Translations under genes and position numbers: made by a program
The notes under the pieces: model-generated
Database searches by the model: none
Told to the model about the DNA's origin: nothing
What the model saw: only the letters and a program-made list of their open reading frames with translations
Assembly (NCBI GenBank): GCA_000996035.1
Contig: LBYH01000002.1
Coordinates: 8,979-72,978 of the forward strand
From: Parcubacteria group bacterium GW2011_GWA2_40_143
GTDB lineage: Bacteria > Patescibacteriota > Minisyncoccia > UBA9983
DNA: 64,000 nucleotides
Direction: 5' to 3'
Shown: piece by piece, positions 1-64,000 of the stretch
How the letters are laid out: each line of letters starts with the position of its first letter
How positions within the stretch are numbered: the first letter of the stretch is position 1

Positions 1-73
1 CCACAATTATTTTCCCCCTTTCTTTATCAGAAGACTTATTTTTTTCTTGATTATTTTTTGGAAAATTTTCCAT
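1..73 (-). CDS. N-terminal fragment of a minus-strand gene running off the window start (MENFPKNNQEKNKSSDKERGKIIV...)
   Basis: ATG at 71-73 (minus) with an open frame to position 1; lies just downstream of the coupling-protein stop. Not in the ORF track because it is partial. Confidence 0.2.
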   Translation of the reverse strand, partial: MENFPKNNQEKNKSSDKERGKIIV

Positions 74-133
74 ACCCATAACATTTATATTATAAGCTTG
101 GCACGATTAAACCGCAACATCACTTGTGTGTAT

Positions 134-2851
134 TCAATACTTTTTTCTTATCTCTTCCTCCACTTCTCTTCTGTCTCTGCCGTATTTAAGCGAAGAAATT
201 TCCGCTACGCCAACGCCGTAAGCCAAGTCTCCTTTCTCAAATGGTGTTGTTTTTACGCTAAACGGCTTTGATATCTGGCCATCTATAAGTATTTTGAGGT
301 AAGCGTTGTAATTATCTATATTCATAATATCATGAGCGCTAAAAGTCGGGCTAAACTGCTTCTCCAAAAATTCGGCATCTTCCGCCCCCACCCTGAAAGC
401 GGCCATTGACCCCACATTGCCAAAAACGGATTTAGAAATACTTTCCTTGAGCTGACTTATAAATTGATGGGCGATTATCAAATTAAGTTTGTACTTTCTG
501 GCTTCAGAGAGAATTGAGGAAATGGAATCAGTGGTAATGTTTTGAAATTCGTCTATATAGAGATAAAAGTCTTTGCGATCTTCTTCCGATATATCTGTGC
601 GCGAAAGAGAAGCCATGAGAATCTTGCCTACCAGAATAAGGCCGAGTAGGCTAGCGTTTAATTCGCCCAACCTGCCTTTGGAGAGATTTACCAAAAGAAT
701 CTTGCCTTCATCCATCACATCTCTTATTTTGAAAGCGGATTTTTCCTGTCCGATTATCGGACGCATAATGTCGTTTGAGAGAAAATTATCAAACTTGGAA
801 GTGATGTACGGCACCATATTGGCTAGAGACGCCTCACCGCCGGCCTTATCGGCCACGTCCCGCCAGAAAGATTTTACTATCGGATTGCTTGCTCTGGAAA
901 GCTTAAATTCTCTAAAATCTTTATCGCTAAGCACTCGGCTTACTTCAAAAAGAGTGTTGCCGGAAGCCGGATCGTCCATTACCAGCAATACCGAATTTCT
1001 GAAATATTGTTCAAACATCGGGCCGCCAGATGTTTTCATATCAAAGAGCTTGTCAAAAATCATTAAAAGTTCGTTTACAATAAAGGTTTTCTGTTCCGGA
1101 AAGCGTGTATCGTACTCAAGCATGTTGAGTCCGAGCGGCCTGTTTACGTTGCCCGGGTCAAAATAGATAACATCGTCAATCCTGTGCTGAGGAATGCGGG
1201 AAAATATATCCTGCAAATCTTGTCCATGCGGATCCATAAAGCATACACCTTTACCGGCTTCTATGTCTTGAATTATCATATTTTTGAGCAGTACGGATTT
1301 ACCGGTGCCGGTTTGACCTATTACATAGAAATGCCTTCGTCTATCTTCGTCTTTTATAAAAACCGGTTTTTCTTCGCCGCGATATATATTTTTGCCAAGC
1401 ATTAAGCCGCTATGAGGCAGATTAAGCGGAGCGGAATGCTCTTTAGCCTTGTTTTGCTTGAGCTGATGAGACACCATGCCGTCTTCCTCAAAAGGCAAAT
1501 GCAAAATACCGGCCAGCTCGGACACATTAAGCTCTATCTCTTCGTCTTTGCTTGGTATCCTGTAAGAAAAATTATGGAAAAATTTTCTTAGTTTACCCCC
1601 TTTTGGTCTTGCAAAGGTTAAAGAATTACCCATCGGCTCGGCAAATTGAGCGAAAGATATTTCCAGCTCTTCCAGCATTTTCCTCGCCCTATCCTCACTC
1701 TCTTTGGCAGACACGGCCAGTCTGAAGTTTACTGGTGAAATTTGCTTTGAAGATTTAAATTCAAGGAGTTTAATGGTTTGCTCGTCTGCCGGATTTTTTT
1801 CTTCCGGCGCGTCTTTGCGTTTTTGCTTGCCTGAACCGAGAATAAGGTCGCTTATTACTCCAATAAAACCGCCGCCATTGCCGACAGCGGCGCTGAATGA
1901 TTCTCCCTTGCGCATCTCATGGATAACCGAACTTACTTTATAGCTTAGGCCACTTTTGCTCGGCATTACCACCATCTGTAAAGCCGCTCCCTCCCCGTCT
2001 TTTTGGAATTTGGTAAAAGCGTTTAAAACAACTCTCATGGGGTCTATGCCAAAATCATTATAATTCTTCAGCGGTAAAACTGGATTCTTTTTAAACTTTG
2101 CCACTGAGCCAAGCGAAAAGCCTTCCGGTTTAAAAATATTATAATCGCCGGATTTTCTGGTAATTTTAAGATTAGGGAAAACGCCTTGCGCCTGCTTTTC
2201 AAAAATATGGCCATTTTCTTCCGCCACCGCGCAATAGAAAGACACCTCGTCTCCCATAAATGGCAGTCCTATTTCCAAAACATAATAAATATTCATGGCC
2301 GACATGCCGGCATAAAACTGCTCCATGGCCGATATGGCTTTTTTAAAGTCATCTTCTCCACTCCTCATTTCCTTAGGCGCTCCGCTCGGCATGGAAATCT
2401 CATACAAAACAAACTCAAGAGATCGTTTAACCTTCTTGTTGCCAACTTTGGCGCCGGCCAATACTCCATGCAAGCTCTCCACTAAAGAATCATGGAAATC
2501 ATCCTCCAAATGAGGATCCAATCTGGCGGCAACCGTTATCGCGTTTAGAACGCCTTTTTCTCTGGCAAGAGACACCAGTTGAGCCACATGACCAAGATGC
2601 GTTTCTTCAGAAACGCCACCCGATCCGCCGAATATTCTTTCCGACTCGGCAGCCACTTCATCGGAGTGCATTTTATATTCTTCAGCCAAAAGATAATCCG
2701 GCTCTTCTTCGGCATAACCTTTTACGACTTCTCTTACCGCTTCATGGGAAGATTCATCGCCTCCGGCTTTAGACAGCTCAAGATCTTTTACTCTTTTTCT
2801 CAAGTACTCAAGCTCGTCTTCACGAGACATTATTTTAGGCTCTTGTTCCAT
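134..2851 (-). CDS. Type IV coupling protein-like ATPase (VirD4/TraG/TraD family) with a large N-terminal cytoplasmic domain
   Basis: 905 aa. The C-terminal half carries Walker A 'HFYVIGQTGTGKS', 'FMDPHGQD' (TraD-like DPxG box), Walker B 'YLYIDEFQN', and 'IIAHQFISQLKE...FGNVGSMAAFRVG' resembling the VirD4/TraG QS..QL motif. No N-terminal TM helices are evident. Confidence 0.55.
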   Translation of the reverse strand: MEQEPKIMSREDELEYLRKRVKDLELSKAGGDESSHEAVREVVKGYAEEEPDYLLAEEYKMHSDEVAAESERIFGGSGGVSEETHLGHVAQLVSLAREKGVLNAITVAARLDPHLEDDFHDSLVESLHGVLAGAKVGNKKVKRSLEFVLYEISMPSGAPKEMRSGEDDFKKAISAMEQFYAGMSAMNIYYVLEIGLPFMGDEVSFYCAVAEENGHIFEKQAQGVFPNLKITRKSGDYNIFKPEGFSLGSVAKFKKNPVLPLKNYNDFGIDPMRVVLNAFTKFQKDGEGAALQMVVMPSKSGLSYKVSSVIHEMRKGESFSAAVGNGGGFIGVISDLILGSGKQKRKDAPEEKNPADEQTIKLLEFKSSKQISPVNFRLAVSAKESEDRARKMLEELEISFAQFAEPMGNSLTFARPKGGKLRKFFHNFSYRIPSKDEEIELNVSELAGILHLPFEEDGMVSHQLKQNKAKEHSAPLNLPHSGLMLGKNIYRGEEKPVFIKDEDRRRHFYVIGQTGTGKSVLLKNMIIQDIEAGKGVCFMDPHGQDLQDIFSRIPQHRIDDVIYFDPGNVNRPLGLNMLEYDTRFPEQKTFIVNELLMIFDKLFDMKTSGGPMFEQYFRNSVLLVMDDPASGNTLFEVSRVLSDKDFREFKLSRASNPIVKSFWRDVADKAGGEASLANMVPYITSKFDNFLSNDIMRPIIGQEKSAFKIRDVMDEGKILLVNLSKGRLGELNASLLGLILVGKILMASLSRTDISEEDRKDFYLYIDEFQNITTDSISSILSEARKYKLNLIIAHQFISQLKESISKSVFGNVGSMAAFRVGAEDAEFLEKQFSPTFSAHDIMNIDNYNAYLKILIDGQISKPFSVKTTPFEKGDLAYGVGVAEISSLKYGRDRREVEEEIRKKY

Positions 2852-2924
2852 TGCTTAAATAATAGCAAATACCTTGCCTTTTTAAAAGCAAGGTATTTTG
2901 TCTGCCAATATAACCGCTTACGGA

Positions 2925-3125
2925 TTAAGCGGAGACGAATGGCAAGATTCCGATTACTCTGGCTCTTTTTATCGCCGTGGCAAGCTTTCTCTGATGCATG
3001 GCGCAAACGCCAGTCTCCTTCTTGGGAGAAATGCGCGCGTGATGCGAGAGAAAACGCTTTAAGACTTCCGTCTTTTTGTAATCTATCGTCTTTATATTAT
3101 TTGTACAAAAATAACACTGTTTCAT
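2925..3125 (-). CDS. rpsR: 30S ribosomal protein S18
   Basis: 66 aa; 'CYFC...IDYK..LKRFLS...ISPKKETGVCAMHQRKLATAIKRARVIGILPF' is the S18 signature. Sits directly downstream of ssb. Confidence 0.9.
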   Translation of the reverse strand: MKQCYFCTNNIKTIDYKKTEVLKRFLSHHARISPKKETGVCAMHQRKLATAIKRARVIGILPFVSA

Positions 3126-3127
3126 AA

Positions 3128-3577
3128 TTAAAATGGTATATCGTCAGGATTTATTTCTTCTTCCGGATATTCTATGGTTTCAAGTTCCTCAGCCTTCTGC
3201 GGTGTTCCGCCGGAAGCGGCGCCGCCGCCTTGAACGGAATCGCCACCCTGCTTCCTTGGACCAAACTGCACGCGTTCAGCCACAATCTCGGTACGGCTTT
3301 TCTTGGAGCCGTCTTGAGCGTTCCAGTTTCTGGTTTGTATCCTGCCTTCCACCAATACGGAATTGCCCTTTTTAAGATATTGGACTACTGAGTCGGCCTG
3401 CTTGCCAAACACCACCACGTTATGGAATTGGACTTCCTCTTTTTTCTGGCCTTGCTGGTCCCGCCAAACCCTATTGGTGGCTACGCTAAAAGATGCCACC
3501 GAAGCTCCGGACGGCAGAGATCTTGATTCCGGATCTCTGGTAAGATTGCCTATTATAAATGCTTTGTTTAAGTTCAT
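3128..3577 (-). CDS. ssb: Single-stranded DNA-binding protein
   Basis: 149 aa; OB fold 'FIIGNLTRDPE...VASFSVATN', Gly-rich linker, acidic C-terminal tail ending 'DDIPF'. Confidence 0.9.
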   Translation of the reverse strand: MNLNKAFIIGNLTRDPESRSLPSGASVASFSVATNRVWRDQQGQKKEEVQFHNVVVFGKQADSVVQYLKKGNSVLVEGRIQTRNWNAQDGSKKSRTEIVAERVQFGPRKQGGDSVQGGGAASGGTPQKAEELETIEYPEEEINPDDIPF

Positions 3578-3584
3578 GTTAATT

Positions 3585-4034
3585 TTATTTATTTAACATT
3601 TCTTCTAATTTTTCATCTATTTGCTCAGGTTTGATGTCCTCTTTTTCTTCTTTAACCGTCTGAGTTGAGCGCTTGGAAGATGACTGGGCTGACTGAGGAG
3701 TTTTGTCGTTAGTAACATCAGTAATCATGTGCCTTATGATTTTATCATTCAAATCAATAGCCTTTTTTATGCTTTCCACTGAAGACGGGTTTACGTAAAA
3801 CTTCATCCAACAGAAATAAGCGCTATCAAAATCGCTTGACTTGGAGCCGCTTTTGAGCTTCATGGGATACGAAAGCTTTTGCATTTTTGCCGGCTCTTCG
3901 CCCATGATAAAACCGCCATTTTTCTCAATAATTTCTCTCAAAACAGCAACATCCTCGCCGACTTTGTCTTCGGGAGTGAGAGGGTTGATAAGAAAACTTA
4001 TCTCGTATATTTTCTGATCCGGATTTATTGCCAT
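3585..4034 (-). CDS. rpsF: 30S ribosomal protein S6 (start assumed at internal Met 'MAINPDQKIYEISFLINP')
   Basis: S6-like N-terminus 'YEISFLINP' in the classical rpsF-ssb-rpsR arrangement. The track ORF (3585..4100) extends 22 aa further upstream; the internal start is inferred. Confidence 0.75.
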   Translation of the reverse strand: MAINPDQKIYEISFLINPLTPEDKVGEDVAVLREIIEKNGGFIMGEEPAKMQKLSYPMKLKSGSKSSDFDSAYFCWMKFYVNPSSVESIKKAIDLNDKIIRHMITDVTNDKTPQSAQSSSKRSTQTVKEEKEDIKPEQIDEKLEEMLNK

Positions 4035-4078
4035 TGATGGTATCCTATCATAAAAATCTCTAAATGCAAGCTTTTTGG

Positions 4079-5311
4079 TTATTTTAAAATTAGCGACCAA
4101 AGGATGCCGGTGGCCTTATCCACAAATATCAGATATTCACCGTTTTCGCTCAAAGACAGGTTTATGGCGTCAAACCCCAAATCTTTATACAAAAGCGCGG
4201 TGGATCCATCCGTAAAATCCTTCTTCCAAAGCGAATCATTGAAAGACACTTCTCCGCTGTACCACTCATCCGGATAATCGGCTTTGGGCAGAGATTTTGG
4301 CGCGGCGCAATAAATGGTTTTTGAGCTTGCGCCCCAAACGCATTTCTCCGGCAAGGTGTTAAAATCAAATTCAGGAGAAGAGTTGCTCGCGGTATCAAGT
4401 ATTCTCGTATTAAAATTACCGCTGCGGCTGTCACTCGCGCTGTATATAATCTTTGAAGCGTCGGGAGAAACTCTGGCCGTAAGGCCTTTTATTCCGCCCA
4501 AAATTCTTTCAAATTTTTCCGTTCTCTGGTTTAGAAAATAGAGATACCCGTCAGCCATGGCCGCCGGCTTGGTGATAAGAGTGATAATATCTCTGCTTGG
4601 CCATTCGGCGTTAAATTCGCCAAAGTTTAGACTAAAAATACTATTTTTATTTTCATTTTTAAAATTAGCCACGATTCCCTGATGTTCACCATCGGCAAGG
4701 ATAAGATAAAACACTTTATCCTCCACCGGCGACACGGCAGCCGCCTTGATGCCGGACGGCAAGAAAACTCCGCCAAGCTCTTTCGGCTCCCCAGATAAGC
4801 CGCTCAGATCGGCCAAAAAGTTTTTTACACTCCGTTCCGCCGCGGCGCCGGCTTCCTCAAAATATTTTATAAGAACTTTATTTGCTTTACTTGTCCAAAA
4901 CGTTTCAAAGCTTTTAAGTATAGTAGTATTGGTAAGGCGTTTTCTATTTTTGCCGGAATAGCCTACTTCGTAAACATTACCGGTGCTTCTTTCCATATAT
5001 CTTAAGGTGGTGCTGGAAACAGGCGCCGCCCCGCTTACTAAATCCTCCGTAAGCTGTATGAGCTGGCCTTTTTTAACAGGCGTATCTTGTCCGTCTTGAT
5101 CCACAAATCTGCCGGAACCGGTGCCGCCGCCGGGCTTAACGCTTGTTCTATCTTCTCCGCCGGAAGGAAATGGAGTGATACCGCCTTCGCTGCCACCAAC
5201 ATCAATCGGTGTCTTAAAAGTGTTTTGCCTTAGGAAAACAAAGAAGCCAAACCCCGCGAGAGCGAAGATTATTGCCGTTATTAAGATTATAAAAATTTCT
5301 TTTTTAGACAT
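4079..5311 (-). CDS. Secreted/membrane-anchored hypothetical protein, beta-propeller-like
   Basis: 410 aa; N-terminal TM/signal 'IFIILITAIIFALAGFGFFVFL'; the C-terminal half has a TolB/WD40-like repeat character. Part of the T4SS-like cluster. Confidence 0.4.
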   Translation of the reverse strand: MSKKEIFIILITAIIFALAGFGFFVFLRQNTFKTPIDVGGSEGGITPFPSGGEDRTSVKPGGGTGSGRFVDQDGQDTPVKKGQLIQLTEDLVSGAAPVSSTTLRYMERSTGNVYEVGYSGKNRKRLTNTTILKSFETFWTSKANKVLIKYFEEAGAAAERSVKNFLADLSGLSGEPKELGGVFLPSGIKAAAVSPVEDKVFYLILADGEHQGIVANFKNENKNSIFSLNFGEFNAEWPSRDIITLITKPAAMADGYLYFLNQRTEKFERILGGIKGLTARVSPDASKIIYSASDSRSGNFNTRILDTASNSSPEFDFNTLPEKCVWGASSKTIYCAAPKSLPKADYPDEWYSGEVSFNDSLWKKDFTDGSTALLYKDLGFDAINLSLSENGEYLIFVDKATGILWSLILK

Positions 5312-5339
5312 GGTTTAATCAAAATTAACTTGCCAAAAA

Positions 5340-5966
5340 TTAACTTCCATCCCAACCTTCAAGCTCTCCGGCCGGACTTTCATCATATGTATTATAACTT
5401 CCATCCTCATTTAGAATCTTTCCAGCTGAACCTTCATCGCGATCAATAATAACTTCATTTTTACCATCACCGCTATCGCTTCCACTAGTACTGCTACTAT
5501 CACCAGTACCGCTGCTGCTGGTGCTACTACTGTCGCTGCTATCACTACTACTCGTAACTTCATAATTTTCAAGAGTGTCAATGAATTTAAAGCTTACCAA
5601 TTGAGGGTTTATGGTATAAAGAAGAAGAAACGACGCAAAAGCCAAAAGCAACCCCCAAAGCGCGTTATTGATACGTTCTTTTGCTTTGGTCATTTGACTC
5701 TCGTTGCCACCGCTTGCCATATAGATAATACCGCCAACGGTTATCATCAGCACTGCCAAAAAACCTGCCATAGCCAAAGCAAATTTAAAAATCCAGCCCA
5801 AATATTCTGACAATGTTACATCGTCGCCATCACCGGCGGAAGGGAGTGACTCAAGCAGTGTATATTTCGGTTGAGAAGGCCCAACAAAATCATCATCCGC
5901 GGCCATGGCAAAAAACGGCATTAAACATAAACTTATTAAAATTGTGATAAATATTTTTTTAAACAT
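5340..5966 (-). CDS. Candidate VirB2/TrbC-like pilin with a Ser/Asp-rich C-terminal tail
   Basis: 208 aa; signal peptide 'MFKKIFITILISLCLMPFFAMAAD', then two hydrophobic helices separated by a short polar loop ('WIFKFALAMAGFLAVLMITVGGIIY...NNALWGLLLAFASFLLLY'), then a poly-Ser/Asp tail. Topology matches conjugative pilins. Confidence 0.35.
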   Translation of the reverse strand: MFKKIFITILISLCLMPFFAMAADDDFVGPSQPKYTLLESLPSAGDGDDVTLSEYLGWIFKFALAMAGFLAVLMITVGGIIYMASGGNESQMTKAKERINNALWGLLLAFASFLLLYTINPQLVSFKFIDTLENYEVTSSSDSSDSSSTSSSGTGDSSSTSGSDSGDGKNEVIIDRDEGSAGKILNEDGSYNTYDESPAGELEGWDGS

Positions 5967-6965
5967 TTAAAAATTGATTCTCAGAGAGCTGTTAGCGCTT
6001 TGAGAAATACTCCCGATATCGCCAGATATCAACGCTTTAACATCGGCAAGGCCGGAATCGTCAGCCGCCTTAAAATTAATAATATTACTATTTTCATTCT
6101 GTTGATTTATCTTTTTCCCATTTACCATCCATTTGTAAGTTAAGGCGGGCGGGCTTGATTTAATAAAGTTAAACGCCTCCGCGATCATGGACATATCCCT
6201 TGATGACATATTAAACGTTCTACCCAAAGCTTTTCCAAACAAAATGCCTTTCGTCGGACTATTTTCATAAATAACGGCTTTTGGCTTTACGCCTTGAGAG
6301 GATATTTCTATTGTTTTTTTGTATTTAACGCTTCTGTTTTTATTAGAAACTTCCACGCCAATACTGTATTCTCCATCATCATTCAAACGCACAATAATGC
6401 CTCGCTCGTTAAAGCCGGAAGCTTTTGGAATTTTTTTGTTGTTAACATACCAATCGTAAATAAGCGATGATGGCGACAGTTCAACCCCGCCGGAAAAGAC
6501 ATGAGGAATCGCGTAGAATCTGACGTATGATTTCTTTGCCGGCAAAGCTCTACCTTTATACCAATCCGGCGCGTCCGTGCCGGCTTCCCACAAAAGATCA
6601 ATATCGTCGCCGGAAAAATTCACGGTTTTTGAGACCTCCATTCCCTTGTCTGTAACAATACTCACAACCAAAGAATTGTTTGAGCCGAAATTTGGCGTTA
6701 CAAAATTTATTTTTCTTTTTCCAATGCCATCAGCCACTTTCTTGCCTCCCAGCACCCATGTGATAACGCTTCGGTCCACATCAAACTGATAACTCACAAC
6801 CTCGGCCAAAACTTGAGTCCCCGGCGCCGGATTATTCGGCGTAATTTCAATACTAAAGTCAGAATTAAAAGCATCCGTCTCTATGGCGTAAACTTGAGGA
6901 CTGAAAAGTGACACTAAAATCATCATTGCCAAGAAAATAATCTTATATGAAAAATCTTTCATCAT
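5967..6965 (-). CDS. Secreted hypothetical protein (T4SS-cluster component)
   Basis: 332 aa; cleavable signal peptide 'IIFLAMMILVSLFSPQVYA'; tightly packed between the pilin-like gene and the VirB4 operon. Confidence 0.4.
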   Translation of the reverse strand: MMKDFSYKIIFLAMMILVSLFSPQVYAIETDAFNSDFSIEITPNNPAPGTQVLAEVVSYQFDVDRSVITWVLGGKKVADGIGKRKINFVTPNFGSNNSLVVSIVTDKGMEVSKTVNFSGDDIDLLWEAGTDAPDWYKGRALPAKKSYVRFYAIPHVFSGGVELSPSSLIYDWYVNNKKIPKASGFNERGIIVRLNDDGEYSIGVEVSNKNRSVKYKKTIEISSQGVKPKAVIYENSPTKGILFGKALGRTFNMSSRDMSMIAEAFNFIKSSPPALTYKWMVNGKKINQQNENSNIINFKAADDSGLADVKALISGDIGSISQSANSSLRINF

Positions 6966-6980
6966 TATAAATATATTTTA

Positions 6981-7379
6981 TCATCCAATTTCTTTTATTA
7001 CTATCCTTGCCACGGTGGCGGCAAGATTAATCGGCAAAACCCCCACGAAAAAATCAAAAACGCTGCCAACACCAAGTACCATGAAACTGGCGGTTAATTT
7101 CTTCGGCCCGAAATACAAAAACAACACCAAGCCGAAACACAAGTTAATAACCACGCTTAAATAAGGGATAATGGCAAACAAATCAAAAACAGCCGCCATC
7201 GCGAGCACCGGCCAATACTTGGCAAACCTCGCGCCAAGAGACAATATCGCTTTTGGATTCTTGGCCACAACCGCCGAAGTTACATCTTTAGCCAGCTTGG
7301 CGGCGTTTCTCGCCTGATTGAGCCGACTCGCCTTGCTTTCTTCTTCCGGCGAAATTCCGTTGTTAAAATTATTTTCCAT
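6981..7379 (-). CDS. Small polytopic membrane protein (T4SS-cluster component)
   Basis: 132 aa; at least three hydrophobic segments after a charged N-terminus. Immediately downstream of VirB4. Confidence 0.4.
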   Translation of the reverse strand: MENNFNNGISPEEESKASRLNQARNAAKLAKDVTSAVVAKNPKAILSLGARFAKYWPVLAMAAVFDLFAIIPYLSVVINLCFGLVLFLYFGPKKLTASFMVLGVGSVFDFFVGVLPINLAATVARIVIKEIG

Positions 7380-7389
7380 ATTTTAAAAA

Positions 7390-9210
7390 TCAACCCTGCG
7401 CCATTTTAAATTCCTCCTTGGCCTTTTTTATAGCCAAAAGCTGAGCCGGATCGGAAGTAATAATCTGATCTTCAGTATAAGAAGCCAGTATCTTAATGGC
7501 CACGTGTTTTAAACCGGCAAAGAAGATTCCCTCGCCCACGTCAGACTCAAGCAAGAGGAACTTTTCTTCATCGGTAAGATTAAACGTTTTTTGCACGAGA
7601 TCTATGGTGGCCGGCGATTGCTTGAGAAGAATCTGAATGGAAGAGTTGGTGATAATCGGCACGCCATAAGGAGAATTAAGAAAGTCGCCCACGTCTTGAG
7701 TGATAGTGGCCAAACCAAGATAATATTTTCTGCCTCTTTTGGCCAAACCAAGAAGGAAGGAAGCCGTATCCTCGCTCTTCATCATCCACCACGCCTCATC
7801 TATCACCAACAACCTTTTTTTAATTTCTTTTCTTACTGAATTCCATATAAAATGAGTTACCAAATACATAGCGATTGGTCGCAATTCCGTTTCCATATCT
7901 CTGATGGAAAATACCACCAGTTTTTTATTTATATCCACGTTAGTGGGCTGATTGATAAAACCGGCCCACGTGCCTCTGATATATTTTGCCATTTTTTGCG
8001 TAAGAGACTCGGCGCCTTGCATGCCGGCAAGCACCAGCTCAAGATCAGTAAGCGTGGGCGCGGATATTTTAGAAAAATCGCTGTCCGGCGTAATGTCTTT
8101 AGCGGCGTAAGTTTCCGTAATGGCTCTGTCTATAATGGAATCTTCTTCCGGCGTAAGACCACCAAGCATGAGCCTAAAAAGACCCACCAAAGAAATAATA
8201 TTTGAGCGCAGCACATCGTCCGGCGACTCGTCTTCTCTTACCGGCGGCAGGTCAAATGGATTTATATGATGGTTGGATGTAAGAGAGATATTAAAATATC
8301 TGCCACCCACGGCTTCAGCCAAATACTCGTATTCTCTTTCCGGGTCTATTATCAAAACCTCCGTATCAAACATAAGCGACCGCAGAATCTCCAGCTTCAT
8401 GGCGTAAGATTTGCCGCTGCCGGCTTTGGCAAAAACCACGGAATTGTAATTTTCAAGAGAAAATCTGTCAAAAAGCACGAGACTGTTATTGTGCCTGTTT
8501 ATGCCATAGAGGATGCCTTTATCGGAAGATAGATCAAAAGAAACAAACGGGAAAAGACTTGAGACCGGCGAAGAATTGAGTTGCGTGCCAATATCCAACT
8601 TGTCGGTGCCGAGCGGAAAAACGGTTTCAATGCCCTCCTGTTGTTGGAAGAGGCTTGGTTTAAGGTAAACAAGTTTGGACTCAAGAATAGATTTGATTTC
8701 TCTCTCGGTTTGATTAAGTTCGTCCACATTGTCAGCATATATCGTAATATACAACCCCACGTTAAACAGCTTTTCTTGAGCCTGTTGAAGTTTATCTCTT
8801 AAATCTTCAAGATCCTGATGAGCGGTATCAAGCATAGGATCGCGCACAAAACCTTTTTCTTCTCTTATGCTTATTTGCGATTGCACCTCAGCCACCTTCC
8901 TCTGGAGCTGTCTGAGCACTGTGGCCGTATCTACAGGATGCACGAAAATGGAAATGTCAAAAACCTTATCCAAATTTATAATCGGCGCGAACCAGTTCAT
9001 AGACAAGTATCTGGGATAAGACATCGCGAAAAGAACTCTGGCCACTTTCTCGCCAAGCTTAATATGATTTGAGTTTATTTGAAGCGCTGAAGGAGCGATA
9101 ATATCTTGCAACCGCAAAATACCGGCATTATATATCTCATGCGGAATAACCGGCGTTACTTCGTTTTGCCCACTGATGCTGTCTCTTTTTTTAAATAATC
9201 CTTCTAACAT
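7390..9210 (-). CDS. VirB4/TrbE/CagE-family conjugal transfer ATPase, C-terminal 606-aa portion
   Basis: Walker A 'VVFAKAGSGKSYAMKLE', 'LIIDPEREY', Walker B 'LLVIDEAWWMM', 'ITQDVGD'. In the same frame as the upstream 213-aa ORF, separated from it only by a TAA. Confidence 0.8.
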   Translation of the reverse strand: MLEGLFKKRDSISGQNEVTPVIPHEIYNAGILRLQDIIAPSALQINSNHIKLGEKVARVLFAMSYPRYLSMNWFAPIINLDKVFDISIFVHPVDTATVLRQLQRKVAEVQSQISIREEKGFVRDPMLDTAHQDLEDLRDKLQQAQEKLFNVGLYITIYADNVDELNQTEREIKSILESKLVYLKPSLFQQQEGIETVFPLGTDKLDIGTQLNSSPVSSLFPFVSFDLSSDKGILYGINRHNNSLVLFDRFSLENYNSVVFAKAGSGKSYAMKLEILRSLMFDTEVLIIDPEREYEYLAEAVGGRYFNISLTSNHHINPFDLPPVREDESPDDVLRSNIISLVGLFRLMLGGLTPEEDSIIDRAITETYAAKDITPDSDFSKISAPTLTDLELVLAGMQGAESLTQKMAKYIRGTWAGFINQPTNVDINKKLVVFSIRDMETELRPIAMYLVTHFIWNSVRKEIKKRLLVIDEAWWMMKSEDTASFLLGLAKRGRKYYLGLATITQDVGDFLNSPYGVPIITNSSIQILLKQSPATIDLVQKTFNLTDEEKFLLLESDVGEGIFFAGLKHVAIKILASYTEDQIITSDPAQLLAIKKAKEEFKMAQG

Positions 9211-9225
9211 GGTAACTTGATGAAC

Positions 9226-9867
9226 TTATCTATTCGCCACTCCTTTGCCACTTTCCCCCGGATTATACAGCTCGTAGAAAAGCTCTATAAGCTCTTCCGT
9301 ATTAAGTGGAGCCACTCTTATACCGGCGCGCGCCAGACCTTGTTGCACCACATCCGATCTCTGCTGAAGCTGGATTTTATACTGCTCAAACTTCTCGCCC
9401 ATGGAACCGCTTTTACCGTCACCGGCAATGCCTCCAAACAATTTGCCAAAGCTTCCCTTTTTGACTTCTATGGATACGTTGGTGTATGGCACGGTAATAT
9501 AGAAGGTCTTAGACATCACATTGGTAACTTGCACAAAATTTTTTACGAATTCAGCGTACTCTTTGGTCTGAATCCGCAAAAGCTCATTATCATGACTTTT
9601 TTCCGCTTCGCTTAAAATAGCCAAGTAGGGACCTATATCCAATTTTCTGGATTGAATAAAAAATTGCACCGGAAAATCAAGGGAGTTTAAAAAGTTTTGA
9701 TACTGAAGCACGATGGCGCTCTGTTCTTCTTCAGATTTAAGGGCGAAGTTCAAAGTGGAAGCCATAAGAATCATTCTTAAAGAATTATCTTTAAGAATGA
9801 TTACGCCGTCTCTTATTTCCTTTATCGGCACGAACTCTTGCGTTGATTTTGATGATACCGGTGACAT
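9226..9867 (-). CDS. VirB4 N-terminal domain fragment (Gram-positive TcpF/PrgJ/Orf16-type N-terminus)
   Basis: 213 aa; 'FVPIKEIRDGVIILKDNSLRMILMASTLNFALKSEEEQSAIVLQYQNFLNSLDFPVQFFIQSRKLDI' matches the conserved N-terminal region of Firmicutes-type VirB4. Ends in TAA at 9226-9228, in frame with the next ORF. Confidence 0.65.
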   Translation of the reverse strand: MSPVSSKSTQEFVPIKEIRDGVIILKDNSLRMILMASTLNFALKSEEEQSAIVLQYQNFLNSLDFPVQFFIQSRKLDIGPYLAILSEAEKSHDNELLRIQTKEYAEFVKNFVQVTNVMSKTFYITVPYTNVSIEVKKGSFGKLFGGIAGDGKSGSMGEKFEQYKIQLQQRSDVVQQGLARAGIRVAPLNTEELIELFYELYNPGESGKGVANR

Positions 9868-9891
9868 TTTTTTATTTTACCATACTTTCAA

Positions 9892-10311
9892 TTATTTTAT
9901 CTTACTTTTTATATCCAAACTCCAAGAAAGATCTTTGAGTCGGCTCTTGGTGAGCTTGGGAATAAATTCCTCTTGCATTACTCCTTCTCTTTGCCGTCTC
10001 GCGTCGCTAACGGTAAAACTGGCGGTTTTCATTTTTTCCTTTTTCCAGAGATATATTTTCGGCGAAGCGTAATATTTAAGACCATGCTCCACAATTTTTA
10101 TAAATGGCTGATTGTTTACTTTGTAAAATGCCAACGCTATCACGAAACCGCCTATCGGCAGACCCAAAAAAACCACCACCGGAAATGGCAAAACCACGTA
10201 AAGAAGGAAAATAAGACCCGCGCCGCCGGCAAGGTAAACAAACTGTTTCCATGTAAGCGGCCCAAAAAGCTTACTCTCAATTTCTATAAATTGTGGAACT
10301 TGAAAACGCAT
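9892..10311 (-). CDS. PrgI/TcpE (VirB3-like) small membrane protein
   Basis: 139 aa; two adjacent TM helices 'FVYLAGGAGLIFLLYVVLPFPVVVFLGLPIGGFVIALAF'; sits immediately upstream of VirB4 as in Gram-positive T4SS. Confidence 0.5.
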   Translation of the reverse strand: MRFQVPQFIEIESKLFGPLTWKQFVYLAGGAGLIFLLYVVLPFPVVVFLGLPIGGFVIALAFYKVNNQPFIKIVEHGLKYYASPKIYLWKKEKMKTASFTVSDARRQREGVMQEEFIPKLTKSRLKDLSWSLDIKSKIK

Positions 10312-10315
10312 TTGT

Positions 10316-10960
10316 TTAATTTATCGGTTCACGATAAGGGTCTGCGTCGCCGTAACCCTTGCCATTTTCTAAGGGCGAGGAGGTCTTCGGTTCTACTTCT
10401 TCAGGCTTTTTATATTCCGCCACCTCCTTCGGCGCCCTGTATACGTCATCTTTGAGCTTGGCCTCAAACGGATTGGTAACGCCTTTAAAAATGTCCGGCA
10501 TTTTTTCTTCCTCATTTTTTACAGGCAAAGACGGCGCGGGAACATCTTCTTTTTCTATTTCTTTAAGTATATCACTTTTTGCGTCAGAAACAGCGGCAAC
10601 GATCCCCTCGCCATCGTCAAACGCGTCTTTATCGTCTCTTAAATTATGCACTCGTCGCAAAGAGTCTCTCACCTTCTTAAATATCCGCTCATTCACATCC
10701 GAGGCTATTTCTCCGGCTTTGGTTTTGTCAATTTCCAGCAGCTTGACTAGATTGGAGACAAACTCGCTTGACATGGTAACACCAAGCATTACCATGCCAG
10801 TTTCATTTCCAAGATTGCCGATTTTATCTATATTTAAATTATATTTTTTCCCAATCTTAACAATTTCTTCATCGGTTTCTATACTAAAAATAGCCGATCT
10901 TAAATCCTCCGGCAGATTGGAGTAAATATTTTCTATTTCTTGATCCGAATATTCTTTCAT
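10316..10960 (-). CDS. Acidic cytoplasmic hypothetical protein
   Basis: 214 aa, no TM segments, D/E-rich; adjacent genes are only 5 nt apart (10311/10316). Confidence 0.4.
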   Translation of the reverse strand: MKEYSDQEIENIYSNLPEDLRSAIFSIETDEEIVKIGKKYNLNIDKIGNLGNETGMVMLGVTMSSEFVSNLVKLLEIDKTKAGEIASDVNERIFKKVRDSLRRVHNLRDDKDAFDDGEGIVAAVSDAKSDILKEIEKEDVPAPSLPVKNEEEKMPDIFKGVTNPFEAKLKDDVYRAPKEVAEYKKPEEVEPKTSSPLENGKGYGDADPYREPIN

Positions 10961-10986
10961 GTTTTTTAAAAAATTATTTTTAAATA

Positions 10987-13077
10987 TTATAGCTTCTTGG
11001 AACCTCCGCCGCCACCACTTGAACCTATAGCGCCCTGAAGACCTTCTGTTTCTTTTCTTCTTTCTTCTTTATCTTCCAACTCCTTTTTCCTTGTTTCTTC
11101 TTTTTCAATTTGTTTTATATATCCTTCTCTTATCTTCTTTTCCGCATTTTTCTTTAATCTTGCTTGCTTAGTATCGTCAATGGCCTTTATGGCCGACGCT
11201 TCTCCGTCTGTGTCTCCATCATTTATTGCCTTAGACAGTTTGTAATTTTGAGTAACAAGTTTTGTTTCAAGCCCTTCCAAAACTTCTTCATTTTTTTCTA
11301 TTTCTTCTTTTAATTTATCTTTGGCAATACTTGCGTTAGACTGCACGGCTTTTAGATTCTTCAGCTCTTCTTTTTCTGATTCTATCCTTTTCTTCTTTTC
11401 TGTTTCAGCTGATCTTTTCGTTTCAATTCCTTCAATCGTTTTAGAAGCCGATTTTGTGAACACTTGCCCCTTCATCGCCGTTAAACCGGCATCACTGTAT
11501 GAACCAAATTTTTCCTTTCTTGATTTTTCTTCAGCCTTAAGTTGCTTCTCCCTCCATGTTGAAGCGCGAGCAAAGCCGCTGTTTACAAGAGGGATGGCTC
11601 CTATTATTTTGCCGAATTTGTTTTGTTTGCCGTCTTTATCCAATTGAGATCTGAGTAGACCCTCTCCGGCTAATCCAGCGGTTCTTTTTGCACCATATGT
11701 ACCCCATCTCATCGCCGCTCTGTCGCCAAATTTATTTCTCGCGAAATCGCCGGCTTGCTTGCCATACTTCATCGCCATGTCCGATCCGATCGCTCCCATC
11801 TGCTTGGCGACATATAAAGCCATTATCATAAGAAACGCAACCACCATAAAATGGAAAATCACTATGAGAGTTTCATCCACGTTAAATGGAAGAAATGAGC
11901 TGGCCGCGCTTTTTTCTGCGGCTATGATGGTTCCTTTCAAAAAATTGCTGTTTATAATCTCTGTTACTATTAAAAGCATAAAGAGATACGCGGGAGCGAA
12001 AAAAGATTGCCTTATTAAGGTATCCCACCATTTGCCGGCATGAGCCGCCAGCGCTTTTGGCATAATTGGCAAGATAAAACCAAGCGGCGCGAAAATCATA
12101 AGTATCCAAAGCACAACTACTCTTATAATAAAGAGGGCCGCGCTGGCAAAAAAGATAAAACCGGCAATAAAGTTAAGAGTGGCTGAGAGGATATACAAAA
12201 CTGACATCTGCATAAAAGTAACCGGCAATATTTCTTTTCCTTCCTCTACAGCTTCCATCAATTTCTCTTGATTGCTTTTTTTGGTTTCATCTTCCTCCGG
12301 CGCGCCAAACCACGCATTTTTAAATTCGCCAGCAAACAAAGACTTGCCTGTGTATTTCACAGATTCCAATAAATTTGTCCAACTTGACCATGTCCGATAG
12401 CTACCGGCTGTAACATCTGCCACACCCGTTCCAACAATTACAGCTGAGGAAATAACCTTAGCAACCCCGTCTTTTTTTATATCAACAATCTGAACAGCGC
12501 CGGGAATTTGCGGAAATTTAGCTTGCCCTTGCGTGTCTATTTTGTTGTAAAAACTCCATGCCAATACATGCGAAGCGTCAATAATCATTCTGGCAAACAA
12601 AAGGCTAAAATTTATAAGCACTGCCACCACTATAACTTTTACAAGCAATTCCTTGCCTCCGTAGGTGCCTATCTGCAAAATAGTGGCAATGGCGATATAT
12701 AAAATAATGAAGATAAAAAACAGATTGGCAAAATCTCTCATAAGCTTCCAGCCTTCCTCTATAATTCCTGCTTCAAATATGCTTCCTGAAATGCTAAAAA
12801 GCATCGCTCCGTCAAAAATCTCTCCGCCGGCCCACGTTACGAAAGTTGAAAGATAATGTATAAACTGAGTTATATAGTATATACCTGCTGTTATGCATCC
12901 CCAGACGGCAGTTACTCCACAGACACCTTCAATGTGCATAACAGTTTCATCGCTTGCCGTCTCCTCCGCGTAAGCAACGCCAATAACGCCAATTTGCGAT
13001 ATAGCCGGCGCGGAAGTCTGAAAAATGGTTACCGCCAGTATCAGACACAATATTATTTTTTTTATTTTACTTATCAT
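10987..13077 (-). CDS. VirB6/TrbL-like polytopic membrane protein with a C-terminal charged coiled-coil tail
   Basis: 696 aa; at least seven hydrophobic helices followed by a K/E-rich coiled-coil C-terminus and a poly-Gly end. Position and topology are consistent with VirB6-family channel proteins. Confidence 0.4.
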   Translation of the reverse strand: MISKIKKIILCLILAVTIFQTSAPAISQIGVIGVAYAEETASDETVMHIEGVCGVTAVWGCITAGIYYITQFIHYLSTFVTWAGGEIFDGAMLFSISGSIFEAGIIEEGWKLMRDFANLFFIFIILYIAIATILQIGTYGGKELLVKVIVVAVLINFSLLFARMIIDASHVLAWSFYNKIDTQGQAKFPQIPGAVQIVDIKKDGVAKVISSAVIVGTGVADVTAGSYRTWSSWTNLLESVKYTGKSLFAGEFKNAWFGAPEEDETKKSNQEKLMEAVEEGKEILPVTFMQMSVLYILSATLNFIAGFIFFASAALFIIRVVVLWILMIFAPLGFILPIMPKALAAHAGKWWDTLIRQSFFAPAYLFMLLIVTEIINSNFLKGTIIAAEKSAASSFLPFNVDETLIVIFHFMVVAFLMIMALYVAKQMGAIGSDMAMKYGKQAGDFARNKFGDRAAMRWGTYGAKRTAGLAGEGLLRSQLDKDGKQNKFGKIIGAIPLVNSGFARASTWREKQLKAEEKSRKEKFGSYSDAGLTAMKGQVFTKSASKTIEGIETKRSAETEKKKRIESEKEELKNLKAVQSNASIAKDKLKEEIEKNEEVLEGLETKLVTQNYKLSKAINDGDTDGEASAIKAIDDTKQARLKKNAEKKIREGYIKQIEKEETRKKELEDKEERRKETEGLQGAIGSSGGGGGSKKL

Positions 13078-13097
13078 TAAGAAACAAAATTAAAAAC

Positions 13098-15704
13098 TTA
13101 AGCATCCGCTAAAATATCTTCGCAATCTTTCGCGTCAACATCTTCGTTGTCTGTATATTTATTCAACACGCAAGTGTATTGCTCAACTTGGTCTTTTGTC
13201 TTATTCTCTTGATTACTCGTGTCTTCGTTTACTTCTTTCGCCTTTTTCTCCCCCTTGGTGGTGTATTCTTTTTTACCAAGAGCGCCTGCTGATATTGTAA
13301 CACTGTCGGAGAATTTTTCCCCATCGGCGTCCTGACAAATAAACTTATAAGACACTTCGTATGAGCTATCGCCTTCTTCTCCTTCAAACTCTATTGTTTC
13401 TTTACCTTTGTAATTGCTCGCGTCAACTTCCAAATAATACCCCTCGCCGACATATTGCCAATTATCTGCGATACCATCTCCATCCGCATCCACTACCTCA
13501 TCATCTTCATCAAGCCTTGTCAGACTGCCGCTTAAGCCTTCCATATAATCTTTTTCTTCCGCGTACAAATAACAGCTTCCCGAAACATTTGAAGCGCTCC
13601 ATCTTAGTTTGGAACTTTTACCGAAAGCCACCTCCGAAGGCGAAGTCGTTATATCCACGGCGGTAACGACTTCAGCGTCATCGTAAGAAGAAATCGCCAC
13701 AGACACGGTATCATAATCTCCGTCTTCGCTATAGCAGGTAATGGAATATTCTCTTTCTTCGCTTTCATATTCTCCGTCTTCATCTTTAATGCCAAAATCT
13801 TTTGTTCGGTAAGAACCGGATGTGCTCTCGCTAAAATCCATATCCCAATCGTTATCACCGGAACCTTCTTCTTTTTCGCAATAATCGGCGCCGGTAGCGT
13901 ACCAATACACGTAAGTGTCTTCTCCATTCTCCACCGCCGTTTCTTTTGCCCAGATATTTACGGCAAATTCTTCCGATCCGCTAATTTCTCCGCAAATATC
14001 GCCTTTTTCTTGATTGGCATTGTAATTCTCATTACTGAAGCAATAATTCTTTTTAATCTCGTTTATTTTCTTTTTTGATTTGGCTTTAAGCACATCATTG
14101 TCAAAATTTTCAAGCACTTCCAGCGCCCACTCGGATATGCCTATGTAATCTTGGCCCCAGTCAGAATCAAAATACTCCCCACCAGACTCAAAATCGCCAA
14201 GCTTGCTTTCCGCTTTGCTAATTTTTTCGTCAATATCTTTTATTTCGCAGGTTATTGTATCATCATCACTATTGTCGTCATCATCACACGATGTCACAGT
14301 TTCAACCTCACCCAAATCAATATACTTAAAAACTTCTATATCATTCAAATCGGTTATATCGCCACTGTCTTCGTCAAGCAAGTCGGCGCAATATTCATTA
14401 TCATTCAAAATATCCCCTCTATTATCTTTGCCATATTGGATGCATTTAAGCTTGTTGGCGATTTCTCCAAGTTTTTCCATTCTTTCCTTCAAGGTACTCT
14501 TCATCTCCTCAAGCGAGTTCTTAAACTTCTTTTCCCACTTGCTCATATTGCCTATCTTTTCAGATAAGTTAAGTTTCGTTGCGTTTGCGTCTTGACTGTC
14601 CTCAAGCGCGCCATATTGATCCCTGTTGCCGGCTCTGTCCGGACTGCTCGTGTAGGCACTCAAGCCTTCTCCGCCAGATCCGCCGGTAACAATCCAGCTT
14701 ACTAATTGGGTGGCCAGCGCGCCGATTATTTCGTCTATTTCATCGGCTACTTGTAATCTACCTTCATCACCGCCGAGGGTTTTATCCAATTTCCCTTGCA
14801 CTATGGCGCCGGGAGTGGTGGTTTTGTACTCAGCACATGTGCTGATGGGAGCAGTGGAGGGAGAAGAAACTGGATCAAAAGCATTATAATTGTTGCCAAG
14901 ACTTGTTGGCTCGCTATACTTCACGCACTGCCTTATACCCAAGAAACCTCTGCCGAGCTGCGCGCCAAATTTTTCTTGCTCTCGGCCTTTTTGCGCTTCT
15001 TTAATGGCGTCGTTGTAGGCCATACCAAATGCTCCGGCTTTATTATTTTTCGGGTTTGATGTAAAAAGCCACATCCCCCAGCCGCCATTTCTAAAATCAC
15101 TACCATATTCTCTTACTATGTTTTCCTGATTTATATTTATATCTATGTCAATCCAATCACTAAAACTCCTACCAAGTCCTTCTTCAAATTTATCTACAAC
15201 ATCTTCAAAAGTACATCTATATTTAGTTTTGCTTGTGCCAGGTAAAAATAGATCTAAACTAAAACTAAACTTTCCAAATGGATCGCATAACCACTCAAGA
15301 TTCAGGTCACTTATAACCGCCCCGCTCAATTGATTGCCAAATTCTCCAAAGAACTGCTCCGGGTTCTCAAGAAACATCGGGCTCCCTTCAAAGCCGCTGT
15401 TTATCCAATCCACTATCTGATCGGTAAATGTGTCTATGAGTACGTTGATAGCCGTCCACGCAAAACCATCAAGGACGTACTCTTTGATTTCAAGTGCCCC
15501 TGCGGAAATAGCTGTAGCAGCACCAGTAACAGCGCTCTCAACAGACGCCCATGCCCCTTGGCTCACGTCAGAATTAACATTTACGGAGTAGGCCTCCGCT
15601 TTTGTCGCATTAAAAGAAAAAGTTGCCGCCAAAAAAACAGCAAACACACTCATTATCCATCTTGTTATTTTTTTATTTTTTTTCCAAAAAAACATTTTAT
15701 TCAA
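13098..15704 (-). CDS. Large secreted acidic surface protein (candidate adhesin/tip protein of the T4SS-like cluster)
   Basis: 868 aa; signal anchor 'WIMSVFAVFLAATFSFNA', highly D/E-rich, scattered Cys. Overlaps the upstream gene by 8 nt. Confidence 0.45.
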   Translation of the reverse strand: MNKMFFWKKNKKITRWIMSVFAVFLAATFSFNATKAEAYSVNVNSDVSQGAWASVESAVTGAATAISAGALEIKEYVLDGFAWTAINVLIDTFTDQIVDWINSGFEGSPMFLENPEQFFGEFGNQLSGAVISDLNLEWLCDPFGKFSFSLDLFLPGTSKTKYRCTFEDVVDKFEEGLGRSFSDWIDIDININQENIVREYGSDFRNGGWGMWLFTSNPKNNKAGAFGMAYNDAIKEAQKGREQEKFGAQLGRGFLGIRQCVKYSEPTSLGNNYNAFDPVSSPSTAPISTCAEYKTTTPGAIVQGKLDKTLGGDEGRLQVADEIDEIIGALATQLVSWIVTGGSGGEGLSAYTSSPDRAGNRDQYGALEDSQDANATKLNLSEKIGNMSKWEKKFKNSLEEMKSTLKERMEKLGEIANKLKCIQYGKDNRGDILNDNEYCADLLDEDSGDITDLNDIEVFKYIDLGEVETVTSCDDDDNSDDDTITCEIKDIDEKISKAESKLGDFESGGEYFDSDWGQDYIGISEWALEVLENFDNDVLKAKSKKKINEIKKNYCFSNENYNANQEKGDICGEISGSEEFAVNIWAKETAVENGEDTYVYWYATGADYCEKEEGSGDNDWDMDFSESTSGSYRTKDFGIKDEDGEYESEEREYSITCYSEDGDYDTVSVAISSYDDAEVVTAVDITTSPSEVAFGKSSKLRWSASNVSGSCYLYAEEKDYMEGLSGSLTRLDEDDEVVDADGDGIADNWQYVGEGYYLEVDASNYKGKETIEFEGEEGDSSYEVSYKFICQDADGEKFSDSVTISAGALGKKEYTTKGEKKAKEVNEDTSNQENKTKDQVEQYTCVLNKYTDNEDVDAKDCEDILADA

Positions 15705-16686
15705 AAACTTCTATGTCATAATCGTCAAAAAATTCCTGCATACTTAGACCGGCGTAATAAACTCTCTTTGCCTGATTTTTGTAAATATTGAAACCCGCCA
15801 AAGCCGATATGGGGTCGCTTGCAATCTTAGTCATATCATTTACTGCCGAACCGACATTGTTAATTCCATTCAAAATATCTAAATGTTGAGCCGACAAGCT
15901 TTTTGGAATATTTTTAATTTCCGAAATCTGCGTCGCGATTGTTTCATAAAAATTCGCCGAATCTTTCAAAAGGGAAATTTCTTCATCAATGTTTTCATCA
16001 TTTTTCTTTTTCCCAAGCATGCGTTCAAATATTTGACCTTCGTTTTCTTGAGTATTTTTTTTCTCGTCAAACATTGTTTTTTTTATTTCATCGGCGTAGG
16101 CTTTTATAGCCGCGCTCGTTTCGCTTTTGGTGAAATTTATATCAGAAGAATCGTAAGCATCTTTAATATTTTCTCCGGCCGATTCAATGTCGCCCATAAA
16201 CATATTTACCAACTCATTTTTGTCGTCTTCCGTAAGCGTTCCCTTTGCCGTTTTGAGCGCCAAATAATTAAGCATCATTTTTCTGGCTGATATTTGGGTT
16301 TTAGAATCGCTTATCCATTCATTCACGTCCGCGCCATTTGTTTTGTTTACAGGTAAATTACCGGAAAGCTCATCATCGGGGCCGGCTACGGTGGGATTGC
16401 GGCCGGCGGCAATTTCTTCTCCATCGCTCATGCCATCGCCATCGGTATCAGGATTTTTAGGATCTGTTTTCCAAAGCGCTTCTTCCCAATCAGCCAAACC
16501 GTCTCCGTCCGCGTCTTTGACCAATATTTCTTTGGCGGTCATGTTCACCGCCAAAAGAGAGTCGTCTTTCTCTGCCTCGTATGAAAGACTGGTGTTTTTG
16601 ATTGATTTATAGTAAAACCACCCTCCAAAAAGAAGGATAATAATTATCAAGAAAAGAACTATTTTTTTATTTGGTAAGATAGCCAA
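15697..16686 (-). CDS. Membrane-anchored protein with DxDxDG (thrombospondin type-3-like) calcium-binding repeats
   Basis: 329 aa; N-terminal TM 'IVLFLIIIILLFGGWFYY'; 'DADGDGLADWEE...DPKNPDTDGDGMSDGEE' repeats. First gene of the minus-strand cluster. Confidence 0.45.
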   Translation of the reverse strand: MAILPNKKIVLFLIIIILLFGGWFYYKSIKNTSLSYEAEKDDSLLAVNMTAKEILVKDADGDGLADWEEALWKTDPKNPDTDGDGMSDGEEIAAGRNPTVAGPDDELSGNLPVNKTNGADVNEWISDSKTQISARKMMLNYLALKTAKGTLTEDDKNELVNMFMGDIESAGENIKDAYDSSDINFTKSETSAAIKAYADEIKKTMFDEKKNTQENEGQIFERMLGKKKNDENIDEEISLLKDSANFYETIATQISEIKNIPKSLSAQHLDILNGINNVGSAVNDMTKIASDPISALAGFNIYKNQAKRVYYAGLSMQEFFDDYDIEVFE

Positions 16687-16767
16687 AGATTACGGCATCC
16701 GCCGTAATTAAATTATACCACTTACTTAAAATATTTTATACACGCAATAAGCCTTTTTGTGGATAAC

Positions 16768-17535
16768 TTATTTGCTTATCAAACATTTCCAATTCTCAAT
16801 ACTCAGATCTTCCGCTCTCGCTTTTTCGCTTACGCCGCAACCGGTCAGAAAATCGGCATCAACTCCAAGATTACCTTTCAACATTTTTCTTTTGCTGGCA
16901 AAACCTTTTTTAACTATTTCAAAAAACTTTTCTTCAGAAATGTCTCTAAAAAATTCCTTGGAAATGTTTGAGATTTTTAAAACCGCCGAATCCACCTTGG
17001 GCTTGGGAGAAAAATTGCCGGCCGGCACCCTTCTCGCTATCTCCGGCCGGCCATAAACCTTAACGCTGATTGAAAGAAGACTCTCTTTTGTTCCCACAAT
17101 CCTCTCCGCCACTTCTTTTTGCACCATTAAAACTATCATTGAAGGCTGTTCGCTTTCCGGTTTATCGCTTAAAAAATTTCTTAAAAACTGAGAAGTGATG
17201 TAATACGGAATGTTAGCCACTACCTTATATCCCCCACCCACCATCAAGGCGTCGCCTTGATGGTGTAAAATATCGTCAAAAAGGAGTTCCAGTTTCCCGT
17301 TTTTTATTTCTGACGCAAATTTTTCTTTTAAAAACTCCGCAAATCTCTCATCTTTCTCCATCGCTATCACTTTTTTAGCCTTATTTAGCAAAGCTTCAGT
17401 AAGAATGCCCTTACCCGGTCCCACTTCCAAAATCACGTCGTTTCCATTTATTTCAGCGGCATTTACAATATCCTCCACCACCTTGCGTGAAGTTAAAAAA
17501 TTCTGCCCCAAACTTTTTTTAGCTTTTATCATCAT
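16768..17535 (-). CDS. rsmA: 16S rRNA (adenine1518/1519-N6)-dimethyltransferase RsmA/KsgA (start assumed at internal Met)
   Basis: 'KSLGQNFL' hallmark and SAM motif 'ILEVGPGKGILTEAL'. The track ORF extends to 17592 through the REP palindrome; the internal Met 'MMIKAKKSLGQNFL' is the more plausible start. Confidence 0.85.
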   Translation of the reverse strand: MMIKAKKSLGQNFLTSRKVVEDIVNAAEINGNDVILEVGPGKGILTEALLNKAKKVIAMEKDERFAEFLKEKFASEIKNGKLELLFDDILHHQGDALMVGGGYKVVANIPYYITSQFLRNFLSDKPESEQPSMIVLMVQKEVAERIVGTKESLLSISVKVYGRPEIARRVPAGNFSPKPKVDSAVLKISNISKEFFRDISEEKFFEIVKKGFASKRKMLKGNLGVDADFLTGCGVSEKARAEDLSIENWKCLISK

Positions 17536-17553
17536 CAGCAATTGCACCAAGGT

Positions 17554-17580
17554 TTGCACCAAGGTTAAACCTTGGTGCAA
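17554..17580. repeat. REP-like perfect palindrome TTGCACCAAGGTT-A-AACCTTGGTGCAA (REP copy 1; partial direct copy at 17543-17553)
   Basis: 27-bp self-complementary sequence overlapping the RAYT 3' end; the same sequence recurs at 18235-18290 and 19325-19350. Confidence 0.8.
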
Positions 17581-18230
17581 TAACTTAGCCAAAAATCAAG
17601 ATATTTTCTAAGCTCCAAAGTATCATCAAAATATTCAGGCAGAACGTTTTTATCTATAATCAATCCTTCTTTTCTTTCTAACCCTAAATAATCAATAAAA
17701 CTGGAGTATTTATATTGTTTTAAAAAATCATCGACTTTATCTTTATTAGAAATACCATTTTCTTTCCAGTGAGGATCGACCATTTTTACCGGATTTAGAT
17801 GAATATAAGCTAAAAGATACTTGAGATGATTGTCGTCATTAGCATGAATAGACTTGAAGCTACTTTCAAAAAGCGAGCCTGTTCTCTCATATTTTTTATT
17901 AAAAAACATAGTATAACCAGTCATCATTTTTTGCATAAACTTACTTACTCCACCCTCCCTAATTTCTTGAACTAGTACATGAAAATGATTGGGCATAAGA
18001 CAATAAGCCGATATCTTCACGATATCATCTTCTTTTTTCAAATTTAAAACACCCTCAAGAGTACTATCGCGCAAGTTGCTTATATGGACAGTGTCTTTAT
18101 TGTTGCAGATATACAAAAGAGAAATAAATCTTTCGTAGTCATCCTTTTTCAAAAAAATTTTTCTCTTATCCGTACCTCTTCCGTATAAGTGATAATTTTC
18201 TCCTATTGAAAAATCAATATTTCTAGCCAT
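17565..18230 (-). CDS. IS200/IS605-like Y1 HUH transposase, REP-associated tyrosine transposase (RAYT)-like
   Basis: 221 aa; HUH motif 'YCLMPNHFHVLVQE'; C-terminal 'AYIHLNPVKMVDP' resembling the RAYT catalytic-Tyr region; flanked on both sides by REP-like palindromes. Confidence 0.7.
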   Translation of the reverse strand: MARNIDFSIGENYHLYGRGTDKRKIFLKKDDYERFISLLYICNNKDTVHISNLRDSTLEGVLNLKKEDDIVKISAYCLMPNHFHVLVQEIREGGVSKFMQKMMTGYTMFFNKKYERTGSLFESSFKSIHANDDNHLKYLLAYIHLNPVKMVDPHWKENGISNKDKVDDFLKQYKYSSFIDYLGLERKEGLIIDKNVLPEYFDDTLELRKYLDFWLSYCTKV

Positions 18231-18234
18231 TTTT

Positions 18235-18290
18235 TTGCACCAAGGTTAAACCTTGATATAATTGGTTAAACCTTGCATTTTGGTGCTGAT
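18235..18290. repeat. REP-like palindrome, degenerate copy with an internal 20-bp partial duplication
   Basis: TTGCACCAAGGTTAAACCTT[gatataattggttaaacctt]GCATTTTGGTGC, immediately upstream of the RAYT start codon. Confidence 0.6.
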
Positions 18291-19264
18291 AAGCCTTTGA
18301 AAAACTCAACGACCTCAACAAAATCAGCTTCGTTGTACTTACAAGAGTTATCTAGGAAGCATCTGTCATCTTTTGATATTGGAAATTTATTACTTGATAT
18401 TAAATTAGATATTTTAATATCAGCCCCATTCCAATATCTTTCGCAAGAAAGATCTAGATTTTCCTTATCTACACCTAAAGCTGAGAGCGCTTCATCTGTG
18501 TTTCTAAAGCAAAAGATATTTCCATTATTTATAGTTTCTTTTTGAGCCGGCTCAAAACAAATTTTGCCGAAAGCATATTCCTCAAAACCCCTTGGTAAAG
18601 AGTTTTTGTTCATAAAATATAAATATGATCCAGTGGCTTTTGTACTATTTTCATTTATAAACTTAAAACTAGACAGGATATTGTTATATACCGCCTGCTG
18701 CTCTTTTTCTTTTGGATTATTAACCCCAGGATAAACAGAATAAAATATTTTAAATATTTTTACCCCTCTATTTATATAGATCTCCTGACTAACACTGTCT
18801 CCACCGCGCTGTGTTATATAAAAAGCATCATGATCGTTAAACGATTTTTCTTCTCCATGAGATACATCTCTTAATGTAAATGGTAAATCTTTTTCTCCGC
18901 TTTTATCAAATTCTTTTTTATAAAATTCCGAGTACCAATCTTTCGGACTTAATTTATTCAAATTATCATAAATGTATACACTTAAACGGTACGGGATACC
19001 TTCGTAGGGAATGCCATCTTCTTGATCCGTTATGCGTACATGATTGTTATCCCCAACAACAAGCTTTAAAAAATCTGGATATCTAATTTCAAATAAAAGT
19101 CTGTTGTCTTTATATGTTTGCCATCCTATATTTTCAATAACATGAATGTCACGCCCAGCTGATGTGGTGCTTTTTTCACTATTAATTTTGTCTCTCTCCT
19201 CTAAAAAATAAATAAAAAGAACACCAACAATAATCGCCACTAAAAATAAAATTATTTTTTTCAT
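18266..19264 (-). CDS. Secreted hypothetical protein with a Cys-rich C-terminus, located between REP copies (possible REPtron cargo)
   Basis: Start assumed at 'MKKIILFLVAIIVGVLFIYFL' (signal anchor); the track ORF extends to 19294. No recognisable domain. Confidence 0.45.
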   Translation of the reverse strand: MKKIILFLVAIIVGVLFIYFLEERDKINSEKSTTSAGRDIHVIENIGWQTYKDNRLLFEIRYPDFLKLVVGDNNHVRITDQEDGIPYEGIPYRLSVYIYDNLNKLSPKDWYSEFYKKEFDKSGEKDLPFTLRDVSHGEEKSFNDHDAFYITQRGGDSVSQEIYINRGVKIFKIFYSVYPGVNNPKEKEQQAVYNNILSSFKFINENSTKATGSYLYFMNKNSLPRGFEEYAFGKICFEPAQKETINNGNIFCFRNTDEALSALGVDKENLDLSCERYWNGADIKISNLISSNKFPISKDDRCFLDNSCKYNEADFVEVVEFFKGLSAPKCKV

Positions 19265-19324
19265 ATTTTTACATTTTTTACAATAAAAAATCACCTAATC
19301 GTATTTTATCATATTTTTGATTTC

Positions 19325-19350
19325 TGCACCAAGGTTAAACCTTGGTGCAA
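19325..19350. repeat. REP-like palindrome TGCACCAAGGTT-A-AACCTTGGTGCA (REP copy 3)
   Basis: Perfect 25-26-bp palindrome identical to REP copy 1, in the 7-nt-wide gap before pcrA. Confidence 0.8.
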
Positions 19351-19356
19351 ATTTTC

Positions 19357-21288
19357 TCAATCGTATCTTATCACGTCTTCCACTTCACGGTTAAATTCTT
19401 CCATCTTGAATAAATATTCAGGAATATCGGATAAAAATCTGGAAGGCATATTGGCTTGCCTGCTGCCAAAGATCATTCTCATCACACTGAAAGTAAGAAA
19501 CAACTTTTTCCTGGCTCTTGTTAAAGCCACATAGAAAAGTCTTCTCTCCTCCTCGTCTTTATCCACAGAATTCCCCATGCCAGAATGCGGAAACAATCCA
19601 TCTTCCAAACCGGTGATGAAAACGTAAGCAAATTCAAGACCTTTGGCGGCGTGCGCCGTCATGAGTCTGGCGCTATTTTCCTTTTTCTCCAAAGAATCCT
19701 GCGCCGCCATTAAAGCGAAGTCTTCCACCATTTTCTCCACTCCTTCAGATAAAGGCAGCCCGTCATAACGAGCGGCGATGCTGGCCAACTCTTTAACGTT
19801 TTCCAATCTCTCCGCGTCAGCAGGGTCGCCGCTCTCCAGAAACTTCTGCATGCCGCTTTCTCTTAAAACAAATTTTATAAAAGACGACGGTCTCTCTTTC
19901 TCAGATGATTCTTTGATTTTATCAAGCAATGCGTTAAATTCGGCAAATTTGGCTTCCGTCGCCACAGGAAGCTTCTTGCCGGCAAACTTATTCAACACCG
20001 ACACTTTACCCAAACCTCTTGGCGGCACATTTATAATTCTTTTTATACTCACCGCGTCTTCTCTGTTTAGAGCCGCTTTGATATAAGAGAAGATATCTTT
20101 AATCTCTTTGCGGTCATAAAACTGAGTGCCGAGCATCTGATATGGCACGTCATGCTTAAGACAAGCTTCTTCCAGAACCCGTGACTGGAAGTTGGCTCTA
20201 AAAAGCACCGCTATTTCCGAAGGCTCCACGCCTTCGCGGATAAGCTCTTTGATTTTATGAGCCACGAATTCCGCCTCCTCTTGTTCTCCCATGGCCTCAA
20301 ACAAGGATATTTCCGCGCCTTTGATATTTTTAGTAAATAAACCTTTCGGCTTTCTTACTTTGTTTTTTTCTATTATTTTGGCAGCAGCCTCAAGAATATT
20401 CTGCGTACTGCGATAATTCTCTTCAAGCGACACCGACACAAGATCGGGATAATCATTTTCAAAATTTATAATATTTCTGAAGTCGGCTCCGCGAAAAGCG
20501 TAAATGCATTGATCCATATCGCCCACGGCGCAAATATTTTTGCTTTTAGCGGCGAGAATTTTGGAAAACTCGTACTGGCTTTTATTAGTATCCTGATACT
20601 CGTCTATGATGATATACTTCCAGAGATTTTGATAATACTCTCTCACGGCGGCATCTTGCTTTAACAAAAAAACAGTTTTAGACACCAAGTCGTCAAAGTC
20701 TAAAGCTTTATGAGCAACTAAATACTCTTCATACTTTCTCCAAATCTTAGCAAGCATGGTGGGGAAAAAGTCGCCGGCAAAATCCGTTTCGTAAGTATCC
20801 ACGCTCATAAGCTCGCCTTTGTTTTTGGAAATTATTGATTGCATTTTGGACGGCTGGAACTGTTTGGGATCAATGTTTAGCTCTTTTATGGCTTCTTTGA
20901 TAAGCCCAAGGCTCTCTTCTTTATCAAGAATGGAAAATCCTTTGGTCACCCCGACTGCCTTGCCGCTATTCTTTAACATATACACTCCGAGTGAGTGGAA
21001 AGTGCTTATGAAGGGAGTTTTGTTTTTTTGTTCTGTCGGATTGTCAGCAATTTGTTTTAATAAGGATAACGTTCTTTCTTTCATCTCTCCCGCCGCTTTG
21101 TTTGTAAAAGTTATCGCTAAAATATTTTCCGGAGCAACACCGGAGCTCACAAGATAGGCTACGCGATGGGTGATACTCTTTGTCTTACCGCTGCCGGCGC
21201 CGGCAAGCACCAAGAGCGGCCCATCTTTGTGCAAAACCACTTTCTTCTGAGCTTCATTAAGCCCGTCAAGTAAAAAATTCTCAATCAT
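19357..21288 (-). CDS. pcrA: ATP-dependent DNA helicase PcrA/UvrD (SF1)
   Basis: 'LLDGLNEAQKKVV...GPLLVLAGAGSGKTKSITHRVAYLV', 'ILAITFTNKAAGEMKER', 'IIIDEYQDTN'. Start assumed at 'MIENFLLDGLN' (track ORF starts 18 nt upstream). Confidence 0.85.
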   Translation of the reverse strand: MIENFLLDGLNEAQKKVVLHKDGPLLVLAGAGSGKTKSITHRVAYLVSSGVAPENILAITFTNKAAGEMKERTLSLLKQIADNPTEQKNKTPFISTFHSLGVYMLKNSGKAVGVTKGFSILDKEESLGLIKEAIKELNIDPKQFQPSKMQSIISKNKGELMSVDTYETDFAGDFFPTMLAKIWRKYEEYLVAHKALDFDDLVSKTVFLLKQDAAVREYYQNLWKYIIIDEYQDTNKSQYEFSKILAAKSKNICAVGDMDQCIYAFRGADFRNIINFENDYPDLVSVSLEENYRSTQNILEAAAKIIEKNKVRKPKGLFTKNIKGAEISLFEAMGEQEEAEFVAHKIKELIREGVEPSEIAVLFRANFQSRVLEEACLKHDVPYQMLGTQFYDRKEIKDIFSYIKAALNREDAVSIKRIINVPPRGLGKVSVLNKFAGKKLPVATEAKFAEFNALLDKIKESSEKERPSSFIKFVLRESGMQKFLESGDPADAERLENVKELASIAARYDGLPLSEGVEKMVEDFALMAAQDSLEKKENSARLMTAHAAKGLEFAYVFITGLEDGLFPHSGMGNSVDKDEEERRLFYVALTRARKKLFLTFSVMRMIFGSRQANMPSRFLSDIPEYLFKMEEFNREVEDVIRYD

Positions 21289-21542
21289 AAAAAAATAATA
21301 GCACACAAAACCGCCTGTGGATAAAAAATTTTACAAACATTGACATTTTATCAAAAATACATATCATTAGTATAAAGGTTGTGGTACTGATTTTTCTAGA
21401 AAATCCTTATTTATAGCCACAGAATCACAGAGACATCTGAAAAACCCTTTAATTTAGGCTTATTACTACTCACAAACAAAGTTCCACTGAGCCAAGCAGT
21501 AAAAGATTAGGCCGGTGGACCCAAATATTCGCTTTTAATGTT

Positions 21543-22544
21543 TTGGCTTTATTCATAGCCATTTTTGCAGTTTATAACACCGCAAATGCCAGCTTTTTCT
21601 CTTTTTTTGAGAAACTGATGTCTTCAGACAATTATATCGGTGCGAGTGAAAATACCGCCAATATTCAAACAGCCCAACTTTTGGAAGGCGCGGCAAATTA
21701 TGACGCAAACGCGGCAAAAGGCGGCGGTGATGTTACCATAGTAAACAACAGTTCTCTACTCTCAGAATCAGGTCCGCTCGGCACAATTTTGGATATAGAG
21801 GAAGGAATTGCTCACAGTGACCAGATAAGCGTTTATGTGGTCAGAAGCGGCGACACTCTTTCTCAGATAGCCGCCATGTTCAACGTATCGGTAAATACCA
21901 TTATGTGGGCCAATGACATAAGTAAAGGTAATAGTATCAAGATAGGCCAAACTCTTGTGATCTTGCCGGTGTCAGGCATTAGATACACAATTAAAAAAGG
22001 AGATACTCTCGCCAGCATAGCCAAGTCTTTGCACGGCGAAGTGGAAGAGATAAAGAACTTCAATGGCATCACGAGCGATAAGCAGCTTGTCATCGGAGAG
22101 ATACTTATTGTGCCGAATGGAGAAGTGCCGGCGCCAAAAGTTTCAGCTCCTTCTAAAAAAACAACGAGTCCGTTGCGCGGCGCGAATGGTCCGGATTATT
22201 CCGGATACTATATAAGGCCGATTGTGGGCGGCGTAAAATCTCAAGACCTGCACGGTTACAATGGTGTGGATTTGGCCGATTCCTGCGGTACGCCCATTCT
22301 GGCGGCCGCTTCAGGAAACGTGATAATAAGCAGATCGGAAGGTTACAATGGCGGCTATGGAAATTATATAGTAATAGATCACTCAAACGGCACTCAAACT
22401 CTATATTCTCATTTAAATAAGAACATTGTCTTTCAAGGTTGGAGCGTAGTGCAAGGTCAGGTTATAGGTTATATGGGTTCCACCGGCCGTTCCACCGGCT
22501 GCCATTTGCACTTTGAAGTGCGCGGCGCCAAAAATCCTTTTTAA
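21543..22544 (+). CDS. LysM-LysM-M23 family peptidoglycan endopeptidase
   Basis: Two LysM repeats ('YVVRSGDTLSQIAAMFNVSVNTIMWAN', 'YTIKKGDTLASIAKSL') and an M23 domain ('HGYNGVDLA...GNYIVIDHSNGTQTLYSHL...GSTGRSTGCHLHFEV'). The N-terminus may begin upstream at a non-ATG start. Confidence 0.85.
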   Translation: MALFIAIFAVYNTANASFFSFFEKLMSSDNYIGASENTANIQTAQLLEGAANYDANAAKGGGDVTIVNNSSLLSESGPLGTILDIEEGIAHSDQISVYVVRSGDTLSQIAAMFNVSVNTIMWANDISKGNSIKIGQTLVILPVSGIRYTIKKGDTLASIAKSLHGEVEEIKNFNGITSDKQLVIGEILIVPNGEVPAPKVSAPSKKTTSPLRGANGPDYSGYYIRPIVGGVKSQDLHGYNGVDLADSCGTPILAAASGNVIISRSEGYNGGYGNYIVIDHSNGTQTLYSHLNKNIVFQGWSVVQGQVIGYMGSTGRSTGCHLHFEVRGAKNPF

Positions 22545-22644
22545 CGCGTCTTCTCAAAATCCTTGACAAAATAATACTTTCGTGTATTATAATAAATAGT
22601 TTCTTGTTCTTATAAATTCTTAAAATTTTTTAGGAGAAAGAAAA

Positions 22645-22854
22645 ATGGTTAGGATTGAAAAATGGTTGAAGTTTTTTATTATTGTCGGCAGCGTGTCGGC
22701 GGTAGTAGTAAGCGTTCTCTCCTTGATTGACATCAAGCGAGAGGTAAGAGAAAAAATTGCCGCTGCTGAGATTACAATTCTTGAAGCAGAGGATACCATC
22801 CGCAACGGAAAGGAGGGGAGGGAGTATAGAATCATACGTCGTATGGGAGAATAA
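22645..22854 (+). CDS. Small membrane protein (69 aa; N-terminal TM plus a charged helix)
   Basis: Has its own promoter (TTGACA-17/19-TATAAT at 22563-22593), a strong RBS 'AGGAGAAAGAAAAATG' and an intrinsic terminator at 22874-22908. Confidence 0.5.
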   Translation: MVRIEKWLKFFIIVGSVSAVVVSVLSLIDIKREVREKIAAAEITILEAEDTIRNGKEGREYRIIRRMGE

Positions 22855-22873
22855 ATACAACATACGGCGTTTA

Positions 22874-22908
22874 GAGGGCAGAGTAATATACTTTGCCCTC
22901 TTTTTTAT
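22874..22908 (+). terminator. Intrinsic terminator (AGAGGGCA...TGCCCTCT + T-run)
   Basis: 8-bp GC-containing stem followed by TTTTTT, directly after the small ORF stop. Confidence 0.5.
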
Positions 22909-22925
22909 TGTTATAATACATAACT

Positions 22926-24458
22926 CTACTTAGGCCTGTACTGCAACGCTTCCAGCAGATGTTCTTGTTTGATGTTTTCTTCGCCGGCCAGATCGGCAAT
23001 GGTGCGAGCCAGTTTTATAACCCGATGATACGCCCTGCCGGAAAGATTAAGCCGTGTGGCCGCTTGGTTTAAAACTTCTTTAAGCTTGTCTCCAAGCGGA
23101 GCAAACTTCTTAAGCTCTTTAACGCCCATCTCGCTATTTGAAATAATTTTACCCCCTCTTTCTTTAGAAAATCTTTCCCTTTGTTTTTCCCGCGCTTTAA
23201 TAACCCTTTCTCTTATAATCTCGGATGATTCACCAGAGATGGAATCATCCGATAATTTGTTGTAATCAACCTGCGGCACTTCAAGCCAGAGATCTATTCT
23301 GTCCACAATGGGTCCGGAAATTTTCCTTTGATAACGCATGAGCGCGCCCTGTGAGCAAATGCATTCCTTAATTTTTGAACTGGCGTTACCGCAAGGACAC
23401 GGGTTCATGGCGCAAATCATTATAAATCTGGCGGGGAAAGATACTGTGCCTCTGGCTCTTGATACGTTTACCAAGCCATCTTCAAGGGGTTGTCGCATAG
23501 CCTCTATCACTCGTCTGTCAAATTCCGGAAACTCATCCAGAAAAAGCACGCCCCTGTGGCTCAAGGTAATCTCGCCGGGACGCGGATACGCGCCGCCGCC
23601 CACAAGGGCCACATAAGACGAAGTATGATGCGGACTCCTAAACGGCCGGTTAATAAGAAAGTCGCCGGCAAGCGCGCCGGCAACACTGTGGATAGCGGTG
23701 GTTTCAAGCATCTCATCAAAAGAAAGCGGCGGTAAAATATGCGGAAAAGCCTTGGCCAGCATAGTTTTACCGGTGCCAGCCGGGCCAACCATTAAGATAT
23801 TATGCCCGCCGGCGGCGGCAATCTCCAAACCGCGCTTGGCTGTCTCCTGCCCTTTAATGTCGGCAAAATCAAATAAAATATCTTCTCTTAATTTATCTAA
23901 ATTTATTTTCGTAACATTTTGCGCGTTTAAATTAAAATTATTTTGGATGCTAAAGTGGTCGGTAATCTCTTTAAGGCTGCCGCAGCCGTATATTTTAATA
24001 CCTTCTATCAAAGCCGCTTCTTTGGCATTCTCTCTAGGCAAGAATATCTCTTTAAAACCGGCTTTCATAGCCTTTTGAGTAAGCGGCAAAATACCTTTTA
24101 TGGGTCTTAGATCTCCGCCGAGAGCCAATTCACCCAAAAAGATTTTATTCTCCGCGATGAAATTTATCTGCTTTGCCGCCAATAAATACGCCAAAGCCAT
24201 GGCCAAATCAAAAGCCGGTCCTTCTTTTTTAAGATCTGCCGGCGCGAGAGAAATGGTAATTTTTTGATTTTTCTTTTTCGGAGAAGTGAAGCCGGAATTT
24301 TTTATTGCCGCGGAGATTCTGTCTCTTGACTCTTCTACCGCCTTATCCGGCAAACCAACCACGGAAAAAGAATGAAGCCCTTGGATAATGTCCGCTTCCA
24401 CGTCAACTATATGCGCGTTAAGACCGGTTACTTGCGCCGAATAAACTTTAACAGCCAT
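22926..24458 (-). CDS. comM: Mg-chelatase-like AAA+ ATPase ComM/YifB
   Basis: 510 aa; N-terminal Lon-like domain, 'NILMVGPAGTGKTMLAKA', C-terminal 'LSGRAYHRVIKLARTIADLAG'. Confidence 0.85.
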   Translation of the reverse strand: MAVKVYSAQVTGLNAHIVDVEADIIQGLHSFSVVGLPDKAVEESRDRISAAIKNSGFTSPKKKNQKITISLAPADLKKEGPAFDLAMALAYLLAAKQINFIAENKIFLGELALGGDLRPIKGILPLTQKAMKAGFKEIFLPRENAKEAALIEGIKIYGCGSLKEITDHFSIQNNFNLNAQNVTKINLDKLREDILFDFADIKGQETAKRGLEIAAAGGHNILMVGPAGTGKTMLAKAFPHILPPLSFDEMLETTAIHSVAGALAGDFLINRPFRSPHHTSSYVALVGGGAYPRPGEITLSHRGVLFLDEFPEFDRRVIEAMRQPLEDGLVNVSRARGTVSFPARFIMICAMNPCPCGNASSKIKECICSQGALMRYQRKISGPIVDRIDLWLEVPQVDYNKLSDDSISGESSEIIRERVIKAREKQRERFSKERGGKIISNSEMGVKELKKFAPLGDKLKEVLNQAATRLNLSGRAYHRVIKLARTIADLAGEENIKQEHLLEALQYRPK

Positions 24459-24482
24459 AGTGCAAGTATTATATCACGCAAT

Positions 24483-24517
24483 AAAAAATTCCGCTTGCGA
24501 GCGAGCGGAATTTTTTA
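24483..24517 (-). terminator. Bidirectional intrinsic terminator (A6-ATTCCGCT-loop-AGCGGAAT-T6)
   Basis: 8-bp stem with an 8-nt loop flanked by A- and T-runs, immediately downstream of the dksA-like gene. Confidence 0.55.
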
Positions 24518-24518
24518 T

Positions 24519-24890
24519 TTAAACTTGTTCGGCGTGTTCTACGCAAGTGGCCGCGGCCGGATTGGCTTCAAGTCTTTTTTCGTCTATCGGCTTGCCATCA
24601 ACTTTGCAAACTCCATAGTTGTCGCTCTCTATTCTTTCTAAGGCGGCACTCACCTGCATTAAACGTTCTTCCAAAGAATCTTGTATGGCCACCTTATTGT
24701 CCAGCTCTTCAAAGTTTTTGGCCAAGTCGGCAACATCGGGCACTTCACCCAGAGCTTCGCCTGCTACTTCCCAGTCACCCGGAATACTTGGGTTTTTCCT
24801 GCCCACACCGGAAAGTTCGTCCTCCAAAATCTTCTTTTCCTCTTCAAGCTTATCTTTAAAATGTTTTAATTTTTCTTTAGTTAATTTCAT
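24519..24890 (-). CDS. DksA/TraR-family protein
   Basis: 123 aa; coiled-coil N-terminus, C-terminal 'YGVCKVDGKPIDEKRLEANPAAATCVEH' (degenerate C4 finger). Confidence 0.55.
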   Translation of the reverse strand: MKLTKEKLKHFKDKLEEEKKILEDELSGVGRKNPSIPGDWEVAGEALGEVPDVADLAKNFEELDNKVAIQDSLEERLMQVSAALERIESDNYGVCKVDGKPIDEKRLEANPAAATCVEHAEQV

Positions 24891-24946
24891 AGTGGCTTTA
24901 TGCTAGCAGAAAAAAATAAAAAAGGCAATATTTACTTTTAGATTAT

Positions 24947-25945
24947 TTACTCATTAAAATATCTTGGCGAAGCAAATCTCTTAAACATCTCCAACATAGG
25001 GGCTTCGCTGTTTGTAATGACAAGATACTTTCTGTTTATAAAAGAGTAGATAAGAGCGATATCTTCGCCTTCGTCGTAGAGAACCCTTGTGTCCCTATTT
25101 TGGACAACATGATCTTTAAAATTACCTCTGCCCATTTCGGCATCTTCAAAAATTTTTACCAAATCCTGCGACATACTTTTCTCCCACTTCAAAGCGCCAG
25201 TATAGGCGTAATCATAAGCATCTGTTTTAAACAACAGAATCGGCCATTCGCCATCAAAAGTGGATAAGATAAAAAACTCAAATTGTCCATCAAGATAATC
25301 GGTAATAATTTGCGGCGTCTTCGCGCCAATCAAACTAAAAAAATCATTGGTCTTTATATATTGCTTTGCCTCACCGCTTTCTTTTATCACTGCCAATTTA
25401 GTAAGACCGACATCAACTTCTCCAATAGAGTCTTCCAGATCATTCAAAAAATTTTTCTGTAATTTTACCAAACTTAAATCCCCCGTATAAACAATAACGT
25501 CTTTTGTTTCATCCGCGGCGATGATGGAAGAACGAACAATTTCTCCAATCCGGCTTTGATTGCCAATATTCTTCTTGCCAAATTGTTCATTGTAGAGATA
25601 ATAACCGACAATACCAACGGCAAAAATAATAAGCGCCACGGCACCAAAAGCGCCAAGCTTAAGCCAGCCGGCTTTAGTCTCTTCCGCCTCAAATCTTTTT
25701 GCCTTAGTCTCTTCCGCCGCCACATCTATAAGGGAAACATTCTTATTTTTAACATAACCTGCGATGTCGGCCTTATACGTGCGGATTGGACTTATGCCAT
25801 TTGACGAGTCGCTCGTTGGCCTATCTTCCACCTCCAAACCTTTTATGATTTGATCTTTCTCCTCCATTGTTGCGATGATTATTGCCTCTTCCGAATCCAT
25901 TTGGACTATTTCTTTGTTCGTCTTCCGGTTTATAGTTCGGATCAA
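24947..25945 (-). CDS. Single-pass membrane hypothetical protein (start uncertain; track ORF overlaps the pnp 3' end)
   Basis: 332 aa; TM 'WLKLGAFGAVALIIFAVGIVGYYLY' followed by an extracytoplasmic domain. Confidence 0.4.
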   Translation of the reverse strand: MIRTINRKTNKEIVQMDSEEAIIIATMEEKDQIIKGLEVEDRPTSDSSNGISPIRTYKADIAGYVKNKNVSLIDVAAEETKAKRFEAEETKAGWLKLGAFGAVALIIFAVGIVGYYLYNEQFGKKNIGNQSRIGEIVRSSIIAADETKDVIVYTGDLSLVKLQKNFLNDLEDSIGEVDVGLTKLAVIKESGEAKQYIKTNDFFSLIGAKTPQIITDYLDGQFEFFILSTFDGEWPILLFKTDAYDYAYTGALKWEKSMSQDLVKIFEDAEMGRGNFKDHVVQNRDTRVLYDEGEDIALIYSFINRKYLVITNSEAPMLEMFKRFASPRYFNE

Positions 25946-28022
25946 GCTGCTTTATGGATAAATTAATCCTGCCTTTTTCATCTATAATTATAACCTTTGC
26001 TTTCACAATGTCGCCTTCTTTTACCACATCGGTAACTTTATTTACTCTAAACGGAGCAAGTTCGGAAATATGCACGAGTCCTTCCTGCCCATAACCCACC
26101 TCCATCATGGCGCCAAAATCAAAGAGTCTGGTAACAGGTCCTTCTACAATCTCGCCGGGCTGATAATCATGAGTCAAATCTTCTATTATATTTTTAGCCG
26201 CGTCGGCTTCACTTAAATTTTTGCCGGTTATGAATATTGATCCGTCCTGCTCTATGTCTATATTGGCGCCGGTTTTTTCTATGATACTGTTTATCATTTT
26301 GCCGCCCGGACCTATCACTTCTCTTATCTTGTCCGGATTTATTTTCATGGTAATTATTCTCGGCGCGGTTGGCGAAAGCTCTTTGCGCGGTTCGGGTATG
26401 GCCGCCAGCATCACCTCCATTATTTTGTCTCTGGCTTCTTTGGCCTGACCTAAAGCTTCTTTCAAAACTTTAACCGGTATACCCCCCAGTTTTATATCAA
26501 GCTGAATGGCCGTAAGTCCTTCTTTACTGCCGGCGCATTTAAAATCCATATCGCCGAAATGATCTTCAAAACCCTGAATATCCGTGATTATCTTATATTC
26601 ATTGTCATTTCTCATCATAAGACCCACTGAAACTCCGGCAATCGGATTCTTGATCGGCACGCCGGCATCCATAAGAGCCAAAGTGGAAGCGCAAACTGAA
26701 CCCTGTGAAGTGGATCCGTTTGAAGCCATTGATTCTGATACTATTCTGATGGTGTAAGGAAAATCTTCTTTAGATGGAATCACGGCTAACAGAGCTCTTT
26801 CCACAAGAGCGCCATGACCTATTTCTCTTCTGCCCGGACTACCCATTCTACCTGTCTCGCCCACCGAAAAGGGCGGAAAATTATAGTGATGCATGAAATG
26901 CTTCGTAGTTTCCACTTCCATGCCATCTATAAGTTGAGCATCACCCGGGCCACCAAGCGTAATAGTGGAAAGTATATGCGTTTCTCCTCTATAGAAAACG
27001 CTTGAACCATGAATCGCCGGCAAATAATTCACTCCGGCATAAACTTTTCTAAGCTCATCAATGGCTCTTCCATCCGGCCTCTTGCCTTCGTCTATGGCCT
27101 TATCATGCACCAATTTATCCACACTTTCTTCAAAAACATTGGCAGCCAAAGAAGGCTGAGTCTCCGGAAATTTATCTTTGGCCAAAATTATCCATTCATC
27201 TTTGAGTGAACCTGTATTTGATTTCTTGCCGATATTATCTTGAGAATAAATGGCTTCTTCCAGTTTTGCCTTAAAATTATTGGCAAAAAAATCTTTCATC
27301 TCTTGCGGCGCGTCTTTGGTTTCAATTTTTATTTTTTCTTTGCCAATTTCCGATATGATTTTTTTCTGAAAGTCTTCAATAACCGCGATCTCTTTCATCG
27401 CCGCGTCAAAAGATTCGGCGACAACTTCTTCAGGCACTTCTTTGGCGCCGGCCTCAACCATGTTTATATAACCGTCTTTGCCGCAAACCACGCTGTCCAG
27501 ATCAGAATTTTCTCTTTCTGTGTAAGTTGGGTTTATTACAAACTTACCATCTATTCTACCCACGCGCGCGGCTCCAATCGGCCCATCCCAAGGTATATCG
27601 GAGATACCAAGCGCGAGTGAAGCGCCTATAATAGCCGGAACATCCGTATCGTTTTCGCCATCCACGGAAAGAGTCGTTACCACCACCTGCACTTCGTTTC
27701 TTATTTTATTATCAAAAAGCGGTCTTATGGTGCGATCAATTATACGGCCCGTCAATACCGCCTCCTCTGAGGGGCGGCCTTCACGCTTTATAAATCGGCT
27801 GCCTGATATTTTACCGGCGGCGTAAAGTCTTTCTTCGTAATCCACCACTAAAGGGAAAAAATCTATGTCTTCTCTCTTTCTGCCCGATATAACGGCCGTG
27901 GCAAACACTGCCGTTTCGCCGTATCTTACCAATACTGAGCCATTGGCTTGATTGGCCAAATCGGAAATCTCCACCTTTAATTTTTTACCACCATACTCCG
28001 TTTCGTATTTTTTTATCTGCAT
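25821..28022 (-). CDS. pnp: Polynucleotide phosphorylase
   Basis: 733 aa; two RNase PH domains, KH ('IGPGGKMINSIIEKTGANIDIE') and S1, Gly/Arg-rich tail. Confidence 0.9.
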   Translation of the reverse strand: MQIKKYETEYGGKKLKVEISDLANQANGSVLVRYGETAVFATAVISGRKREDIDFFPLVVDYEERLYAAGKISGSRFIKREGRPSEEAVLTGRIIDRTIRPLFDNKIRNEVQVVVTTLSVDGENDTDVPAIIGASLALGISDIPWDGPIGAARVGRIDGKFVINPTYTERENSDLDSVVCGKDGYINMVEAGAKEVPEEVVAESFDAAMKEIAVIEDFQKKIISEIGKEKIKIETKDAPQEMKDFFANNFKAKLEEAIYSQDNIGKKSNTGSLKDEWIILAKDKFPETQPSLAANVFEESVDKLVHDKAIDEGKRPDGRAIDELRKVYAGVNYLPAIHGSSVFYRGETHILSTITLGGPGDAQLIDGMEVETTKHFMHHYNFPPFSVGETGRMGSPGRREIGHGALVERALLAVIPSKEDFPYTIRIVSESMASNGSTSQGSVCASTLALMDAGVPIKNPIAGVSVGLMMRNDNEYKIITDIQGFEDHFGDMDFKCAGSKEGLTAIQLDIKLGGIPVKVLKEALGQAKEARDKIMEVMLAAIPEPRKELSPTAPRIITMKINPDKIREVIGPGGKMINSIIEKTGANIDIEQDGSIFITGKNLSEADAAKNIIEDLTHDYQPGEIVEGPVTRLFDFGAMMEVGYGQEGLVHISELAPFRVNKVTDVVKEGDIVKAKVIIIDEKGRINLSIKQLDPNYKPEDEQRNSPNGFGRGNNHRNNGGERSNHKRFGGGR

Positions 28023-28036
28023 AATTATTATTATTT

Positions 28037-28561
28037 TTATTTCAAACCTCTTATCAAAAATCTTTTTTGATTTTCGCTTAAATCCATAAATTCATCGGCC
28101 TCCTCCTTAAGCTTGCTTGAAGCCGATTTGCCAAAGGCCATCACCTCCACTCTTCTGCCTTGATTTTTAAGATATTCCACTAAAGGAATATAGTCGCCAT
28201 CGCCGCTGGCAAGCACTATCACATCCACAATACTGAGTGTTTTAATAGCATCTACCGCTATGCCCACGTCCCAATCCGCTTTCTTCATGCCGCCATAATA
28301 CTCTTGTAGATCTTTAACCCTCATCTCTATGCCTAGCTTGTCTAAAGCTTCAAAAAACGGTCTTTCTTCACCTGTTTTAGTGCGTACCACATAAGCAAAA
28401 GCTCTTATCAGTTTTCTCTCGCCAAGCGCGGCTGTTAAAAGTTCTTTAAAATTTACTCTTCTTTGAAAGAGCGCTTTGGCTGAATGATATAAATTCTGCA
28501 CATCAATAAGCACAGCCACCCGCTGATTTTTATATTGAGAAGAATTGAACTTTGAAGACAT
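28037..28561 (-). CDS. NYN-domain (LabA/DUF88-like) putative RNase
   Basis: 174 aa; 'VAVLIDVQNLYHSA', 'VDVIVLASGDGDYIPLVEYLKNQGRRVEV'. Confidence 0.65.
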   Translation of the reverse strand: MSSKFNSSQYKNQRVAVLIDVQNLYHSAKALFQRRVNFKELLTAALGERKLIRAFAYVVRTKTGEERPFFEALDKLGIEMRVKDLQEYYGGMKKADWDVGIAVDAIKTLSIVDVIVLASGDGDYIPLVEYLKNQGRRVEVMAFGKSASSKLKEEADEFMDLSENQKRFLIRGLK

Positions 28562-28618
28562 GAGGAGTTTATAAAGTTGAAAAGTTGTAAAATTTGAAAA
28601 TAACTGAGGTGAAAAAAA

Positions 28619-28912
28619 TTACTTGGCTTTTAGGTCAAGCTTCTTGGCAAGGGCATTGTATCTTTTGAGATCTTTTTTGGCAAGGTAGCCGGACAAAGAC
28701 CTTCTATCAGCCACCATTTTGAGCAAACCTCGCCTTGAATGATTATCTTTCGGATGAGCCTTAAGATGTTCCACAAGCTCACTTATTCTCTCGGTAATAA
28801 TGCCAATCTGAACATCAGTAGAGCCGGTGTCCGTTTTATGAACCCTAATATCCTCTATTATTTTCTGCTTTTTCTTTGTGTCTAACATTTTTTGTAATAT
28901 ATCATACTTCAT
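28619..28912 (-). CDS. rpsO: 30S ribosomal protein S15 (start at internal Met 'MKYDIL')
   Basis: 'TGSTDVQIGIITERISELVEHLKAHPKDNHSRRGLLKMVADRRSLSGYL'. Upstream of pnp in the classical rpsO-pnp arrangement. Confidence 0.85.
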   Translation of the reverse strand: MKYDILQKMLDTKKKQKIIEDIRVHKTDTGSTDVQIGIITERISELVEHLKAHPKDNHSRRGLLKMVADRRSLSGYLAKKDLKRYNALAKKLDLKAK

Positions 28913-28929
28913 CTTATTCTGCAAGCAGT

Positions 28930-30159
28930 TTATACACTTAACTCTTCTCTCGCCACCGTGGCATCGTCCCACGGTTCTTTGGCGCCGTTTGACCCCATTA
29001 TGTATGGGTCGGTGCCTTTGCCGGTAATTATAACGGCTGGATTTTGGCTGTTGTTTTTAGCCAATTTAGTTATTTTTATAGCCTCTCTTATAGCTTCCCG
29101 CCTATCCATAATTATTTTGGCGCACTTACTGGTAATGCCTTCTTTCATCTCATTTACTATTTTAACAGGATCTTCATCATAAGGATCTTCGTTTGTAAGG
29201 ATGATCTCCGCGCAATACTTACCGGCAATCTCTCCCATTACCTTGCGCTTCCAAGTGTCTCGACCGCCACCCGTATTGCCTAAAACGCAAACAAGTTCAT
29301 GCCGACTCGCTAAGGATTTATATGCCGCTTCCAATGAATCCGGCGTGTGAGCATAATCTATATAAACAGGAAATGCCCCCTCTTCATTTACATTTTCCAT
29401 TCTGCCACGCACGCCTTTAAACTTATCCAAAGCTTTTTGGATTACTTCCTTGTTCAATCCCAAGCCTTCAGCCACGGTGGCGGCGGCAAGCGCGTTGTAA
29501 ATATTAAACTCCCCGATAAGATATGGGACTTTATAGCCCTTGGTGTCGCTCAAAGAATATGCCAACTTCTTATCGGCCGAGACGCTCAAAAAACTTTCCG
29601 CCTCTTTATCATCTTTATTTACCACTAAGACACGCGGTCTTTTGCTTGAACGAGCAAGGGTTCTGGCAATGCTCAGTTTGGCTTGTTTGTATTTCTCATA
29701 AGAACCGTGGCTTTCAATATGCTCCGGTGCCAAATTGGTAAAGATGAGAGCATCCATAGAAATAAATCTCTGGCGAAATTGCTTGGCGCCTTCCGAGGTC
29801 ATTTCCACAATCGTATAATCACATTTATCTCTTACCGCTTTTCTTAAAAACTTTTGGACAAATAGCCGCCCGGGCATAGTCATTTTGAAAAGATTACGTT
29901 CATCCTTATCCCCTATTTTAAAACGCAAAGTGCCTAAAATGGCTGTTTTATAGCCGGCTTCTTCCAAAATGGCATTTACCAGTTCCGCCACCGTAGTTTT
30001 ACCTTTAGTGCCGGTTACACCTATTATTTTAATTTTACGAGAAGGAAAGCCGTAAATCAGCGCGGCTAAAAAGGCCAGAGCGAGATGATAAACCGGCTGA
30101 AAAAATTCAAAAACCGTCTTGGGGATTATTTTGCGGCCAATATTTAGAAGGCTTTCCAT
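28930..30159 (-). CDS. Mur ligase family protein (MurE/MurT-like) with a short N-terminal region
   Basis: 409 aa; 'IIGVTGTKGKTT', 'MTSEGAKQFR', 'FTNLAPEHIESHGSYEKYKQAK', 'YIDYAHTPDSLEAAYKSL'. Confidence 0.65.
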   Translation of the reverse strand: MESLLNIGRKIIPKTVFEFFQPVYHLALAFLAALIYGFPSRKIKIIGVTGTKGKTTVAELVNAILEEAGYKTAILGTLRFKIGDKDERNLFKMTMPGRLFVQKFLRKAVRDKCDYTIVEMTSEGAKQFRQRFISMDALIFTNLAPEHIESHGSYEKYKQAKLSIARTLARSSKRPRVLVVNKDDKEAESFLSVSADKKLAYSLSDTKGYKVPYLIGEFNIYNALAAATVAEGLGLNKEVIQKALDKFKGVRGRMENVNEEGAFPVYIDYAHTPDSLEAAYKSLASRHELVCVLGNTGGGRDTWKRKVMGEIAGKYCAEIILTNEDPYDEDPVKIVNEMKEGITSKCAKIIMDRREAIREAIKITKLAKNNSQNPAVIITGKGTDPYIMGSNGAKEPWDDATVAREELSV

Positions 30160-30271
30160 TTTTTTCTACCATATACTTAAACTCTCTTTAAACTTATTAG
30201 AAATTTTGATTTCGTGGGTATGTTTTAAAGCAATTTAATAAATTCCTCGGTTGTTAAACCTGATTGCAAAT

Positions 30272-30520
30272 TTAGCAAGAAACTTCGGCTGGAATTTTGG
30301 TGATAATGACTTTATTGGATTCAAAAGGAATTTCTTGTTTCAATTCTTTAAGAACTTCCAAACACCCTTCAATGGCGTCCTTGGCCATTATCTCAGCTTC
30401 TTCAAATGTTTCTCCTTGTGTCACACAACATGGAATAGCCGGGATATAAACAATATACCCACCTTCTTCAGCTGGTTCAAATATAGCCGTAAAATTGTAG
30501 ATTTTTTTAACTTTTTTCAT
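30272..30520 (-). CDS. hicB: HicB-like antitoxin (UPF0150/YcfA partner family), orphan
   Basis: 82 aa; 'IYNFTAIFEPAEEGGYIVYIPAIPCCVTQGETFEEAEIMAKDAIEGCLE'. No hicA ORF in any frame within 300 nt on either side. Confidence 0.65.
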   Translation of the reverse strand: MKKVKKIYNFTAIFEPAEEGGYIVYIPAIPCCVTQGETFEEAEIMAKDAIEGCLEVLKELKQEIPFESNKVIITKIPAEVSC

Positions 30521-30608
30521 ATTGCTATTTTAGCACGAAATGATTTTTTTTCATTATTTTCATGCCTATCACTATCAGCGATTTCTGCTTCGCAGAATCG
30601 GGCACATT

Positions 30609-30660
30609 GCAAAGCAGTTTGCCTGCTCATCCCTTGCTACGCTGCGGGATGGGAGAATCG
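30609..30660. repeat. 52-bp direct repeat of the tRNA-Gly 3' end plus downstream flank (att-like scar); the second copy is at 30726-30777
   Basis: GCAAAGCAGTTTGCCTGCTCATCCCTTGCTACGCTGCGGGATGGGAGAATCG occurs twice 117 bp apart. Copy B continues into the intact tRNA; copy A diverges exactly after ...GAGAATCG (the T-arm). Confidence 0.6.
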
Positions 30661-30759
30661 CCTATTGCATAGGCAGGCTGTTTTTGGCCTTACGGCAACA
30701 AAAACACTTTCGATTCTCCACGCAGGCAAAGCAGTTTGCCTGCTCATCCCTTGCTACGC

Positions 30760-30830
30760 TGCGGGATGGGAGAATCGAACTCCCGACCTCGGTTTGGAAA
30801 ACCGATATTATACCATTTAACTAATCCCGC
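30760..30830 (-). tRNA. tRNA-Gly (anticodon UCC), no encoded CCA
   Basis: Cloverleaf read by hand: acceptor GCGGGAT/ATCCCGC, anticodon stem TCGGT/ACCGA, loop TTTCCAA, T-arm GGGAG-TTCGATT-CTCCC. Confidence 0.8.
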
Positions 30831-30900
30831 TTATTTTACAATCCAAATATTATATCTTGAATTTTAAAGCAAAAATTAAATAAAAACAACCACGCAAAAG

Positions 30901-30936
30901 AAAAACCCCTTAATAATTTATATAAGGGGGTTTTCT
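30901..30936 (-). terminator. Bidirectional intrinsic terminator (AAAAACCCC...GGGGGTTTT)
   Basis: G/C stem flanked by A5 and T4-5, immediately downstream of the small Cys-rich ORF on the minus strand. Confidence 0.5.
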
Positions 30937-30949
30937 TAATTAGTCTTGT

Positions 30950-31096
30950 TTAGTTGCAACCGCCGCAAACTCCACAAGCGTCATCTTGGCTACTACTAGC
31001 AGGCTCTTCGCCTGTGGCAGCTCCTTCAGAAGAAGCTTCTCCTCCTTCTGTTGTTTCTGCTCCGGTAGCTTCTGTGTTTATGTTTTGATCTTCCAT
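30950..31096 (-). CDS. Small acidic peptide with a C-terminal Cys motif (MEDQNINTEATGAETTEGGEASSEGAATGEEPASSSQDDACGVCGGCN)
   Basis: 48 codons, has its own terminator, absent from the ORF track (<60 aa). No strong Shine-Dalgarno sequence. Confidence 0.3.
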   Translation of the reverse strand: MEDQNINTEATGAETTEGGEASSEGAATGEEPASSSQDDACGVCGGCN

Positions 31097-31237
31097 TTTA
31101 TTGTTTTTAGCCTTATAAATCCGAATCCTGCCAAAGCAGGATGAGATAATTTAAAGCCGTTTAAATTAAAGCTTTCAATGACGACCTTTTCTACCTTAGT
31201 ATTTATATTATATTCATAAAGACAAAAATGTCAAGGT

Positions 31238-31308
31238 TCGGGCTGCTGGGAATTGAACCCAGTCTACCTGCTCCCAAAGCAGGCGTACTACCGGTATACG
31301 ACAGCCCG
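31238..31308 (-). tRNA. tRNA-Pro (anticodon UGG), no encoded CCA
   Basis: Acceptor CGGGCTG/CAGCCCG (C1-G72, typical of bacterial tRNA-Pro), anticodon stem CCTGC/GCAGG, loop TTTGGGA, T-arm CTGGG-TTCAATT-CCCAG. Confidence 0.75.
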
Positions 31309-31390
31309 CTACAATTTGGCATAATGCCAATAACACAATATCTACTCTACTATATTTAAGACATAATAACCAGCGCATCGTGTTTACTCA

Positions 31391-31765
31391 TCAAAAAACA
31401 TTCTCTGTTATTCTAAATTTAACCTTTCTTTCTTTAAGATTGGCAAAAACAGCGATTACATCTATTTGCCACTCTGTTTCATGTGCAACATTATTTTCCA
31501 TCAGATATGTCTCTATCGCTCGATGTAATCTTTTAATTTTCCAAGGATGAACGTTTTCTTCCGGCATGTAACCATTCTCTTGAGTTTCATATGAAACAGT
31601 TTTAACTTCCACAAAATGAATTGTTTTGTCTTTTTTAGCCACAATATCTATTTCGCCCCATTTTTTACGATAATTAAGGCTTAAAATATTAAACTTTTGT
31701 TTCATAAGAAACTTTTTAGCCATTTTTTCTCCCATGGCTCCGAGCTTTTGTTTTTCGGTTTGCAT
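31391..31765 (-). CDS. yraN: YraN/UPF0102-family endonuclease
   Basis: 124 aa; 'GAMGEKMAKKFL...GEIDIVAKKDKTIHFVEVKTVS'. Confidence 0.8.
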   Translation of the reverse strand: MQTEKQKLGAMGEKMAKKFLMKQKFNILSLNYRKKWGEIDIVAKKDKTIHFVEVKTVSYETQENGYMPEENVHPWKIKRLHRAIETYLMENNVAHETEWQIDVIAVFANLKERKVKFRITENVF

Positions 31766-32121
31766 AGTAATTTTAAACTATTTCTTAAGTAAAAAGTTGC
31801 ACGTGCAACTTTTTATGCTCTTATTTTACCTTTTATCCGATTGTTTCACTGCGTGTGAAACAATCGGATAAAAGGTTGTCATATGAAGAATATCTTTAAT
31901 TAAAAATTTAAATAAAGGCTCTAAATAAGGTTGTTTTTTCTTTTTTTATATTATAAAAGACGAACTATTAGATATTTTATGGTCACTTATTGGACACTCT
32001 ACAAACATCTAATGTACATAACCTGTGGATAGTGTGGATAACTTCTTTATTTTAAGCCTTTTCTAAAAGACGTTATTTCTAACAGACATACATATTTAAA
32101 GGACAAACTCGCTTCATTCGT

Positions 32122-32195
32122 GTGTCCTCGGAGGGACTCGAACCCCCAACAACAGGTTCGAAGCCTGTCATGATATCCATTTCACCACGAGGACA
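32122..32195 (-). tRNA. tRNA-Arg (anticodon UCG), no encoded CCA
   Basis: Acceptor GTCCTCG/CGAGGAC, anticodon stem ACAGG/CCTGT, loop CTTCGAA, T-arm GGGGG-TTCGAGT-CCCTC. End positions are +/-1 nt. Confidence 0.65.
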
Positions 32196-32250
32196 AAATA
32201 TTTTAATCTCCTACCATTTTAACATAAAAGTGCTAAAATAACAGGGAAGT

Positions 32251-33765
32251 ATGAAAGATAAAATAAAAGAGATCCCGGTAATAGTTACAGAGACACTCAC
32301 CGCGCTTACAAGCGCTGGCTTTGAAGCGTATCTGGTGGGTGGGTGCGTAAGAGATCTTCTTTTGGACATAAAGCCTAAAGACTGGGACGTTACCACTAAC
32401 GCCAATCCGGAAGAAATCCAAAAGCTTTATAAAAAAACAGTTTATGAAAATAAATATGGGACAGTTGGGGTTATAAATGAATCAGTAAAGGACATCACAC
32501 TAAGAGAGATCCAAATAACTCCGTATCGGACAGAAACAACATACTCAGACAAAAGAAGGCCGGATAATGTAGTTTTTACTACGGACATTAAAGATGACTT
32601 AAAAAGACGTGACTTCACTATAAATGCCATGGCTTTAAGTCTGCCTAATGTGTCCATTAACGAAAAATCTAAAGGACAAATTGGATATATTCTATTGGAC
32701 ATATTTAATGGACAAGAGGATTTAGCTCAAAAAATCATACGTACCGTAGGCAACCCGAAAGATAGGTTTAATGAAGATGCCCTTAGAATGCTCAGGGCGG
32801 TAAGGCTGGCCTCCGAGCTTGGCTTTAAAGTTTCTCATGAAACAGAAAATGGGATTAAAGAGAACGCTAAGCATATTAAAGAAATCGCCCCTGAAAGAAT
32901 TAAGGACGAGCTGGCAAAAATCATAATGAGTTTTAGAGCCGGCGAGGGGATAAGGATGATGCAATATTACGGCTTGCTTGAATATATAATGCCTGAGCTG
33001 GAAGAGGGTATTGGCATAGAACAAAATAAGGCTCATAAGTTTACCGTATGGGATCACAACATAAAAGCTCTGGAGCACGCAGCCTCTAAAGAAAATTGGC
33101 CTCTTGAAATACGCATGGCGGCGCTTCTGCACGACGTGGGTAAACCAAAATCCAGACGCTGGAGCGAAGAAAAAGGGGATTGGACTTTCTACGGTCATGA
33201 TGTATTAGGCGCCAAGATGGCGACTAAGATGCTTGCTCGTTTGAAGTTTTCCAAAGATACCATTGATTTGGTGGCTAAATTCGTAAGACATCATCTTTTT
33301 TTCTCCGACACGGAAAAAATCACCCTCTCGGCCGTGAGACGCACAGTTAGAAACGTGGGCAAAGATCATGTATGGGATTTAATGAAAGTGCGTTTTGCGG
33401 ATAGAATAGGCATGGGTAGACCAAAGGAAACACCCTACCGGCTAAGGAAGTATGAAGCCATGATAGAAGAAGCAATGCGATCGCCGCTTTCCGTAACCGC
33501 TCTTAAAATAGGCGGCCAAGAGATAATGAAACTTATTAAAATCAATCCCGGGCCGAAAATAGGCTATATTCTGCATATTTTACTGGATGAAGTTCTAGAT
33601 GATCCTAAAAAAAATACTACGGAATATCTACAAAAAAGAACCATTGAACTCGGCGCTCTTGCGGATAAGGATCTGGAAAAACTCGCCAAACAAGCTAAGG
33701 ACAAGAAAAACGAGCTGGAACAAGCCGAAATCAAACAAATCCGCCAAAAATGGTGGGTGAAATGA
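32251..33765 (+). CDS. cca: CCA-adding tRNA nucleotidyltransferase with an HD domain
   Basis: 504 aa; 'GGCVRDLLLDIKPKDWDVTTNA', 'RRDFTINAMAL', HD motif 'LLHDVGKP'. Confidence 0.85.
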   Translation: MKDKIKEIPVIVTETLTALTSAGFEAYLVGGCVRDLLLDIKPKDWDVTTNANPEEIQKLYKKTVYENKYGTVGVINESVKDITLREIQITPYRTETTYSDKRRPDNVVFTTDIKDDLKRRDFTINAMALSLPNVSINEKSKGQIGYILLDIFNGQEDLAQKIIRTVGNPKDRFNEDALRMLRAVRLASELGFKVSHETENGIKENAKHIKEIAPERIKDELAKIIMSFRAGEGIRMMQYYGLLEYIMPELEEGIGIEQNKAHKFTVWDHNIKALEHAASKENWPLEIRMAALLHDVGKPKSRRWSEEKGDWTFYGHDVLGAKMATKMLARLKFSKDTIDLVAKFVRHHLFFSDTEKITLSAVRRTVRNVGKDHVWDLMKVRFADRIGMGRPKETPYRLRKYEAMIEEAMRSPLSVTALKIGGQEIMKLIKINPGPKIGYILHILLDEVLDDPKKNTTEYLQKRTIELGALADKDLEKLAKQAKDKKNELEQAEIKQIRQKWWVK

Positions 33766-33818
33766 GAAATTAAATAAGCCCGTTTGCCTCTAGAATATGC
33801 CTCAAATATACACCATCT

Positions 33819-34127
33819 TTATTTTCCTCCATAAATAAGTTCCGCTTCTTTAACAACTTTTTCTCTGAAAAATTTACTAATCGCTTCCGGCGTTAAAAGA
33901 TCAACTTTTTTGCCGACAAAATCGCTTAATCGCCTCTGGAGACGCACAAACTCAAAAAAACCTATTTTTGCCATTGGTTTAAACTCAACAAGTATGTCCA
34001 CATCGCTGTTGTTTCCCGCCTCGTCGCGCAAATAAGAGCCGAACAAAGAGACTTTTTCAATATTATTTTTTGCCGGGTCGTTTGATATGGCTTCCGATAT
34101 TTTCTTTTTTATTTCCTCTTTTTGCAT
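33819..34127 (-). CDS. Nucleotidyltransferase (MNT/Pol-beta superfamily), stand-alone
   Basis: 'LFGSYLRDEAGNNSDVDILVEF' GS..D.D motif. Start assumed at 'MQKEEIKK' (track ORF extends to 34187 into ung). No HEPN partner adjacent. Confidence 0.65.
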   Translation of the reverse strand: MQKEEIKKKISEAISNDPAKNNIEKVSLFGSYLRDEAGNNSDVDILVEFKPMAKIGFFEFVRLQRRLSDFVGKKVDLLTPEAISKFFREKVVKEAELIYGGK

Positions 34128-34173
34128 TGCTTGAATGATAACAAAAAAAACAGCTAAAACAAGGTGACTACAC

Positions 34174-34881
34174 TCACACCCACTCAATCGGCTTTTGGCC
34201 GGTTTTGAGAAGGTATTCGTTGGTTTTGGAGAAATGCTTGCAGCCGAAGAAGCCGGAATTGGCGGAGAAGGGAGAAGGGTGAGGGGCTTTAAGGATAAGG
34301 TGTTTGCTTCCGTCTATCAAACTTTCTTTTTCTTGAGCGAATTTACCCCAAAGAAGGAAAACGATATTTTCTCTTTTGTCGGAAAGTGCTTTAATGGCGG
34401 CATTGGTCAATTTTTCCCAGCCGAGATTGCGATGAGAAGCGGGAGAATTGGCGCGAACGGTAAGGATTACATTAAGAAGCAAAACACCCTGCGTTGCCCA
34501 GCCTTCCAGATTGCCATTTTGCCTTATCCAAGGACTGTCCTTGGATTTTTTTATACCCAAGTCGCTTTCTATTTCTTTAAATATATTTATAAGTGATGGT
34601 GGAGGGTTAACACCACTTGGCACTGAAAAAGACAATCCATGCGCTTGCCCTTGACCATGATATGGGTCCTGTCCAAGAATAACGACCTTAACTTTATCAA
34701 AAGGCGTGAGATTGAAAACGTTGAAAATCTGTTGGGGCGGGGGATAAACAATAATGCCGGACTCCAATTCCTCCGCCAGTTTCTTCTTCAACTCTTTCAT
34801 ATATTCCGCCCCAAATTCATCGGACAAGACCTTTTTCCAGCTTTCTTCAATTTGAGGGTTAAGTGAATTATCTGCTTGCAT
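34174..34881 (-). CDS. ung: Uracil-DNA glycosylase (family 1)
   Basis: 'KVVILGQDPYHGQGQAHGLSFSV', 'GVLLLNVILTV', 'HPSPFSA'. Confidence 0.9.
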   Translation of the reverse strand: MQADNSLNPQIEESWKKVLSDEFGAEYMKELKKKLAEELESGIIVYPPPQQIFNVFNLTPFDKVKVVILGQDPYHGQGQAHGLSFSVPSGVNPPPSLINIFKEIESDLGIKKSKDSPWIRQNGNLEGWATQGVLLLNVILTVRANSPASHRNLGWEKLTNAAIKALSDKRENIVFLLWGKFAQEKESLIDGSKHLILKAPHPSPFSANSGFFGCKHFSKTNEYLLKTGQKPIEWV

Positions 34882-34938
34882 ATCAGTAGTTTATCAGCAT
34901 AAATACGTATGGGCAAAGATATTTTTAACTCAAAATGC

Positions 34939-34967
34939 TTGACATTATTATAATAATGGTATATACT
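34939..34967 (+). promoter_or_regulatory. Sigma-70-like promoter TTGACA-17-TATACT, followed by a 6-bp inverted repeat ATGTAC-gttg-GTACAT (34980-34995)
   Basis: Consensus -35 with exact 17-nt spacing upstream of the pentapeptide-repeat gene; the small palindrome sits between the promoter and the RBS. Confidence 0.45.
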
Positions 34968-35036
34968 ATAATAATAAAAATGTACGTTGGTACATTAAAA
35001 ATTAAATAAAAAACTTTTAAAAAGGAGGTCAGCAAA

Positions 35037-35723
35037 ATGGAAAAAGTTAGCCAATCGGAATTTTTAGAAAGACTAGATGGCGGCCAAGAGAATTTTAAGA
35101 ATTTTGTATTTGAAGATTTAGTTTTGAAAGACATTACCATAAGAAACAACATTGACTTTAGTGGGTCAAAGTTTATTACCGTTAAATTAGAAAGAATGAA
35201 ATTTGAAAAACCTGTTAATTTTACAAATTGTGAATTTGAATACGGTTTTGACATTGATAGCGCTGAATTTTTTGATAAAGTGATTTTTCGTAAGACTGTA
35301 TTCCCAGATTCTTGTTTCTTGGATATTACTGAGGTTAGATTTCACGATGATGTTTTTTTTAATCAAGCTATCCTAGCAGGCGGTGTTTCATTTTTTGAGA
35401 CTTCTTTTGAAGGTTCGTTGTCGTTTAAAGATGCATTAATATCTCCTCTTTTCCACATTCGAAATTCTTCTGTGAGACATCTAAGTTTTGATTTGACTGC
35501 ATATGAAGATGGCGATGATTCTGACTTAGAAATTAGTTTTGAGGGTACAAAATTTGAAGGATTCTTAGAGATGAGTTTTAAAAATAATCCCAGAAAAATA
35601 GTGTGCTCCATTGAAAACGCAAGGATTATCCATTGTGCCGCGCCAACAATTCCGCTTGTGGTAAATTACGGCGCTGAAGACGAAAAAAGAAGTATTTATG
35701 ATAGCATGTTTTTTACTTTTTAA
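35037..35723 (+). CDS. Pentapeptide-repeat-like protein
   Basis: 228 aa; F/L recurring with 5-residue periodicity ('NFKNFVFEDLVLKDITIRNNIDFSGSKFITVKLERMKFEKPVNFTNCEFEYGFDIDSAEFF'). Strong RBS 'AAAGGAGGT'. Confidence 0.5.
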   Translation: MEKVSQSEFLERLDGGQENFKNFVFEDLVLKDITIRNNIDFSGSKFITVKLERMKFEKPVNFTNCEFEYGFDIDSAEFFDKVIFRKTVFPDSCFLDITEVRFHDDVFFNQAILAGGVSFFETSFEGSLSFKDALISPLFHIRNSSVRHLSFDLTAYEDGDDSDLEISFEGTKFEGFLEMSFKNNPRKIVCSIENARIIHCAAPTIPLVVNYGAEDEKRSIYDSMFFTF

Positions 35724-35772
35724 TTTAATCACTCATGCTAAAGCCAAGCAGCGCAAACTGTTTGGCTTTTTT

Positions 35773-36864
35773 TTATTTCCTACCTTTTCCATGGAAATTT
35801 TTATGCACATCGCGGAGTTGTTTGTCGGTGATGTGGGTGTAAATCTGGGTGGTGGAGATGCTGGAGTGGCCAAGCATGGTTTGCACCGCACGGATGTCGG
35901 CGCCATTGCCCAGCAGATCCGTGGCAAAGCAATGACGGATAACGTGCGGGGTAACCTTCTTGGAAATACCGGCTTTAATGGCATAACCTTTGATAATCCT
36001 TTCCACCGATCGGGGGGTAAGACGGGAAGAAGGAGTAAGAAAGTTAGTCCCCGTAGGATTTCCCTTATTGTCCGTCCTTAAGGGGAAAACTTTCTTACTC
36101 CTGAATACCTCGCCGGATTTGGAAAGCTGGTTTCCTTGAGAACGGTCATGACGGGAAATTCTCCGGAAACCAGCTTTCCCGAATCTGGCTGACACAAACA
36201 GCGCGTCTTCCGTATCTGTTCTTTTATCTAAATAATTTTTAACCGCTTCCTTAGCACTATCCGACAAGAAAACAACCCTTATCTTGCCACCCTTACCTCT
36301 TATGGAAAATTCACCGGTTTTGGTTTCTTCCAATGTTTCTCTATTTAGAGAGCAAAGTTCGGACACGCGCAAGCCGGTAGAGAAAAGCAGCTCAAGGATG
36401 GCCTTATCGCGCAAACTTCTTAAGTGATTATCGCTTCGGATGGAGGGAGAAAAAGATGCCTCCGTAGAATTTCCCGTCTTAAGCGGCGCGTCCAACAAGC
36501 GCGCCAGTTCTTCCGGCGTTATCAGATCCAAATCGCGCTCCGGCACCTTGGCCAACTCAATCCGCTCAGGCGCGAGCGATTCAATGCCACGTCTGGCCAT
36601 ATATTTAAGAAAGACTCGCAAGGCGATAAGATGATAATTTTGTGTCTTTCTGCTTATCTGTTCGCCGCCCGCTGTTTGAGAACGGTTTAAACGCATTCTG
36701 AATTTACGCACAATGTCGTCTGTAATTTGAGAAGGGGAATTTATCTTTGAGAATTCTAAAAACTTTTTAAGATACCTGTCATAATTTTCAATAGTCTTAA
36801 CGCTTCGCCCTTTTTCCACTTCCAGATATTCTAAAAATTCTCTATGTAGATTATTGATGTTCAT
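35773..36864 (-). CDS. xerD: Tyrosine recombinase XerC/XerD-like with an ~50-aa insertion before the catalytic C-terminus
   Basis: N-terminal 'LEYLEVEKGRSVKTIENYDRYLKKFLEF'; C-terminal 'HVIRHCFATDLLGNGADIRAVQTMLGHSSISTTQIYTH' (R...H..R...Y). Confidence 0.8.
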   Translation of the reverse strand: MNINNLHREFLEYLEVEKGRSVKTIENYDRYLKKFLEFSKINSPSQITDDIVRKFRMRLNRSQTAGGEQISRKTQNYHLIALRVFLKYMARRGIESLAPERIELAKVPERDLDLITPEELARLLDAPLKTGNSTEASFSPSIRSDNHLRSLRDKAILELLFSTGLRVSELCSLNRETLEETKTGEFSIRGKGGKIRVVFLSDSAKEAVKNYLDKRTDTEDALFVSARFGKAGFRRISRHDRSQGNQLSKSGEVFRSKKVFPLRTDNKGNPTGTNFLTPSSRLTPRSVERIIKGYAIKAGISKKVTPHVIRHCFATDLLGNGADIRAVQTMLGHSSISTTQIYTHITDKQLRDVHKNFHGKGRK

Positions 36865-37090
36865 AAATACAATTATTATATCACCTTGAATTACGAAATA
36901 GTATTAAAAGAAGAATATTATATCATATCCAACATAAGGAAAAGGAAAATTCATTTCTCCCTCCCAGCCATAACTGGAAAGTCGTCCGAAATAAACTTCC
37001 CTTTTCCTTATGTAATTATTTCAACACGTCAGAAAATTATGAGTGCTGAGCAAATGATATTATTTCGTAATTCAAAGAACATCACAAAAG

Positions 37091-37124
37091 AAAACCTCAT
37101 CGCGCTTGGCAACGAGGTTTTCCA
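37091..37124 (-). terminator. Intrinsic terminator of hup (AAACCTC...GAGGTTT + T-run)
   Basis: Hairpin 30 nt after the hup stop, followed on the minus strand by TTTTCTTTTGT. Confidence 0.5.
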
Positions 37125-37149
37125 ACCTAGGTTTTTAAAATATAAAAGA

Positions 37150-37422
37150 CTATCTTACCGCGTCTTTGAGGTGCTTGCTCGGTTTAAACTTTGGCACCTT
37201 CATGGCCGGCACATTTACCATTTCTCCGGTTCTCGGATTTCTGGCTTGCCTGGCGGCTCTCTGCTTGGCTGTAAAAATGCCAAGTCCGGCGATTGATACA
37301 TCGTCTCCTTTTTTGAGAGTGTTTGTTATTGTCTCTATAACCTTTTCCATGGCTTGTTCGCAAGCCGCTTTTGTGCCTCCAACTGATTCGTGGATTATTT
37401 CCACTAGTCCAGCTTTGTTCAT
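37150..37422 (-). CDS. hup: DNA-binding protein HU
   Basis: 90 aa; 'GLGIFTAKQRAARQARNPRTGEMVNVPAMKVPKFKPSK'. Confidence 0.9.
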   Translation of the reverse strand: MNKAGLVEIIHESVGGTKAACEQAMEKVIETITNTLKKGDDVSIAGLGIFTAKQRAARQARNPRTGEMVNVPAMKVPKFKPSKHLKDAVR

Positions 37423-37569
37423 GTTTTTAATTATTTAGCGGTCAGATTTGAATAAAAATCATATATTCCAACCCAACTGCTTAATTATTTTATAATCCTT
37501 CGACCCTTGTATAATACACCATTATTATATATTAAGCCATTTAAATTAGCCACCATCATGCAAACTGAC

Positions 37570-39099
37570 CTATCTGGCGTATTCTATAATCCTTGTTTCT
37601 CTTATTATGTGCACTTTAATTTCGCCTGGGTATTTAAGATCTTTTTCTATTCTATCGGCTACATCTCTGGCCATTTTCTTGGCTTCTATCTCAGAAACAT
37701 CCATCGGGGTTACGAAAATCCTTATTTCTCTTCCGGCCTGTATGGCGTAACTCTTCTCTACGCCTTTGAAAGAATTAGCGATATTTTCAAGATCCTCAAG
37801 TCTCTTGAGATAATTCTCCAAAGAATCGCGTCTGGCACCCGGTCTTGAAGCTGAGATGGCATCAGCCGCCTGTACAATCATTGACTCCGTAGTCTCAAAC
37901 GGGTATTCCTCATGGTGAGATTGCATAGCTTTGATTATGTCTTCTTTTATATTGAATTTCTGCAAAATTCTTCTGCCGATATCCACGTGGGTGCCTTGCA
38001 CGTCGTGATCCATAGCCTTACCTATATCATGCAAAAGCGCGCCTTTCTTGGCTACGTTTACATCCGCGCCAAGCTCAGCGGCAAGCATGCCGGCAATGTG
38101 AGTAGCCTCTATGGAATGCTGGAGCACATTCTGACCATAGCTTGTTCTAAAATACAATCTGCCGAGCACCACCAATAATCTCGGATCAAGATCTATAATA
38201 CCTGTTTCATACGCGGCTGCTTCACCTTTCTGCTTAGCCGTCTTGTCCACTTCAATTCTGGCTTTCTCCACTACCTCTTCTATCCTGGCCGGCTGGATTC
38301 TGCCATCAAAAATAAGGTTCTCAAGAGCCACTTTCGCCACCTGCCTTCTTATGGGATCAAAACCGGAAATAACTATGGAGCCCGGGGTGTCATCCACGAT
38401 TACCTCCACACCGGCAGCTCTCTCAAGTGCCCTGATATTTCTACCCTCCTTGCCTATAATTTTGCCTTTTATATCATCGGAAGGTATGGAAACAGACGTA
38501 GTGGTAACCTCAGATGCCGTGGAAGACGCCAGTCTTTGGATTGATGTAATGAGTATATCTCTGGCTTTTTTCTCAAACTCATCTCGTCCGAGTGTCTCCA
38601 ATTTGTTCATCCTGGCAAGAAGGTCTTGTTCGTACTTCTTTTCAATAGAGCTGAGAAGTTCCTGTTTGGCTTCTTCTTCCGAAAGGGAAGCCACTTTTTG
38701 CAGCTCTGTTCTCTTTTTCTCTTCCATAGCCAAAATCTCCTCCTTTTTTTCTTTGAGTTTTTCTATCTTTTCTCTTATATCAGAGCTTTCTTTATCTAGA
38801 GATACCCTTTGTTTCTCAAGATTTTCTTCCTTCTGAATTACCCTTTCTTCAAGCTTGCGCACTTGAGCAATGGTGGTTTTTTCTTCATTCTTGGCGTTGT
38901 CTAATATAGACTGCGCCTTATGATTGGCTTCTTCTATTGTTTCATGAGCCTTATCTTTAGCTTCAAGAAGAAGCTGTTTAATTTTAAGGTCTATTGAGCT
39001 TTTCTTCTGCAGTGTGATAAGCACATGGAAGAAATACCCTATTGCCAAGCCCCCGACCCCCGAGAAGCCAGCCAAAAGAAATACTTTGGTTAAGTCCAT
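37570..39099 (-). CDS. rny: Ribonuclease Y
   Basis: 509 aa; N-terminal TM, coiled coil, KH 'IIGKEGRNIRALERAAGVEVIVDDTPGSIVISGFDPIRR', HD 'ATHIAGMLAAELGADVNVAKKGALLHDIGKA'. Confidence 0.9.
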   Translation of the reverse strand: MDLTKVFLLAGFSGVGGLAIGYFFHVLITLQKKSSIDLKIKQLLLEAKDKAHETIEEANHKAQSILDNAKNEEKTTIAQVRKLEERVIQKEENLEKQRVSLDKESSDIREKIEKLKEKKEEILAMEEKKRTELQKVASLSEEEAKQELLSSIEKKYEQDLLARMNKLETLGRDEFEKKARDILITSIQRLASSTASEVTTTSVSIPSDDIKGKIIGKEGRNIRALERAAGVEVIVDDTPGSIVISGFDPIRRQVAKVALENLIFDGRIQPARIEEVVEKARIEVDKTAKQKGEAAAYETGIIDLDPRLLVVLGRLYFRTSYGQNVLQHSIEATHIAGMLAAELGADVNVAKKGALLHDIGKAMDHDVQGTHVDIGRRILQKFNIKEDIIKAMQSHHEEYPFETTESMIVQAADAISASRPGARRDSLENYLKRLEDLENIANSFKGVEKSYAIQAGREIRIFVTPMDVSEIEAKKMARDVADRIEKDLKYPGEIKVHIIRETRIIEYAR

Positions 39100-39285
39100 A
39101 GTTTTTAAGAGATATAGTGTTCGATTCCAAAAAGTCCTTTGTTTTAAGCATTTTTATGATAAATTGAACAAAATAACATAAAGTTAAATAAATAAAATAC
39201 AAAATCTACATTATTATCTTACTAGATTTTAACAATTTTGTCCACTTTTTGTGTGTGCCTTTCATTTCTGTGTTAAAATAATAAA

Positions 39286-40932
39286 ATGTCATGGCTTTCA
39301 AAAGTTTTCAAGAAAAAAGAAGTACCATTGTCAAGGTTGAACCTTGACAATGGAGTCAATATTGAGCAGTCCAAGCCACTGGTGCTGGTTATTATAGACG
39401 GCTATGGCGTGCCTCAAGACGGATCGGAATCACCATGGCGAAACGCCGCCAAGCCTAATTTTGAAGAAATAGAGAAGCATTATCCATTTACCACACTGCA
39501 AGCCTCGGGCATAGCGGTAGGCTTGCCATGGGGAGAGGCCGGCAATAGCGAAGTGGGGCATCTCACTATTGGTGCCGGCAAGGTTATTTATAATTATCTG
39601 CCAAAAATATCAACGACTATCAAAGACGGTTCTTTCTATGAAAATAAGGCTTTCATGAAAGCGGTTTCTCAAACAAAGGCCGGCGACGGCGCTTTGCATT
39701 TTCTCGGTCTTTTTTCCAGCGGCACTGTTCATGCTTATTTTGAACACCTCTACGCGCTTCTTGAGCTGGCCAAGCGAAATGGTGTAGATAATAAAACATA
39801 TCTTCATCTTTTCACTGACGGCAAAGACGCCTATGAACGCGAAGGAGCAGACTTCTACGACAAGCTGGAAGATGATCTTAAAAAAGATTTTCCAAATATT
39901 AAAATCGCCTCCATAATGGGCCGCAGCTTTGCCATGAATAGAAATGAAGAATGGGGGAAAACAGAAAAAGCCTATAATCTTCTTATTAAAGGCGAAGGAG
40001 AAAATTTTTCTTCGGTAAAAAGTTATATTGAAAACAATTATGCCGAAGGAATCACCGACAGCGCCATAGCTCCAGCCGCCGTTATAGACAGAGAAGGAAG
40101 AATTAAAAGCGGCGATAGCGCGATCTTCTTTAACTTCAGAGAAGACAGCGCTCGCCAACTCACGGAAGCTTTTATTAAGCCGGATTTTGATAAGTTTAAT
40201 AGAGAAAAGCTGAATGATCTCACCTTTGTTACTATGACGGAATATGATAAAAACCTTCCAACACTTGCCGCTTTTAAATCCGCCGAAGTGGCTAACCCGC
40301 TGGCAAAACTGGTATCTGAAAGCGGTTTATCCCAACTTCACATCGCTGAAACCGAGAAATACGCGCATATAACCTTTTTCTTAAACGGTGGCAGGGAAAC
40401 GCCTTTTAAGGGCGAAGACAGGCTTCTTGTGCCATCACCTAATATACACCCGTACAGTCAAGCGCCAGCCATGTCTTCTTCTGAAATAGCAAAAAGGATA
40501 ATAAGCAATCTTGGTAATTATGATTTTATTGCCGCAAACTTCGCCAACGCGGATATGGTGGGACACACCGGCGACTTTGATGCCACCACTAAAGCCATAG
40601 AAACCATAGATTCTCGGATAGGTGAGCTTAAAAAAGCGGTTTTGGACATTGGCGGAACACTTATTGTAACGGCCGATCATGGCAACGCGGAAGAAAAATT
40701 ATACAAATCCACGGGTAACAAAAAATCTGAGCACTCTTTAAATCCGGTGCCTTTTTACGTAATTGGCAATGATTTTAAAAAAGAAACAGCTAAAACTCCG
40801 GAAGAAATATCGGCAAATTATAGAAAAACAAAAGGCGCTCTCATTGATGTGGCTCCAACAGTATTAAGCTTGCTTAAAATACAAACTCCCGCCGAGATGA
40901 CTGGCAGGAGTTTGTTGGAGAAATTGTTTTAA
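39286..40932 (+). CDS. gpmI: 2,3-bisphosphoglycerate-independent phosphoglycerate mutase (the N-terminal ~25 aa contain a REP-like palindrome; the true start may be at a downstream GTG)
   Basis: 'LVLVIIDGYGV', 'GNSEVGHLTIGAG', 'ADMVGHTGDFDATTKAIETID', 'TADHGNAE'. Confidence 0.9.
   Translation: MSWLSKVFKKKEVPLSRLNLDNGVNIEQSKPLVLVIIDGYGVPQDGSESPWRNAAKPNFEEIEKHYPFTTLQASGIAVGLPWGEAGNSEVGHLTIGAGKVIYNYLPKISTTIKDGSFYENKAFMKAVSQTKAGDGALHFLGLFSSGTVHAYFEHLYALLELAKRNGVDNKTYLHLFTDGKDAYEREGADFYDKLEDDLKKDFPNIKIASIMGRSFAMNRNEEWGKTEKAYNLLIKGEGENFSSVKSYIENNYAEGITDSAIAPAAVIDREGRIKSGDSAIFFNFREDSARQLTEAFIKPDFDKFNREKLNDLTFVTMTEYDKNLPTLAAFKSAEVANPLAKLVSESGLSQLHIAETEKYAHITFFLNGGRETPFKGEDRLLVPSPNIHPYSQAPAMSSSEIAKRIISNLGNYDFIAANFANADMVGHTGDFDATTKAIETIDSRIGELKKAVLDIGGTLIVTADHGNAEEKLYKSTGNKKSEHSLNPVPFYVIGNDFKKETAKTPEEISANYRKTKGALIDVAPTVLSLLKIQTPAEMTGRSLLEKLF
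39325..39353. repeat. REP-like 29-bp perfect palindrome CCATTGTCAAGGTT-G-AACCTTGACAATGG inside the gpmI 5' region
   Basis: 14-bp arms around a single centre base; the same sequence occurs in tsaE at 57084-57110. The core CAAGGTT-N-AACCTTG is shared with the RAYT-flanking REPs. Confidence 0.75.
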
Positions 40933-40935
40933 GCC

Positions 40936-41526
40936 TTATTTTTTAGAATTTTTTGCCTTAAGAACAGAGTCTATCATGCCGTATTTCTTAGCTTCATCAG
41001 CATCCATATAGAAATCCCTATCGGAATCTTTCTCTATTTTATCCAAAGGCTGGCCGGTGCGCTCAGCGAGAATATTATTAAGTCTATCTTTAATTTTGAG
41101 CATATGCTTAGCCGTTATTTCAATCTCTGAAGCTTGTCCTTCCGCTCCGCCCATCACTTGATGAATCATCACTTCAGCATTTGGTAAAGAGAATCTTTTG
41201 CCTTTCTCACCGGCGGCCAAAATAATAGCAGCGCCAGAAGCGGCTATGCCAACGCACACGGTAGCCACATTCGGCTTAATGTGATTCATTGTATCGTACA
41301 TAGCCAGAGTGGATGTTACCGAACCGCCAGGAGAATTGATATATAAATAAATATCATCTTTTGGGTTTTGGGACTCCAAAAAAAGAAGCTGAGCGATTAC
41401 GGAATTAGCCACCGCATCGTTAATAGGGCCAGAGAGGAAAATTATTCTGTCTTTTAAAAGGCGGGAATAAATATCATAAGCTCTCTCTCCGAATTGTGAT
41501 TTTTCTATGACTGTTGGTATTAACAT
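40936..41526 (-). CDS. clpP: ATP-dependent Clp protease proteolytic subunit
   Basis: 196 aa; '[25 protein letters not shown]', '[18 protein letters not shown]', catalytic Ser/His/Asp context. Confidence 0.9.
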
Positions 41527-41574
41527 AATTGATTAAAATATAAAGGAATATTCAAATACAGTCAAATTTTGCCA

Positions 41575-42630
41575 CTATTTCTCCTCCTCCAAAATTTTCC
41601 AGACTTTGTTGTTGCGGAGGATACCATAGAGATAATTTTTCAGCTGGTTTTTATCTACTTTATGGCCATGATTTTCATAATGAATGACGGTTTTTTCCAC
41701 TTCATCGCTTAATTCTTCTTCTTTTACTTCAATCTTTTCCTCATCCGCTATTTTATTGAGCGCTAAGCCATATTTTACTCTTTTCAGAGCGTCTGCTTCC
41801 CAATCTTTTTTAAGATCATCTTCCGTTTTATTTATATGTTTAATATAATCTTCCCACTTCATCCCCATATTCACAATCTGAGATCGCATATCAGCCAACA
41901 TTTTATCTTGCTCGCTTTGCGTCATAATACAAGGAATCTCTGTTTCCATTTTCTCCGCTATTTTATCAAGAATCTCCACGCGGATGCGTTCTTTTTCTTT
42001 GTTCTTTTTATCAAAAACAATATTTTCTTTAATAGCAGATTTAAGCTCTTCAAGATTATTAAATTTACCGACAGACTTGGCAAAATCATCATTTATTTCC
42101 GGCAAAGCGTTTTGATTGTCATCTTTAATTTTATCTTCAGGCTCGTCACTCCCTTTTTCCTTCTGGCCGGCGCGCGCTTTGCGCAAGTTTTCCAAAACTT
42201 CATTAACCTCCTTCTCATCAACTTCAAATTTATCTTTTTTTAATGAATTTATTTTTCCGGCAATACTTTTATAATCCGGCAGTACCACTTCCGGCATTAC
42301 AGCTGTTTTTAACTTAAAACCCAGCGGATTATTTTCCGCCATTTTAGTAATGGTCAATTCCGGTCGGCCGATTGGATCAAGATTGTGCTCTTTGATAATT
42401 TCTTGATATGTATTTTCTAAAGCCATTATAGCCATTCTTTCAAGTAGAACGTGTTGGCCTATTTTACTTATTAAAATACTTTCCGGAGCTCGTCCTTCTC
42501 TAAAACCATCTATTTTAAGCCCTTTTGACAATTCTTTGAACGCATCTTCTTTGAAAGACATAAAAATCTCCGGAGCTATTTCTCCGGTTATTTCTACTTC
42601 AGAATCTGGAAGTTTTTTAATTTCAGTCAT
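41575..42630 (-). CDS. tig: Trigger factor (short form, no obvious PPIase domain)
   Basis: 351 aa; ribosome-binding N-domain 'IDGFREGRAPESI'; sits upstream of clpP. Confidence 0.65.
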   Translation of the reverse strand: MTEIKKLPDSEVEITGEIAPEIFMSFKEDAFKELSKGLKIDGFREGRAPESILISKIGQHVLLERMAIMALENTYQEIIKEHNLDPIGRPELTITKMAENNPLGFKLKTAVMPEVVLPDYKSIAGKINSLKKDKFEVDEKEVNEVLENLRKARAGQKEKGSDEPEDKIKDDNQNALPEINDDFAKSVGKFNNLEELKSAIKENIVFDKKNKEKERIRVEILDKIAEKMETEIPCIMTQSEQDKMLADMRSQIVNMGMKWEDYIKHINKTEDDLKKDWEADALKRVKYGLALNKIADEEKIEVKEEELSDEVEKTVIHYENHGHKVDKNQLKNYLYGILRNNKVWKILEEEK

Positions 42631-43110
42631 TTAAATTATTACGTTTTCATTAAGCTTAATAATTATTCTCCTGTGAGGTTCTTCGCCCACGCTCTCGGTT
42701 TTAATATTGGGATACTCGCTCAAAATGGAATGTACTATTCTCCTGTCATAAGAACACATCGGCTCCATTTCTACTTCTCTTTTAAAATAAATGGCTCTTT
42801 GAGCGTTTACCCTAGCTTCATTTTTGACATCTTCTATTTTTTTAGCTTGATAGTCGTTAACATCAAGAATATATACGAATCTTTCTTCAATACCATCTCT
42901 TCTCAGTAAATTGTCGGCCATTTTCTTTATTAAAGAATTAAGCGCCATAAGATTTTTACCCTCCTCGCCAATGAGCAGACCGGCTTCTTTAGTTCTTATC
43001 ACAAACCTCGGACAGTCAACTTCTTCCATTATTTCCACGCTTCCTTCAACGGACATTTTATCAATTACTTCCGCAATTAATGTTTTTATAAGATTTTTTT
43101 GCCTTTCCAT
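42631..43110 (-). CDS. jag: Jag/KhpB RNA-binding protein (KH + R3H)
   Basis: KH 'AGLLIGEEGKNLMALNSLI', R3H 'MCSYDRRIVHSILSEYPNIKTESVGEEPHRRIIIK'. Downstream of yidC. Confidence 0.8.
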   Translation of the reverse strand: MERQKNLIKTLIAEVIDKMSVEGSVEIMEEVDCPRFVIRTKEAGLLIGEEGKNLMALNSLIKKMADNLLRRDGIEERFVYILDVNDYQAKKIEDVKNEARVNAQRAIYFKREVEMEPMCSYDRRIVHSILSEYPNIKTESVGEEPHRRIIIKLNENVII

Positions 43111-43150
43111 GTCGCATAAACATATCGCGAAAAGGTATTTTTGGTTTTTC

Positions 43151-43900
43151 TTAAGCGTTTTCCTTAAGAAGTTTGTCAGCTTTTCTCTTCACGACTATTT
43201 CATGTACTATAGCAAAAACATTCATAGTAGTCCAATAAATAGCTATGGCTGATGATAATTTAAGAGCGATAAAAAAGATGAAAAATGGCATTACATAACG
43301 CATTTGGATACTCATGCTTTTAGCTAAATTATCTTTAAAACTCTCTTGTCCGGCTGGTTTCTTGGTATTGCTTAACGGTGGGATAGCCAGCCTCATTTGG
43401 AAAAATTGAGAAAAAGCGGCTAAAAATGCCATCACATAACTACTCTTAGTTACATCTATTAAGCCGAGAAACATGGTGCTTATCTGTTCAGGAACGGCTA
43501 TAAATGAATAAAGTTTAGAAGTATCAAAGTCCATACCTCCCAGAAAAACCTTATACAAAGCTAAAATTATAGGTATTTGAATAAGCAGAGTAAGAAAGCC
43601 GGACATCGGATTGATGCCGTGCTTTTTATAAAGCTCCATGGTTTTTTTGGCTTTTTCACGCGGATCATTCTTGTGTTTGCTTTTTATATCTTCAATCTCC
43701 GGCGCCAAGTGCTTAATTTTCCTTTGCGCTATTACGGATTTGTGATTGAAAGGGAAGATAATAAGCCTTACCACTAAAGTAAGGATTATTATAGCCAGCC
43801 CCATGTCATGAAGGGGAACATGGCCAACAAGAAAGACTAGGCCGTTTAAAAGCGGCTCTAAAAATGCAGTGTTATATATATAAGATATAAAAGAAAACAT
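43151..43900 (-). CDS. yidC: YidC/Oxa1-family membrane protein insertase (short Gram-positive-type form)
   Basis: 249 aa; five TM segments, 'AIIILTLVVRLIIFPF', 'QRKIKHLAPEIEDIKSKHKNDPREKAKKTMELYKKHGINPMSG'. Confidence 0.85.
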   Translation of the reverse strand: MFSFISYIYNTAFLEPLLNGLVFLVGHVPLHDMGLAIIILTLVVRLIIFPFNHKSVIAQRKIKHLAPEIEDIKSKHKNDPREKAKKTMELYKKHGINPMSGFLTLLIQIPIILALYKVFLGGMDFDTSKLYSFIAVPEQISTMFLGLIDVTKSSYVMAFLAAFSQFFQMRLAIPPLSNTKKPAGQESFKDNLAKSMSIQMRYVMPFFIFFIALKLSSAIAIYWTTMNVFAIVHEIVVKRKADKLLKENA

Positions 43901-43914
43901 AAATTGGTTTAAAA

Positions 43915-44256
43915 TTAAAAAGTTATAATGCCGGCTTTTTTAAAAAGTTTTGTCATTTCTTCTTTAATTTCAGAAAAACCTTTATTTATTGCCGTTTTTT
44001 GGAAAAAGACCACAACCGCCAGACCACCTTTAATATTTCCCATAAGACACTTGGCTGCATATCTTGCCCTTCTTTTAAGCTTATTTCTTGTTGTTGCTTT
44101 TTTTGTAGCGCCGGAAAGCACCACAAAGGTAAAAAGACTATCCTTTTGGCCAATCTTAGATACCTTGAGAAAGATATTATCAGTAGAAAAACGTTTTCCT
44201 GTCTTAATAACTCCTTCTATTAAGTCTTTAGTGAGTCTGTTTTTTTTAGACAACAT
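43915..44256 (-). CDS. rnpA: RNase P protein component
   Basis: 113 aa; 'ATTRNKLKRRARYAAK'. No rpmH found upstream. Confidence 0.85.
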   Translation of the reverse strand: MLSKKNRLTKDLIEGVIKTGKRFSTDNIFLKVSKIGQKDSLFTFVVLSGATKKATTRNKLKRRARYAAKCLMGNIKGGLAVVVFFQKTAINKGFSEIKEEMTKLFKKAGIITF

Positions 44257-44381
44257 TCAATTACTACTTAACTACAGTTAATTCTAAAATATTTAAACAA
44301 TAAGGTCAATGTTATGTTTTTTGTTTTTAGTGTAAAATAAAAAGTAAGTATCTATAAAATCTTATTTGCATTATTCACCAG

Positions 44382-44401
44382 TTATCCACACCTTATCCAC
44401 T
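44382..44401. promoter_or_regulatory. oriC upstream DnaA-box pair (TTATCCACA, TTATCCACT)
   Basis: One perfect consensus box and one 8/9 box in tandem, 70 nt upstream of the dnaA start. Confidence 0.75.
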
Positions 44402-44469
44402 TTATTCCTAAAAAACTCTTATTTCTCTGATTTTCGTTTTATTCTTATAACTTGTTATAATAAACACAA

Positions 44470-45852
44470 ATGCAAACCAACGAAGAAACAAACTACGATC
44501 AACTTTGGAAAGATGTTCTTTCTGAGATAGAGATGACTACATCAAAAACAAGTTTTTCCATGTGGTTTAAGGATACCGGCATTTCAAATTTCAATGATGG
44601 AGTTGTATATATCGGCGTGCCTAATAATTTTGTCAAAGACTGGCTTCTTAATAAATATCATAAATTTATAATTGGCGCTCTTAGAAACAATAATCCGGCT
44701 ATAAGAGGCGTGGATTATATTATTGTTTCTAAAGATCATCAGGACATAATAACTAAAAACACGGCTCCTCATAAGTTTACTTATACCCCAAGTAGCGGCG
44801 AACAGCTTGGTTTTAATGAATTTAACACAGACAAAGAAGCTAATTTAAACCCTAGATACACTTTTGATTCTTATGTGGTGGCGCCTTTTAATGAGATTGC
44901 TCATGCCGCGGCCATAAGTGTGGCAAAAAACCCTGGCAATTTATATAATCCGCTCTTTATTTATGGCGGTGTTGGTCTTGGCAAAACCCATTTACTCCAA
45001 TCCATAGGCAATGAAATGAAGAAAAACAACCCCAGCGCCAAGGTTTATTATCTTACTTCCGAGAAATTCGCCAATGAATATGTTTCTTCCATTCAAAACA
45101 AAACAACCAATTCTTTTAAGGAAAAATATAGAAAATACAATCTTTTAATAGTTGATGATATTCAATTTTTTTCCGATAAATTAAAAATTCAGGAAGAGTT
45201 TTTCCATGTTTTTAACTCTCTTTATGAGTCCGGCAATCAAATTGTGTTTTCTTCCGATAAGTCGCCTCAACATATAGTCGGCCTTGAAGAAAGGTTGAGA
45301 TCAAGATTTGAAGGCGGAATGATGATAGATGTTTCACCTCCTGAATATGAGGAAAGATTGGCTATATTGAAGGTTAAAGTAAGTCAAAAAAACTTTACTT
45401 TAGATGAAGATGTAATTAATTATATCGCTGAAGTTATAAAAGAAAACATAAGAGAGCTTGAGGGAGCGCTTAATTCCATAATAGGCCAATCAAAAATAAG
45501 AGGTAGAATTCTTACCTTAAGTGAAGTTGAAGAAATTTTAAGAAAAAAAATCAAACCTATAAAAGTGGTTGATGCGGAACATGTTATAAAAACAATACTT
45601 AATTACTACAAAATAAACGAAAAAAACCTTACAGAAAGAACGAGAAGAAAGGAAATTGTAAAACCTCGTCAAATAGCCATGTATATTTTAAGAAACGATT
45701 TAAACACTTCTTATCCGCATATAGGTAGAAGATTCGGACAAAAAGATCACACTACCGTAATTCACGCGTACAAAAAAATAAGTGAAGACATAAGAAGAGA
45801 CAAGAAACTTGAGCAAGAGATAAATAACATTAGAGATATTATTTATAAATAA
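44470..45852 (+). CDS. dnaA: Chromosomal replication initiator DnaA
   Basis: 460 aa; 'NPLFIYGGVGLGKTHLLQSIGN', box VII, C-terminal HTH 'IGRRFGQKDHTTVIHAYKKI'. Confidence 0.95.
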   Translation: MQTNEETNYDQLWKDVLSEIEMTTSKTSFSMWFKDTGISNFNDGVVYIGVPNNFVKDWLLNKYHKFIIGALRNNNPAIRGVDYIIVSKDHQDIITKNTAPHKFTYTPSSGEQLGFNEFNTDKEANLNPRYTFDSYVVAPFNEIAHAAAISVAKNPGNLYNPLFIYGGVGLGKTHLLQSIGNEMKKNNPSAKVYYLTSEKFANEYVSSIQNKTTNSFKEKYRKYNLLIVDDIQFFSDKLKIQEEFFHVFNSLYESGNQIVFSSDKSPQHIVGLEERLRSRFEGGMMIDVSPPEYEERLAILKVKVSQKNFTLDEDVINYIAEVIKENIRELEGALNSIIGQSKIRGRILTLSEVEEILRKKIKPIKVVDAEHVIKTILNYYKINEKNLTERTRRKEIVKPRQIAMYILRNDLNTSYPHIGRRFGQKDHTTVIHAYKKISEDIRRDKKLEQEINNIRDIIYK

Positions 45853-46080
45853 AGTGGATAAATATGTGGATAATTTGTTGATAAAAAACATGATTCTAAT
45901 GGACACTAAAAATAATATTTTTTATCCACTTTTAATATTAGTTTTTTACACAAGTTACGCACAATAGAAAAGTTAAAAAAATATTATTTAAAGCCATTTT
46001 TTTAACTTTTCCACTTATCCACATAGTATAATAATAATGAAAAATTTAAATATATTAAAAAATAAAACTATTATAATTAA
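45853..46080. promoter_or_regulatory. oriC downstream region: four DnaA boxes (45853, 45866, 45922, 46015) plus an AT-rich putative unwinding element
   Basis: AGTGGATAA, TGTGGATAA, TTATCCACT, TTATCCACA; >85% AT stretch at 46025-46080 just before dnaN. Confidence 0.7.
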
Positions 46081-47187
46081 ATGAAATTCATCTGCAATAG
46101 ACAAAATTTAAAGGAAGCAATAGGACTTTGTGAAAAAAATACAGGCAAACATGTGAATATGCCTATCTTGAGTGATGTGCTTATTGAGACGGATGGTAAG
46201 TTCGTGAAGTTGTCATCCACCAATCTTGAGGTTGGTTTGGAAATTAAAATAGCCGCCATCGTGGAAGAGGGTGGAAAAGTAGCGGTGCCGGCCAGTGTAA
46301 TTGGCGGTTTTTTATCAAACTTAACCGGAGAGGAAAAAATAACAATAGAATCTCAAAATAGCAATATTGTTATTTCTTCTTTAAACAGCTCTACGATGAT
46401 TAAGAGCCACTCTCCTGAGGAGTTCCCCATAATTCCAAAAATAGATGAGAAAACAGCCGTAGAGGCTCAAATAACCGCATCTGATCTGACACTTGGTCTT
46501 AAGTCTGTGATGTACGCCTGCTCCTTCTCAACTATTAAGCCTGAAATATCTTCTGTCTATATATTTTCCAATAATGGAGAGAATGTTACTTTTGTGGCCA
46601 CTGATTCTTTTCGTTTGGCCGAGAAAAAACTTAATTACCCCATAAATAACTTCGGTCCGATTTTAATTCCAATTAAAACGGTTTTGGAGATAATAAGAAT
46701 TTTTGACGATAAAACCGAAAATTTAAAAATAAGTTTTGATAAAAATCAAATTAATTTTGAGCTTGATAATATAAGATTTATTTCCAGAATAGTGGACGGA
46801 GTTTTTCCTGATTATAAGCAAGTTTTGCCAAAAAGCTTTAAAACAGATGTAATTGTAAATAAAACAGTTTTCACAAATTCTCTTAAAACAACAGGTATTT
46901 TTTCCGGAAAACTTAATGATCTTAATATTTCAATAGATAGTGATAATAATTCAATGATAATTAAGACTCATAATAATGATGTGGGGGAGAGCACCACTAA
47001 AGTGCCTTCTAAAATAAACGGCGAAAGCATGAAAGCGACTTTTAACCATAAATATATTTTTGATTGTTTATCAAGTATAAGTTCAGATGAGATTATTTTA
47101 AGATTTTCCGGTGAAGGTAAGCCGCTCGTTATAAGTGGCGCTAATGATGGCAGTTTCCAATATTTGGTAATGCCGATGAATGTTTAA
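46081..47187 (+). CDS. dnaN: DNA polymerase III beta sliding clamp
   Basis: 368 aa; three-domain clamp; begins 'MKFICNRQNLKEAIGLCEKNTGKHVNMPILSDVLIE'. Confidence 0.9.
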   Translation: MKFICNRQNLKEAIGLCEKNTGKHVNMPILSDVLIETDGKFVKLSSTNLEVGLEIKIAAIVEEGGKVAVPASVIGGFLSNLTGEEKITIESQNSNIVISSLNSSTMIKSHSPEEFPIIPKIDEKTAVEAQITASDLTLGLKSVMYACSFSTIKPEISSVYIFSNNGENVTFVATDSFRLAEKKLNYPINNFGPILIPIKTVLEIIRIFDDKTENLKISFDKNQINFELDNIRFISRIVDGVFPDYKQVLPKSFKTDVIVNKTVFTNSLKTTGIFSGKLNDLNISIDSDNNSMIIKTHNNDVGESTTKVPSKINGESMKATFNHKYIFDCLSSISSDEIILRFSGEGKPLVISGANDGSFQYLVMPMNV

Positions 47188-47190
47188 AAG

Positions 47191-47469
47191 ATGGCGTGGA
47201 ACACAATATCTAATTATTTAGCCAAATTTTCAAATTTAAAACTCTCAAGAGATTTTTACAAAGAAGAGGTTGTGAAAACCGTGGAAGAAGTTATTGGTGT
47301 AACTTTAAAAAATGAAGATACTGAATACCGAAATGGAATAATATACATAAAAACAAGCAATCAAATGCTAAAAAACGAAGTTTTTATAAAAAAACGCCAA
47401 ATTATTGAAACCTTCGCAAAAAAACTAAACTTTCATAAAAACAAACCACAGGATGTAAGATTTGGGTGA
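47191..47469 (+). CDS. DUF721/DciA-like small protein downstream of dnaN
   Basis: 92 aa; synteny (dnaA-dnaN-DUF721) and size; 'GIIYIKTSNQMLKNEVFIKKRQIIETF' resembles the DUF721 C-terminal strand pattern. Confidence 0.3.
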   Translation: MAWNTISNYLAKFSNLKLSRDFYKEEVVKTVEEVIGVTLKNEDTEYRNGIIYIKTSNQMLKNEVFIKKRQIIETFAKKLNFHKNKPQDVRFG

Positions 47470-47611
47470 TGGATTATGTAAAAGTAAATATTTCACATAT
47501 AAGTAAATTTTTTTTGACAAAATAATCTGAGTATGTTACACTAACAGGTAGATTAAAAAGGGAAAGAGTTTCCCTAAATTGTTCTTTAATTTATTTTTTA
47601 AGGGGTGTAGA

Positions 47612-48028
47612 ATGAATATTTTAGTAGAAGTTAAACATAGAAGAATAAGGTATTTTCTTGAAATGAGGGTGTATGAATCATTAATTGAAGAAGTTAATGA
47701 AAAGTATTGTTTAAAATTAAAGAAAAATAAACGGTGCACAGAATGTGGGAGACCTTATTTATCAGATTTAGCGCCAATATTAGAGAGTAAAGACGGAATA
47801 GAAATAAATGACGAATTTTTTCCATTTTATAATATTTACGTTAAAAATAAAAAAACCTTAGACTTTTGCCATAATGAGATTATAGCAAAAGAAATTGAAG
47901 TCAGATTTTTTCAAGGAGATTTTTGTAAAAATATTTCTAAAGCTTTAAAGGAGTATTTCCTCATAGAATATTCACTCTGTGAGGAATGTTCAAAAGAAAA
48001 ACATAATCCAAATTCTTGGAATTATTAA
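47612..48028 (+). CDS. Hypothetical protein with two CxxC pairs (zinc-ribbon-like)
   Basis: Start assumed at 'MNILVEVKH' (RBS 'AAGGGGTG'); 'CTECGRP...CEECSKEKH'. Promoter TTGACA-17-TACACT at 47512-47540; terminator at 48034-48090. Confidence 0.4.
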   Translation: MNILVEVKHRRIRYFLEMRVYESLIEEVNEKYCLKLKKNKRCTECGRPYLSDLAPILESKDGIEINDEFFPFYNIYVKNKKTLDFCHNEIIAKEIEVRFFQGDFCKNISKALKEYFLIEYSLCEECSKEKHNPNSWNY

Positions 48029-48033
48029 TAAAT

Positions 48034-48090
48034 AAGGCAGAGATGATATTTTAGCGACAAAAGGCTAGTTATCATCTCTGCCTTTTGTTG
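48034..48090 (+). terminator. Intrinsic terminator (15-bp stem AAGGCAGAGATGATA / TATCATCTCTGCCTT + TTTTGTTG)
   Basis: Long perfect hairpin 6 nt after the stop of the zinc-ribbon ORF. Confidence 0.55.
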
Positions 48091-48155
48091 TATCTAATCT
48101 GAATAAAAACCCTATTAATCAAGCAGTATTTATGCTATTATATTAATAATAGTAA

Positions 48156-48386
48156 ATGAAAATTAAATTCAGACCAACGCTATTTTGGGATGTAAACCCC
48201 AAGAAAATAGATCCAAAAAAGAACGCTCAATATGTCATTGAGCGTATTGCCGATTTCGGTAACGATAAAGAGGCGCGCTGGGCATTAAATCATTATGACA
48301 AAAATTTATTGAGAAAGGCCATTGCTAAATCAAGATGCCTGCGACCTGAAACAAAAAAATTATGGACGCTTCTGATCAAAAAATAA
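48156..48386 (+). CDS. Small protein, putative partner (antitoxin-like) of the downstream nucleotidyltransferase-fold protein
   Basis: 76 aa; overlaps the next ORF by 25 nt (operon coupling). No family recognised. Confidence 0.3.
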   Translation: MKIKFRPTLFWDVNPKKIDPKKNAQYVIERIADFGNDKEARWALNHYDKNLLRKAIAKSRCLRPETKKLWTLLIKK

Positions 48387-48838
48387 ATCTGAAGAAAAAG
48401 CTTGCTTCTTATGGTTTAAACTGGCATTATGAAATTTTACCTCGCCAAACCAAGAAAGCCTTGATGTTTTTATCCGAGGAAAAATGGCTTAAAGAATCAA
48501 ACTGGTATCTTGCTGGCGGGACGGCGTTAGTGCTTCAAGCCAGAGACATCGCTGTTATGAAAATAACCGCCATCTCTCAAAGAGGAAGAAAGAGGGACTT
48601 TTTTGATCTCTACTGGTGCGCTAAAAACATAGAGCCATTAGAAGAAATTATCAAACGGCTTAAAGTCCAGTATCCGTCAGTGGCGCATGATTATCACCAT
48701 ATTTTAAAAAGTCTGGTCTATTTTGAAGACGCGGAAAGCGACCCTGAGCCGGAAATAAATTTTGACACAGGCTGGAAAAAGGTGAAAAATTTTTTCATTA
48801 AAGAAATACCGGAAATTGCGGATAAGATAATGAAGTAA
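48362..48838 (+). CDS. Nucleotidyltransferase-fold protein, AbiEii/DUF1814-like (short)
   Basis: 158 aa; 'WYLAGGTALVLQARD' resembles the AbiEii 'KGGTAL' motif; 'RKRDFFDLYW'. Confidence 0.35.
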   Translation: MDASDQKINLKKKLASYGLNWHYEILPRQTKKALMFLSEEKWLKESNWYLAGGTALVLQARDIAVMKITAISQRGRKRDFFDLYWCAKNIEPLEEIIKRLKVQYPSVAHDYHHILKSLVYFEDAESDPEPEINFDTGWKKVKNFFIKEIPEIADKIMK

Positions 48839-48842
48839 TTTT

Positions 48843-51368
48843 TTATTGAACGATATTGAGCCTTATGGACGCGGTCGCTTCTGATTTGTTTTTGTATTTA
48901 TCGTAAGCGACTATTTTTACTTGAGAGTCGTTTATGGCACGGCCGGTTTCGTTTGGGATAAAAGAAAAATTGAAGGGAGCCTTTATGGATGAGCCCACAT
49001 AAATATTATTGAAGAAGTAATCAACCTGACCGATTTCAAACTTAGATGTTATGTTGGCGGAAATATCCATAACCATATTTGAATTATAAATAATTTCATT
49101 TTTAGGACTTAATATCTGAATTTTAGGCGCGTATTCAGGTTTATGAATATCATCTTTTTCTTTAGGTAAATCTTCCGGCGATTGGTCTTTTAAATTACGT
49201 TCTTCAGCCCATTTTTTTACCGCCGCTTCCCAGTTTTCGTATTGGGAATCGTTTTCCGGATGTTCAGGAAACGGACCGTCCGGATTTTCTTTATCCACCC
49301 AGCTTAAAATAGACCTTACTTCTATGATAGGTTTCTCTATTATCAATTCCGGCGGGGTGTATTCCGTGGCTAATTTGCCGGAGGCGCTATCCACTTGATA
49401 AGTTCTGCTGCCAAGCCATTCTCCTTTAAGCACCGGTTTTTTTGTTTCTTTTTTCTTTGGTCTTTCAAAGTCTTCTTTCGGTAAATTTTTTAACATGTCG
49501 TTCATAAACTCGTTCCACATAGGAGCCACTATGAAGCCGGCGGTTTCCTTTACCATTGGCGTATTATCATTATTACCAACCCATGATCCCACCACTATAT
49601 TGGGCGTGTAACCTACAATCCACGCGTCTCTTGAATTATTGGTTGTACCGGTTTTGGCGGCCACTTGGAAGCCGTCAAAATAGAGAGGAGATCTTGATCC
49701 GAATGCCGGCGCGCGCAAGTCGTTGTCTGAGAGTATGTCCGTAACTGTTAAGGCTATGTTTTTATCCAAAACTTGCTTAGCTTCACTTTTATACTCTTCC
49801 AATATGTTGCCGTTTTTATCTTCTATCTTAAGAATCATGGTGGTCGGATTCCTTAAGCCGTTATTTGCAAGCGTGGCGTAAGCTCCAGTAAGTTCCAAGA
49901 GACTCACTTCGCCGCCGCCAAGCACGAGAGTAAGGCCGTAGCGATTAGGGTCGTTTAAAGTGGTGATGCCTACATTTTTTATTGTTTTGAGAGAATCCAT
50001 GATACCTGCCAGATATAGTGTTTTTACTGAAGGCACGTTAAGAGATTCCGCCAAAGAACTTTTGAGGCTTATCGGCCCTCTGAATTTATCGTCATAATTG
50101 CCGGGCATGTAGCACTTGTCCGCTTCCATTTTTATTCCTTCTTTCGGCACTCCTTCCGGCGCGCAGCTTGGATTAAACTCCGTTTGCAAATCAAAAACGA
50201 CGGTTTCCGGCGTGTAACCTTTTTCAAAAGCGGTGGCATAGATGAAAGGCTTGATGGCGGATCCCGGTTGGCGCTGAGCTATTGCCACGTTGTAATTACC
50301 ATCTTCTTCTTTGTCAAAATAATCTTTAGAGCCGACCATTACCAAGAGCTGTCCGGTCTTGGGATCTATGGCCACCATGGCGCCATTTGTAGCGCTAAAC
50401 TTTTCTTTGTTTTCCTTTGTGTATCTGGCCACAAGATCCTCGGCTTTTTCTTGTAATGGATAATCAAGTGTCGTGATTACTTTAAGGCCGCCTTGTTCCA
50501 CCACGTCTTGGCCGTATTTTTCTTCCAAGTATGATCTTATTAAAATGGAAAAATGAGGAGCCTTTATGGAATTATTGCCCTTTTGAAGAAAATTCACTTC
50601 TTCTTTTTTGGCTTCATCGGCTTCTTTTTGGGCAATGAAGTTTAAACTAACCATTCTGTCTAAAACAATATTTTTCCTCGCCTCCAATTTATCCAAGTGA
50701 TTGCCGTAAGGGGAGTAGTAGGTGGGAGCCTTTGGTAAGCTGGCAAGATAAGCAGCTTCTGCCAAAGAAATATCTTCGGCGGTTTTACCGAAGAAATTTT
50801 TGCTGGCCGCTTCTATGCCATAATTGCTGCCACCGTAAGGTATTTCATTTAGATACAATTCAAGAATCCGATCTTTACTTAAAGATTTTTCCAGTTTTAA
50901 GGTTAAAATTATTTCTTTTATTTTTCTGGCGAAAGTCTTGTCCGTGGTGAGGAAGGTGTTTTTTACAAGCTGCTGACTTATGGTGGATCCGCCTTGGGTA
51001 AGGTCGCCGGATTTGATATTTACCAAAAGCGCCCTAAACATGCCAGTCGGGTCTATGCCTTTATGTTGGTAGAAAGCGGAGTCTTCTATGGCCACGGTGG
51101 CGTTTTTGATGTGCCTTGAGATGTCTTCTTTTGATACCACTGTCCTTTGCACGTCTTCGTGCACGTCCCATAAAACTATCTCGCCCGAGCGGTCATATAT
51201 TTTGGTTGATTGGATAATTTTTCTGTCTCCCAATGAGCCGGTGTCCGGAAGCTTTAGCGTGCTCATCCAAAAAATGATAATTCCGGCGCCTATGAAGATG
51301 CCAGCTACAAAAAGGGATATGAAGATGGAGATAATCCTTAGAATTTTGTGCTTTGTCTTTGTGGCCAT
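48843..51368 (-). CDS. Class A penicillin-binding protein (glycosyltransferase GT51 + transpeptidase) with a C-terminal extension
   Basis: 841 aa; 'ATVAIEDSAFYQHKGIDPTG', 'GGSTISQQLVKN', transpeptidase 'SAIKPF', 'KTGTT'. Confidence 0.9.
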   Translation of the reverse strand: MATKTKHKILRIISIFISLFVAGIFIGAGIIIFWMSTLKLPDTGSLGDRKIIQSTKIYDRSGEIVLWDVHEDVQRTVVSKEDISRHIKNATVAIEDSAFYQHKGIDPTGMFRALLVNIKSGDLTQGGSTISQQLVKNTFLTTDKTFARKIKEIILTLKLEKSLSKDRILELYLNEIPYGGSNYGIEAASKNFFGKTAEDISLAEAAYLASLPKAPTYYSPYGNHLDKLEARKNIVLDRMVSLNFIAQKEADEAKKEEVNFLQKGNNSIKAPHFSILIRSYLEEKYGQDVVEQGGLKVITTLDYPLQEKAEDLVARYTKENKEKFSATNGAMVAIDPKTGQLLVMVGSKDYFDKEEDGNYNVAIAQRQPGSAIKPFIYATAFEKGYTPETVVFDLQTEFNPSCAPEGVPKEGIKMEADKCYMPGNYDDKFRGPISLKSSLAESLNVPSVKTLYLAGIMDSLKTIKNVGITTLNDPNRYGLTLVLGGGEVSLLELTGAYATLANNGLRNPTTMILKIEDKNGNILEEYKSEAKQVLDKNIALTVTDILSDNDLRAPAFGSRSPLYFDGFQVAAKTGTTNNSRDAWIVGYTPNIVVGSWVGNNDNTPMVKETAGFIVAPMWNEFMNDMLKNLPKEDFERPKKKETKKPVLKGEWLGSRTYQVDSASGKLATEYTPPELIIEKPIIEVRSILSWVDKENPDGPFPEHPENDSQYENWEAAVKKWAEERNLKDQSPEDLPKEKDDIHKPEYAPKIQILSPKNEIIYNSNMVMDISANITSKFEIGQVDYFFNNIYVGSSIKAPFNFSFIPNETGRAINDSQVKIVAYDKYKNKSEATASIRLNIVQ

Positions 51369-51411
51369 TTGATAAGAACATATTAACCGCCAAAGGGAGT
51401 TTTGTCTATAG

Positions 51412-51454
51412 AAAAAGCCGTGATGGCCAAATGGGCGCCACGGCTTTTTCTTTT
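51412..51454 (-). terminator. Bidirectional intrinsic terminator (AAAAAGCCGTG...CACGGCTTTTT)
   Basis: 7-bp GC stem with A5/T5 flanks, about 30 nt downstream of the acidic mini-ORF. Confidence 0.5.
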
Positions 51455-51483
51455 AAAAATTTTTATCGTAAATGCGTCTAAAA

Positions 51484-51588
51484 TTATTCACTGTCGCTGT
51501 CTGTATCCAAATCCATGTCATCATCCTCATCCATTACATCTTCGTCATCGCTCAATGTGAGCAAATCATCATGAAGTAAATCTTCCAT
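51484..51588 (-). CDS. 34-aa hyper-acidic peptide (MEDLLHDDLLTLSDDEDVMDEDDDMDLDTDSDSE)
   Basis: 35 codons between the pbp1A promoter region and ruvC; followed by its own terminator; a DnaA-box-like motif lies about 155 nt upstream. Confidence 0.25.
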   Translation of the reverse strand: MEDLLHDDLLTLSDDEDVMDEDDDMDLDTDSDSE

Positions 51589-51755
51589 TTTTTTGTTTTA
51601 TCGCTTCGCCTTTTCCGCTACGCGGCAGTGGCAAATAGCGAATGCTTATAAAAAATAACCGACCTGATAATTTCCCGTTTTCGGCGGGACTTTTATATAT
51701 TTAGCAGAAAGAAAAAAATTTGTCCAGAGGTTATTATTAGGGTGTGGATAAACTC

Positions 51756-52229
51756 CTAATTCAAGCTTCTGGTGGGGCAGGCGATAGCCGCCGCGATGGC
51801 GTCTATTTCATCATCTATTTTTTGGGAAATATCTATTTTTAAAATAGCGGCAACCATTTTTTGCACCTGGAATTTTTCCGCTTTGCCGTATCCGGTCAAG
51901 GCCATTTTAATTTCCAAGGGAGTAAGTTCCACGACTCTTAGGCCGTATTTTGCCGCCACATACAAAGCTGTTCCGCGAGCCTCGGAAACTTTTATGGCTG
52001 TTTTTTGGTTTGTGGTAAAAAATAATTTTTCAATAGCCATTACATCCGGTTTGTGCTTTAGTGCGGCGTTCTCTATACTTTTGCCTATTTGAAGCAATCT
52101 TTTTTCATGAGAGTCTTTTCTGTTTGTTTTAACGCACTCGGAACAAAGGAGAGTTTCTTTGCCGTTGTTTTTTTCTAAAACAGCCAAGCCCATTCTATCG
52201 TAACCGGGGTCTATGCCGAGAATTATCAT
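51756..52229 (-). CDS. ruvC: Holliday junction resolvase RuvC
   Basis: 157 aa; 'IILGIDPGYDRMGLAVL', 'AIEKLFF', 'EIDAIAAAIA'. Confidence 0.9.
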   Translation of the reverse strand: MIILGIDPGYDRMGLAVLEKNNGKETLLCSECVKTNRKDSHEKRLLQIGKSIENAALKHKPDVMAIEKLFFTTNQKTAIKVSEARGTALYVAAKYGLRVVELTPLEIKMALTGYGKAEKFQVQKMVAAILKIDISQKIDDEIDAIAAAIACPTRSLN

Positions 52230-52232
52230 TAT

Positions 52233-52766
52233 TTATTTTGCGTTGGTAAAAACTTCCTGCGTATCATCATGCTCTTCCAGCGCCTCTGTGAGCGCGGATA
52301 AGAGTTCTTTGTCTTGTTCGCTTATCTCCACTTCCGTTACCGGTTTTGGTTTGCCGTCTGTAAAATTGAACGCCCAAAGCACGGATCCTTGCTGTGCGAA
52401 TTTGCCGCCATTTTGAGAGAGTAGGTGTTTGATTTCTGAAACCGTTCTGTTTGTATTGTCTGTAATAGAGTCTATTATAATCGCCGCGCCACCATGACCA
52501 TAAGCTTCATAGCGAACACTTTCCAACGCCGCGCCGCCAAGCTTACCGCTGCCTTTATCTATTGCTCTTTGGATGTTGTCCATGGGCATGTTCTCAGCCT
52601 TGGCTTTATCCACTACAGTTCTCAGGTCTGGATTCATACTTAAATCAGCCCCTTTTCTCGCCGCCAAAGATATTAGCTTTGAATATTTTGAGAAAACTTT
52701 GCTTTTTTTAATGTCGTTTACTCCTTTTTGACGCTTAATCTGCGCCCATTTGCTATGTCCTGCCAT
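52233..52766 (-). CDS. yebC: YebC/PmpR-family transcriptional regulator (short form; start at 'MAGHSKWAQIKRQK')
   Basis: 'AGHSKWAQIKRQKG' hallmark. The track ORF has a 15-aa hydrophobic N-terminal extension, probably untranslated. Confidence 0.85.
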   Translation of the reverse strand: MAGHSKWAQIKRQKGVNDIKKSKVFSKYSKLISLAARKGADLSMNPDLRTVVDKAKAENMPMDNIQRAIDKGSGKLGGAALESVRYEAYGHGGAAIIIDSITDNTNRTVSEIKHLLSQNGGKFAQQGSVLWAFNFTDGKPKPVTEVEISEQDKELLSALTEALEEHDDTQEVFTNAK

Positions 52767-52830
52767 AGAGATAGAATATATAATTAAAAGAACAGAATCA
52801 AGGATACTCACGAAGACTTGTTTTTTGTAA

Positions 52831-53850
52831 CTACAACAAACCCTCTTGTTTCGGCTTTTTGCCTAAGTGTTCGTATGCGCGAGGAGTGGCCACACGGCCG
52901 CGAGGCGTGCGGTCTATGAAGCCGAGTTGAAGAAGGTAAGGCTCATATACTTCTTCTATGGTAGCCTCTTCTTCCGAGGACGCGGCCGCGAGAGTCTGAA
53001 CGCCTACCGGCCCGCCGCCGAATTTTTCTATAAGTATCTCAAGCATGCGTCTGTCGTGAGGGTTAAGGCCCACGCTGTCTATTTCCATCATGCTTAAGGC
53101 TTGCTCAACTGAGTTAAGATCAAGTTCTTTTTGACCGTGCACTTGAGCGAAGTCTCTACATCTTTTCAAAAAATGATTGGCTATTCTGGGGGTGAAGCGG
53201 CTTCTTTTGGCAATCTCAGTGGCGGCATCGCTCGCGATATTCATACCCAGAATATTGGCCGAACGTATAATAATGTTTTTTGTTTCCTCGGGAGTGTAGA
53301 ATTCAAGGCGAAAGGTACCGCCGGAAAAGCGAGATCGGAGAGGGGAAGAGAGTAAAGCTATTCTTGTCGTGGCGGATATGAGTGTAAAAGGAGGCAACTC
53401 AAGTTGGATGCTGCGCGCCGACGGACCTTTGCCGATTATAATATCCAAAACGCGCGACTCCATGGCCGGGTATAAAACTTCTTCAATATTTTTGTTTAAG
53501 CGATGAATCTCGTCTATAAAAAGAATATCACCCGGAGAAAGATTGGTGAGAATGGAAGCTAAGTCACCCACTTTGTCTATCGCTGGGCCGGAAGTGATTT
53601 TTATTTGCGCGCCAAGCTCCTTGGCGATAAGATGAGCGAGTGTTGTTTTGCCCAAACCGGGTGGTCCATAGAAAAGAAGATGTTCTATCGGCTCTTTTCT
53701 CTCAGAAGCGGCTTGGATAAGTATCCGAAGATTCTTTTTTATGTGCTCTTGGCCGATATATTCCGCCCATTTTTGCGGGCGTAGAGCTTGGTCAAGCGAT
53801 TTGTCGGCGAATTGGCCGCTTTTAGGCGCGGCTTTATCAGGGCTTGACAT
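52831..53850 (-). CDS. ruvB: Holliday junction branch-migration helicase RuvB
   Basis: 339 aa; 'HLLFYGPPGLGKTTLAHLIAKELG', 'ILFIDEIHRL', sensor and winged-helix C-terminus. Confidence 0.9.
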   Translation of the reverse strand: MSSPDKAAPKSGQFADKSLDQALRPQKWAEYIGQEHIKKNLRILIQAASERKEPIEHLLFYGPPGLGKTTLAHLIAKELGAQIKITSGPAIDKVGDLASILTNLSPGDILFIDEIHRLNKNIEEVLYPAMESRVLDIIIGKGPSARSIQLELPPFTLISATTRIALLSSPLRSRFSGGTFRLEFYTPEETKNIIIRSANILGMNIASDAATEIAKRSRFTPRIANHFLKRCRDFAQVHGQKELDLNSVEQALSMMEIDSVGLNPHDRRMLEILIEKFGGGPVGVQTLAAASSEEEATIEEVYEPYLLQLGFIDRTPRGRVATPRAYEHLGKKPKQEGLL

Positions 53851-53920
53851 TTTGATATTTATTTGCTATATTATTAACGAAATATAATTTTTTAATAATT
53901 TTCCCGATTAGTTTGATTTT

Positions 53921-54093
53921 AATCGGTCGCGTAATTCTCTAAGCAACATCCCGCTTTTGCGGGATATCGGAGTTCTTTCTAAGGACGTTCTGGTGTCTCG
54001 CTTTTGTGATATTCCTGGGGCTATCCTCGGAATGTTCTCTAAACTTTTGGTACCCATATTAAAAGAGTTGCTTAGAGAATTACGCGGCCGATT
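53921..54093. repeat. 173-bp element bounded by 27-bp inverted repeats (26/27 match), candidate MITE or structured ncRNA
   Basis: AATCGGTCGCGTAATTCTCTAAGCAAC at 53921-47 and its reverse complement at 54067-93; 119-bp core containing the ATCCCGC-TTTT-GCGGGAT hairpin. Confidence 0.4.
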
Positions 54094-54108
54094 TTATTTT
54101 TAAAGTTT

Positions 54109-55782
54109 TCAAATACTTACCACTCTTTCCAATTCTTCAAGCGACGTGATTCCCGAAAGCACTTTCATTATACCATCTTGACTCATATTGAGAATATCTT
54201 GCTCCTTGGCTCCTTCCAATATGGCGGTTTCGCTCGGACTGCTTAAAATTAATTTTTCTATTTTGTCGTCTATTAGTATGGCTTCATAAATACCGATTCT
54301 TCCTTTATAACCTATGCCATTGCATTTGTTGCAGCCGGTTGGTTTCCATATCATAATTTTTTCTTTGGCCGGCTTTTCTCTGTTTGATGGAAGGGAGTTT
54401 AAAACTTTCTCTATCTTCGTAATTTCTTCTTCATTTGGCGCGTGTTTCGTTTTGCAGTCATTGCACAATTTTCTTACGAGTCTTTGAGCCATGGCTATAT
54501 TTATAGCCGGCGCTATGATATTGGGATTTACTCCAAGATCTATAAGGCGGGGGATGGTGCCGGCGGCGTGATTGGTGTGGAGGGTGGAAAGCACCATGTG
54601 GCCAGTGAGAGCGGCATTTAGAGCGGTATCGGCCGTTTCAAAGTCTCTGATCTCACCCACCATTATTATGTCTGGGTCTTGTCTTAAAATAGATCTGAGT
54701 CCATCCGCGAAATCATAACCTGCCGATTTTTTAATCTGAGTCTGCACGATGCCTTTAAGGTGATATTCAATCGGATCTTCCAGTGTAACAATCTTTGAGC
54801 TGGAATTTTTTACTTTGCTCAAGAAAGCGTAGAGCGTGGTGGTTTTTCCGCTGCCGGTCGGGCCGGTAGTGAGAATCATGCCGTTTGGCTTTCCCAATTC
54901 TTTCGTCACTATTTGCTGGAGTTTTTCTTCCATGCCAAGCTGGCTGAAGTCCACGGCGATTGATTCCGGATTCAAAATTCTTAGCACGATAGATTCGCCG
55001 TAAGCTTCGGGGATGACAGAGGCGCGCACCTCCACATCGGTATTGCGAGTTTTGATACTGAATCTTCCGTCTTGCGGACTATCTTTGATGTTGAGCTTGA
55101 GGCCGGAGATAAGTTTGACGCGAGATAAAAGAAGGTTGTAAATTTTATATTCAATCTCATAAATATCATGCAATACGCCATCCAACCTGAAACGCAATCT
55201 TACCTTTTCTTCTTGTGGCTCAAGATGTATGTCGGACGCGTCAAAACTAATTGCTCCAGCCAATATTATTTCCAATATTTCAGAGATTTTTCTGTTATTT
55301 GATGAAGCGTCCGCGATGGAAGCAAAAAGCCCCTGAAGCTCTTCTATAGCATTTGTTTCTTGGATGAATTTTTCCAGTTTGTCTTGAGAAACTTCTATTA
55401 TGCCAGCGGTAGTCTCCATATACTCCGGCACTTCTTTGTATAATTTCCACGCCCGCTTTAAACTTTCTTCCGACACGATGTACAGACTTAACGCGTAACC
55501 TTGTTTTCCTAAATTTTCTATGATGAACTTTGTTTTTTCCGGATTAGGGCTTTCTATGGCTACTTGCAGCTTTTTGCCAGTCTTTTGGAAAACGACGAGC
55601 TTGCCTTCAAGAGCATCTTTTTCAGGCACTATTTTAATGGCATCTATTTCCACGGTCATTCTGGAAAGATCAAGATAGGGAAGAGAGTATCTTTGAGAAA
55701 GAATCATTGCGAGATCTTCCGCTTCTTTTTTTCTGATCCCGTCCACTTGCTCTTCTCTTTCTTTGTCTTTAAAAAATACCAT
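54109..55782 (-). CDS. pilB: Type II/IV secretion ATPase GspE/PilB family (type IV pilus assembly ATPase)
   Basis: 557 aa; 'ILTTGPTGSGKTTTLYAFL', 'IMVGEIRD', tetracysteine 'CNDCK...GCNKCNGIGYKGRIGIYE'. Confidence 0.85.
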   Translation of the reverse strand: MVFFKDKEREEQVDGIRKKEAEDLAMILSQRYSLPYLDLSRMTVEIDAIKIVPEKDALEGKLVVFQKTGKKLQVAIESPNPEKTKFIIENLGKQGYALSLYIVSEESLKRAWKLYKEVPEYMETTAGIIEVSQDKLEKFIQETNAIEELQGLFASIADASSNNRKISEILEIILAGAISFDASDIHLEPQEEKVRLRFRLDGVLHDIYEIEYKIYNLLLSRVKLISGLKLNIKDSPQDGRFSIKTRNTDVEVRASVIPEAYGESIVLRILNPESIAVDFSQLGMEEKLQQIVTKELGKPNGMILTTGPTGSGKTTTLYAFLSKVKNSSSKIVTLEDPIEYHLKGIVQTQIKKSAGYDFADGLRSILRQDPDIIMVGEIRDFETADTALNAALTGHMVLSTLHTNHAAGTIPRLIDLGVNPNIIAPAINIAMAQRLVRKLCNDCKTKHAPNEEEITKIEKVLNSLPSNREKPAKEKIMIWKPTGCNKCNGIGYKGRIGIYEAILIDDKIEKLILSSPSETAILEGAKEQDILNMSQDGIMKVLSGITSLEELERVVSI

Positions 55783-55807
55783 TGTTGTTTATTGTTATTT
55801 TATCTTT

Positions 55808-56914
55808 TTAGAGGATTTCTTTCAACATGTCTTTTATTTTTATCTCCGCTTCGGAGAAATTTTTGTACGGACCGGAGATTAGCAATCCGTTTTTTTCTTC
55901 CATTACCATCTTCGCGTTTAGTTTCGTTGTCGTCTCGCTGCTTCCTTTGGCGTTCATGCCCGCCCGAATGTTTCCTTGTTGATCTTGCCAAATTAAGAAG
56001 ATGGTTTTTTGACTGTTTATGATATTGCCTATGCGAGTGATTATTTTATAAATTGTTTCATAATCATCTCCCATTGTCCCCGATTTCTCAAAATCGGCAT
56101 ATTGGAGAAACGACCAGACGCTTTTTAGAGGTTCGTTTATGGTCATTCTTGCCAGCGCTCGGCCGAAGAGGCGATTAAGAGACTGATTGTTCTCTTTGGC
56201 TAAAGCGTTTCTTACCGTTCGCTTATCCGCCCCGATTTTTATAAGCGTGCTGGCCAAATCAAGATTTTCCGCCGTAAGGTCTCCGGAGAGATTATCTGTT
56301 TCCACCAGCAACGAAGCGAGCAAGATGCTCGGAATTTTTGTTTCTTCATAAGAGCCGGCATTGTCGGCTGCCCGTATCAGCTCAAAGGTTTTATCAGCTA
56401 TTGATCGCCCTCCTTTTTCCATAAAAATTATATTTTCTCTGTTTGGCAGAGATATTTTTTCTGAAAGTTCTTCAAAAATGGTTTCGTCTGACGATGATTG
56501 GTCGTTGCGCAAGAAACAAAAAGCAATGTCCGCTTGGATAGGATTATGTCTGAAGATTATGTCTTCTTTTTTAATTCTCTCGGTTGAAGAATTTATGTCT
56601 ATACTCACGTAGCCGTTTTCTTCGGTGTAGGAAATTTCTTTTAAGTTTATTTTATTTTTCGGTATAAGTATGGATGTTGAATAAAAGAATGGCGCTTCCT
56701 CAAATGGCGGTAATATGTCGGTCCATTTTTTCAAAATTGACGATCTGGAGTTTTCCGGAAGTTTATATGTTTTGGCGTTTATGTTTTTAAGAGCGGTTAG
56801 AAGCGCTTCTTTGGCAAGCAAACTTTCTTCCGGAGTTTTTTCATCGGAAATCAAAACAAACGATCCTCCAGCAGCGACTGTTTTTTGGATGTTTGTTTCT
56901 TGTTCCCGAGTCAT
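55808..56914 (-). CDS. Hypothetical cytoplasmic protein upstream of pilB
   Basis: 368 aa, no TM segments; only 26 nt upstream of pilB, so possibly co-transcribed. Confidence 0.4.
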   Translation of the reverse strand: MTREQETNIQKTVAAGGSFVLISDEKTPEESLLAKEALLTALKNINAKTYKLPENSRSSILKKWTDILPPFEEAPFFYSTSILIPKNKINLKEISYTEENGYVSIDINSSTERIKKEDIIFRHNPIQADIAFCFLRNDQSSSDETIFEELSEKISLPNRENIIFMEKGGRSIADKTFELIRAADNAGSYEETKIPSILLASLLVETDNLSGDLTAENLDLASTLIKIGADKRTVRNALAKENNQSLNRLFGRALARMTINEPLKSVWSFLQYADFEKSGTMGDDYETIYKIITRIGNIINSQKTIFLIWQDQQGNIRAGMNAKGSSETTTKLNAKMVMEEKNGLLISGPYKNFSEAEIKIKDMLKEIL

Positions 56915-57013
56915 ACTAGCATTCCTAGCATTTTGACTCTACGGTTGCAAGATTGACTCTCTCCTGATTGTGTTTGGTTTGTTTGATTTTTAAAAAATGC
57001 TAGAATTTGCCTA

Positions 57014-57496
57014 ATGAAAAAAAGGATAATCACAAAGAATCTTGAGGAGTTTATCAGCCTCGTTCAAATTATCGCCAAGAACTCATTGTCAAGGTTGAAC
57101 CTTGACAATGGAGGTGGCGCGACCGTGCTGGCGCTTTATGGCGAATTGGGCGCGGGTAAAACCACTTTCGCGCGCGCGTTTGCCGAAACATTGGGAGTAA
57201 AAGAAAAAATTAAAAGTCCGACTTTTATAATTTTCAGAAAATCAAAAATAGAAAATAAGGAATGGAGCGAGAAAGTTTTTGAAAATTTTTATCATTTTGA
57301 TGTTTACAGAATTCATAATGAAAAAGAAATTTTAAATCTCGGCTGGGAAGAAATAATTTCTAATCCACGCAATATTGTTTTGGTGGAGTGGGCGGATAAA
57401 ATAGAAAGTATCTTGCCTAAAAACCATATTGAGGTAGTCCTCAAACATAAAGAAGAGGGAAAAAGAGAAGTGGAGGTGATGATGGCAAAGGTGTGA
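57014..57496 (+). CDS. tsaE: tRNA threonylcarbamoyladenosine biosynthesis protein TsaE, carrying an in-frame 9-codon palindrome insertion
   Basis: 'VLALYGELGAGKTTFARAFAETLGV', 'SPTFIIF', 'HFDVYR', 'VLVEWADK'. The palindrome-encoded SLSRLNLDN precedes the P-loop. Confidence 0.8.
   Translation: MKKRIITKNLEEFISLVQIIAKNSLSRLNLDNGGGATVLALYGELGAGKTTFARAFAETLGVKEKIKSPTFIIFRKSKIENKEWSEKVFENFYHFDVYRIHNEKEILNLGWEEIISNPRNIVLVEWADKIESILPKNHIEVVLKHKEEGKREVEVMMAKV
57084..57110. repeat. REP-like 27-bp perfect palindrome CATTGTCAAGGTT-G-AACCTTGACAATG inside tsaE
   Basis: Identical to the gpmI copy (39325-39353); in the coding frame it reads LSRLNLDNG. Confidence 0.75.
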
Positions 57497-57506
57497 TAGA
57501 ATTATA

Positions 57507-59783
57507 GTGATGACTAATAAAGATCGCAAAATCCTCGTTCTCTTGGATGCTCATGCCATTTTGCACAGGGCGTTTCATGCGCTTCCTGATTTTACTTCGC
57601 CAAATGGCGAGCCGACGGGAGCGCTTTACGGTTTCACCGCCTTTTTAATAAAAGTTATTCGCGAACTAAAACCGGATTACATTGCCGCTTGTTATGATTT
57701 GCCGGAGCCGACTTTTCGCCATGTCGCGTACAAAAATTACAAGGCCGGTCGAGCGAAAATGGATGACGCTTTGGCTAAGCAGATCAATCGTTCGCGCGAC
57801 ATTCTGAAGAACTTCAATATTCCCGTTTATGACGCGCCCGGGTTTGAAGCGGACGATGTGCTTGGCACGATTGTAGAAAAAGTCAAAAGTCAAAAGTCAA
57901 AAATCAAAACGATCGTGGCTTCCGGAGATATGGATACGCTCCAGCTTGTAAGCGGCAATGATGTGGTGGTGTACACTCTTAGAAAAGGCATTCAAGATAC
58001 TATCGTGTATAACGACAAGACGGTGAAAGAGCGATACGGCTTTGGGCCGAAGCTGGTGCCGGATTTTAAGGCGCTCAAAGGCGATCCATCGGACAACATT
58101 TTAGGCGTGCCGGGCATAGGCGATAAAACAGCCACGGAGCTTATCGTAAAATACGGCAATATAGAAAATTTATACAAGAAACTTAAAAAAGGAGAAGTGG
58201 AAGCGAAGCCGCGAATTTTAAAACTGCTTGAGGAAAATGAAGAAGAAGCCGAGTTTAGTAAAACTTTGGCGGAGATTAGAAAAGACGCGCCGATAAAGTT
58301 TAATCTTGAAGACACTGAATGGAAAAATGGCTTCAGCGAAAGTGAGGTAAGAAATATTTTCGACGAACTTGGTTTCAGGAGTTTGGCCGCAAGATTGTTT
58401 AATCAAAAAACAGAAGAGAAGGCTGGTGACGCGACGAGAGGCGACACCACACCAGTTGGCAATGGAGATGTCGTGGACGATCTTAAAGAAAGATTTAAAA
58501 AAGTAAATTCCGAATTGCCGGAAAAGTTATATAAGGAAGTGGAAATTCCGCTTATAAAAATTCTGGAAGAGATGCAGGAAACCGGCATATTACTTGACGT
58601 GAAATATTTAGAAAAGCTTTCCGCTGAGAGTCACAAGGAATTAACCGCTTTGGAGAAAAAGATTTGGAAAATGGCCGACGAAGAATTTAATATTTCTTCA
58701 CCTAAACAAATGGGACAGATTCTTTTTGAAAAGCTCAATTTGGCGGCAGGAAATAAAATTAAAAAAACAGCCACCGGCGCGTATTCCACAAATATTTCCG
58801 AGCTCACCAAGCTTAAAGGCAAACATCCCATTATAGATGAAATTATTTTTTACAGAGAACTTTCCAAGCTCGTGTCCACATATATAGACGCGTTGCCGAA
58901 GCTCGCGGATAAAAATAATCGGTTACACACTACCTTTGATCAAGCCGGCACGGCCACCGGCAGAATTTCTTCTCAAGAGCCGAACTTGCAGAATATCCCG
59001 AAGAGATCAGATAAAGGCAAAGAAGTCAGAAGAGCTTTTGTGTCCGACAAAGGATTTAAGCTCGTGGCCTTTGACTACTCGCAAGTAGAGCTTAGGGTGG
59101 CCGCCATTTTAAGCGGTGATGAAAAACTCATTGAAGTTTTTAAAAAAGATGAAGACGTACACGCGGCGGTGGCCAGCGAAGTTTTTGGCGTAACTTTGGC
59201 GCAAGTAACGCCGGAGATGAGGCGAGTGGCCAAGGTGATAGATTTCGGTATTATCTACGGCATGGGTATAAACGCGCTTAGACAAAACATAGGTTGTTCT
59301 AAAGAAGAGGCGCAGAAATTTTATAATGAGTATTTTAAAAAATTTGCCGGCGTGGCGAAATACATGGAAAAAATTAAGAAAGAAGTTTACGTCAAAGGCT
59401 GCACTGAAACACTCTTCGGCAGAAAAAGATTTTTTCCGGAAATAAAATCACATATGGAATATGTGAGAAAGGAGGCGGAGCGCATGGCGATAAACGCGCC
59501 TATCCAAGGCACGGCGGCGGATATGGTGAAGATGGCTATGGTGGCGGTGAACAGAGCTTTGGAAAAAGAAGGGTTCAAAGGCGATGTGAAGATGCTTCTT
59601 CAAATTCATGATGAACTGCTCTTTGAAATAAAAGAGGAGAAAATCAAAGTTGCCACGCCTATTATAATAGAAGCGATGGAAGGTGTGTATAAAGGGGAAG
59701 TACCTATAAAAGTGAACGCGGAGATAGGGGATAATTGGGACGAGATGGTTCTTACCCAAAAAAGACAGACTTTGACAAAGTGA
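57507..59783 (+). CDS. polA: DNA polymerase I (5'-3' exonuclease + polymerase; no 3'-5' proofreading domain apparent)
   Basis: 758 aa; N-terminal FEN-like 'ILVLLDAHAILHRAFHAL', polymerase motifs 'DYSQVELRVAAILSGD', 'RRVAKVIDFGIIYGMG', 'LLQIHDELLFE'. Confidence 0.9.
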   Translation: MMTNKDRKILVLLDAHAILHRAFHALPDFTSPNGEPTGALYGFTAFLIKVIRELKPDYIAACYDLPEPTFRHVAYKNYKAGRAKMDDALAKQINRSRDILKNFNIPVYDAPGFEADDVLGTIVEKVKSQKSKIKTIVASGDMDTLQLVSGNDVVVYTLRKGIQDTIVYNDKTVKERYGFGPKLVPDFKALKGDPSDNILGVPGIGDKTATELIVKYGNIENLYKKLKKGEVEAKPRILKLLEENEEEAEFSKTLAEIRKDAPIKFNLEDTEWKNGFSESEVRNIFDELGFRSLAARLFNQKTEEKAGDATRGDTTPVGNGDVVDDLKERFKKVNSELPEKLYKEVEIPLIKILEEMQETGILLDVKYLEKLSAESHKELTALEKKIWKMADEEFNISSPKQMGQILFEKLNLAAGNKIKKTATGAYSTNISELTKLKGKHPIIDEIIFYRELSKLVSTYIDALPKLADKNNRLHTTFDQAGTATGRISSQEPNLQNIPKRSDKGKEVRRAFVSDKGFKLVAFDYSQVELRVAAILSGDEKLIEVFKKDEDVHAAVASEVFGVTLAQVTPEMRRVAKVIDFGIIYGMGINALRQNIGCSKEEAQKFYNEYFKKFAGVAKYMEKIKKEVYVKGCTETLFGRKRFFPEIKSHMEYVRKEAERMAINAPIQGTAADMVKMAMVAVNRALEKEGFKGDVKMLLQIHDELLFEIKEEKIKVATPIIIEAMEGVYKGEVPIKVNAEIGDNWDEMVLTQKRQTLTK

Positions 59784-60026
59784 TTGATGAAGAAATCAAA
59801 AGAGTCGAATATCTTTTGAACATTTGTCCCAGAAAAAGCTGGCGGAAAAACTCCACTTGAAGTATTCTATGATAGAATAGGTAATATATGATGTATTGAA
59901 TGTACCATCATAAAAAAAGTGATTACTTAAAAAAGAAGTTTAATAGATCTATACAACCTACCGCCTGCTAACAAGTAAAGAACCACATAAATTTGCTTTT
60001 CTTTTAACTTCTGGTAATATATTTTT

Positions 60027-60173
60027 ATGAAAAAACAAATTAAAAATAAAGTTTTATCGTTTTCTGTGATTTATGAAGCTGATCCAAACGGCGGCTATGT
60101 TGCTTATAATATTCAATTCCTCAAGAGCAAAGAATTTTACAAGGAAGAGTTGAGATTTCGGTTTAAATTATGA
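60027..60173 (+). pseudogene. Truncated HicB-like fragment (48 aa)
   Basis: 'MKKQIKNKVLSFSVIYEADPNGGYVAYNIQFLKSKEFYKEELRFRFKL' parallels the intact HicB N-terminus 'KKIYNFTAIFEPAEEGGYIVYIPAIP' (30272..30520); stops after about 48 of the expected ~80 aa. Confidence 0.4.
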
Positions 60174-60334
60174 AAAAACTGCCTAGTCTAAAAGCAAAAG
60201 ATGTTGTTAGGATTTTAAAGAAATTGGGTTTTGAAGAAGATCGTCAAAAAGGCAGTCATTTGATTTTAATTTTTACATTATTCACCATAGTAATGTTTAA
60301 AGAATCGCAAAAATTTGACAAAACTTATTTTTAA
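60170..60334 (+). pseudogene. HicA-like toxin remnant (54 aa, diverges after the conserved GSH)
   Basis: 'MKKLPSLKAKDVVRILKKLGFEEDRQKGSHLIL...' matches the HicA/YcfA N-terminal pattern (L.K.L...GW...R..GSH), then loses similarity. ATGA start/stop overlap with the upstream fragment. Confidence 0.4.
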
Positions 60335-60442
60335 AGTATAATTTTAAGCAGAAATTGAAACTTATTTTTGTTTTCAAACTTGGTTCTGGTCAATCGGGTT
60401 TGATACTTTTAAAAAGCGGACCAGCGCGAGAAGGAGGAATAA

Positions 60443-60844
60443 ATGTTTAAAGGAAGAAACAGATTTTTAATTTTATTTTTGATTATTTGTTTAGCCGGTG
60501 TTGGTTGCGCCAGTAACACCGGGAAATACGGTGGCGGTGGTGCGGCTGGAGGAGCGGCTATTGGAGCTCTTGCAGGACAAGCACTTGGTGGAAATACGGC
60601 TGCCACACTGATGGGCGCTGGCGCTGGCGCTGTAGCTGGAGCTATCGGAGGCATGATCTACGGAACCGGCAAAGACAAAAAAGAAACTCAGGCGCAGATT
60701 AACCAACAACAACAATACCAATCTGTACAGACTCAAGGCACCACGATGCAAGCACCACCCGGCCAATGGGTAAAAATATCAGGCCAATGGATCAATGGAG
60801 TCTGGGTGCCCGAGCACTTGGAATGGCGCGCGGTCCAACCGTAA
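60443..60844 (+). CDS. Glycine-zipper (17-kDa-antigen/SlyB-like) putative lipoprotein
   Basis: 133 aa; signal peptide with Cys22, 'GAAIGALAGQALGGNTAATLMGAGAGAVAGAIGG' glycine-zipper 2TM pattern, Gln-rich tail. Strong RBS 'AAGGAGGAATAAATG'. Confidence 0.55.
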   Translation: MFKGRNRFLILFLIICLAGVGCASNTGKYGGGGAAGGAAIGALAGQALGGNTAATLMGAGAGAVAGAIGGMIYGTGKDKKETQAQINQQQQYQSVQTQGTTMQAPPGQWVKISGQWINGVWVPEHLEWRAVQP

Positions 60845-60925
60845 GGCCATAAAATTAAAAAAAACAAAAGCAGGCCGTTTAATATAACGCAACCTGCTTT
60901 TTCTTTTTTATGCTAAAATTGAATC

Positions 60926-61813
60926 ATGTTTTATCTCCTCCACGGCCAAGACACATATAGAAGCAGAAATAAGCTCAATGAGCTTATTTCGCATTTTAAA
61001 ACCAAAGTTTCCGGCTTGGGTTTCTTTGATATGGACAAAGAGAGTTTTAGCGAAGCCGACTTTGAGGAGTTGCTTAAAACCAAAAATCTTTTTGAGAGAA
61101 AATACGTGACGGTGTGTCGCCGGCTTTTAGAAGATAAAATTTCGTCCGGATTTATAATTAAAAATTTGGAACTTTGCGCCGGCTCGGAAAATATCTTTCT
61201 GTTTTGGGAAGGGGATCTTGAGCAAGAACTGGTGGAAGCGGCGGAAAAGCGCGCTGTCAAAACGCAAAAGTTTGACTTACTAGACGGAACGCGTTTGGCT
61301 AAGTGGTACGCGGATAAAAAATTACCGGTCAAAGTTGCCGAAGCCATTAAGAAAGAGTGTGGAGCCGATTTGAGCCGCGCGGAAAAGGAGATAGAAAAAT
61401 ACGAACTTGGAGACCCCTGTTTTGGAGACTTAGTCTCCAAAACAGGGGGAGTGCCGGCTTACAATCCTTTTGCCATTTGCGACGCTTTCGCGGAGAAAAA
61501 TAAAATGAAGGCGTGGATTATTTATCATCAAGCGTTAAGACAGGGTGTTTCGGCTGAAGAAGTGTTTTTTAAAATCGCATGGCAGATAAAAAATTTACTT
61601 TTGGTAAAGGGGCTACAAAAGTTTGGCTCGCCAAATATGGAAAAAAGTTCAGGCTTGCATCCATTTGTATTTAAAAAAACTTTGCGGGCGGCGCAAAATT
61701 TTACCGAAGGAGAATTGGAAAAATATTCTTATGAGATGCTGAAAATTTATCACGAAGAAAGAAGAGGGAGAGCGGAGTTGTCGGTAGAATTTGAAAAAAT
61801 GCTCATTAGTTGA
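60926..61813 (+). CDS. holA: DNA polymerase III delta subunit
   Basis: 295 aa; 'FYLLHGQDTYRSRNKLNELI' is HolA-like; clamp-loader fold length. Confidence 0.55.
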   Translation: MFYLLHGQDTYRSRNKLNELISHFKTKVSGLGFFDMDKESFSEADFEELLKTKNLFERKYVTVCRRLLEDKISSGFIIKNLELCAGSENIFLFWEGDLEQELVEAAEKRAVKTQKFDLLDGTRLAKWYADKKLPVKVAEAIKKECGADLSRAEKEIEKYELGDPCFGDLVSKTGGVPAYNPFAICDAFAEKNKMKAWIIYHQALRQGVSAEEVFFKIAWQIKNLLLVKGLQKFGSPNMEKSSGLHPFVFKKTLRAAQNFTEGELEKYSYEMLKIYHEERRGRAELSVEFEKMLIS

Positions 61814-61817
61814 AATT

Positions 61818-62249
61818 TTACTCTATTTTATCTATCCTTCTTTTGTATTTTTCTCCGTTGGAAAATGGCGTTTGGAGCCAAGCAGAAATTATTTTTTTGG
61901 CCAGCTCAAAATCCACTTCATCGGCGGGAAGAGACAGGACGTTGGTGTCGTCATGCTCGCGAGATTGTCTGGCGGTTTCTATGTCGTCCGCCAAAGCGGA
62001 GCGGATACCGCGAAATTTGTTGGCCGTAATATCCACTCCCACTCCTGATCCGCAGATAAGGATGCCTTTGTTGTTTTGCGGATTTTGAGAAACTTTTTCC
62101 GCCACCGCTTTGGCGAAGTCGGTGTAATCATCGTTTGGGTCAAAGATATTATTCCCCAAATCGGCAAAGTCATAACCGCTCTCTTTTAAGAAAGCCCTTA
62201 AATCTTCTTTTAATTTATAGCCACGGTGATCCGCGCCGATATATAGCAT
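61818..62249 (-). CDS. rpiB: Ribose-5-phosphate isomerase B
   Basis: 143 aa; 'MLYIGADHRGYKLKEDL', 'GILICGSGVGVDITANKFRGIRSAL'. Confidence 0.9.
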   Translation of the reverse strand: MLYIGADHRGYKLKEDLRAFLKESGYDFADLGNNIFDPNDDYTDFAKAVAEKVSQNPQNNKGILICGSGVGVDITANKFRGIRSALADDIETARQSREHDDTNVLSLPADEVDFELAKKIISAWLQTPFSNGEKYKRRIDKIE

Positions 62250-62418
62250 AAGTTTATTTTAATTGTTTTAAAATAAAACACCACTATCGCTCGTTTACAA
62301 TGAAATCCCCCCCCCATATCCTTTTTCTTGTTTGCGTGGTATATTTAGAATTACAAACAAAGACACCAAGTTACAAGCAAGATTAATTTAATAAAGTTAT
62401 TTCTAAAAAATTAAACCA

Positions 62419-62871
62419 ATGACACGACATCTAAAAATCGCCGCCATTATTTTTCTCATCATAAGCGCGCTTGGCTTTCTTGATGCCGCTTATCTCGCGA
62501 TTGATCACTATCGCGGAAATATACCCCCTTGCACGATACAGGGATGTGAAATCGTGCTTACCAGTGCGCAGAGCAAGATTGCCGGCGTTCCCGTGGCTCT
62601 TTTGGGGGCGTTGTATTATTTTACGCTTCTTATTTTATCCATCGCGTATTTGGATAAAAAGAATGAGATGCTCATTAAGATTGCTTCAAAGCTTACTCCA
62701 CTGGGATTTGTCGCTTCTTTGTATTTTGTTTATCTTCAATTTTTTACAATTAAAGCAATTTGCCAATATTGCATGGCATCCGCCACTACTTCAACACTCC
62801 TTTTTATTACAGGCATGTACATTATCGTCAAAATGCGTCATAGGTCTGGTGGTGTAGAAATTAAAAAATAA
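62419..62871 (+). CDS. Vitamin K epoxide reductase (VKOR) family membrane protein
   Basis: 150 aa; four TM segments, loop Cys pair 'CTIQGCE', active-site 'CQYC' at the start of the last TM. Confidence 0.7.
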   Translation: MTRHLKIAAIIFLIISALGFLDAAYLAIDHYRGNIPPCTIQGCEIVLTSAQSKIAGVPVALLGALYYFTLLILSIAYLDKKNEMLIKIASKLTPLGFVASLYFVYLQFFTIKAICQYCMASATTSTLLFITGMYIIVKMRHRSGGVEIKK

Positions 62872-62880
62872 TTTACCAAT

Positions 62881-63504
62881 ATGAATAAAATAAAAACTTT
62901 TGTTATCACTGTTACTGTTTCTGCCTTGGTCGGCAGTTTGGCAACCTTTGGCATGATGAATTTGTTCGTCGGCTCAAAAGAGAAAACAAGCAATGAGCTT
63001 ATTAAAGAATTTTATGCGGTTGAGACTGCTGCGCATGTGAGCCCTCACGGCCTGCGTGGCAAACTTGATAAGGGCGGCACCACGGTTCTTTTGATTGACC
63101 TGCGAAGTGCGCAAGAATATGAGCGTGAACACATTATTGGCGCTATCAACATTCCCGCTTATTCAGATCCTAATACGCCGGCGTACGAGGATGTTGATCG
63201 AATTGTGAGACAATTTAAAGAGGCTATTGCCGCAAATCCTAATAAAGAAGTTGTTACTTATTGTTACAGCCTTCCTTGTATGACTGGAAGAAAAATCGGG
63301 AAAATGTTGTCTGAGCACGATATTTATGTGAGAACACTTGGTATTGGCTGGAATGAATGGCGGTATTTTTGGACATTATGGAATCATGAGCATGAATGGG
63401 AAGTTACAAAACCGGAAGATTATGTTTGGAAAGGAAAGGAGCCTGGCGTTCCTGTTCAGCGAGAATTACCTTCTCCGTGCGGTGAAGGAGAGTTTAGCTG
63501 CTAG
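62881..63504 (+). CDS. Secreted rhodanese-domain protein
   Basis: 207 aa; signal anchor, 'VLLIDLRSAQEYEREHIIGAINIP', catalytic-loop Cys 'TYCYSLPCMTGRK', C-terminal 'CGEGEFSC'. Confidence 0.7.
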   Translation: MNKIKTFVITVTVSALVGSLATFGMMNLFVGSKEKTSNELIKEFYAVETAAHVSPHGLRGKLDKGGTTVLLIDLRSAQEYEREHIIGAINIPAYSDPNTPAYEDVDRIVRQFKEAIAANPNKEVVTYCYSLPCMTGRKIGKMLSEHDIYVRTLGIGWNEWRYFWTLWNHEHEWEVTKPEDYVWKGKEPGVPVQRELPSPCGEGEFSC

Positions 63505-63647
63505 TCGTTCTTAGTATGACATCAAGGCGTTTAACTGCTTGTCGTCACACTTCGTGTGGAATTATACAACTCTGCTCGAACATTTTTTGAACGGAACTGA
63601 CCGCCTCGCCGCGCCCTCGCGGAAGGCCAGAATTTTTTCGCCGCCAA

Positions 63648-63944
63648 TCATCTTATCCCTGTATCAAATAAAATCGTGTATTCAGATATTTCGCCCGCTA
63701 TCACATTTACCAACTGACCCTGAATTCCCGGACCCAATGGTTCTGCCCATGTGATGTAGTATTCTCCTGCCGGAAGTGATACCGAGAAACTGCCGTCTCT
63801 CTGGGTTGAAAATCTTGTGAACTCAACATTTCCCATGGCGTTTTGGACAATGAATTCCCTGAATATGGGTTTGTCGGCGCATTTCGGATCGGGCGGGTTT
63901 TTTACAACTGGGCATGTCGGACCGAGCAATATCGTGCCGCTCAC
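63648..63944 (-). CDS. Hypothetical protein (possibly N-terminally incomplete near the window end)
   Basis: 98-aa track ORF; no recognisable motifs. Confidence 0.25.
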   Translation of the reverse strand: MSGTILLGPTCPVVKNPPDPKCADKPIFREFIVQNAMGNVEFTRFSTQRDGSFSVSLPAGEYYITWAEPLGPGIQGQLVNVIAGEISEYTILFDTGIR

Positions 63945-64000
63945 GCGGCCGATTCCTTCTGCAGTGATCCCCCTTACTATTTCGTCTACGGAAAGATTGT

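What the first reader, a model, noticed from the sequence alone, without database searches (positions are those of the whole stretch)
30609..30830. tRNA-Gly 3' end plus flank duplicated as a 52-bp direct repeat 117 bp away (att-like integration scar)
The last 17 nt of tRNA-Gly(UCC) plus 35 nt of downstream flank (30726-30777) are repeated exactly at 30609-30660. Copy A diverges precisely where the tRNA body would continue, inside the T-arm, which is the typical crossover region of tRNA-targeting tyrosine integrases. This looks like an attL/attR pair left by integration and excision or deletion of a mobile element. It is next to an orphan hicB antitoxin and a Mur ligase gene, and the 64-bp sequence between the repeats begins with the palindrome CCTATTGCATAGG.
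Basis: seen in the sequence. Interest (0 to 1): 0.5.

Follow-up and report, generated by a model that had tools for sequence, protein, structure and literature searches.

The report
Tandem hairpin module after tRNA-Gly
The 52-bp repeat is the overlap between successive copies of a roughly 117-nt hairpin-rich module that sits directly behind tRNA-Gly, ends in a copy of the tRNA's last 18 bases, varies in copy number between near-identical strains, and recurs patchily in other ultra-small (CPR) bacteria, so it is a small, apparently undescribed accessory element rather than the scar of a lost island.

Summary
An exact 52-nt direct repeat (30609-30660 and 30726-30777) covers the last 18 nt of tRNA-Gly(UCC) plus 34 nt of trailer, with a 65-nt spacer.

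The "integrase att scar" reading is only partly right. Trailer, spacer and second tRNA end together form one 117-nt module, which I call E. It contains an inverted copy of the tRNA 3' end (GGGATG...GGAGAATCG), split by an invariant 9-bp hairpin, then two variable hairpins, then a direct copy of tRNA nt 56-73.

- **Same species:** contigs 99.95-100% identical to the window carry 0, 1 or 2 complete modules.
- **Other species:** four other Paceibacteria lineages have one or two E modules at the same place. In the three full-length ones a 42-nt core is 100% identical to the window's, and the variable hairpins change in a compensatory way. The fourth is a short variant lacking part of the core.
- **Close relatives:** some lack E altogether.
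- **No integrase or known match:** no phage-type integrase lies nearby, and there is no match in Rfam, phage, plasmid or viral collections.

Best reading: a small accessory, probably mobile, palindromic module tied to the tRNA-Gly 3' end, co-transcribed with the tRNA, whose copy number changes by recombination between its repeats. Whether it works as RNA or as DNA is unresolved.

The parts
30760..30830 (-). tRNA-Gly(UCC), intact, no encoded CCA. T-stem pair G49:C65.
   Evidence: ARAGORN; Rfam RF00005 at 70 bits.
30726..30777 (-). Repeat copy B (proximal): tRNA nt 56-73 ('t18', 30760-30777) plus the first 34 nt of module E ('T34', 30726-30759).
30643..30759 (-). One complete module E (117 nt), read 5'->3' on the minus strand: linker, P1 5' strand, H1, P2 5' strand, H2, H3, t18 copy.
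   Evidence: nhmmer 116 bits; CM R1 128 bits; fold -51.4 kcal/mol, z = -4.9.
30751..30759 (-). Linker GCGTAGCAA. It is variable in length and sequence between lineages and carries a CG(A/T)AG motif.
30745..30750 (-). P1 5' strand GGGATG, the reverse complement of tRNA nt 65-70 (CATCCC). Invariant in all four full-length E lineages.
30722..30743 (-). H1, a perfect 9-bp hairpin GCAGGCAAA-CTGC-TTTGCCTGC. Stem and loop are invariant in all four full-length E lineages. The 52-nt repeat ends 4 nt before the end of its 3' strand.
   Evidence: Single occurrence in the window at up to 3 mismatches.
30711..30719 (-). P2 5' strand GGAGAATCG, the reverse complement of tRNA nt 56-64 (CGATTCTCC).
   Evidence: Antisense matches of at least 9 nt occur in 127 of 20000 shuffles.
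30679..30706 (-). H2, a variable hairpin (TGTTTTTG..GCC-GTAA-GGC..CAAAAACA).
   Evidence: Three pairs changed on both sides versus L010/L025.
30661..30673 (-). H3, hairpin CCTAT-GCA-ATAGG.
30643..30660 (-). Distal direct copy of tRNA nt 56-73 (t18). It forms the 3' strands of P2 and P1 and is the last 18 nt of module E.
30609..30642 (-). Truncated second unit: the first 34 nt of E (T34). It breaks off inside H1 and joins sequence Z. With 30643-60 it makes repeat copy A.
   Evidence: nhmmer partial hit to model positions 8-40.
30579..30600 (-). Z hairpin CGATTCTGC-GAA-GCAGAAATCG, a t18-like 9-mer (8/9) followed by its own complement. Possibly a decayed older unit. A Z-like unit is tandemly duplicated in relative L021.
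30272..30520 (-). HicB-like antitoxin ORF (82 aa) with no hicA. It is a neighbour, not part of the module.
   Evidence: Pfam PF15919 at 35 bits. hicBA pairs sit at the same place in relatives.

Best explanation
The repeat is the overlap between consecutive copies of a small non-coding palindromic module, E. E is about 117 nt here and 104-148 nt elsewhere, and it is attached to the 3' end of tRNA-Gly(UCC). The window holds one complete E and the first 34 nt of a second.

**Shown**
- E starts right after the discriminator base.
- It carries an inverted copy of tRNA nt 56-70, split by an invariant hairpin (H1), then two variable hairpins (H2, H3), and ends in a direct copy of tRNA nt 56-73. The whole unit folds into one branched hairpin and the tRNA gene stays intact.
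- Near-identical strains carry 0, 1 or 2 full units.
- Four other Paceibacteria lineages carry E at the same place, while their close relatives lack it.
- Two E subtypes each occur in both host clades.
- A decayed paralogue follows tRNA-Pro in one genome.
- No integrase, transposase or other gene lies inside E.

**Inferred**
- E is an accessory, horizontally moving (selfish or near-neutral) element.
- It enters by recombination anchored in the conserved tRNA gene on one side and in its own tRNA-end copy on the other. This would explain why it is always at this tRNA and why E-positive tRNAs all share G49:C65.
- Its copy number expands and contracts by unequal recombination or slippage between the 18-52-nt direct repeats.
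- It is transcribed with tRNA-Gly.
- Because each unit ends in an acceptor/T-arm-like helix plus discriminator, it can probably be cut away by the tRNA 3'-processing enzyme. Insertion would then harm neither the tRNA nor the downstream murE message.
For: **Anatomy**
-.

**Alleles within the species**
- Alleles with 1, 2 or 3 copies of the 52-mer occur in contigs that differ from the window by 0-2 SNPs over 4-8 kb.

**E in other lineages**
- L010; L024, with two tandem units differing by 2 SNPs and then an intrinsic terminator; L025/L026; L039, a short variant.

**Conservation and structure**
- The 42-nt core is invariant in the four full-length lineages.
- The same architecture is predicted independently for each of them.
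- Compensatory changes occur in H2 (3 pairs) and H3 (2 pairs).

**Empty sites**
- L017, where the tRNA is followed by AA and then the murE ATG.
- L023, L027/L029/L034, L040-42.

**Host relatedness**
- E-positive L025 shares 94-95% UPF0102 identity with E-negative L017/L029. The window is only about 64% identical to these.
- The MurE tree has E-positive and E-negative members in both clades.
- Subtype A is in the window, L010 and L025; subtype B is in L024 and L039.

**Other observations**
- There is a paralogue behind tRNA-Pro in L024.
- All five E-positive tRNAs have GGGAG/CTCCC. All E-negative ones have AGGAG/CTCCT.
- E is about 52% GC against 24-30% in its flanks.
- In the window only tRNA-Gly has this arrangement.
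Against: - Only five E-positive lineages were found. The single metagenome scan used a pattern with a window-specific prefix, so the true distribution is unknown.
- Inside this window E is single-locus, not dispersed like a typical MITE or REP.
- No enzyme can be assigned to its movement.
- The invariant core, including unpaired bases, and the maintained hairpins are equally what a host-useful RNA would show.
- The patchy distribution could also come from repeated loss.
- Copy number in short-read assemblies can be mis-resolved, because a 52-nt repeat makes a loop in a de Bruijn graph. The 1- and 3-copy alleles are therefore not proven. The 2-copy state is supported by a k=141 assembly, and the two L024 units are distinguishable by SNPs.
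- There are no expression data, so co-transcription and RNase Z removal are inference only.
Confidence: 0.5

Rival explanations
1. E is a host-useful structured RNA rather than a selfish element. It would be a tRNA-Gly trailer RNA whose 3' end mimics the acceptor/T-arm helix of tRNA-Gly. Possible roles are a processing signal that defines the 5' end of the downstream murE/hicB message (as plant mitochondrial t-elements do), a decoy or sponge for a factor that recognises the tRNA-Gly 3' end, or a regulator of tRNA-Gly maturation. It would be inherited vertically and lost repeatedly.
For: - E is always on the tRNA strand, directly after the tRNA. In L024 the terminator lies after the E array, not after the tRNA.
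- The 42-nt core is identical, unpaired loop and junction bases included, across hosts whose MurE is only 50-55% identical.
- The hairpins are kept through compensatory changes.
- Fold z-scores are about -5.
- tRNA-Gly abuts murE in relatives, 2 nt apart in L017, so the tRNA 3' cut probably makes the mRNA 5' end.
Against: - E is absent from relatives that share 94-97% identity in a neighbouring protein.
- Complete units number 0, 1 or 2 within one species.
- The L039 variant lacks P1 and H1 altogether.
- E subtypes do not follow the host tree.
- G-U pairs are very few and sense and antisense fold equally well, which is unlike most functional RNAs.
- No Rfam family matches.
Confidence: 0.25
2. 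The two 52-mers are attL/attR left by a tyrosine-integrase element that integrated in the T-loop of tRNA-Gly and then lost its interior, or a minimal att-only element moved in trans by an integrase encoded elsewhere. The conserved core would be integrase or accessory-protein arm sites.
For: - The displaced fragment starts at C56 in the T-loop and runs to the 3' end, the classic block for T-loop-targeting integrases (Ms6: PMC1762012; Islander model: PMC4383910).
- Tandem arrays at att sites are known for integrative elements (my own knowledge).
- Empty sites exist in relatives.
Against: - No integrase lies within or next to the repeats. The only tyrosine recombinase in 64 kb is Xer-type, 5 kb away among conserved host genes.
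- All five lineages carry only the 104-148-nt form. No larger relative turned up in viral contigs, phages or plasmids.
- The half-site 5' of the distal fragment is not conserved between subtypes.
- The distal fragments are not of the resident (T65) type expected for a displaced host end.
- Compensatory hairpin evolution is not expected of att arms.
Confidence: 0.08
3. E is a miniature hairpin-ended element of the IS200/IS605 or REP type (PATE-like). It would move as single-stranded DNA through a Y1/HUH transposase supplied in trans, such as the RAYT-like protein at 17565-18230. H1 and H3 would be the subterminal hairpins, and ...CCGCA the cleavage or target sequence at both boundaries.
For: - A Y1_Tnp / REP-associated-transposase-like ORF is in the window.
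- The hairpins sit about 16-17 nt inside each boundary.
- Both strands fold equally well with DNA parameters, z about -6.
- A G(T/A)AG motif is in the linker.
Against: - The RAYT match is far below the family cut-off (45 bits against 80).
- H1 is unique in the window and not found near that gene.
- That family makes no 18-nt terminal duplication.
- The L039 variant lacks H1.
- E is not dispersed.
Confidence: 0.07
4. This is a purely local accident: a tandem or tandem-inversion duplication seeded by the T-arm hairpin. It would have no function and no mobility and would simply persist as a variable minisatellite.
For: - The arrangement of tRNA-end copies is direct-inverted-direct.
- The copy number is unstable.
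Against: - The same module, with an identical 42-nt core, is present in hosts with 50-55% MurE identity and in different gene neighbourhoods.
- The hairpins evolve in a compensatory way.
Confidence: 0.05

Closest known systems
Genomic islands and prophages integrated in tRNA genes by tyrosine integrases (Islander model, PMC4383910; Ms6 attB in the tRNA-Ala T-loop, PMC1762012)
   Same: An intact tRNA gene is followed at a distance by a direct copy of its 3' part, starting in the T-loop and running to the discriminator. Relatives have empty sites.
   Different: - The insert is 99-130 nt, non-coding, and has no integrase.
- The unit is tandemly reiterated.
- It contains an inverted copy of the same tRNA end.
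- The sequence next to the distal fragment is not conserved.
- The repeat here extends into the element (T34), not into host flank.
Small palindromic selfish repeats: MITEs, Rickettsia palindromic elements, GC clusters and double-hairpin elements of fungal mitochondria (from my own knowledge; RPE papers are listed)
   Same: Short, GC-rich relative to the host, hairpin-forming and non-coding, with patchy presence among close relatives. Inserted so that the host gene still works. In related loci it sits beside a polymorphic GIY-YIG insertion that likewise duplicates a tRNA end.
   Different: One locus per window, always the 3' end of tRNA-Gly (plus one decayed copy at tRNA-Pro). The terminal repeat is an 18-nt copy of a tRNA end rather than a short target duplication. 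The core is invariant.
REP/BIME elements with RAYT, and IS200/IS605-derived PATEs
   Same: Hairpin modules are present, and a RAYT-like Y1 transposase gene is in the window.
   Different: E is not dispersed. No copies flank the Y1 gene. That family makes no long terminal duplication.
tRNA-like processing signals inside transcripts (plant mitochondrial t-elements, PMC1920247; mascRNA-type 3' elements)
   Same: A helix that imitates the acceptor/T-arm stack plus a discriminator base lies downstream in a transcript, where RNase Z could cut.
   Different: E has no cloverleaf. It is not called by ARAGORN or Rfam tRNA. The helix is 15 bp with a branch, not 12 bp. Processing was not tested.
Minisatellite / VNTR loci
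   Same: Head-to-tail units with a 117-nt period, and copy number differing between near-identical strains.
   Different: The unit is conserved across genera and structured, and it is anchored to a tRNA gene.

Membership tests
tRNA-integrated island / att scar (tyrosine integrase) | Displaced direct copy of the tRNA 3' part marking the far end | tested here: met
   An 18-nt copy of nt 56-73 lies at 30643-30660.
tRNA-integrated island / att scar (tyrosine integrase) | Integrase gene inside the element, next to the tRNA | tested here: not met
   Only 65 nt separate the repeats. The sole tyrosine recombinase in the window is Xer-type at 35773-36864, outside the repeats.
tRNA-integrated island / att scar (tyrosine integrase) | Conserved core half-sites on both sides of the crossover in both partners | tested here: not met
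   The sequence 5' of the distal t18 is AATAGG in subtype A and TGTGAC in subtype B, against GGAGTT in the tRNA.
tRNA-integrated island / att scar (tyrosine integrase) | Related full-size elements exist | tested here: inconclusive
   None in viral contigs, phages or plasmids. Metagenome and genome collections could be scanned only once each, and the metagenome pattern carried a window-specific prefix.
MITE | Terminal inverted repeats | tested here: met
   GGGATG...GGAGAATCG at the left and CGATTCTCC-CATCCC at the right, 15 nt, with the left arm interrupted by H1.
MITE | Many dispersed copies and a short target-site duplication | tested here: not met
   A single locus in the 64-kb window and in each relative. 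The flanking repeat is 18 nt of tRNA.
REP/RAYT | Dispersed 20-40-nt palindromes that also flank a RAYT gene | tested here: not met
   The RAYT-like ORF is sub-threshold. H1 is unique. No related hairpins appear among the window's inverted repeats.
Known RNA families (Rfam 15) | Match to a covariance model | tested here: not met
   A scan of 29000-33000 at an E-value limit of 1 gives only the three tRNAs and weak unrelated hits. Nothing falls on 30609-30759.
tRNA gene or pseudogene | Cloverleaf, or direct similarity to the tRNA body, upstream of the fragment | tested here: not met
   ARAGORN and Rfam call only the real tRNA. The tRNA-derived sequence upstream is inverted, not direct.
tRNA-like processing element (t-element type) | Cleavage by RNase P or RNase Z at the mimic | not testable with these tools
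   Only the helix geometry can be predicted.
Tandem repeat with variable copy number | Head-to-tail units whose number differs between strains | tested here: met
   1, 2 or 3 copies of the 52-mer at 117-nt spacing in contigs at least 99.95% identical. There are two diverged units in L024. Caveat: short-read assembly of repeats.
Conserved structured element | Base pairs kept through changes on both sides | tested here: met
   H2 has 3 such pairs and H3 has 2. P1, H1 and P2 never vary, so they give no information. There are few sequences, and shuffles reach the observed score in 21 of 500 and 60 of 500 trials.

The most novel reading that the evidence does not exclude
E is a new kind of self-effacing genetic parasite of tRNA genes. 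It would be a gene-less module that rides on the universally conserved tRNA-Gly sequence to recombine into new genomes. It would be removed from the transcript by the host's own tRNA 3'-end machinery, because every unit ends in a mimic of the tRNA acceptor/T-arm helix. Functionally this would be an 'intron' spliced out by RNase Z rather than by itself. Alternatively, the released roughly 115-nt RNA is a tRNA-Gly 3'-end mimic with a function of its own.
Probability: 0.2. Interest if true: 0.8.

Novelty: new variant of a known kind. Interest (0 to 1): 0.55.

Why it matters
CPR/Patescibacteria genomes are tiny and are thought to be poor in repeats and mobile DNA. A conserved, gene-less, copy-number-variable module that targets one tRNA would be a new small player in their genome dynamics.

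It would also confound island finders that treat tRNA fragments as att sites, and it is a candidate unannotated RNA.

If the RNA-level idea holds, it would show tRNA-processing enzymes being exploited in bacteria to excise foreign sequence, as in organelle 'tRNA punctuation'.

The locus, which runs tRNA-Gly, then E, then hicB(A) or other cargo, then murE, also appears to be a hot spot for insertions in this clade.

Tried and rejected
- **Further copies in the window:** none for the 18-mer, the 34-mer or H1.
- **Viral contigs:** the Y 24-mer, trailer 22-mer, core 35-mer and a gapped pattern all gave nothing.
- **Phage and plasmid blastn:** nothing.
- **Rfam:** nothing on the module.
- **Small-protein reading:** a 36-aa ORF at 30637-30747(-) stays in frame in L010. 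There is no ribosome-binding site, the substitutions are non-conservative but structure-preserving, and several frames are open. Rejected.
- **GIY-YIG homologue in the window:** none by tblastn.
- **Protein-database trick:** a search with six-frame translations of E found two spurious ORFs, which led to L024 and L025. The same idea in the 1.84-billion representative library gave nothing useful.
- **Hammerhead-like motif:** GAUGAG-stem-CG was noticed by eye but has no Rfam support. Dropped.
- **tRNA-Pro paralogue:** adaptation of the antisense arms to tRNA-Pro in L024 was considered. The apparent match is mostly inherited sequence, so no claim is made.
- **Sense versus antisense folding:** tried as a way to tell RNA from DNA structure. 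Uninformative.
- **hicB(A) as cargo:** no distal tRNA fragment lies beyond hicB or hicBA in the window or in L027/L029. Rejected.
- **CCA after the distal fragment:** CCA follows the distal tRNA fragment in L024 and L025, which could hint at an origin from mature tRNA. This is not significant given the shared 'CC' of the unit.

Full report
**Observation**

The window has an exact 52-nt direct repeat at 30609-30660 and 30726-30777. tRNA-Gly(UCC) lies on the minus strand at 30760-30830 (Rfam 70 bits). The repeat therefore contains tRNA nt 56-73 (18 nt, from C56 in the T-loop to the discriminator) plus 34 nt of trailer. Neither part occurs elsewhere in 64 kb at up to 3 mismatches, and shuffles never give two copies. 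The spacer is 65 nt and begins, on the + strand, with CCTATTGCATAGG.

**Anatomy, read on the tRNA strand**

After the discriminator come, in order:
1. a 9-nt linker (GCGTAGCAA);
2. GGGATG, the reverse complement of tRNA nt 65-70;
3. a perfect 9-bp hairpin H1 (GCAGGCAAA-CTGC-TTTGCCTGC);
4. GGAGAATCG, the reverse complement of tRNA nt 56-64;
6. the second copy of tRNA nt 56-73.

These 117 nt, which I call E, fold into one branched hairpin (-51.4 kcal/mol, z = -4.9). The tRNA-end copy pairs with the two antisense blocks to form helices P2 and P1. After this unit the first 34 nt of E recur and then break off inside H1 into unrelated sequence Z. So the '34 nt of flank' in the 52-mer are the start of the next unit, not host flank. 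An antisense match of at least 9 nt to the tRNA end arises in only 0.6% of shuffles. Neither tRNA-Pro nor tRNA-Arg in the window has anything comparable.

**Same species**

Exact-protein look-ups with the neighbouring HicB and Mur ligase proteins returned contigs that differ from the window by 0-2 substitutions over 4-8 kb. They nevertheless read:
- tRNA-X-Z in GCA_003488385.1;
- tRNA-X-Y-X-Z in the window, in GCA_003521755.1 and in a k=141 MEGAHIT contig;
- tRNA-X-Y-X-Y-X-Z in ERZ28564009.

That is 0, 1 or 2 complete E units, all identical. Caveat: a 52-nt exact repeat makes a loop in short-k assembly graphs, so the 1- and 3-copy forms need read-level confirmation. The 2-copy form is supported by k=141, which is longer than the 117-nt period.

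**Other species**

- **L010.** One metagenome scan found this contig from a different organism. Its tRNA-Gly is followed by a 123-nt E that ends in CGATTCTCCCGTCCCGCA and is then followed by that genome's own flank and murE.
- **L024.** Searching the protein database with six-frame translations of E recovered two spurious ORFs and their contigs. L024 has two tandem 148-nt units that differ at 2 positions, followed by an intrinsic terminator, and its neighbouring genes are different.
- **L025/L026.** These carry one 136-nt unit.
- **L039.** This contig has a 104-nt variant lacking GGGATG and H1.

The 42 nt GGGATGAGCAGGCAAACTGCTTTGCCTGCGTGGAGAATCGAA are identical in the four full-length lineages. 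The same architecture is predicted independently in each. H2 and H3 fall into two sequence types: A in the window, L010 and L025, and B in L024 and L039. Within each type the stems change on both sides: 3 pairs in H2 and 2 pairs in H3. P1, H1 and P2 never vary, so covariation says nothing about them. nhmmer and a covariance model find full copies only behind tRNA-Gly, plus one decayed paralogue behind tRNA-Pro in L024.

**Distribution**

Relatives with the same synteny lack E:
- L017, where the tRNA is followed by AA and then the murE ATG;
- L023;
- L027, L029 and L034/35;
- L040-42.

E-positive L025 is 94-95% identical in UPF0102 to E-negative L017 and L029, whereas the window is about 64% identical to these. 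In a MurE tree both clades, which are 50-55% identical to each other, contain E-positive and E-negative members. Both E subtypes occur in both host backgrounds. Every E-positive tRNA-Gly has the T-stem pair G49:C65, and every E-negative one has A49:U65.

**What it is not**

- Nothing coding lies between the repeats.
- The only tyrosine recombinase in the window is Xer-type, 5 kb away among conserved host genes.
- No larger relative of E exists in the viral-contig, phage or plasmid collections.
- No Rfam family matches.
- The sequence abutting the distal tRNA fragment is not conserved between subtypes, which argues against a recombinase core site there.
- A literature search found no description of such a module. 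It returned only the standard integrase model (PMC4383910, PMC1762012).

**Interpretation**

The cross-species conservation rules out a local accident. Several features are those of an accessory, mobile element:
- the patchy distribution among very close relatives;
- the within-species copy-number differences;
- subtypes that ignore host phylogeny;
- the paralogue at a second tRNA that shares the TTCGATTCTC T-loop sequence;
- the GC-rich palindromic build (52% against 24-30%);
- the terminal copy of the target's end.

I therefore favour (about 0.5) a gene-less palindromic module that recombines into the tRNA-Gly 3' end. It would use the conserved tRNA as one homology anchor and its own tRNA-end copy as the other, and it would change copy number by unequal recombination or slippage between its repeats. 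Because it lies between the tRNA and its terminator (L024), or between the tRNA and murE (L010, L039), it should be co-transcribed. Each unit ends in an acceptor/T-arm-like helix plus discriminator, so removal by RNase Z is a plausible, untested way for it to be harmless.

The main rival (about 0.25) is a host-useful structured RNA, inherited vertically and lost repeatedly. The invariant core, including loop bases, fits this reading. The near absence of G-U pairs, the equal folding of both strands, the H1-less variant and the presence/absence pattern fit it less well. The integrase-scar model (about 0.08), a Y1/RAYT-mobilised hairpin element (about 0.07) and a functionless duplication (about 0.05) are less likely.

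**Limits**

- There are five E-positive lineages only.
- Copy numbers come from assemblies.
- There are no expression or biochemical data.
- The relation of sequence Z (30521-30608) to E is unresolved. Z contains a t18-like hairpin and is tandemly duplicated in relative L021.

Noticed in passing
L010 (minus strand, about 671-292) and L027 700-1135: A GIY-YIG ORF of about 90 aa, preceded by hairpins and by a duplicated 5' part (about 34 nt) of tRNA-Gly, is inserted just upstream of the intact tRNA-Gly. L029 encodes the identical MurE protein and lacks the insertion. This is a second polymorphic insertion that duplicates the other end of the same tRNA. The L010 copy contains an inverted H1-like motif (AGCAAAGCAGTTTGGC).
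   Followed up: partly
window 30950-31096 (-): A 48-aa ORF ends in ...DDACGVCGGCN and is followed by a hairpin plus T-run (30897-30940). A small ORF with the same C-terminal Cys motif (D-x-C-x-x-C-G-G-C) sits just upstream of tRNA-Gly in L010, L017, L025, L029, L034, L039 and L040. It has no Pfam match.
   Followed up: partly
window 17565-18230 (-): A 221-aa IS200-like Y1 transposase-like ORF (Pfam Y1_Tnp 40 bits; NCBIfam REP-associated tyrosine transposase 45 bits, below the cut-off of 80). It is wedged between ksgA and an unknown gene, and no REP-like hairpins were seen around it.
   Followed up: partly
window 35773-36864 (-): A Xer-type tyrosine recombinase of 363 aa whose match to the XerC/XerD models is split in two, implying an insertion of about 50 aa.
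   Followed up: partly
window 134-10311 (-): A run of type IV secretion / conjugation-like genes: a coupling-protein-like ATPase, a TraC/VirB4-like ATPase, PrgI and a T4SS pilin. ssb and rpsF lie within the run.
   Followed up: no
L024 3474-3600 (+): A decayed paralogue of module E lies directly after tRNA-Pro. It is about 70% identical to the tRNA-Gly E of the same contig, its H1 has one compensatory A-U to C-G change, and it has no clean distal tRNA-end copy.
   Followed up: yes
L021 1-156: In the closest other species (MurE 91-92% identical) the contig starts at CTTTGC, the last bases of the 52-mer. It then carries two tandem Z-like units of about 82 nt before murE, and there is no hicB. 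The T34-Z junction is therefore older than the split of the two species.
   Followed up: partly
L025 about 1230-1185 (minus strand) and L029 1148-1190: A GC-rich hairpin of about 42 nt (CCTGCCCGC...GCGGGCGG) is inserted in the 3' end of the Cys-peptide gene, right before tRNA-Gly. It is absent in L017 and L034.
   Followed up: no
proteins P0129, P0133, P0134, P0138, P0160 (MurE relatives): An in-frame 19-aa insertion TTRVLPISTLASLVRNFGR near the N-terminus that repeats the preceding N-x-G-R. It looks like a small insertion with a duplication inside a coding gene.
   Followed up: no
window 31828-31876: A perfect 22-bp inverted repeat with a 5-nt spacer (ACCTTTTATCCGATTGTTTCAC / GTGAAACAATCGGATAAAAGGT) lies between tRNA-Arg and the UPF0102 gene.
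   Followed up: no
window 31207-31234 (-): A perfect sigma-70 consensus (TTGACA-16-TATAAT) lies immediately downstream of tRNA-Pro and upstream of the Cys-peptide ORF.
   Followed up: no
L024 about 2355-2350 and L025 about 918-916 (minus strand): The distal tRNA-end copy of E is followed by CCA in these two lineages, although the tRNA genes themselves do not encode CCA. This may be chance, because the L024 unit already ends in CC.
   Followed up: no
window 44470-47187 and 48156-48838: dnaA-dnaN, so the replication origin is probably nearby, and a DUF6922 / AbiEii-type toxin-antitoxin pair.
   Followed up: no

What the first reader, a model, noticed from the sequence alone, without database searches (positions are those of the whole stretch)
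30950..31096. Stand-alone 48-aa acidic peptide ending in ACGVCGGCN, with its own terminator
The ORF was found by hand between tRNA-Gly and tRNA-Pro: MEDQNINTEATGAETTEGGEASSEGAATGEEPASSSQDDACGVCGGCN. The acidic Gly/Ala/Thr/Ser-rich leader-like body ending in a three-Cys motif resembles a RiPP precursor or a small metal-binding peptide, and a clean bidirectional terminator follows it directly. No modification enzymes are adjacent, so the function is open.
Basis: seen in the sequence. Interest (0 to 1): 0.5.

Follow-up and report, generated by a model that had tools for sequence, protein, structure and literature searches.

The report
Conserved three-cysteine microprotein beside tRNA-Gly
The 48-codon ORF is a real gene for a tiny acidic, disordered protein with an invariant three-cysteine motif, found only in a group of ultra-small groundwater bacteria and almost always placed just ahead of one glycine tRNA gene; its function is unknown, and binding a metal or iron-sulfur cluster is the best guess.

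Summary
A perfect sigma-70 promoter precedes it and a strong hairpin terminator follows it.

It is not a chance ORF. I found 63 distinct homologous peptides of 33-76 aa in groundwater Patescibacteria (Paceibacterota, "Nomurabacteria"). Of these, 61 keep C-x-x-C-x-G-C, usually as [FY]DPDSDxCxxCGGCG. The annotated frame gives pN/pS 0.26; four of the other five frames give 1.0-1.5, and the antisense codon-aligned frame gives 0.37.

No Pfam, NCBIfam or PDB family matches. AlphaFold predicts disorder.

In every locus where the downstream DNA is available, the gene sits directly upstream of tRNA-Gly(UCC), often only 14-50 nt away with no promoter between. It is therefore probably the translated 5' part of an mRNA-tRNA co-transcript. 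The window's copy has its own terminator.

No RiPP maturase is nearby in the window or in 19 long related loci. The conservation pattern is also the reverse of a typical RiPP, so that reading is weak. Attenuator tests were negative.

Best inference: a metal- or Fe-S-binding microprotein whose motif matches the first three cysteines of the ferredoxin motif and synthetic [4Fe-4S] maquettes. This is untested.

The parts
31207..31234 (-). Sigma-70 promoter TTGACA-16-TATAAT, immediately downstream of tRNA-Pro
   Evidence: 12 of 12 consensus match. Identical in relatives L007, L008, L009 and L031. The more distant family members have TTGACT-17-TATAAA at the corresponding place.
31097..31200 (-). 5' UTR of about 104 nt (transcription start inferred about 7 nt after the -10 box); contains the hairpin ATCCTGCTTTGGCAGGAT at 31125-31143
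   Evidence: At least as conserved as the ORF between the window and L007. Shorter (81 nt) and without the hairpin in L009. No Rfam match. There is no Shine-Dalgarno sequence at normal spacing, which is typical of genes in this window.
30950..31096 (-). 48-aa ORF including the stop codon: an acidic, Gly/Ala/Thr/Ser-rich, disordered body followed by the Cys triad
   Evidence: (exact peptide on 18 contigs). AF2 mean pLDDT 57 with no secondary structure.
30956..30982 (-). Conserved motif D39-A-C-G-V-C-G-G-C47 (C-x-x-C-x-G-C)
   Evidence: Cys41, Cys44, Gly46 and Cys47 are invariant. The codons vary only at third positions across 28 unique ORF DNAs. 61 of 63 distinct peptides keep the motif.
30896..30937 (-). 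Intrinsic terminator hairpin flanked by an A-run and a U-run, so potentially bidirectional
   Evidence: -18.9 kcal/mol, z = -3.27. Equivalent hairpins occur in L007, L009 and L016.
30760..30830 (-). tRNA-Gly(UCC), the conserved downstream partner of the ORF
   Evidence: ARAGORN and Rfam. Lies downstream on the same strand in every family locus where downstream DNA is available. Spacers are 14-120 nt except where a mobile insert intervenes.
31238..31308 (-). tRNA-Pro(UGG), the upstream neighbour (context only, not a conserved partner)
   Evidence: Its orientation and distance vary among relatives, and it is replaced by RuvC/YebC in L099 and L101.

Best explanation
**Shown**
- 30950-31096 (-) is a genuine protein-coding gene of an unannotated, lineage-restricted microprotein family. 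The family occurs in Patescibacteria/Paceibacterota, including a 'Candidatus Nomurabacteria' MAG.
- The product is a 33-50-aa chain that is strongly acidic and almost free of hydrophobic residues, and it is predicted to be disordered.
- Its only constrained element is the near-C-terminal motif [FY]-D-P-D-S-D-x-C-x-x-C-G-G-C-(G). In the window this reads ...SSQDDACGVCGGCN.

**Inferred from anatomy**
- The gene is transcribed from a strong, conserved sigma-70 promoter.
- In most relatives that promoter is the only available promoter for the tRNA-Gly(UCC) gene lying 14-50 nt downstream. The ancestral unit is therefore an mRNA-tRNA co-transcript. RNase P cleavage at the tRNA 5' end would release the small mRNA, and expression would be high and tied to tRNA synthesis.
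- In the window's lineage a strong terminator and a 120-nt spacer have largely uncoupled the two genes.

**Inferred from the motif only**
- The three thiolates form two overlapping C-x-x-C-G knuckles with acidic residues just upstream. I propose they bind a metal ion or an iron-sulfur cluster.
- Three Cys cannot complete a tetrahedral Zn site or a [4Fe-4S] site, so the fourth ligand would come from a second chain or a partner protein.
- The acidic disordered body would act as a solubilising or partner-binding tail.
For: **Coding and conservation**
- Three routes found homologues: phmmer against 1.84 billion representatives gave P0002 ...SSDCETCSGC; synteny through the murE-like gene gave L016, MADEEQKKTEEETTEDAEHKFNPDSDACGVCGGCGGEEQ; profile searches gave P0003-P0041.
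- A DNA-pattern scan added about 45 metagenomic loci.
- pN/pS is 0.13-0.36 for close pairs. It is 0.26 in the annotated frame; four of the other five frames give 1.0-1.5, and the antisense codon-aligned frame gives 0.37, as expected for the complement of a coding frame.
- Motif codons differ only at synonymous third positions.
- Between the window and L007, the 19 C-terminal residues are unchanged despite 3 synonymous substitutions.

**Expression signals**
- 12/12 promoter; promoter conserved across the family; terminator z = -3.27.
- SD-less starts are the norm in this genome.

**Linkage to tRNA-Gly**
-. It holds even where the upstream genes differ. No promoter or terminator was found in the short spacer of L099.

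**Disorder**
- AF2 pLDDT 57, no secondary structure. Mean D+E is 32% and LIVFMWY 9%.

**Metal or cluster reading**
- hhalign aligns the family motif 'h.fdP.s-daCg.CgGCg' to ferredoxin 'DSIFVIDA-DTCIDCGNCA' at 41.7% probability.
- Sub-threshold Fer4_15 hit for P0010.
- CxxCxxC is the canonical low-potential [4Fe-4S] motif (PMC9059760; PMC3320576).
- Synthetic Gly/Cys peptides such as Ac-CGGGCGGCGGC-NH2 host [4Fe4S] clusters (PMC10946529).
Against: - There is no experimental evidence of translation or of metal binding.
- There are only three Cys. The defining fourth Cys-Pro of ferredoxins is absent, and the His seen in many members is not conserved; it is absent from the window peptide.
- The ferredoxin resemblance is short and statistically weak: 41.7% hhalign probability, with Pfam scores below threshold.
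- The invariance of D-A-C-G-[VA]-C-G-G-C among the loci is partly by construction, because the scan pattern required it. The non-pattern routes nevertheless show the same triad.
- Co-transcription with tRNA-Gly is inferred from spacing alone.
- Several other thiol chemistries would fit the same motif equally well, including redox buffering, persulfide relay and soft-metal detoxification.
Confidence: 0.4

Rival explanations
1. RiPP or peptide-cofactor precursor. The acidic N-terminal part is a leader. The Gly/Cys-rich C-terminal motif is a core modified into thiazoles, thioethers or similar by a maturase encoded elsewhere in the genome.
For: - The peptide is small, with a leader-like acidic body and a Gly/Cys-rich C-terminal segment reminiscent of thiazole/oxazole-modified microcin cores such as McbA (own knowledge).
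- It has its own promoter.
- Unlinked precursors are known for some RiPP classes (own knowledge).
Against: - No radical-SAM (CxxxCxxC), YcaO, LanB/C/M, peptidase or exporter gene lies within about 10 kb in the window.
- No CxxxCxxC ORF of at least 200 aa occurs in 19 related loci of at least 5 kb.
- The conserved neighbours are YraN, the CCA-adding enzyme, a murE-like ligase, S15, NYN and PNPase.
- The 'core' is nearly invariant over genomes whose murE-like proteins are only about 50% identical, while the 'leader' varies in sequence and length.
- The window holds a single copy with no paralogues.
- The gene is embedded in a housekeeping tRNA transcription unit.
- The tail after the last Cys varies freely: none, N, GGEE or GLPATP.
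Confidence: 0.12
2. Cis-acting regulatory leader peptide. Translation of the ORF, with stalling at Gly or Cys codons or a nascent-chain arrest, controls read-through or processing of the downstream tRNA-Gly(UCC).
For: - The ORF is invariably placed directly upstream of tRNA-Gly(UCC), even when the upstream genes differ.
- A GC-rich hairpin (CCCCGAC...GTCGGGG) often lies between the stop codon and the tRNA.
- The window ORF uses GGA for 5 of 8 Gly codons, against about 19% GGA in the window's large genes. GGA plus GGG in the ORF against 26% in neighbouring genes gives binomial p = 0.03.
Against: - The ORF tail shows no excess complementarity to the 5' arm of the downstream hairpin: mean z = -0.07 over 29 loci.
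- Nine other lineages, and L009, show no enrichment of UCC-cognate Gly codons.
- Selection acts on amino acids at non-Gly positions (F, D, P, S, D, C) while synonymous sites vary.
- The distance from the motif to the stop codon varies from 0 to 8 or more codons.
- In the window lineage the ORF is separated from the tRNA by a strong terminator, yet remains under purifying selection at pN/pS 0.21.
Confidence: 0.08
3. Thiol-chemistry microprotein without a stable metal site. It would act as an abundant ribosomally made thiol/disulfide redox buffer, a persulfide (sulfur-relay) carrier, or a soft-metal (As, Cu, Hg, Cd) sponge in organisms that lack glutathione-type thiols.
For: - Three closely spaced Cys in a soluble, disordered, probably highly expressed peptide.
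- The source samples are groundwater metagenomes.
- Trigonal three-Cys sites are typical for As(III), Cu(I) and Pb(II) (own knowledge).
Against: - No thioredoxin-like fold or partner genes lie nearby.
- The strict spacing and the Gly residues (CxxCGGCG), together with the conserved upstream FDPDSD, suggest a defined binding geometry rather than generic thiols.
- The idea cannot be tested in silico.
Confidence: 0.15
4. Pup/UBact-like conjugatable tag. A disordered acidic peptide ending in ...GGEE or GGEEQ would be ligated to target proteins through its C-terminal carboxylate.
For: Many members end in GGEE or GGEEQ, and all are short, acidic and disordered, like Pup (Pup features from own knowledge).
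Against: - The C-terminus is not conserved: N in the window, none in P0002, GLPATP in 7 peptides, plus GPDENENK, GGHSE and others.
- Pup has no Cys triad.
- No Pup-ligase, Dop or proteasome-ATPase domain appears in any neighbourhood.
Confidence: 0.02
5. Not a gene: a chance ORF within a tRNA leader or spacer, or a non-coding RNA.
For: - The ORF is short and low in complexity.
- The 5' UTR is as conserved as the ORF between the two closest genomes.
- No SD sequence is present.
Against: - The frame-specific pN/pS of 0.26 is the lowest of the six frames; four of the others give 1.0-1.5 and the antisense codon-aligned frame 0.37.
- The ORF is intact in more than 60 distinct variants. Insertions and deletions are in multiples of three, and start and stop codons are conserved.
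- Gene callers predicted it in JGI, ENA and NCBI data.
- No Rfam family matches.
Confidence: 0.03

Closest known systems
Bacterial-type ferredoxin [4Fe-4S] binding motif (Pfam Fer4, CxxCxxCxxxCP) and synthetic ferredoxin maquettes (FdM1 KLCEGGCIACGACGGW; Mq3 CGGGCGGCGGC)
   Same: - C-x-x-C-G-x-C spacing with Gly-rich context and an upstream D-x-D-x.
- hhalign aligns FDPDSDACGVCGGCG to FVIDADTCIDCGNCA.
- Minimal Gly/Cys peptides with this spacing bind [4Fe4S] in vitro (PMC10946529; PMC9059760; PMC3320576).
   Different: - Only three Cys: there is no fourth Cys-Pro and no second motif.
- No beta-alpha-beta fold; the peptide is predicted to be disordered.
- Pfam scores are below threshold, with no hit at all for the window peptide.
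- The N-terminal body is strongly acidic.
RiPP precursors with Gly/Cys-rich cores (for example microcin B17 McbA and other thiazole/oxazole-modified microcins; own knowledge)
   Same: A short peptide with a leader-like N-terminal part and a Gly/Cys-rich C-terminal segment.
   Different: - No cyclodehydratase, dehydrogenase, radical-SAM enzyme or exporter nearby in any of about 20 long loci.
- The core is invariant and the leader variable.
- The genomic setting is a housekeeping tRNA unit.
Protein-coding sequences inside tRNA operons (E. coli tyrT-tpr, thrU-tyrU-glyT-thrT-tufB; own knowledge; tpr is mentioned in PMC3141248)
   Same: An mRNA and a tRNA share one promoter and are separated by RNase processing.
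   Different: - Here the small ORF precedes the tRNA and forms its long 5' leader.
- The product is acidic and Cys-bearing, whereas Tpr is basic and protamine-like.
- The linkage is conserved across a whole clade.
Zinc-knuckle / rubredoxin-type C-x-x-C-G metal knuckles
   Same: Two overlapping C-x-x-C-G turns (C41-G-V-C44-G and C44-G-G-C47-G/N).
   Different: Zinc ribbons and rubredoxins pair two separate knuckles giving four ligands within a folded domain. Here there is one triad in a disordered chain.
Pfam DUF6587 and FeoB-associated Cys-rich small membrane proteins
   Same: A C-terminal Gly/Cys cluster. Three members give weak sub-threshold hits to the DUF6587 C-terminus (E 0.3-1.2).
   Different: - Scores are far below the gathering threshold (10-12 bits against 27).
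- Those proteins carry an N-terminal hydrophobic segment (own knowledge). This family has none: LIVFMWY is 6-9%.

Membership tests
RiPP precursor (lanthipeptide, TOMM, sactipeptide, ranthipeptide) | Maturase gene (LanB/C/M, YcaO, radical-SAM/SPASM) adjacent to or clustered with the precursor | tested here: not met
   Pfam on 20 neighbouring proteins covering 21.5-41 kb shows only housekeeping genes. No CxxxCxxC ORF is present in the 64-kb window or in 19 related loci of at least 5 kb. The conserved neighbours are YraN, the CCA enzyme and a murE-like ligase. A distant maturase cannot be excluded.
RiPP precursor (lanthipeptide, TOMM, sactipeptide, ranthipeptide) | Conserved leader with a recognition or cleavage site, and a more variable core | tested here: not met
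   The reverse pattern is seen. The Cys motif is nearly invariant, the N-terminal body varies in sequence and length, and no double-Gly type leader is present.
RiPP precursor (lanthipeptide, TOMM, sactipeptide, ranthipeptide) | Post-translational modification of core residues | not testable with these tools
   Needs mass spectrometry of the native peptide.
Ferredoxin Fer4 domain (PF00037 / PF13459) | C-x-x-C-x-x-C triad | tested here: met
   Present in 61 of 63 distinct peptides.
Ferredoxin Fer4 domain (PF00037 / PF13459) | Fourth ligand C-P three residues after the triad or in a second motif, and a score above the Pfam gathering threshold | tested here: not met
   No fourth Cys is present. 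The window peptide has no Fer4 hit, and the only hit is P0010 against Fer4_15 at 13.5 bits versus a cutoff of 22.4. hhalign probability is 41.7%.
Ferredoxin Fer4 domain (PF00037 / PF13459) | Binds an Fe-S cluster | not testable with these tools
   Needs anaerobic reconstitution with UV-vis and EPR.
Transcription-attenuation leader peptide | Alternative antiterminator pairing between the end of the ORF and the terminator's 5' arm | tested here: not met
   Duplex energies compared with shuffles give a mean z of -0.07 over 29 loci.
Transcription-attenuation leader peptide | Enrichment of codons cognate to the regulated product, here GGA/GGG for tRNA-Gly(UCC) | tested here: not met
   Only the window lineage is marginal (5/8, p = 0.03). 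Nine other lineages give p of 0.1-0.57. L009 uses GGA for 1 of 5 Gly codons.
Pup / UBact conjugation tags | Conserved C-terminal GGQ/GGE, and PafA/Dop ligase genes | tested here: not met
   The tails vary: N, none, GGEE, GLPATP and others. No Pup-ligase domains are found in the neighbourhoods.
Bacterial metallothionein (SmtA type) | Cys-rich domain with many Cys/His ligands (about nine Cys plus His in SmtA; own knowledge) and a Pfam match | tested here: not met
   Only three Cys are present. There is no Pfam or NCBIfam hit at E up to 10.
Any solved structure or curated family | Sequence similarity to PDB, Pfam or NCBIfam entries | tested here: not met
   A family profile search against PDB gave 0 hits at E up to 10. 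NCBIfam gave 0 hits. Pfam gave only sub-threshold hits. The one NCBI annotation found is 'hypothetical protein'.

The most novel reading that the evidence does not exclude
The family is a natural 'half-ferredoxin'. In this reading, a roughly 40-residue disordered acidic peptide uses its single D-x-D-x-C-x-x-C-G-G-C motif to assemble a [4Fe-4S] cluster, or another Fe-S cluster, between two chains or together with a partner protein. That would make it a living counterpart of the minimal Gly/Cys/Asp peptides proposed as ancestors of ferredoxins and built synthetically as maquettes. It would be mass-produced from a tRNA promoter in genome-reduced Patescibacteria.
Probability: 0.12. Interest if true: 0.8.

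Novelty: new variant of a known kind. Interest (0 to 1): 0.5.

Why it matters
**An unrecognised family.** Microproteins under 50 aa are under-annotated, and Patescibacteria (CPR) carry many genes of unknown function. This study defines a previously unrecognised microprotein family under purifying selection. It has no Pfam, NCBIfam or PDB relatives, one sharply defined motif, and an unusual fixed genomic position as the translated 5' leader of a tRNA gene.

**If it binds an Fe-S cluster or metal.** It would be one of the smallest natural cluster- or metal-binding proteins. It would also be directly comparable with synthetic ferredoxin maquettes and with early-peptide models of ferredoxin evolution.

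**If it is something else.** A RiPP or a translational sensor for tRNA-Gly would each be a first for this lineage.

**Testability.** The peptide is short enough to be made by chemical synthesis, so the main hypotheses are cheap to test.

Tried and rejected
- **Family and structure libraries.** Pfam and NCBIfam gave no family at E up to 10, apart from sub-threshold DUF6587 and Fer4_15 hits. A PDB profile search found nothing. Rfam on the locus and on 5 relatives found only tRNAs above threshold.
- **Structure prediction.** AlphaFold2 with a 12-sequence alignment gave pLDDT 57 and no secondary structure, so no fold search was run.
- **Paralogues.** A search of the window for ORFs with Cys-rich tails found none.
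- **Maturase hunt.** Pfam on 20 neighbouring proteins, plus a CxxxCxxC scan of the window and of 19 long related loci, was negative.
- **Attenuator model.** The antiterminator complementarity test and the Gly-codon test were both negative.
- **Pup-like tag.** Rejected because the C-termini vary. The literature search on UBact was uninformative.
- **Phage origin.** The motif pattern has no match in viral contigs.
- **Synteny route.** Ten GTDB genomes with the murE-like gene were fetched, but only one (L016) keeps the tRNA-Pro/tRNA-Gly arrangement and the peptide. I could not scan whole genomes of the others.
- **Literature.** Searches for CPR small Cys-rich proteins and for Patescibacteria RiPPs gave nothing specific.
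- **Chance hits.** About 27 of the 72 pattern-scan hits were chance matches in GC-rich DNA or in large Cys-rich surface proteins, and were discarded.
Full report
**1.

The minus strand of 30950-31096 carries an ATG-started ORF of 48 codons. It encodes MEDQNINTEATGAETTEGGEASSEGAATGEEPASSSQDDACGVCGGCN. It lies between tRNA-Gly(tcc) at 30760-30830 and tRNA-Pro(tgg) at 31238-31308, both on the same strand.

- **Terminator.** Downstream is an interrupted 14-bp hairpin flanked by an A-run and a U-run: -18.9 kcal/mol, z = -3.27, with no shuffle folding as well.
- **Promoter.** Upstream, immediately after tRNA-Pro, is a perfect sigma-70 promoter, TTGACA-16-TATAAT, at 31234..31207. It implies a 5' UTR of about 104 nt.
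- **Ribosome binding.** There is no Shine-Dalgarno sequence at normal spacing. That is true of almost every gene in this window, so it does not count against translation.
- **Genome type.** The neighbours suggest a genome-reduced Patescibacteria (CPR) bacterium. They include HicB, YraN, a murE-like ligase, S15, NYN, PNPase, the CCA-adding enzyme, RNase Y, DnaA and DnaN.
- **Source.** The exact peptide occurs on 18 contigs from groundwater metagenomes.

**2. It is a real, conserved gene**

A 48-codon ORF alone means little, so I looked for relatives by independent routes.

- **Word-indexed search.** It found a 90%-identical variant, P0001. At the DNA level the 19 C-terminal residues are unchanged despite three synonymous substitutions. 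All five amino-acid changes fall in the N-terminal body.
- **Exhaustive phmmer.** A search of 1.84 billion representatives found P0002, MDEQNTNTEATGTETSEAGESKEGATGEEPAQASSDCETCSGC. It sits in the same tRNA-Pro / promoter / ORF / terminator / tRNA-Gly / murE-like arrangement.
- **Synteny.** Among GTDB genomes fetched through the murE-like protein, a 'Candidatus Nomurabacteria' MAG (L016) keeps the tRNA-Arg/tRNA-Pro/tRNA-Gly arrangement. Its ligase is only about 50% identical. Just upstream of its tRNA-Gly lies an ORF encoding MADEEQKKTEEETTEDAEHKFNPDSDACGVCGGCGGEEQ.
- **Profile searches.** These added P0003-P0041.
- **DNA-pattern scan.** A degenerate pattern for D-A-C-G-[VA]-C-G-G-C run against metagenome contigs added about 45 family loci. 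About 27 further hits were obvious chance matches.

In all there are 63 distinct peptides, of which 61 contain C-x-x-C-x-G-C. The two exceptions (P0018, P0028) come from long contigs and look like sequencing errors. The usual context is [FY]-D-P-[DN]-S-[DE]-x-C-x-x-C-G-G-C-G. The tail after the last Cys is free: none, N, GGEE, GGEEQ, GLPATP, GPDENENK and others.

Evidence for selection on the protein:

| Measure | Result |
|---|---|
| pN/pS, close pairs | 0.13-0.36 |
| pN/pS, 23 'MADEE-type' sequences, annotated frame | 0.26 |
| pN/pS, four of the other five frames | 1.0-1.5 |
| pN/pS, antisense codon-aligned frame (expected echo) | 0.37 |
| P, D, A, C, G codons of the motif | vary only at third positions |

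One caveat applies. The invariance of the nine-residue motif among the loci is partly imposed by the search pattern. The phmmer, synteny and profile routes were not constrained in that way and show the same Cys triad.

**3. Anatomy of the unit across the family**

- **Promoter.** All members have a conserved promoter upstream of the ORF, often just after the terminator of the upstream gene. In the distant members it is TTGACT-17-TATAAA, about 55-60 nt before the ATG. In the window lineage it is TTGACA-16-TATAAT, 110 nt before the ATG.
- **Upstream context varies.** tRNA-Pro appears in either orientation at 120-1000 nt, or is replaced by RuvC/YebC.
- **Downstream partner is fixed.** It is always tRNA-Gly(UCC) on the same strand.
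- **Spacing.** In at least 13 distinct loci the spacer is 14-50 nt. In L099 this short spacer holds no promoter or canonical terminator.
- **Hairpin.** In many loci a GC-rich hairpin (CCCCGAC...GTCGGGG) fills the spacer and abuts the tRNA 5' end.

I therefore infer that promoter, small ORF and tRNA-Gly form one transcription unit. RNase P would separate the mRNA from the tRNA. Such a design would give strong expression that follows tRNA synthesis. Co-transcription is an inference from spacing, not an observation.

**4. What the product looks like**

- The peptides are 32% Asp+Glu on average and only about 9% hydrophobic.
- They have no signal peptide or transmembrane segment.
- AlphaFold2 predicts no structure: pLDDT 57, no secondary structure.
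- No Pfam, NCBIfam or PDB family matches.
- The only public annotation found is 'hypothetical protein'.
- No fusion of the motif to a larger domain turned up among the hits. The longer entries are upstream-start or frameshift artefacts.

**5. Mechanism: what was tested**

*RiPP precursor.*
- Twenty neighbouring proteins covering 21.5-41 kb are housekeeping proteins.
- No CxxxCxxC-bearing ORF exists in the 64-kb window or in 19 related loci of at least 5 kb.
- The only recurrent neighbours are YraN, the CCA-adding enzyme and the murE-like ligase.
- The window has a single copy.
- The 'core' is nearly invariant while the 'leader' varies.
- I rate this reading at about 0.12, because a distant maturase cannot be excluded.

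*Attenuation or arrest leader for tRNA-Gly.* The fixed position invites this idea, but the tests were negative.
- The ORF tail shows no excess complementarity to the hairpin's 5' arm: mean z = -0.07 over 29 loci.
- UCC-cognate Gly codons are enriched only marginally, and only in the window lineage: 5 of 8, p = 0.03. Nine other lineages and L009 show no enrichment.
- Selection is on amino acids, not on codons.
- The distance from the motif to the stop codon varies.
- The ORF remains under purifying selection where a terminator uncouples it from the tRNA.
- I rate this at about 0.08.

*Pup-like tag.* The variable C-terminus and the lack of ligase genes exclude it.

*Non-coding RNA or chance ORF.* The frame test excludes it.

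*Metal or Fe-S binding (preferred).*
- The triad forms two overlapping C-x-x-C-G knuckles preceded by acidic residues.
- A profile comparison aligns 'h.FDP.S-DaCg.CGGCg' with the second cluster motif of Clostridium pasteurianum ferredoxin, 'DSIFVIDA-DTCIDCGNCA'. The probability is 41.7% and the pairwise E-value 2.7e-4. I supplied the ferredoxin sequence from memory.
- One member gives a sub-threshold Fer4_15 hit.
- CxxCxxC is the canonical low-potential [4Fe-4S] motif (PMC9059760). It has been proposed as an early metal-binding peptide (PMC3320576).
- Synthetic peptides as simple as Ac-CGGGCGGCGGC-NH2 host [4Fe4S] clusters (PMC10946529).
- Against membership in the ferredoxin family: the fourth Cys-Pro is missing, there is no fold, and the scores fail the thresholds. 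This is a 'works like' lead, not a family assignment.
- Three ligands imply either oligomerisation or completion of the site by a partner protein.
- Other thiol chemistries remain open: redox buffering, persulfide carriage, or soft-metal sequestration.

**6. Verdict**

| Claim | Status | Confidence |
|---|---|---|
| Real protein-coding gene of an unannotated, Patescibacteria-restricted microprotein family with an invariant Cys triad | shown | about 0.9 |
| Conserved position as the 5' leader of tRNA-Gly(UCC) | shown | high |
| Shared transcript with tRNA-Gly | inferred | moderate |
| Binds a metal or Fe-S cluster | best guess | overall statement 0.4 |

Novelty: a new family of a broadly known kind (a small Cys-motif metal-binding protein, and a protein-coding sequence within a tRNA operon), with an unusual genomic design. 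Interest is moderate at 0.5. It would be high if the half-ferredoxin reading proved true.

Noticed in passing
window 30609-30660 and 30726-30777; HicB-like gene at 30272-30520 (-): A perfect 52-nt direct repeat. The second copy overlaps the last 18 nt (3' end) of tRNA-Gly(tcc). A lone HicB-like antitoxin gene with no HicA lies next to it. In relative L009 the tRNA-Gly is followed directly by the murE-like gene. The window therefore appears to carry an insertion or att-like scar of about 600 bp at the tRNA-Gly 3' end.
   Followed up: partly
L083 1939-2340 (similar in L073, L075, L086, L020, L026): Right after the small ORF lies a degraded 5' fragment of tRNA-Gly. It is followed by an insert of about 400 nt and then an intact tRNA-Gly. 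The insert encodes an ORF of about 90 aa that looks like a GIY-YIG-type nuclease by eye (MYYTYVLSLTDDRNGKKFYVGATSNLQERILRHKNKG...). This tRNA-Gly seems to be a hotspot for small mobile elements. The ORF was not run against Pfam.
   Followed up: partly
window 31125-31143 (-), within the 5' UTR: The hairpin ATCCTGCTTTGGCAGGAT shares the 10-mer CCTGCTTTGG with the anticodon arm of the adjacent tRNA-Pro. It is absent from the shorter UTR of L009. It may be a tRNA-derived fragment or a chance match.
   Followed up: no
L074, L084, L086, L055 (downstream of the small ORF): The 'GLPATP' C-terminal variants seem to come from an insertion of GC-rich repeat sequence into the end of the ORF. The original ...GGCGGGGAAGAGTAA ending is still visible downstream in L074, L084 and L086. 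A REP-like hairpin, GCTACG..AAAGCGGGCTTGCCCGCCGAAGCGTAGC, recurs between the ORF and tRNA-Gly in many loci.
   Followed up: no
L033, L047, L090 (marine metagenome contigs): Very large Cys-rich proteins, with ORFs up to 1858 aa, carry repeated modules containing DACGVCGG[TNC]G next to Asp-rich stretches. This looks like an unrelated, probably extracellular disulfide or calcium-binding repeat that shares the short motif by convergence.
   Followed up: no
window 28930-30159 (-): The murE-like ligase downstream of tRNA-Gly is only 409 aa. It passes the TIGR01085 murE subfamily cutoff (316 against 257 bits), but it lacks the usual N-terminal domain and begins with a hydrophobic stretch.
   Followed up: partly
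window, all major ORF starts: Almost no gene in the window has a Shine-Dalgarno motif upstream. Several have a -10-like TATAAT close to the ATG, which suggests SD-independent or leaderless initiation in this organism.
   Followed up: no
window 30950-31096 (-): GGA supplies 5 of the ORF's 8 Gly codons, against about 19% GGA in the window's large genes. Other lineages of the family do not share this bias. It may simply reflect the purine-rich GAA/GGA simple-sequence character of this lineage's ORF.
   Followed up: yes

What the first reader, a model, noticed from the sequence alone, without database searches (positions are those of the whole stretch)
39325..39353. Second copy of the same palindrome at the 5' end of gpmI, again encoding LSRLNLDNG
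The 29-bp perfect palindrome (CCATTGTCAAGGTT-G-AACCTTGACAATGG) sits 40 nt into the annotated gpmI ORF, in the same frame as the tsaE copy (PLSRLNLDNG). The first ~25 residues of gpmI (MSWLSKVFKKKEVPLSRLNLDNGVNIEQSK) do not resemble iPGM N-termini. Either the element inserted into the extreme N-terminus, or it sits in the 5' UTR and the true start is the downstream GTG (…PLVLVIIDGYG). Two in-frame coding insertions of the same hairpin within 64 kb point to a dispersed, possibly active family.
Basis: seen in the sequence. Interest (0 to 1): 0.6.

Follow-up and report, generated by a model that had tools for sequence, protein, structure and literature searches.

The report
Mobile hairpin repeat inside gpmI coding sequence
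The 29-bp palindrome at the start of gpmI is a recently acquired, translated copy of a REP-like hairpin repeat that sits beside a dedicated tyrosine transposase (RAYT-like) gene and is scattered, often in frame inside essential genes, through the tiny genomes of Patescibacteria (CPR bacteria).

Summary
A perfect 14+1+14 palindrome lies at 39325-39353, starting at nt 40 of gpmI. A near-identical copy lies in tsaE at 57083-57111, and both read LSRLNLDNG.

It is coding, not 5'-UTR. The ATG at 39286 sits 6 nt after an extended -10 box, which points to a leaderless mRNA. The N-terminal tail MSWLSK.FKK is kept in relatives that are 93-94% identical, and the conserved KP of iPGM N-termini lies upstream of the proposed GTG start.

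In those relatives a 21-nt stretch occupies the place of the 30-nt palindrome block. That is the only hyperdivergent patch in 10 kb, so the event is discrete and probably recent.

The palindrome belongs to a large family with core CAAGG-N5-CCTTG: 7 copies in the window against 0.04 expected. It occurs in more than 150 public loci, mostly Patescibacteria plus SUP05 symbionts.

HUH/Y1 transposase genes are flanked by it. One lies in the window (17565-18230) with a sister palindrome type on both sides. Its best structural match is the E. coli REP-associated tyrosine transposase.

About a third of copies sit in long ORFs, almost always in the one frame that lacks stop codons.

Verdict: a new variant of the known REP/RAYT kind. 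Intragenic REPs are already described.

The parts
39325..39353 (.). The finding: A-type REP-like palindrome (14+1+14) inside the gpmI N-terminal tail, translated as PLSRLNLDNG
   Evidence: It is absent from relatives that are 93-94% identical. Hairpin free energy is -18.8 kcal/mol as RNA and -13.0 as DNA.
39286..40932 (+). gpmI (cofactor-independent phosphoglycerate mutase) with a 25-residue N-terminal extension that carries the palindrome
   Evidence: Pfam iPGM_N and Metalloenzyme. Homologue N-termini. Cluster members.
39271..39279 (+). Extended -10 promoter box TGtTAAAAT. It predicts a transcription start at the A of ATG 39286, i.e. a leaderless mRNA.
   Evidence: Read from the sequence. Conserved in L045, L046 and L041. 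The same arrangement occurs at about 20 ORF starts in the window.
57083..57111 (.). Second A-type copy (13+1+13) in the loop before the P-loop strand of tsaE, translated as SLSRLNLDNG
   Evidence: TsaE orthologues with and without palindrome variants at this site.
17565..18230 (-). RAYT-like HUH/Y1 tyrosine transposase gene (221 aa). Motifs LMPNHFHVLV and YIHLNP.
   Evidence: Pfam Y1_Tnp, E=3.9e-10. NCBIfam best hit is REP-associated tyrosine transposase, 45 bits, below the cut-off of 80. AlphaFold model pLDDT 88.6; top PDB match 4ER8.
17554..17580 (.). B-type palindrome TTGCACCAAGGTT-N-AACCTTGGTGCAA at the 3' end of the RAYT gene. Its centre supplies the RAYT stop codon, and an extra copy of the right arm follows it.
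18235..18255 (.). B-type palindrome with a truncated outer arm, 5 nt upstream of the RAYT start codon
19325..19349 (.). Third B-type palindrome, intergenic, upstream of the unknown 342-aa ORF next to the RAYT gene
17239..17265 (.). Related palindrome CACCATCAAGGCG-N-CGCCTTGATGGTG, in frame inside ksgA/rsmA (LHHQGDALMVG)
34526..34546 (.). Related palindrome ATCCAAGGAC-N-GTCCTTGGAT, in frame inside ung. It coincides with a 7-residue loop insertion relative to solved UNG structures.

Best explanation
What it is. The palindrome is one copy of a REP-like, non-autonomous hairpin repeat. Its conserved core is CAAGG(TT)-N-(AA)CCTTG. Two to four outer base pairs covary.

Proposed mechanism (inferred). 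The cognate enzymes are RAYT-like HUH/Y1 tyrosine transposases. The palindrome would fold into a hairpin on single-stranded DNA. The transposase would bind it, cleave at its foot and rejoin it elsewhere, often at sites that already hold a related or decayed copy. This rests on homology to E. coli TnpA-REP and to IS608/ISDra2 TnpA.

Why copies sit in genes. These genomes have very little intergenic space, so many copies land in genes. Only copies that keep the frame open and fall in tolerant segments survive. That yields the recurrent peptide LSR[LF]NLD[NKI], or QG[SL]TLT in the second permitted frame.

The gpmI copy. A 30-nt block replaced 21 nt of a dispensable N-terminal tail. This happened after divergence from relatives that are 93-94% identical. 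The block is transcribed on a leaderless mRNA and translated.

What is shown and what is inferred.
- Shown: the sequence, its coding status, the comparison with close relatives, family membership, adjacency to RAYT genes, the frame bias and the covariation.
- Inferred: catalysis by the RAYT, the single-stranded hairpin intermediate, and which paralogue mobilises the A-type.
For: Non-random family. CAAGG-N5-CCTTG occurs 7 times in 64 kb against 0.04 expected. The exact 23-mer is in 40 loci of genome collections.

RAYT linkage.
- tblastn places RAYT homologues directly beside the palindrome in L001/L014, L006, L019, L029 and L036. In three of them the palindrome is on both sides.
- 30 of 144 metagenomic copies lie within 150 nt of a RAYT homologue.
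- 44 of 120 RAYT homologues end in palindrome-encoded tails such as VKVQP*, VKVEP* and TKV*.
- The window's own RAYT gene is flanked by the sister B-type palindrome.
- A contig that appears to come from the same genome (L063, Ga0076179_131) carries a second paralogue, 54% identical, flanked by CAATGTCAAGGTT-N-AACCTTGACATTG. That differs from the gpmI copy at one position per arm.

Enzyme class. HUH and YIHLNP motifs are nearly invariant. Pfam Y1_Tnp matches. The only NCBIfam hit is REP-associated tyrosine transposase. The top structural match is 4ER8, E. coli RAYT bound to a REP hairpin, ahead of IS608 and ISDra2 TnpA.

Pairing is maintained. Over 174 distinct copies the first outer pair is complementary in 80% of cases, using all four pair types (TA 66, AT 49, GC 13, CG 12). 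Complementarity falls to 63%, 49% and 36% at the next pairs and reaches the ~25% baseline from pair 5.

Coding filter. 51 of 144 copies lie in open frames of at least 150 codons. Of these, 44 are in the SR[LF]NLD frame, 7 in the QG[SL]TL frame and none in the third frame.

Discrete recent event. The window is 93.1% identical to L045 and 94.5% to L046 over 5-10 kb. The palindrome patch is the only hyperdivergent block.

Not an assembly artefact. The same protein sequences occur in NCBI, JGI, ENA and Logan assemblies.
Against: - No biochemical evidence exists for this RAYT family.
- The RAYT gene in the window is flanked by the B-type palindrome, not the A-type. The A-type's mobilising enzyme is therefore only inferred, and assigning L063 to the same genome rests on the IMG dataset name.
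- The palindrome lacks the GTAG or CGTC end tag that marks described REPs and serves as the guide or cleavage context. A fully symmetric element gives no obvious strand or end polarity.
- Several 'insertions' show little or no net length change. gpmI is +9 nt against its close relatives. LigA aligns without gaps to B. stearothermophilus LigA, TLSRLNLDNA against SFLRLNEERK. Simple cut-and-paste or copy-and-paste insertion does not predict this. It suggests replacement, conversion, or insertion followed by deletion.
- The direction of the gpmI event (gain here rather than loss in both relatives) rests on a few flanking sites.
Confidence: 0.75

Rival explanations
1. Ordinary extragenic REP. The palindrome lies in the 5' UTR of gpmI, translation starts downstream at the GTG of ...PLVLVIIDG or at a non-canonical codon, and the long ORF is an annotation artefact.
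For: - Homologues normally start 8-9 residues before the LVI(I/L)DG strand.
- Di Nocera et al. 2013 (PMC3733652) note that many N-terminal 'intragenic' REPs are misannotations.
- GGAG follows the palindrome, and an in-frame ATT lies 5 nt later.
- Public annotations disagree on the start, giving 548-aa and 534-aa versions.
Against: - The conserved KP of (Y)KPVVL is encoded upstream of the GTG.
- No canonical start codon lies between the palindrome and KP.
- The tail MSWLSK.FKK, the ATG and the promoter box 6 nt upstream of it are conserved in relatives, while the middle of the tail is free to change.
- Promoter boxes abut start codons throughout the window, so mRNAs here look leaderless, and a leaderless mRNA needs the 5'-terminal AUG.
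- Even the alternative TTG start at codon 15 lies inside the palindrome.
Confidence: 0.07
2. Palindromes made and spread without a transposase. Template switching at quasi-palindromes, or ectopic gene conversion between copies, creates and homogenises them. The nearby Y1 gene is then a passenger or merely a preferred target.
For: - Outer arms vary in sequence yet stay complementary.
- Events look like replacements with small net length change.
- The closest relatives already carry TATCAAGG where the window has TGTCAAGG.
- TsaE orthologues carry diverged palindromes at the same site.
Against: - Template switching cannot write the same 21-29-nt sequence at unrelated loci and in different phyla.
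- The palindromes are systematically placed at both ends of RAYT genes, and RAYT stop codons lie inside them. A passenger model does not explain this.
- The enzyme's nearest structural match is a hairpin-binding REP transposase.
Confidence: 0.1
3. Host-functional hairpin or protein-binding site. The palindrome would be kept because it regulates gpmI, for example as an mRNA structure that slows early elongation on a leaderless mRNA or as an operator for a dimeric regulator. Mobility would not be the reason it persists.
For: - A stable 13-bp stem with a triloop lies at +40 to +68 of the mRNA. The 120-nt 5' region folds with a z-score of -4.2.
- A perfect 14+1+14 symmetry is typical of dimer binding sites.
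- Each arm contains TTGACA.
Against: - The same sequence sits in loops of unrelated proteins at any position along the gene, in intergenic DNA, and inside and around RAYT genes.
- Close relatives do without it at gpmI.
- No Rfam family matches it.
- No -10 box lies at the right spacing from its TTGACA.
Confidence: 0.06
4. A selected peptide module. LSRLNLDNG would be a functional protein motif acquired convergently or by domain shuffling.
For: The peptide recurs in many proteins. In LigA it overlays a native, conserved F.RLN motif.
Against: - The conservation is at the DNA level. The 23-mer is identical while flanking codons diverge. About half of the copies are non-coding. A second frame, QGSTLT, is also used.
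- The hosts are functionally unrelated and the sites are loops or tails.
Confidence: 0.02

Closest known systems
E. coli REP/BIME elements with their REP-associated tyrosine transposase (TnpA-REP/RAYT; PDB 4ER8)
   Same: - A short palindromic repeat is dispersed in the genome, and copies flank a single HUH/Y1 transposase gene.
- The window's transposase has this protein as its best structural match and as its only NCBIfam hit.
- The transposase gene itself is not seen in multiple identical copies.
   Different: - No GTAG tag.
- The arms are perfectly symmetric, not imperfect.
- The same sequence is shared across phyla, whereas REPs are described as species-specific (PMC6006769).
- The protein scores below the curated family cut-off and has about 70 extra C-terminal residues.
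- About a third of copies are intragenic.
REPIN-RAYT systems of Pseudomonas (Bertels & Rainey; PMC5581495)
   Same: Several divergent RAYT paralogues appear to coexist in one genome. Two of them (window, L063) are flanked by different palindrome types. The third paralogue's flanks were not examined.
   Different: - Units are single 25-29-bp palindromes, not doublets of two inverted REPs.
- The hosts are Patescibacteria with very small genomes.
- Copies are frequently in coding sequence.
Intragenic REPs and Rickettsia palindromic elements (RPE), as summarised by Di Nocera et al. 2013, PMC3733652
   Same: - In-frame palindromic repeats occur inside genes that stay functional.
- Many hosts are replication or repair genes. 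Here these are LigA, MutY-like, RecR, Ung, UvrD, PolA and a XerC-like integrase.
- Copies sit in loops or termini.
   Different: - The sequence family is different and carries no GTAG or CGTC tag.
- It is much shorter than RPE-1.
- It is directly linked to a RAYT gene, whereas the CGTC-type repeats and RPEs lack a dedicated transposase according to that paper.
IS200/IS605 insertion sequences (IS608, ISDra2) and their palindrome-associated derivatives
   Same: The same transposase superfamily and fold. Hairpins at both ends of the gene.
   Different: - The two ends are the same perfect palindrome, not distinct imperfect left and right ends.
- No tnpB partner: the neighbouring ORF has no family hit.
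- Solo palindromes far outnumber the gene.

Membership tests
REP (repetitive extragenic palindrome) | Short (20-40 bp) palindrome able to form a stem-loop | tested here: met
   29 bp, 13-bp stem plus triloop, -18.8 kcal/mol as RNA and -13.0 as DNA
REP (repetitive extragenic palindrome) | Many dispersed copies within one genome | tested here: inconclusive
   The window holds 2 A-type copies and 7 CAAGG-N5-CCTTG copies in 64 kb. Single MAGs hold 5-7 exact copies. The whole-genome count for this organism was not available.
REP (repetitive extragenic palindrome) | GTAG or CGTC tetranucleotide tag at one end (PMC3733652, PMC6006769) | tested here: not met
   No asymmetric conserved flank in 166 oriented copies. 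Only weak, symmetric depletion of G on the left and C on the right.
REP (repetitive extragenic palindrome) | Extragenic location | tested here: not met
   The gpmI and tsaE copies are translated. 51 of 144 family copies lie in open frames of at least 150 codons.
REP (repetitive extragenic palindrome) | Copies flank a RAYT gene | tested here: met
REP (repetitive extragenic palindrome) | Sequence specific to a species or genus | tested here: not met
   The identical 23-mer occurs in Lloyd-, Nomura-, Zambryski-, Vogel-, Giovannoni-, Gottesman- and Saccharibacteria MAGs and in SUP05 symbionts.
RAYT / TnpA-REP | HUH motif and a single catalytic tyrosine on the Y1 transposase fold | tested here: met
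   MPNHFH[LIV][LI] and Y[IV]HLNP in 117-120 of 120 homologues. Pfam Y1_Tnp. Model pLDDT 88.6, top PDB hit 4ER8.
RAYT / TnpA-REP | Passes the curated NCBIfam model NF047646 | tested here: not met
   45.4 bits against a cut-off of 80. It is nevertheless the only hit.
RAYT / TnpA-REP | One copy per genome (or a few divergent paralogues) rather than many identical IS copies | tested here: inconclusive
   One gene in the 64-kb window. Two further paralogues, 54% and 32% identical, lie on a contig from the same IMG dataset. No identical copies were seen, but the full genome was not examined.
RAYT / TnpA-REP | Binds, cleaves and rejoins its REP as single-stranded DNA | not testable with these tools
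   Needs biochemistry.
IS200/IS605 insertion sequence | Distinct imperfect left-end and right-end hairpins bounding a mobile unit that is itself repeated, often with tnpB | tested here: not met
   Both flanks carry the same perfect palindrome. No tnpB-like neighbour. Solo palindromes predominate.
Rickettsia palindromic elements / intragenic REPs | In-frame palindromic repeat inside a gene that keeps its conserved domains | tested here: met
   gpmI, tsaE, ksgA and ung in the window. LigA, GatB, an HhH-GPD (MutY-like) glycosylase, RecR and MurD elsewhere.
MITE | 70-300 bp element with terminal inverted repeats and a target-site duplication | tested here: not met
   The element is 25-29 bp, with no direct duplication at its flanks.

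The most novel reading that the evidence does not exclude
Patescibacteria may carry a previously undescribed REP-RAYT system whose hairpin is conserved across phyla and even reaches SUP05 gammaproteobacteria. In this reading the system repeatedly overwrites the same loop or tail sites of essential genes, notably DNA replication and repair genes, with a fixed 9-10-residue cassette. Old copies would be refreshed rather than simply decaying. That would make it a transposase-driven, site-reusing editor of protein loops in minimal genomes. It might be domesticated, with the hairpins or the RAYT having a host role in replication or repair.
Probability: 0.2. Interest if true: 0.8.

Novelty: new variant of a known kind. 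Interest (0 to 1): 0.55.

Why it matters
REP/RAYT systems have mainly been characterised in Proteobacteria. There they are seen as extragenic, species-specific and tagged by GTAG. This family breaks those rules in four ways:
- it occurs in ultra-small, gene-dense genomes;
- its hairpin is symmetric, untagged and conserved across phyla;
- it is tied to a large set of transposase genes (351 clusters at E<=1e-30) that public records label only 'transposase' or 'hypothetical';
- about a third of its copies survive inside genes.

Practical consequences:
- It explains odd 9-10-residue loop insertions (LSRLNLDN, QGSTLT) in CPR proteins.
- It flags a start-codon annotation problem, since some gpmI records start inside the palindrome.
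- It offers presence/absence markers for strain tracking.

Conceptually, it provides a tractable case for two questions: how hairpin transposases choose targets, and how much selfish DNA a minimal genome tolerates inside essential genes.

Tried and rejected
- Rfam scan of the whole window: only three tRNAs, and nothing at the palindrome.
- Viral contig scan for the 23-mer: no hits, so no sign of a phage vector.
- PDB sequence search with the RAYT alone: nothing. A profile of 45 homologues gave only ISDra2 TnpA at E=0.11. The fold search was needed to place it.
- Search for a GTAG- or CGTC-like tag or a target motif in oriented flanks: none.
- Promoter reading of the TTGACA in each arm: rejected, because no -10 box lies at the right spacing.
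- Terminator reading: rejected, because no T-run follows the stem. The T and A runs seen in some loci extend the stem instead.
- Assembly artefact: rejected, because identical proteins occur in independent assemblies.
- Literature searches for REP or RAYT in Patescibacteria/CPR: nothing relevant.
- The repeat finder on L063 missed palindromes that a regular expression finds, so counts rely on pattern searches.
- I could not resolve whether the gpmI event was pure insertion plus deletion or a replacement. I also could not census the rest of the 320-kb source contig.
Full report
**1.
The sequence CCATTGTCAAGGTT-G-AACCTTGACAATGG lies at 39325-39353. It has perfect 14-nt arms and a single central base. 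No such match appeared in 100 dinucleotide-preserving shuffles.
It starts at nt 40 of the ORF 39286-40932, which Pfam identifies as cofactor-independent phosphoglycerate mutase.
A second copy at 57083-57111 differs only in its first base. It lies in tsaE, 57014-57496. Both copies are read as LSRLNLDNG.
The shared frame is less remarkable than it looks. With a G centre the other two frames contain TGA, so this is the only frame that can survive inside a gene.

**2. The gpmI copy is translated, not a 5'-UTR element.**
- Among 120 homologues the usual N-terminus is MKKYKPVVLVILDG, with the catalytic Asp at residue 11-13. Here the Asp is residue 38.
No ATG, GTG or TTG lies between the palindrome and that KP.
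- The box TGtTAAAAT (39271-39279) ends 6 nt before the ATG at 39286. That puts the predicted transcription start on the A of the ATG. The same abutting arrangement occurs at about 20 long ORFs in the window, including tsaE, polA, holA and uvrD. The mRNAs therefore look leaderless, and a leaderless mRNA needs the 5'-terminal AUG. This last step is an inference from the sequence.
- Three members of the same 90% cluster begin MSWLSK[VI]FKK, as the window protein does. A syntenic orthologue at 56% identity (L041) has MKFNLFKKKKEE... behind the same promoter box.
- Some public records start the protein at the TTG of codon 15, inside the palindrome, giving 534-aa versions. That choice is probably wrong. 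Even so, it would leave most of the palindrome (from its fourth base) translated.

**3. The gpmI copy is a discrete and probably recent event.**
Two relatives were aligned to the window. L045 (PFER01000035.1) is 93.1% identical over 9.9 kb. L046 (JAUYMG010000048.1) is 94.5% identical over 5.2 kb.
A sliding comparison of the 10-kb syntenic block found three divergent spots. One is a run of N in L045 and one is a 13-nt tandem duplication. The third, the only real hyperdivergent patch, is the palindrome region.
Codon by codon, the 30-nt block CCATTGTCAAGGTTGAACCTTGACAATGGA stands where the relatives have the 21 nt GCTATCAAGGACGCAACGGTA. The relatives already share TATCAAGG with the left arm.
The more distant L041 has nothing at this position. 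The site therefore exists in three states.
Reading this as a gain in the window lineage rests on a few flanking sites. The alternative is loss in both relatives.

**4. The palindrome belongs to a large family.**
- *In the window.* CAAGG-N5-CCTTG occurs seven times against 0.04 expected.
  - Two are A-type copies, in gpmI and tsaE.
  - Three are B-type copies (TTGCACCAAGGTT-N-AACCTTGGTGCAA), clustered at 17554-19349.
  - One is in frame in ksgA (17239-17265).
  - One is in frame in ung (34526-34546), where it coincides with a 7-residue loop insertion relative to solved UNG structures.
- *In public data.* The exact 23-mer TTGTCAAGGTTNAACCTTGACAA occurs in 40 loci of the species-representative genome set. 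Most are Patescibacteria MAGs of at least seven named candidate phyla. Seven loci come from Bathymodiolus or SUP05 symbionts. No viral contig carries it.
- *Element limits.* Over 174 distinct copies, the pair just outside the searched core is complementary in 80% of cases and uses all four pair types. The next pairs are complementary in 63%, 49% and 36% of cases. The ~25% baseline is reached from the fifth pair. The element is thus about 27-29 bp, as in gpmI, and its pairing is maintained by compensatory change.
- *No end tag.* Oriented flanks show no GTAG, CGTC or other asymmetric tag.

**5. The family is tied to a tyrosine transposase.**
- *The gene in the window.* 17565-18230 (minus strand) encodes a 221-aa protein with LMPNHFHVLV and YIHLNP motifs.
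  - Pfam assigns it to Y1_Tnp.
  - Its only NCBIfam hit is REP-associated tyrosine transposase, at 45 bits, below the cut-off of 80.
  - An AlphaFold model built from 45 homologues (pLDDT 88.6) has as its best PDB match 4ER8, the E. coli REP-associated tyrosine transposase bound to a REP hairpin. IS608, ISDra2 and IS200 transposases follow.
- *Its flanks.* A B-type palindrome lies 5 nt before its start codon. Another B-type copy overlaps its 3' end, and its centre supplies the stop codon.
- *Other genomes.* Homologues at 38-55% identity sit directly against the A-type palindrome. It is on both sides in L001/L014, L006 and L019. 30 of 144 metagenomic copies lie within 150 nt of a homologue.
- *Homologue sequences.* 44 of 120 end in tails encoded by the palindrome's third frame or related frames, such as VKVQP*, VKVEP* and TKV*. 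67 of 120 have a QG.TL-like motif, the palindrome's second frame, in the loop before the HUH motif.
- *A candidate for the A-type.* L134 (Ga0076179_143) is 99.3-99.97% identical to the window. L063, from the same IMG dataset, carries a second paralogue at 54% identity flanked by CAATGTCAAGGTT-N-AACCTTGACATTG. It also carries a third Y1 gene at 32% identity. That second paralogue is the best candidate for mobilising the A-type. Both the candidacy and the same-genome assignment are inferences.
- *Family size.* The protein family has 351 clusters at E<=1e-30 and 5145 at E<=1e-10 among 1.84 billion representatives. Where a source names these proteins, it calls them only 'transposase' or 'hypothetical protein'.

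**6. Behaviour in genes.**
Of the 144 metagenomic copies, 51 lie in open frames of at least 150 codons. Of these, 44 are in the SR[LF]NLD frame, 7 in the QG[SL]TL frame and none in the third frame.
Hosts confirmed by Pfam:
- LigA;
- GatB, at two different sites;
- an HhH-GPD (MutY-like) glycosylase;
- RecR;
- a MurD-like ligase;
- a radical-SAM protein;
- an FAD oxidase;
- a XerC-like integrase.

Hosts recognised only by inspecting the translations are KsgA, UvrD, PolA, a UvrC-like protein and a Dus-like protein.
The abundance of replication and repair genes echoes what Di Nocera et al. reported for other intragenic REPs (PMC3733652).

Two patterns do not fit simple insertion.
- *Small net length change.* Several sites change little in length. 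gpmI gains only 9 nt. In LigA, TLSRLNLDNA aligns without gaps to the native SFLRLNEERK of B. stearothermophilus LigA.
- *Site re-use.* TsaE orthologues carry different palindromes at the same loop. L042 has ATGTCAAGG-TCTCG-CCTTGACAT. L043 has a decayed CAATGTCAAGGCGAAACTTTGACATTG. L048 has a perfect CAATGTCAAGGTT-G-AACCTTGACATTG. Other orthologues carry none.

**7. Most likely mechanism.**
By homology with TnpA-REP and IS608/ISDra2 TnpA, the hairpin would form on single-stranded DNA, and the RAYT-like enzyme would bind, cleave and rejoin it. All of this is inferred.
Because these genomes have almost no spacer DNA, many copies land in genes. Purifying selection leaves only in-frame, stop-free copies in loops and tails. 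The frame statistics support this.
The small net length changes and the re-use of sites suggest one of two things. The enzyme may prefer targets that already resemble a half-site or hold an old copy. Alternatively, insertion may be followed by compensating deletion. I could not separate these.
The hairpin is stable in the gpmI mRNA. Nothing indicates a regulatory role, and close relatives lack it.

**8. Comparison with known systems, and verdict.**
Functionally this is a REP-RAYT system, and intragenic in-frame REPs and RPEs are already known. It fails several defining features of described REPs:
- it has no GTAG or CGTC tag;
- it is not extragenic;
- it is not species-specific;
- its transposase falls below the curated RAYT model cut-off.

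It is not an IS200/IS605 element, because its two ends are identical, there is no tnpB, and solo copies predominate. It is not a MITE.
I found no paper describing REP or RAYT elements in Patescibacteria.
I therefore rate it a new variant of a known kind, of moderate interest.

Noticed in passing
window 61414-61448: Perfect palindrome with 17-nt arms and a 1-nt centre (CCCCTGTTTTGGAGACT-T-AGTCTCCAAAACAGGGG). It is unrelated in sequence to the CAAGG family and lies in frame inside holA (60926-61813), encoding DPCFGDLVSKTGG. Among the fetched loci it recurs only in L134, which is the same genome. It may belong to a second family of intragenic hairpins.
   Followed up: partly
window 60966-60990: Another perfect palindrome with 12-nt arms and a 1-nt centre (GAAATAAGCTCA-A-TGAGCTTATTTC), in the N-terminal coding part of holA (RNKLNELIS).
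   Followed up: no
window 31790-31815 and 31828-31876: Two large perfect palindromes in the spacer between tRNA genes (tRNAs at 30760-30830, 31238-31308 and 32123-32194). One has 13-nt arms with no spacer. The other has 22-nt arms with a 5-nt loop. Their function is unknown.
   Followed up: no
window 9769-9802: AT-rich perfect hairpin with 15-nt arms and a 4-nt loop. It lies just downstream of the start of a minus-strand ORF whose start is at 9867.
   Followed up: no
window 18266-19294 (minus strand): A 342-aa ORF with a hydrophobic N-terminus and no Pfam or NCBIfam hit. It lies between two B-type palindromes next to the RAYT gene. Its stop codon is the centre of a palindrome remnant (..KCKV*, CAAGGTTTAACC at 18264-18275). 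It may be a passenger gene of the RAYT locus.
   Followed up: partly
window-wide, e.g. 39271-39288, 56998-57016, 44470, 57507, 60926, 21288: About 20 long ORFs have an extended -10 box (TGnTAnnnT) ending 4-9 nt before the start codon, and no Shine-Dalgarno sequence is evident at the gpmI and tsaE starts. Leaderless mRNAs appear common in this organism.
   Followed up: partly
window 39328 (codon 15 of gpmI): Several public records (e.g. KKR47914.1 and JGI calls, 534 aa) start gpmI at the TTG inside the palindrome. Others use ATG 39286 (548 aa). This is an inconsistency in start-codon annotation caused by the element.
   Followed up: yes
window 45827-45863 versus L045: A 13-nt tandem duplication (ATAAATAAAGTGG) is present in the relative L045 and absent from the window. 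It lies in the AT-rich region near dnaA/dnaN, possibly the replication origin.
   Followed up: no
L006 5115-5674 (Bathymodiolus heckerae SUP05 symbiont): The RAYT homologue is flanked by A-type palindromes and carries a third copy inside the gene. The two tblastn segments are in different frames, so this copy appears to disrupt the transposase gene.
   Followed up: partly
L121 785-831: Two palindrome copies lie 5 nt apart within one 400-codon open frame. One is read in each permitted frame (VSRLNLDKH then CQGLTLTAV).
   Followed up: no
L063 5059-5079 and L088 1189-1209: The LigA genes of two organisms carry the palindrome immediately before the adenylation-site motif (MSRFNLDI-[EA]-YVCELKIDG). 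This is a different LigA site from the one in L005, L018 and L025, so LigA is hit at two or more positions.
   Followed up: no
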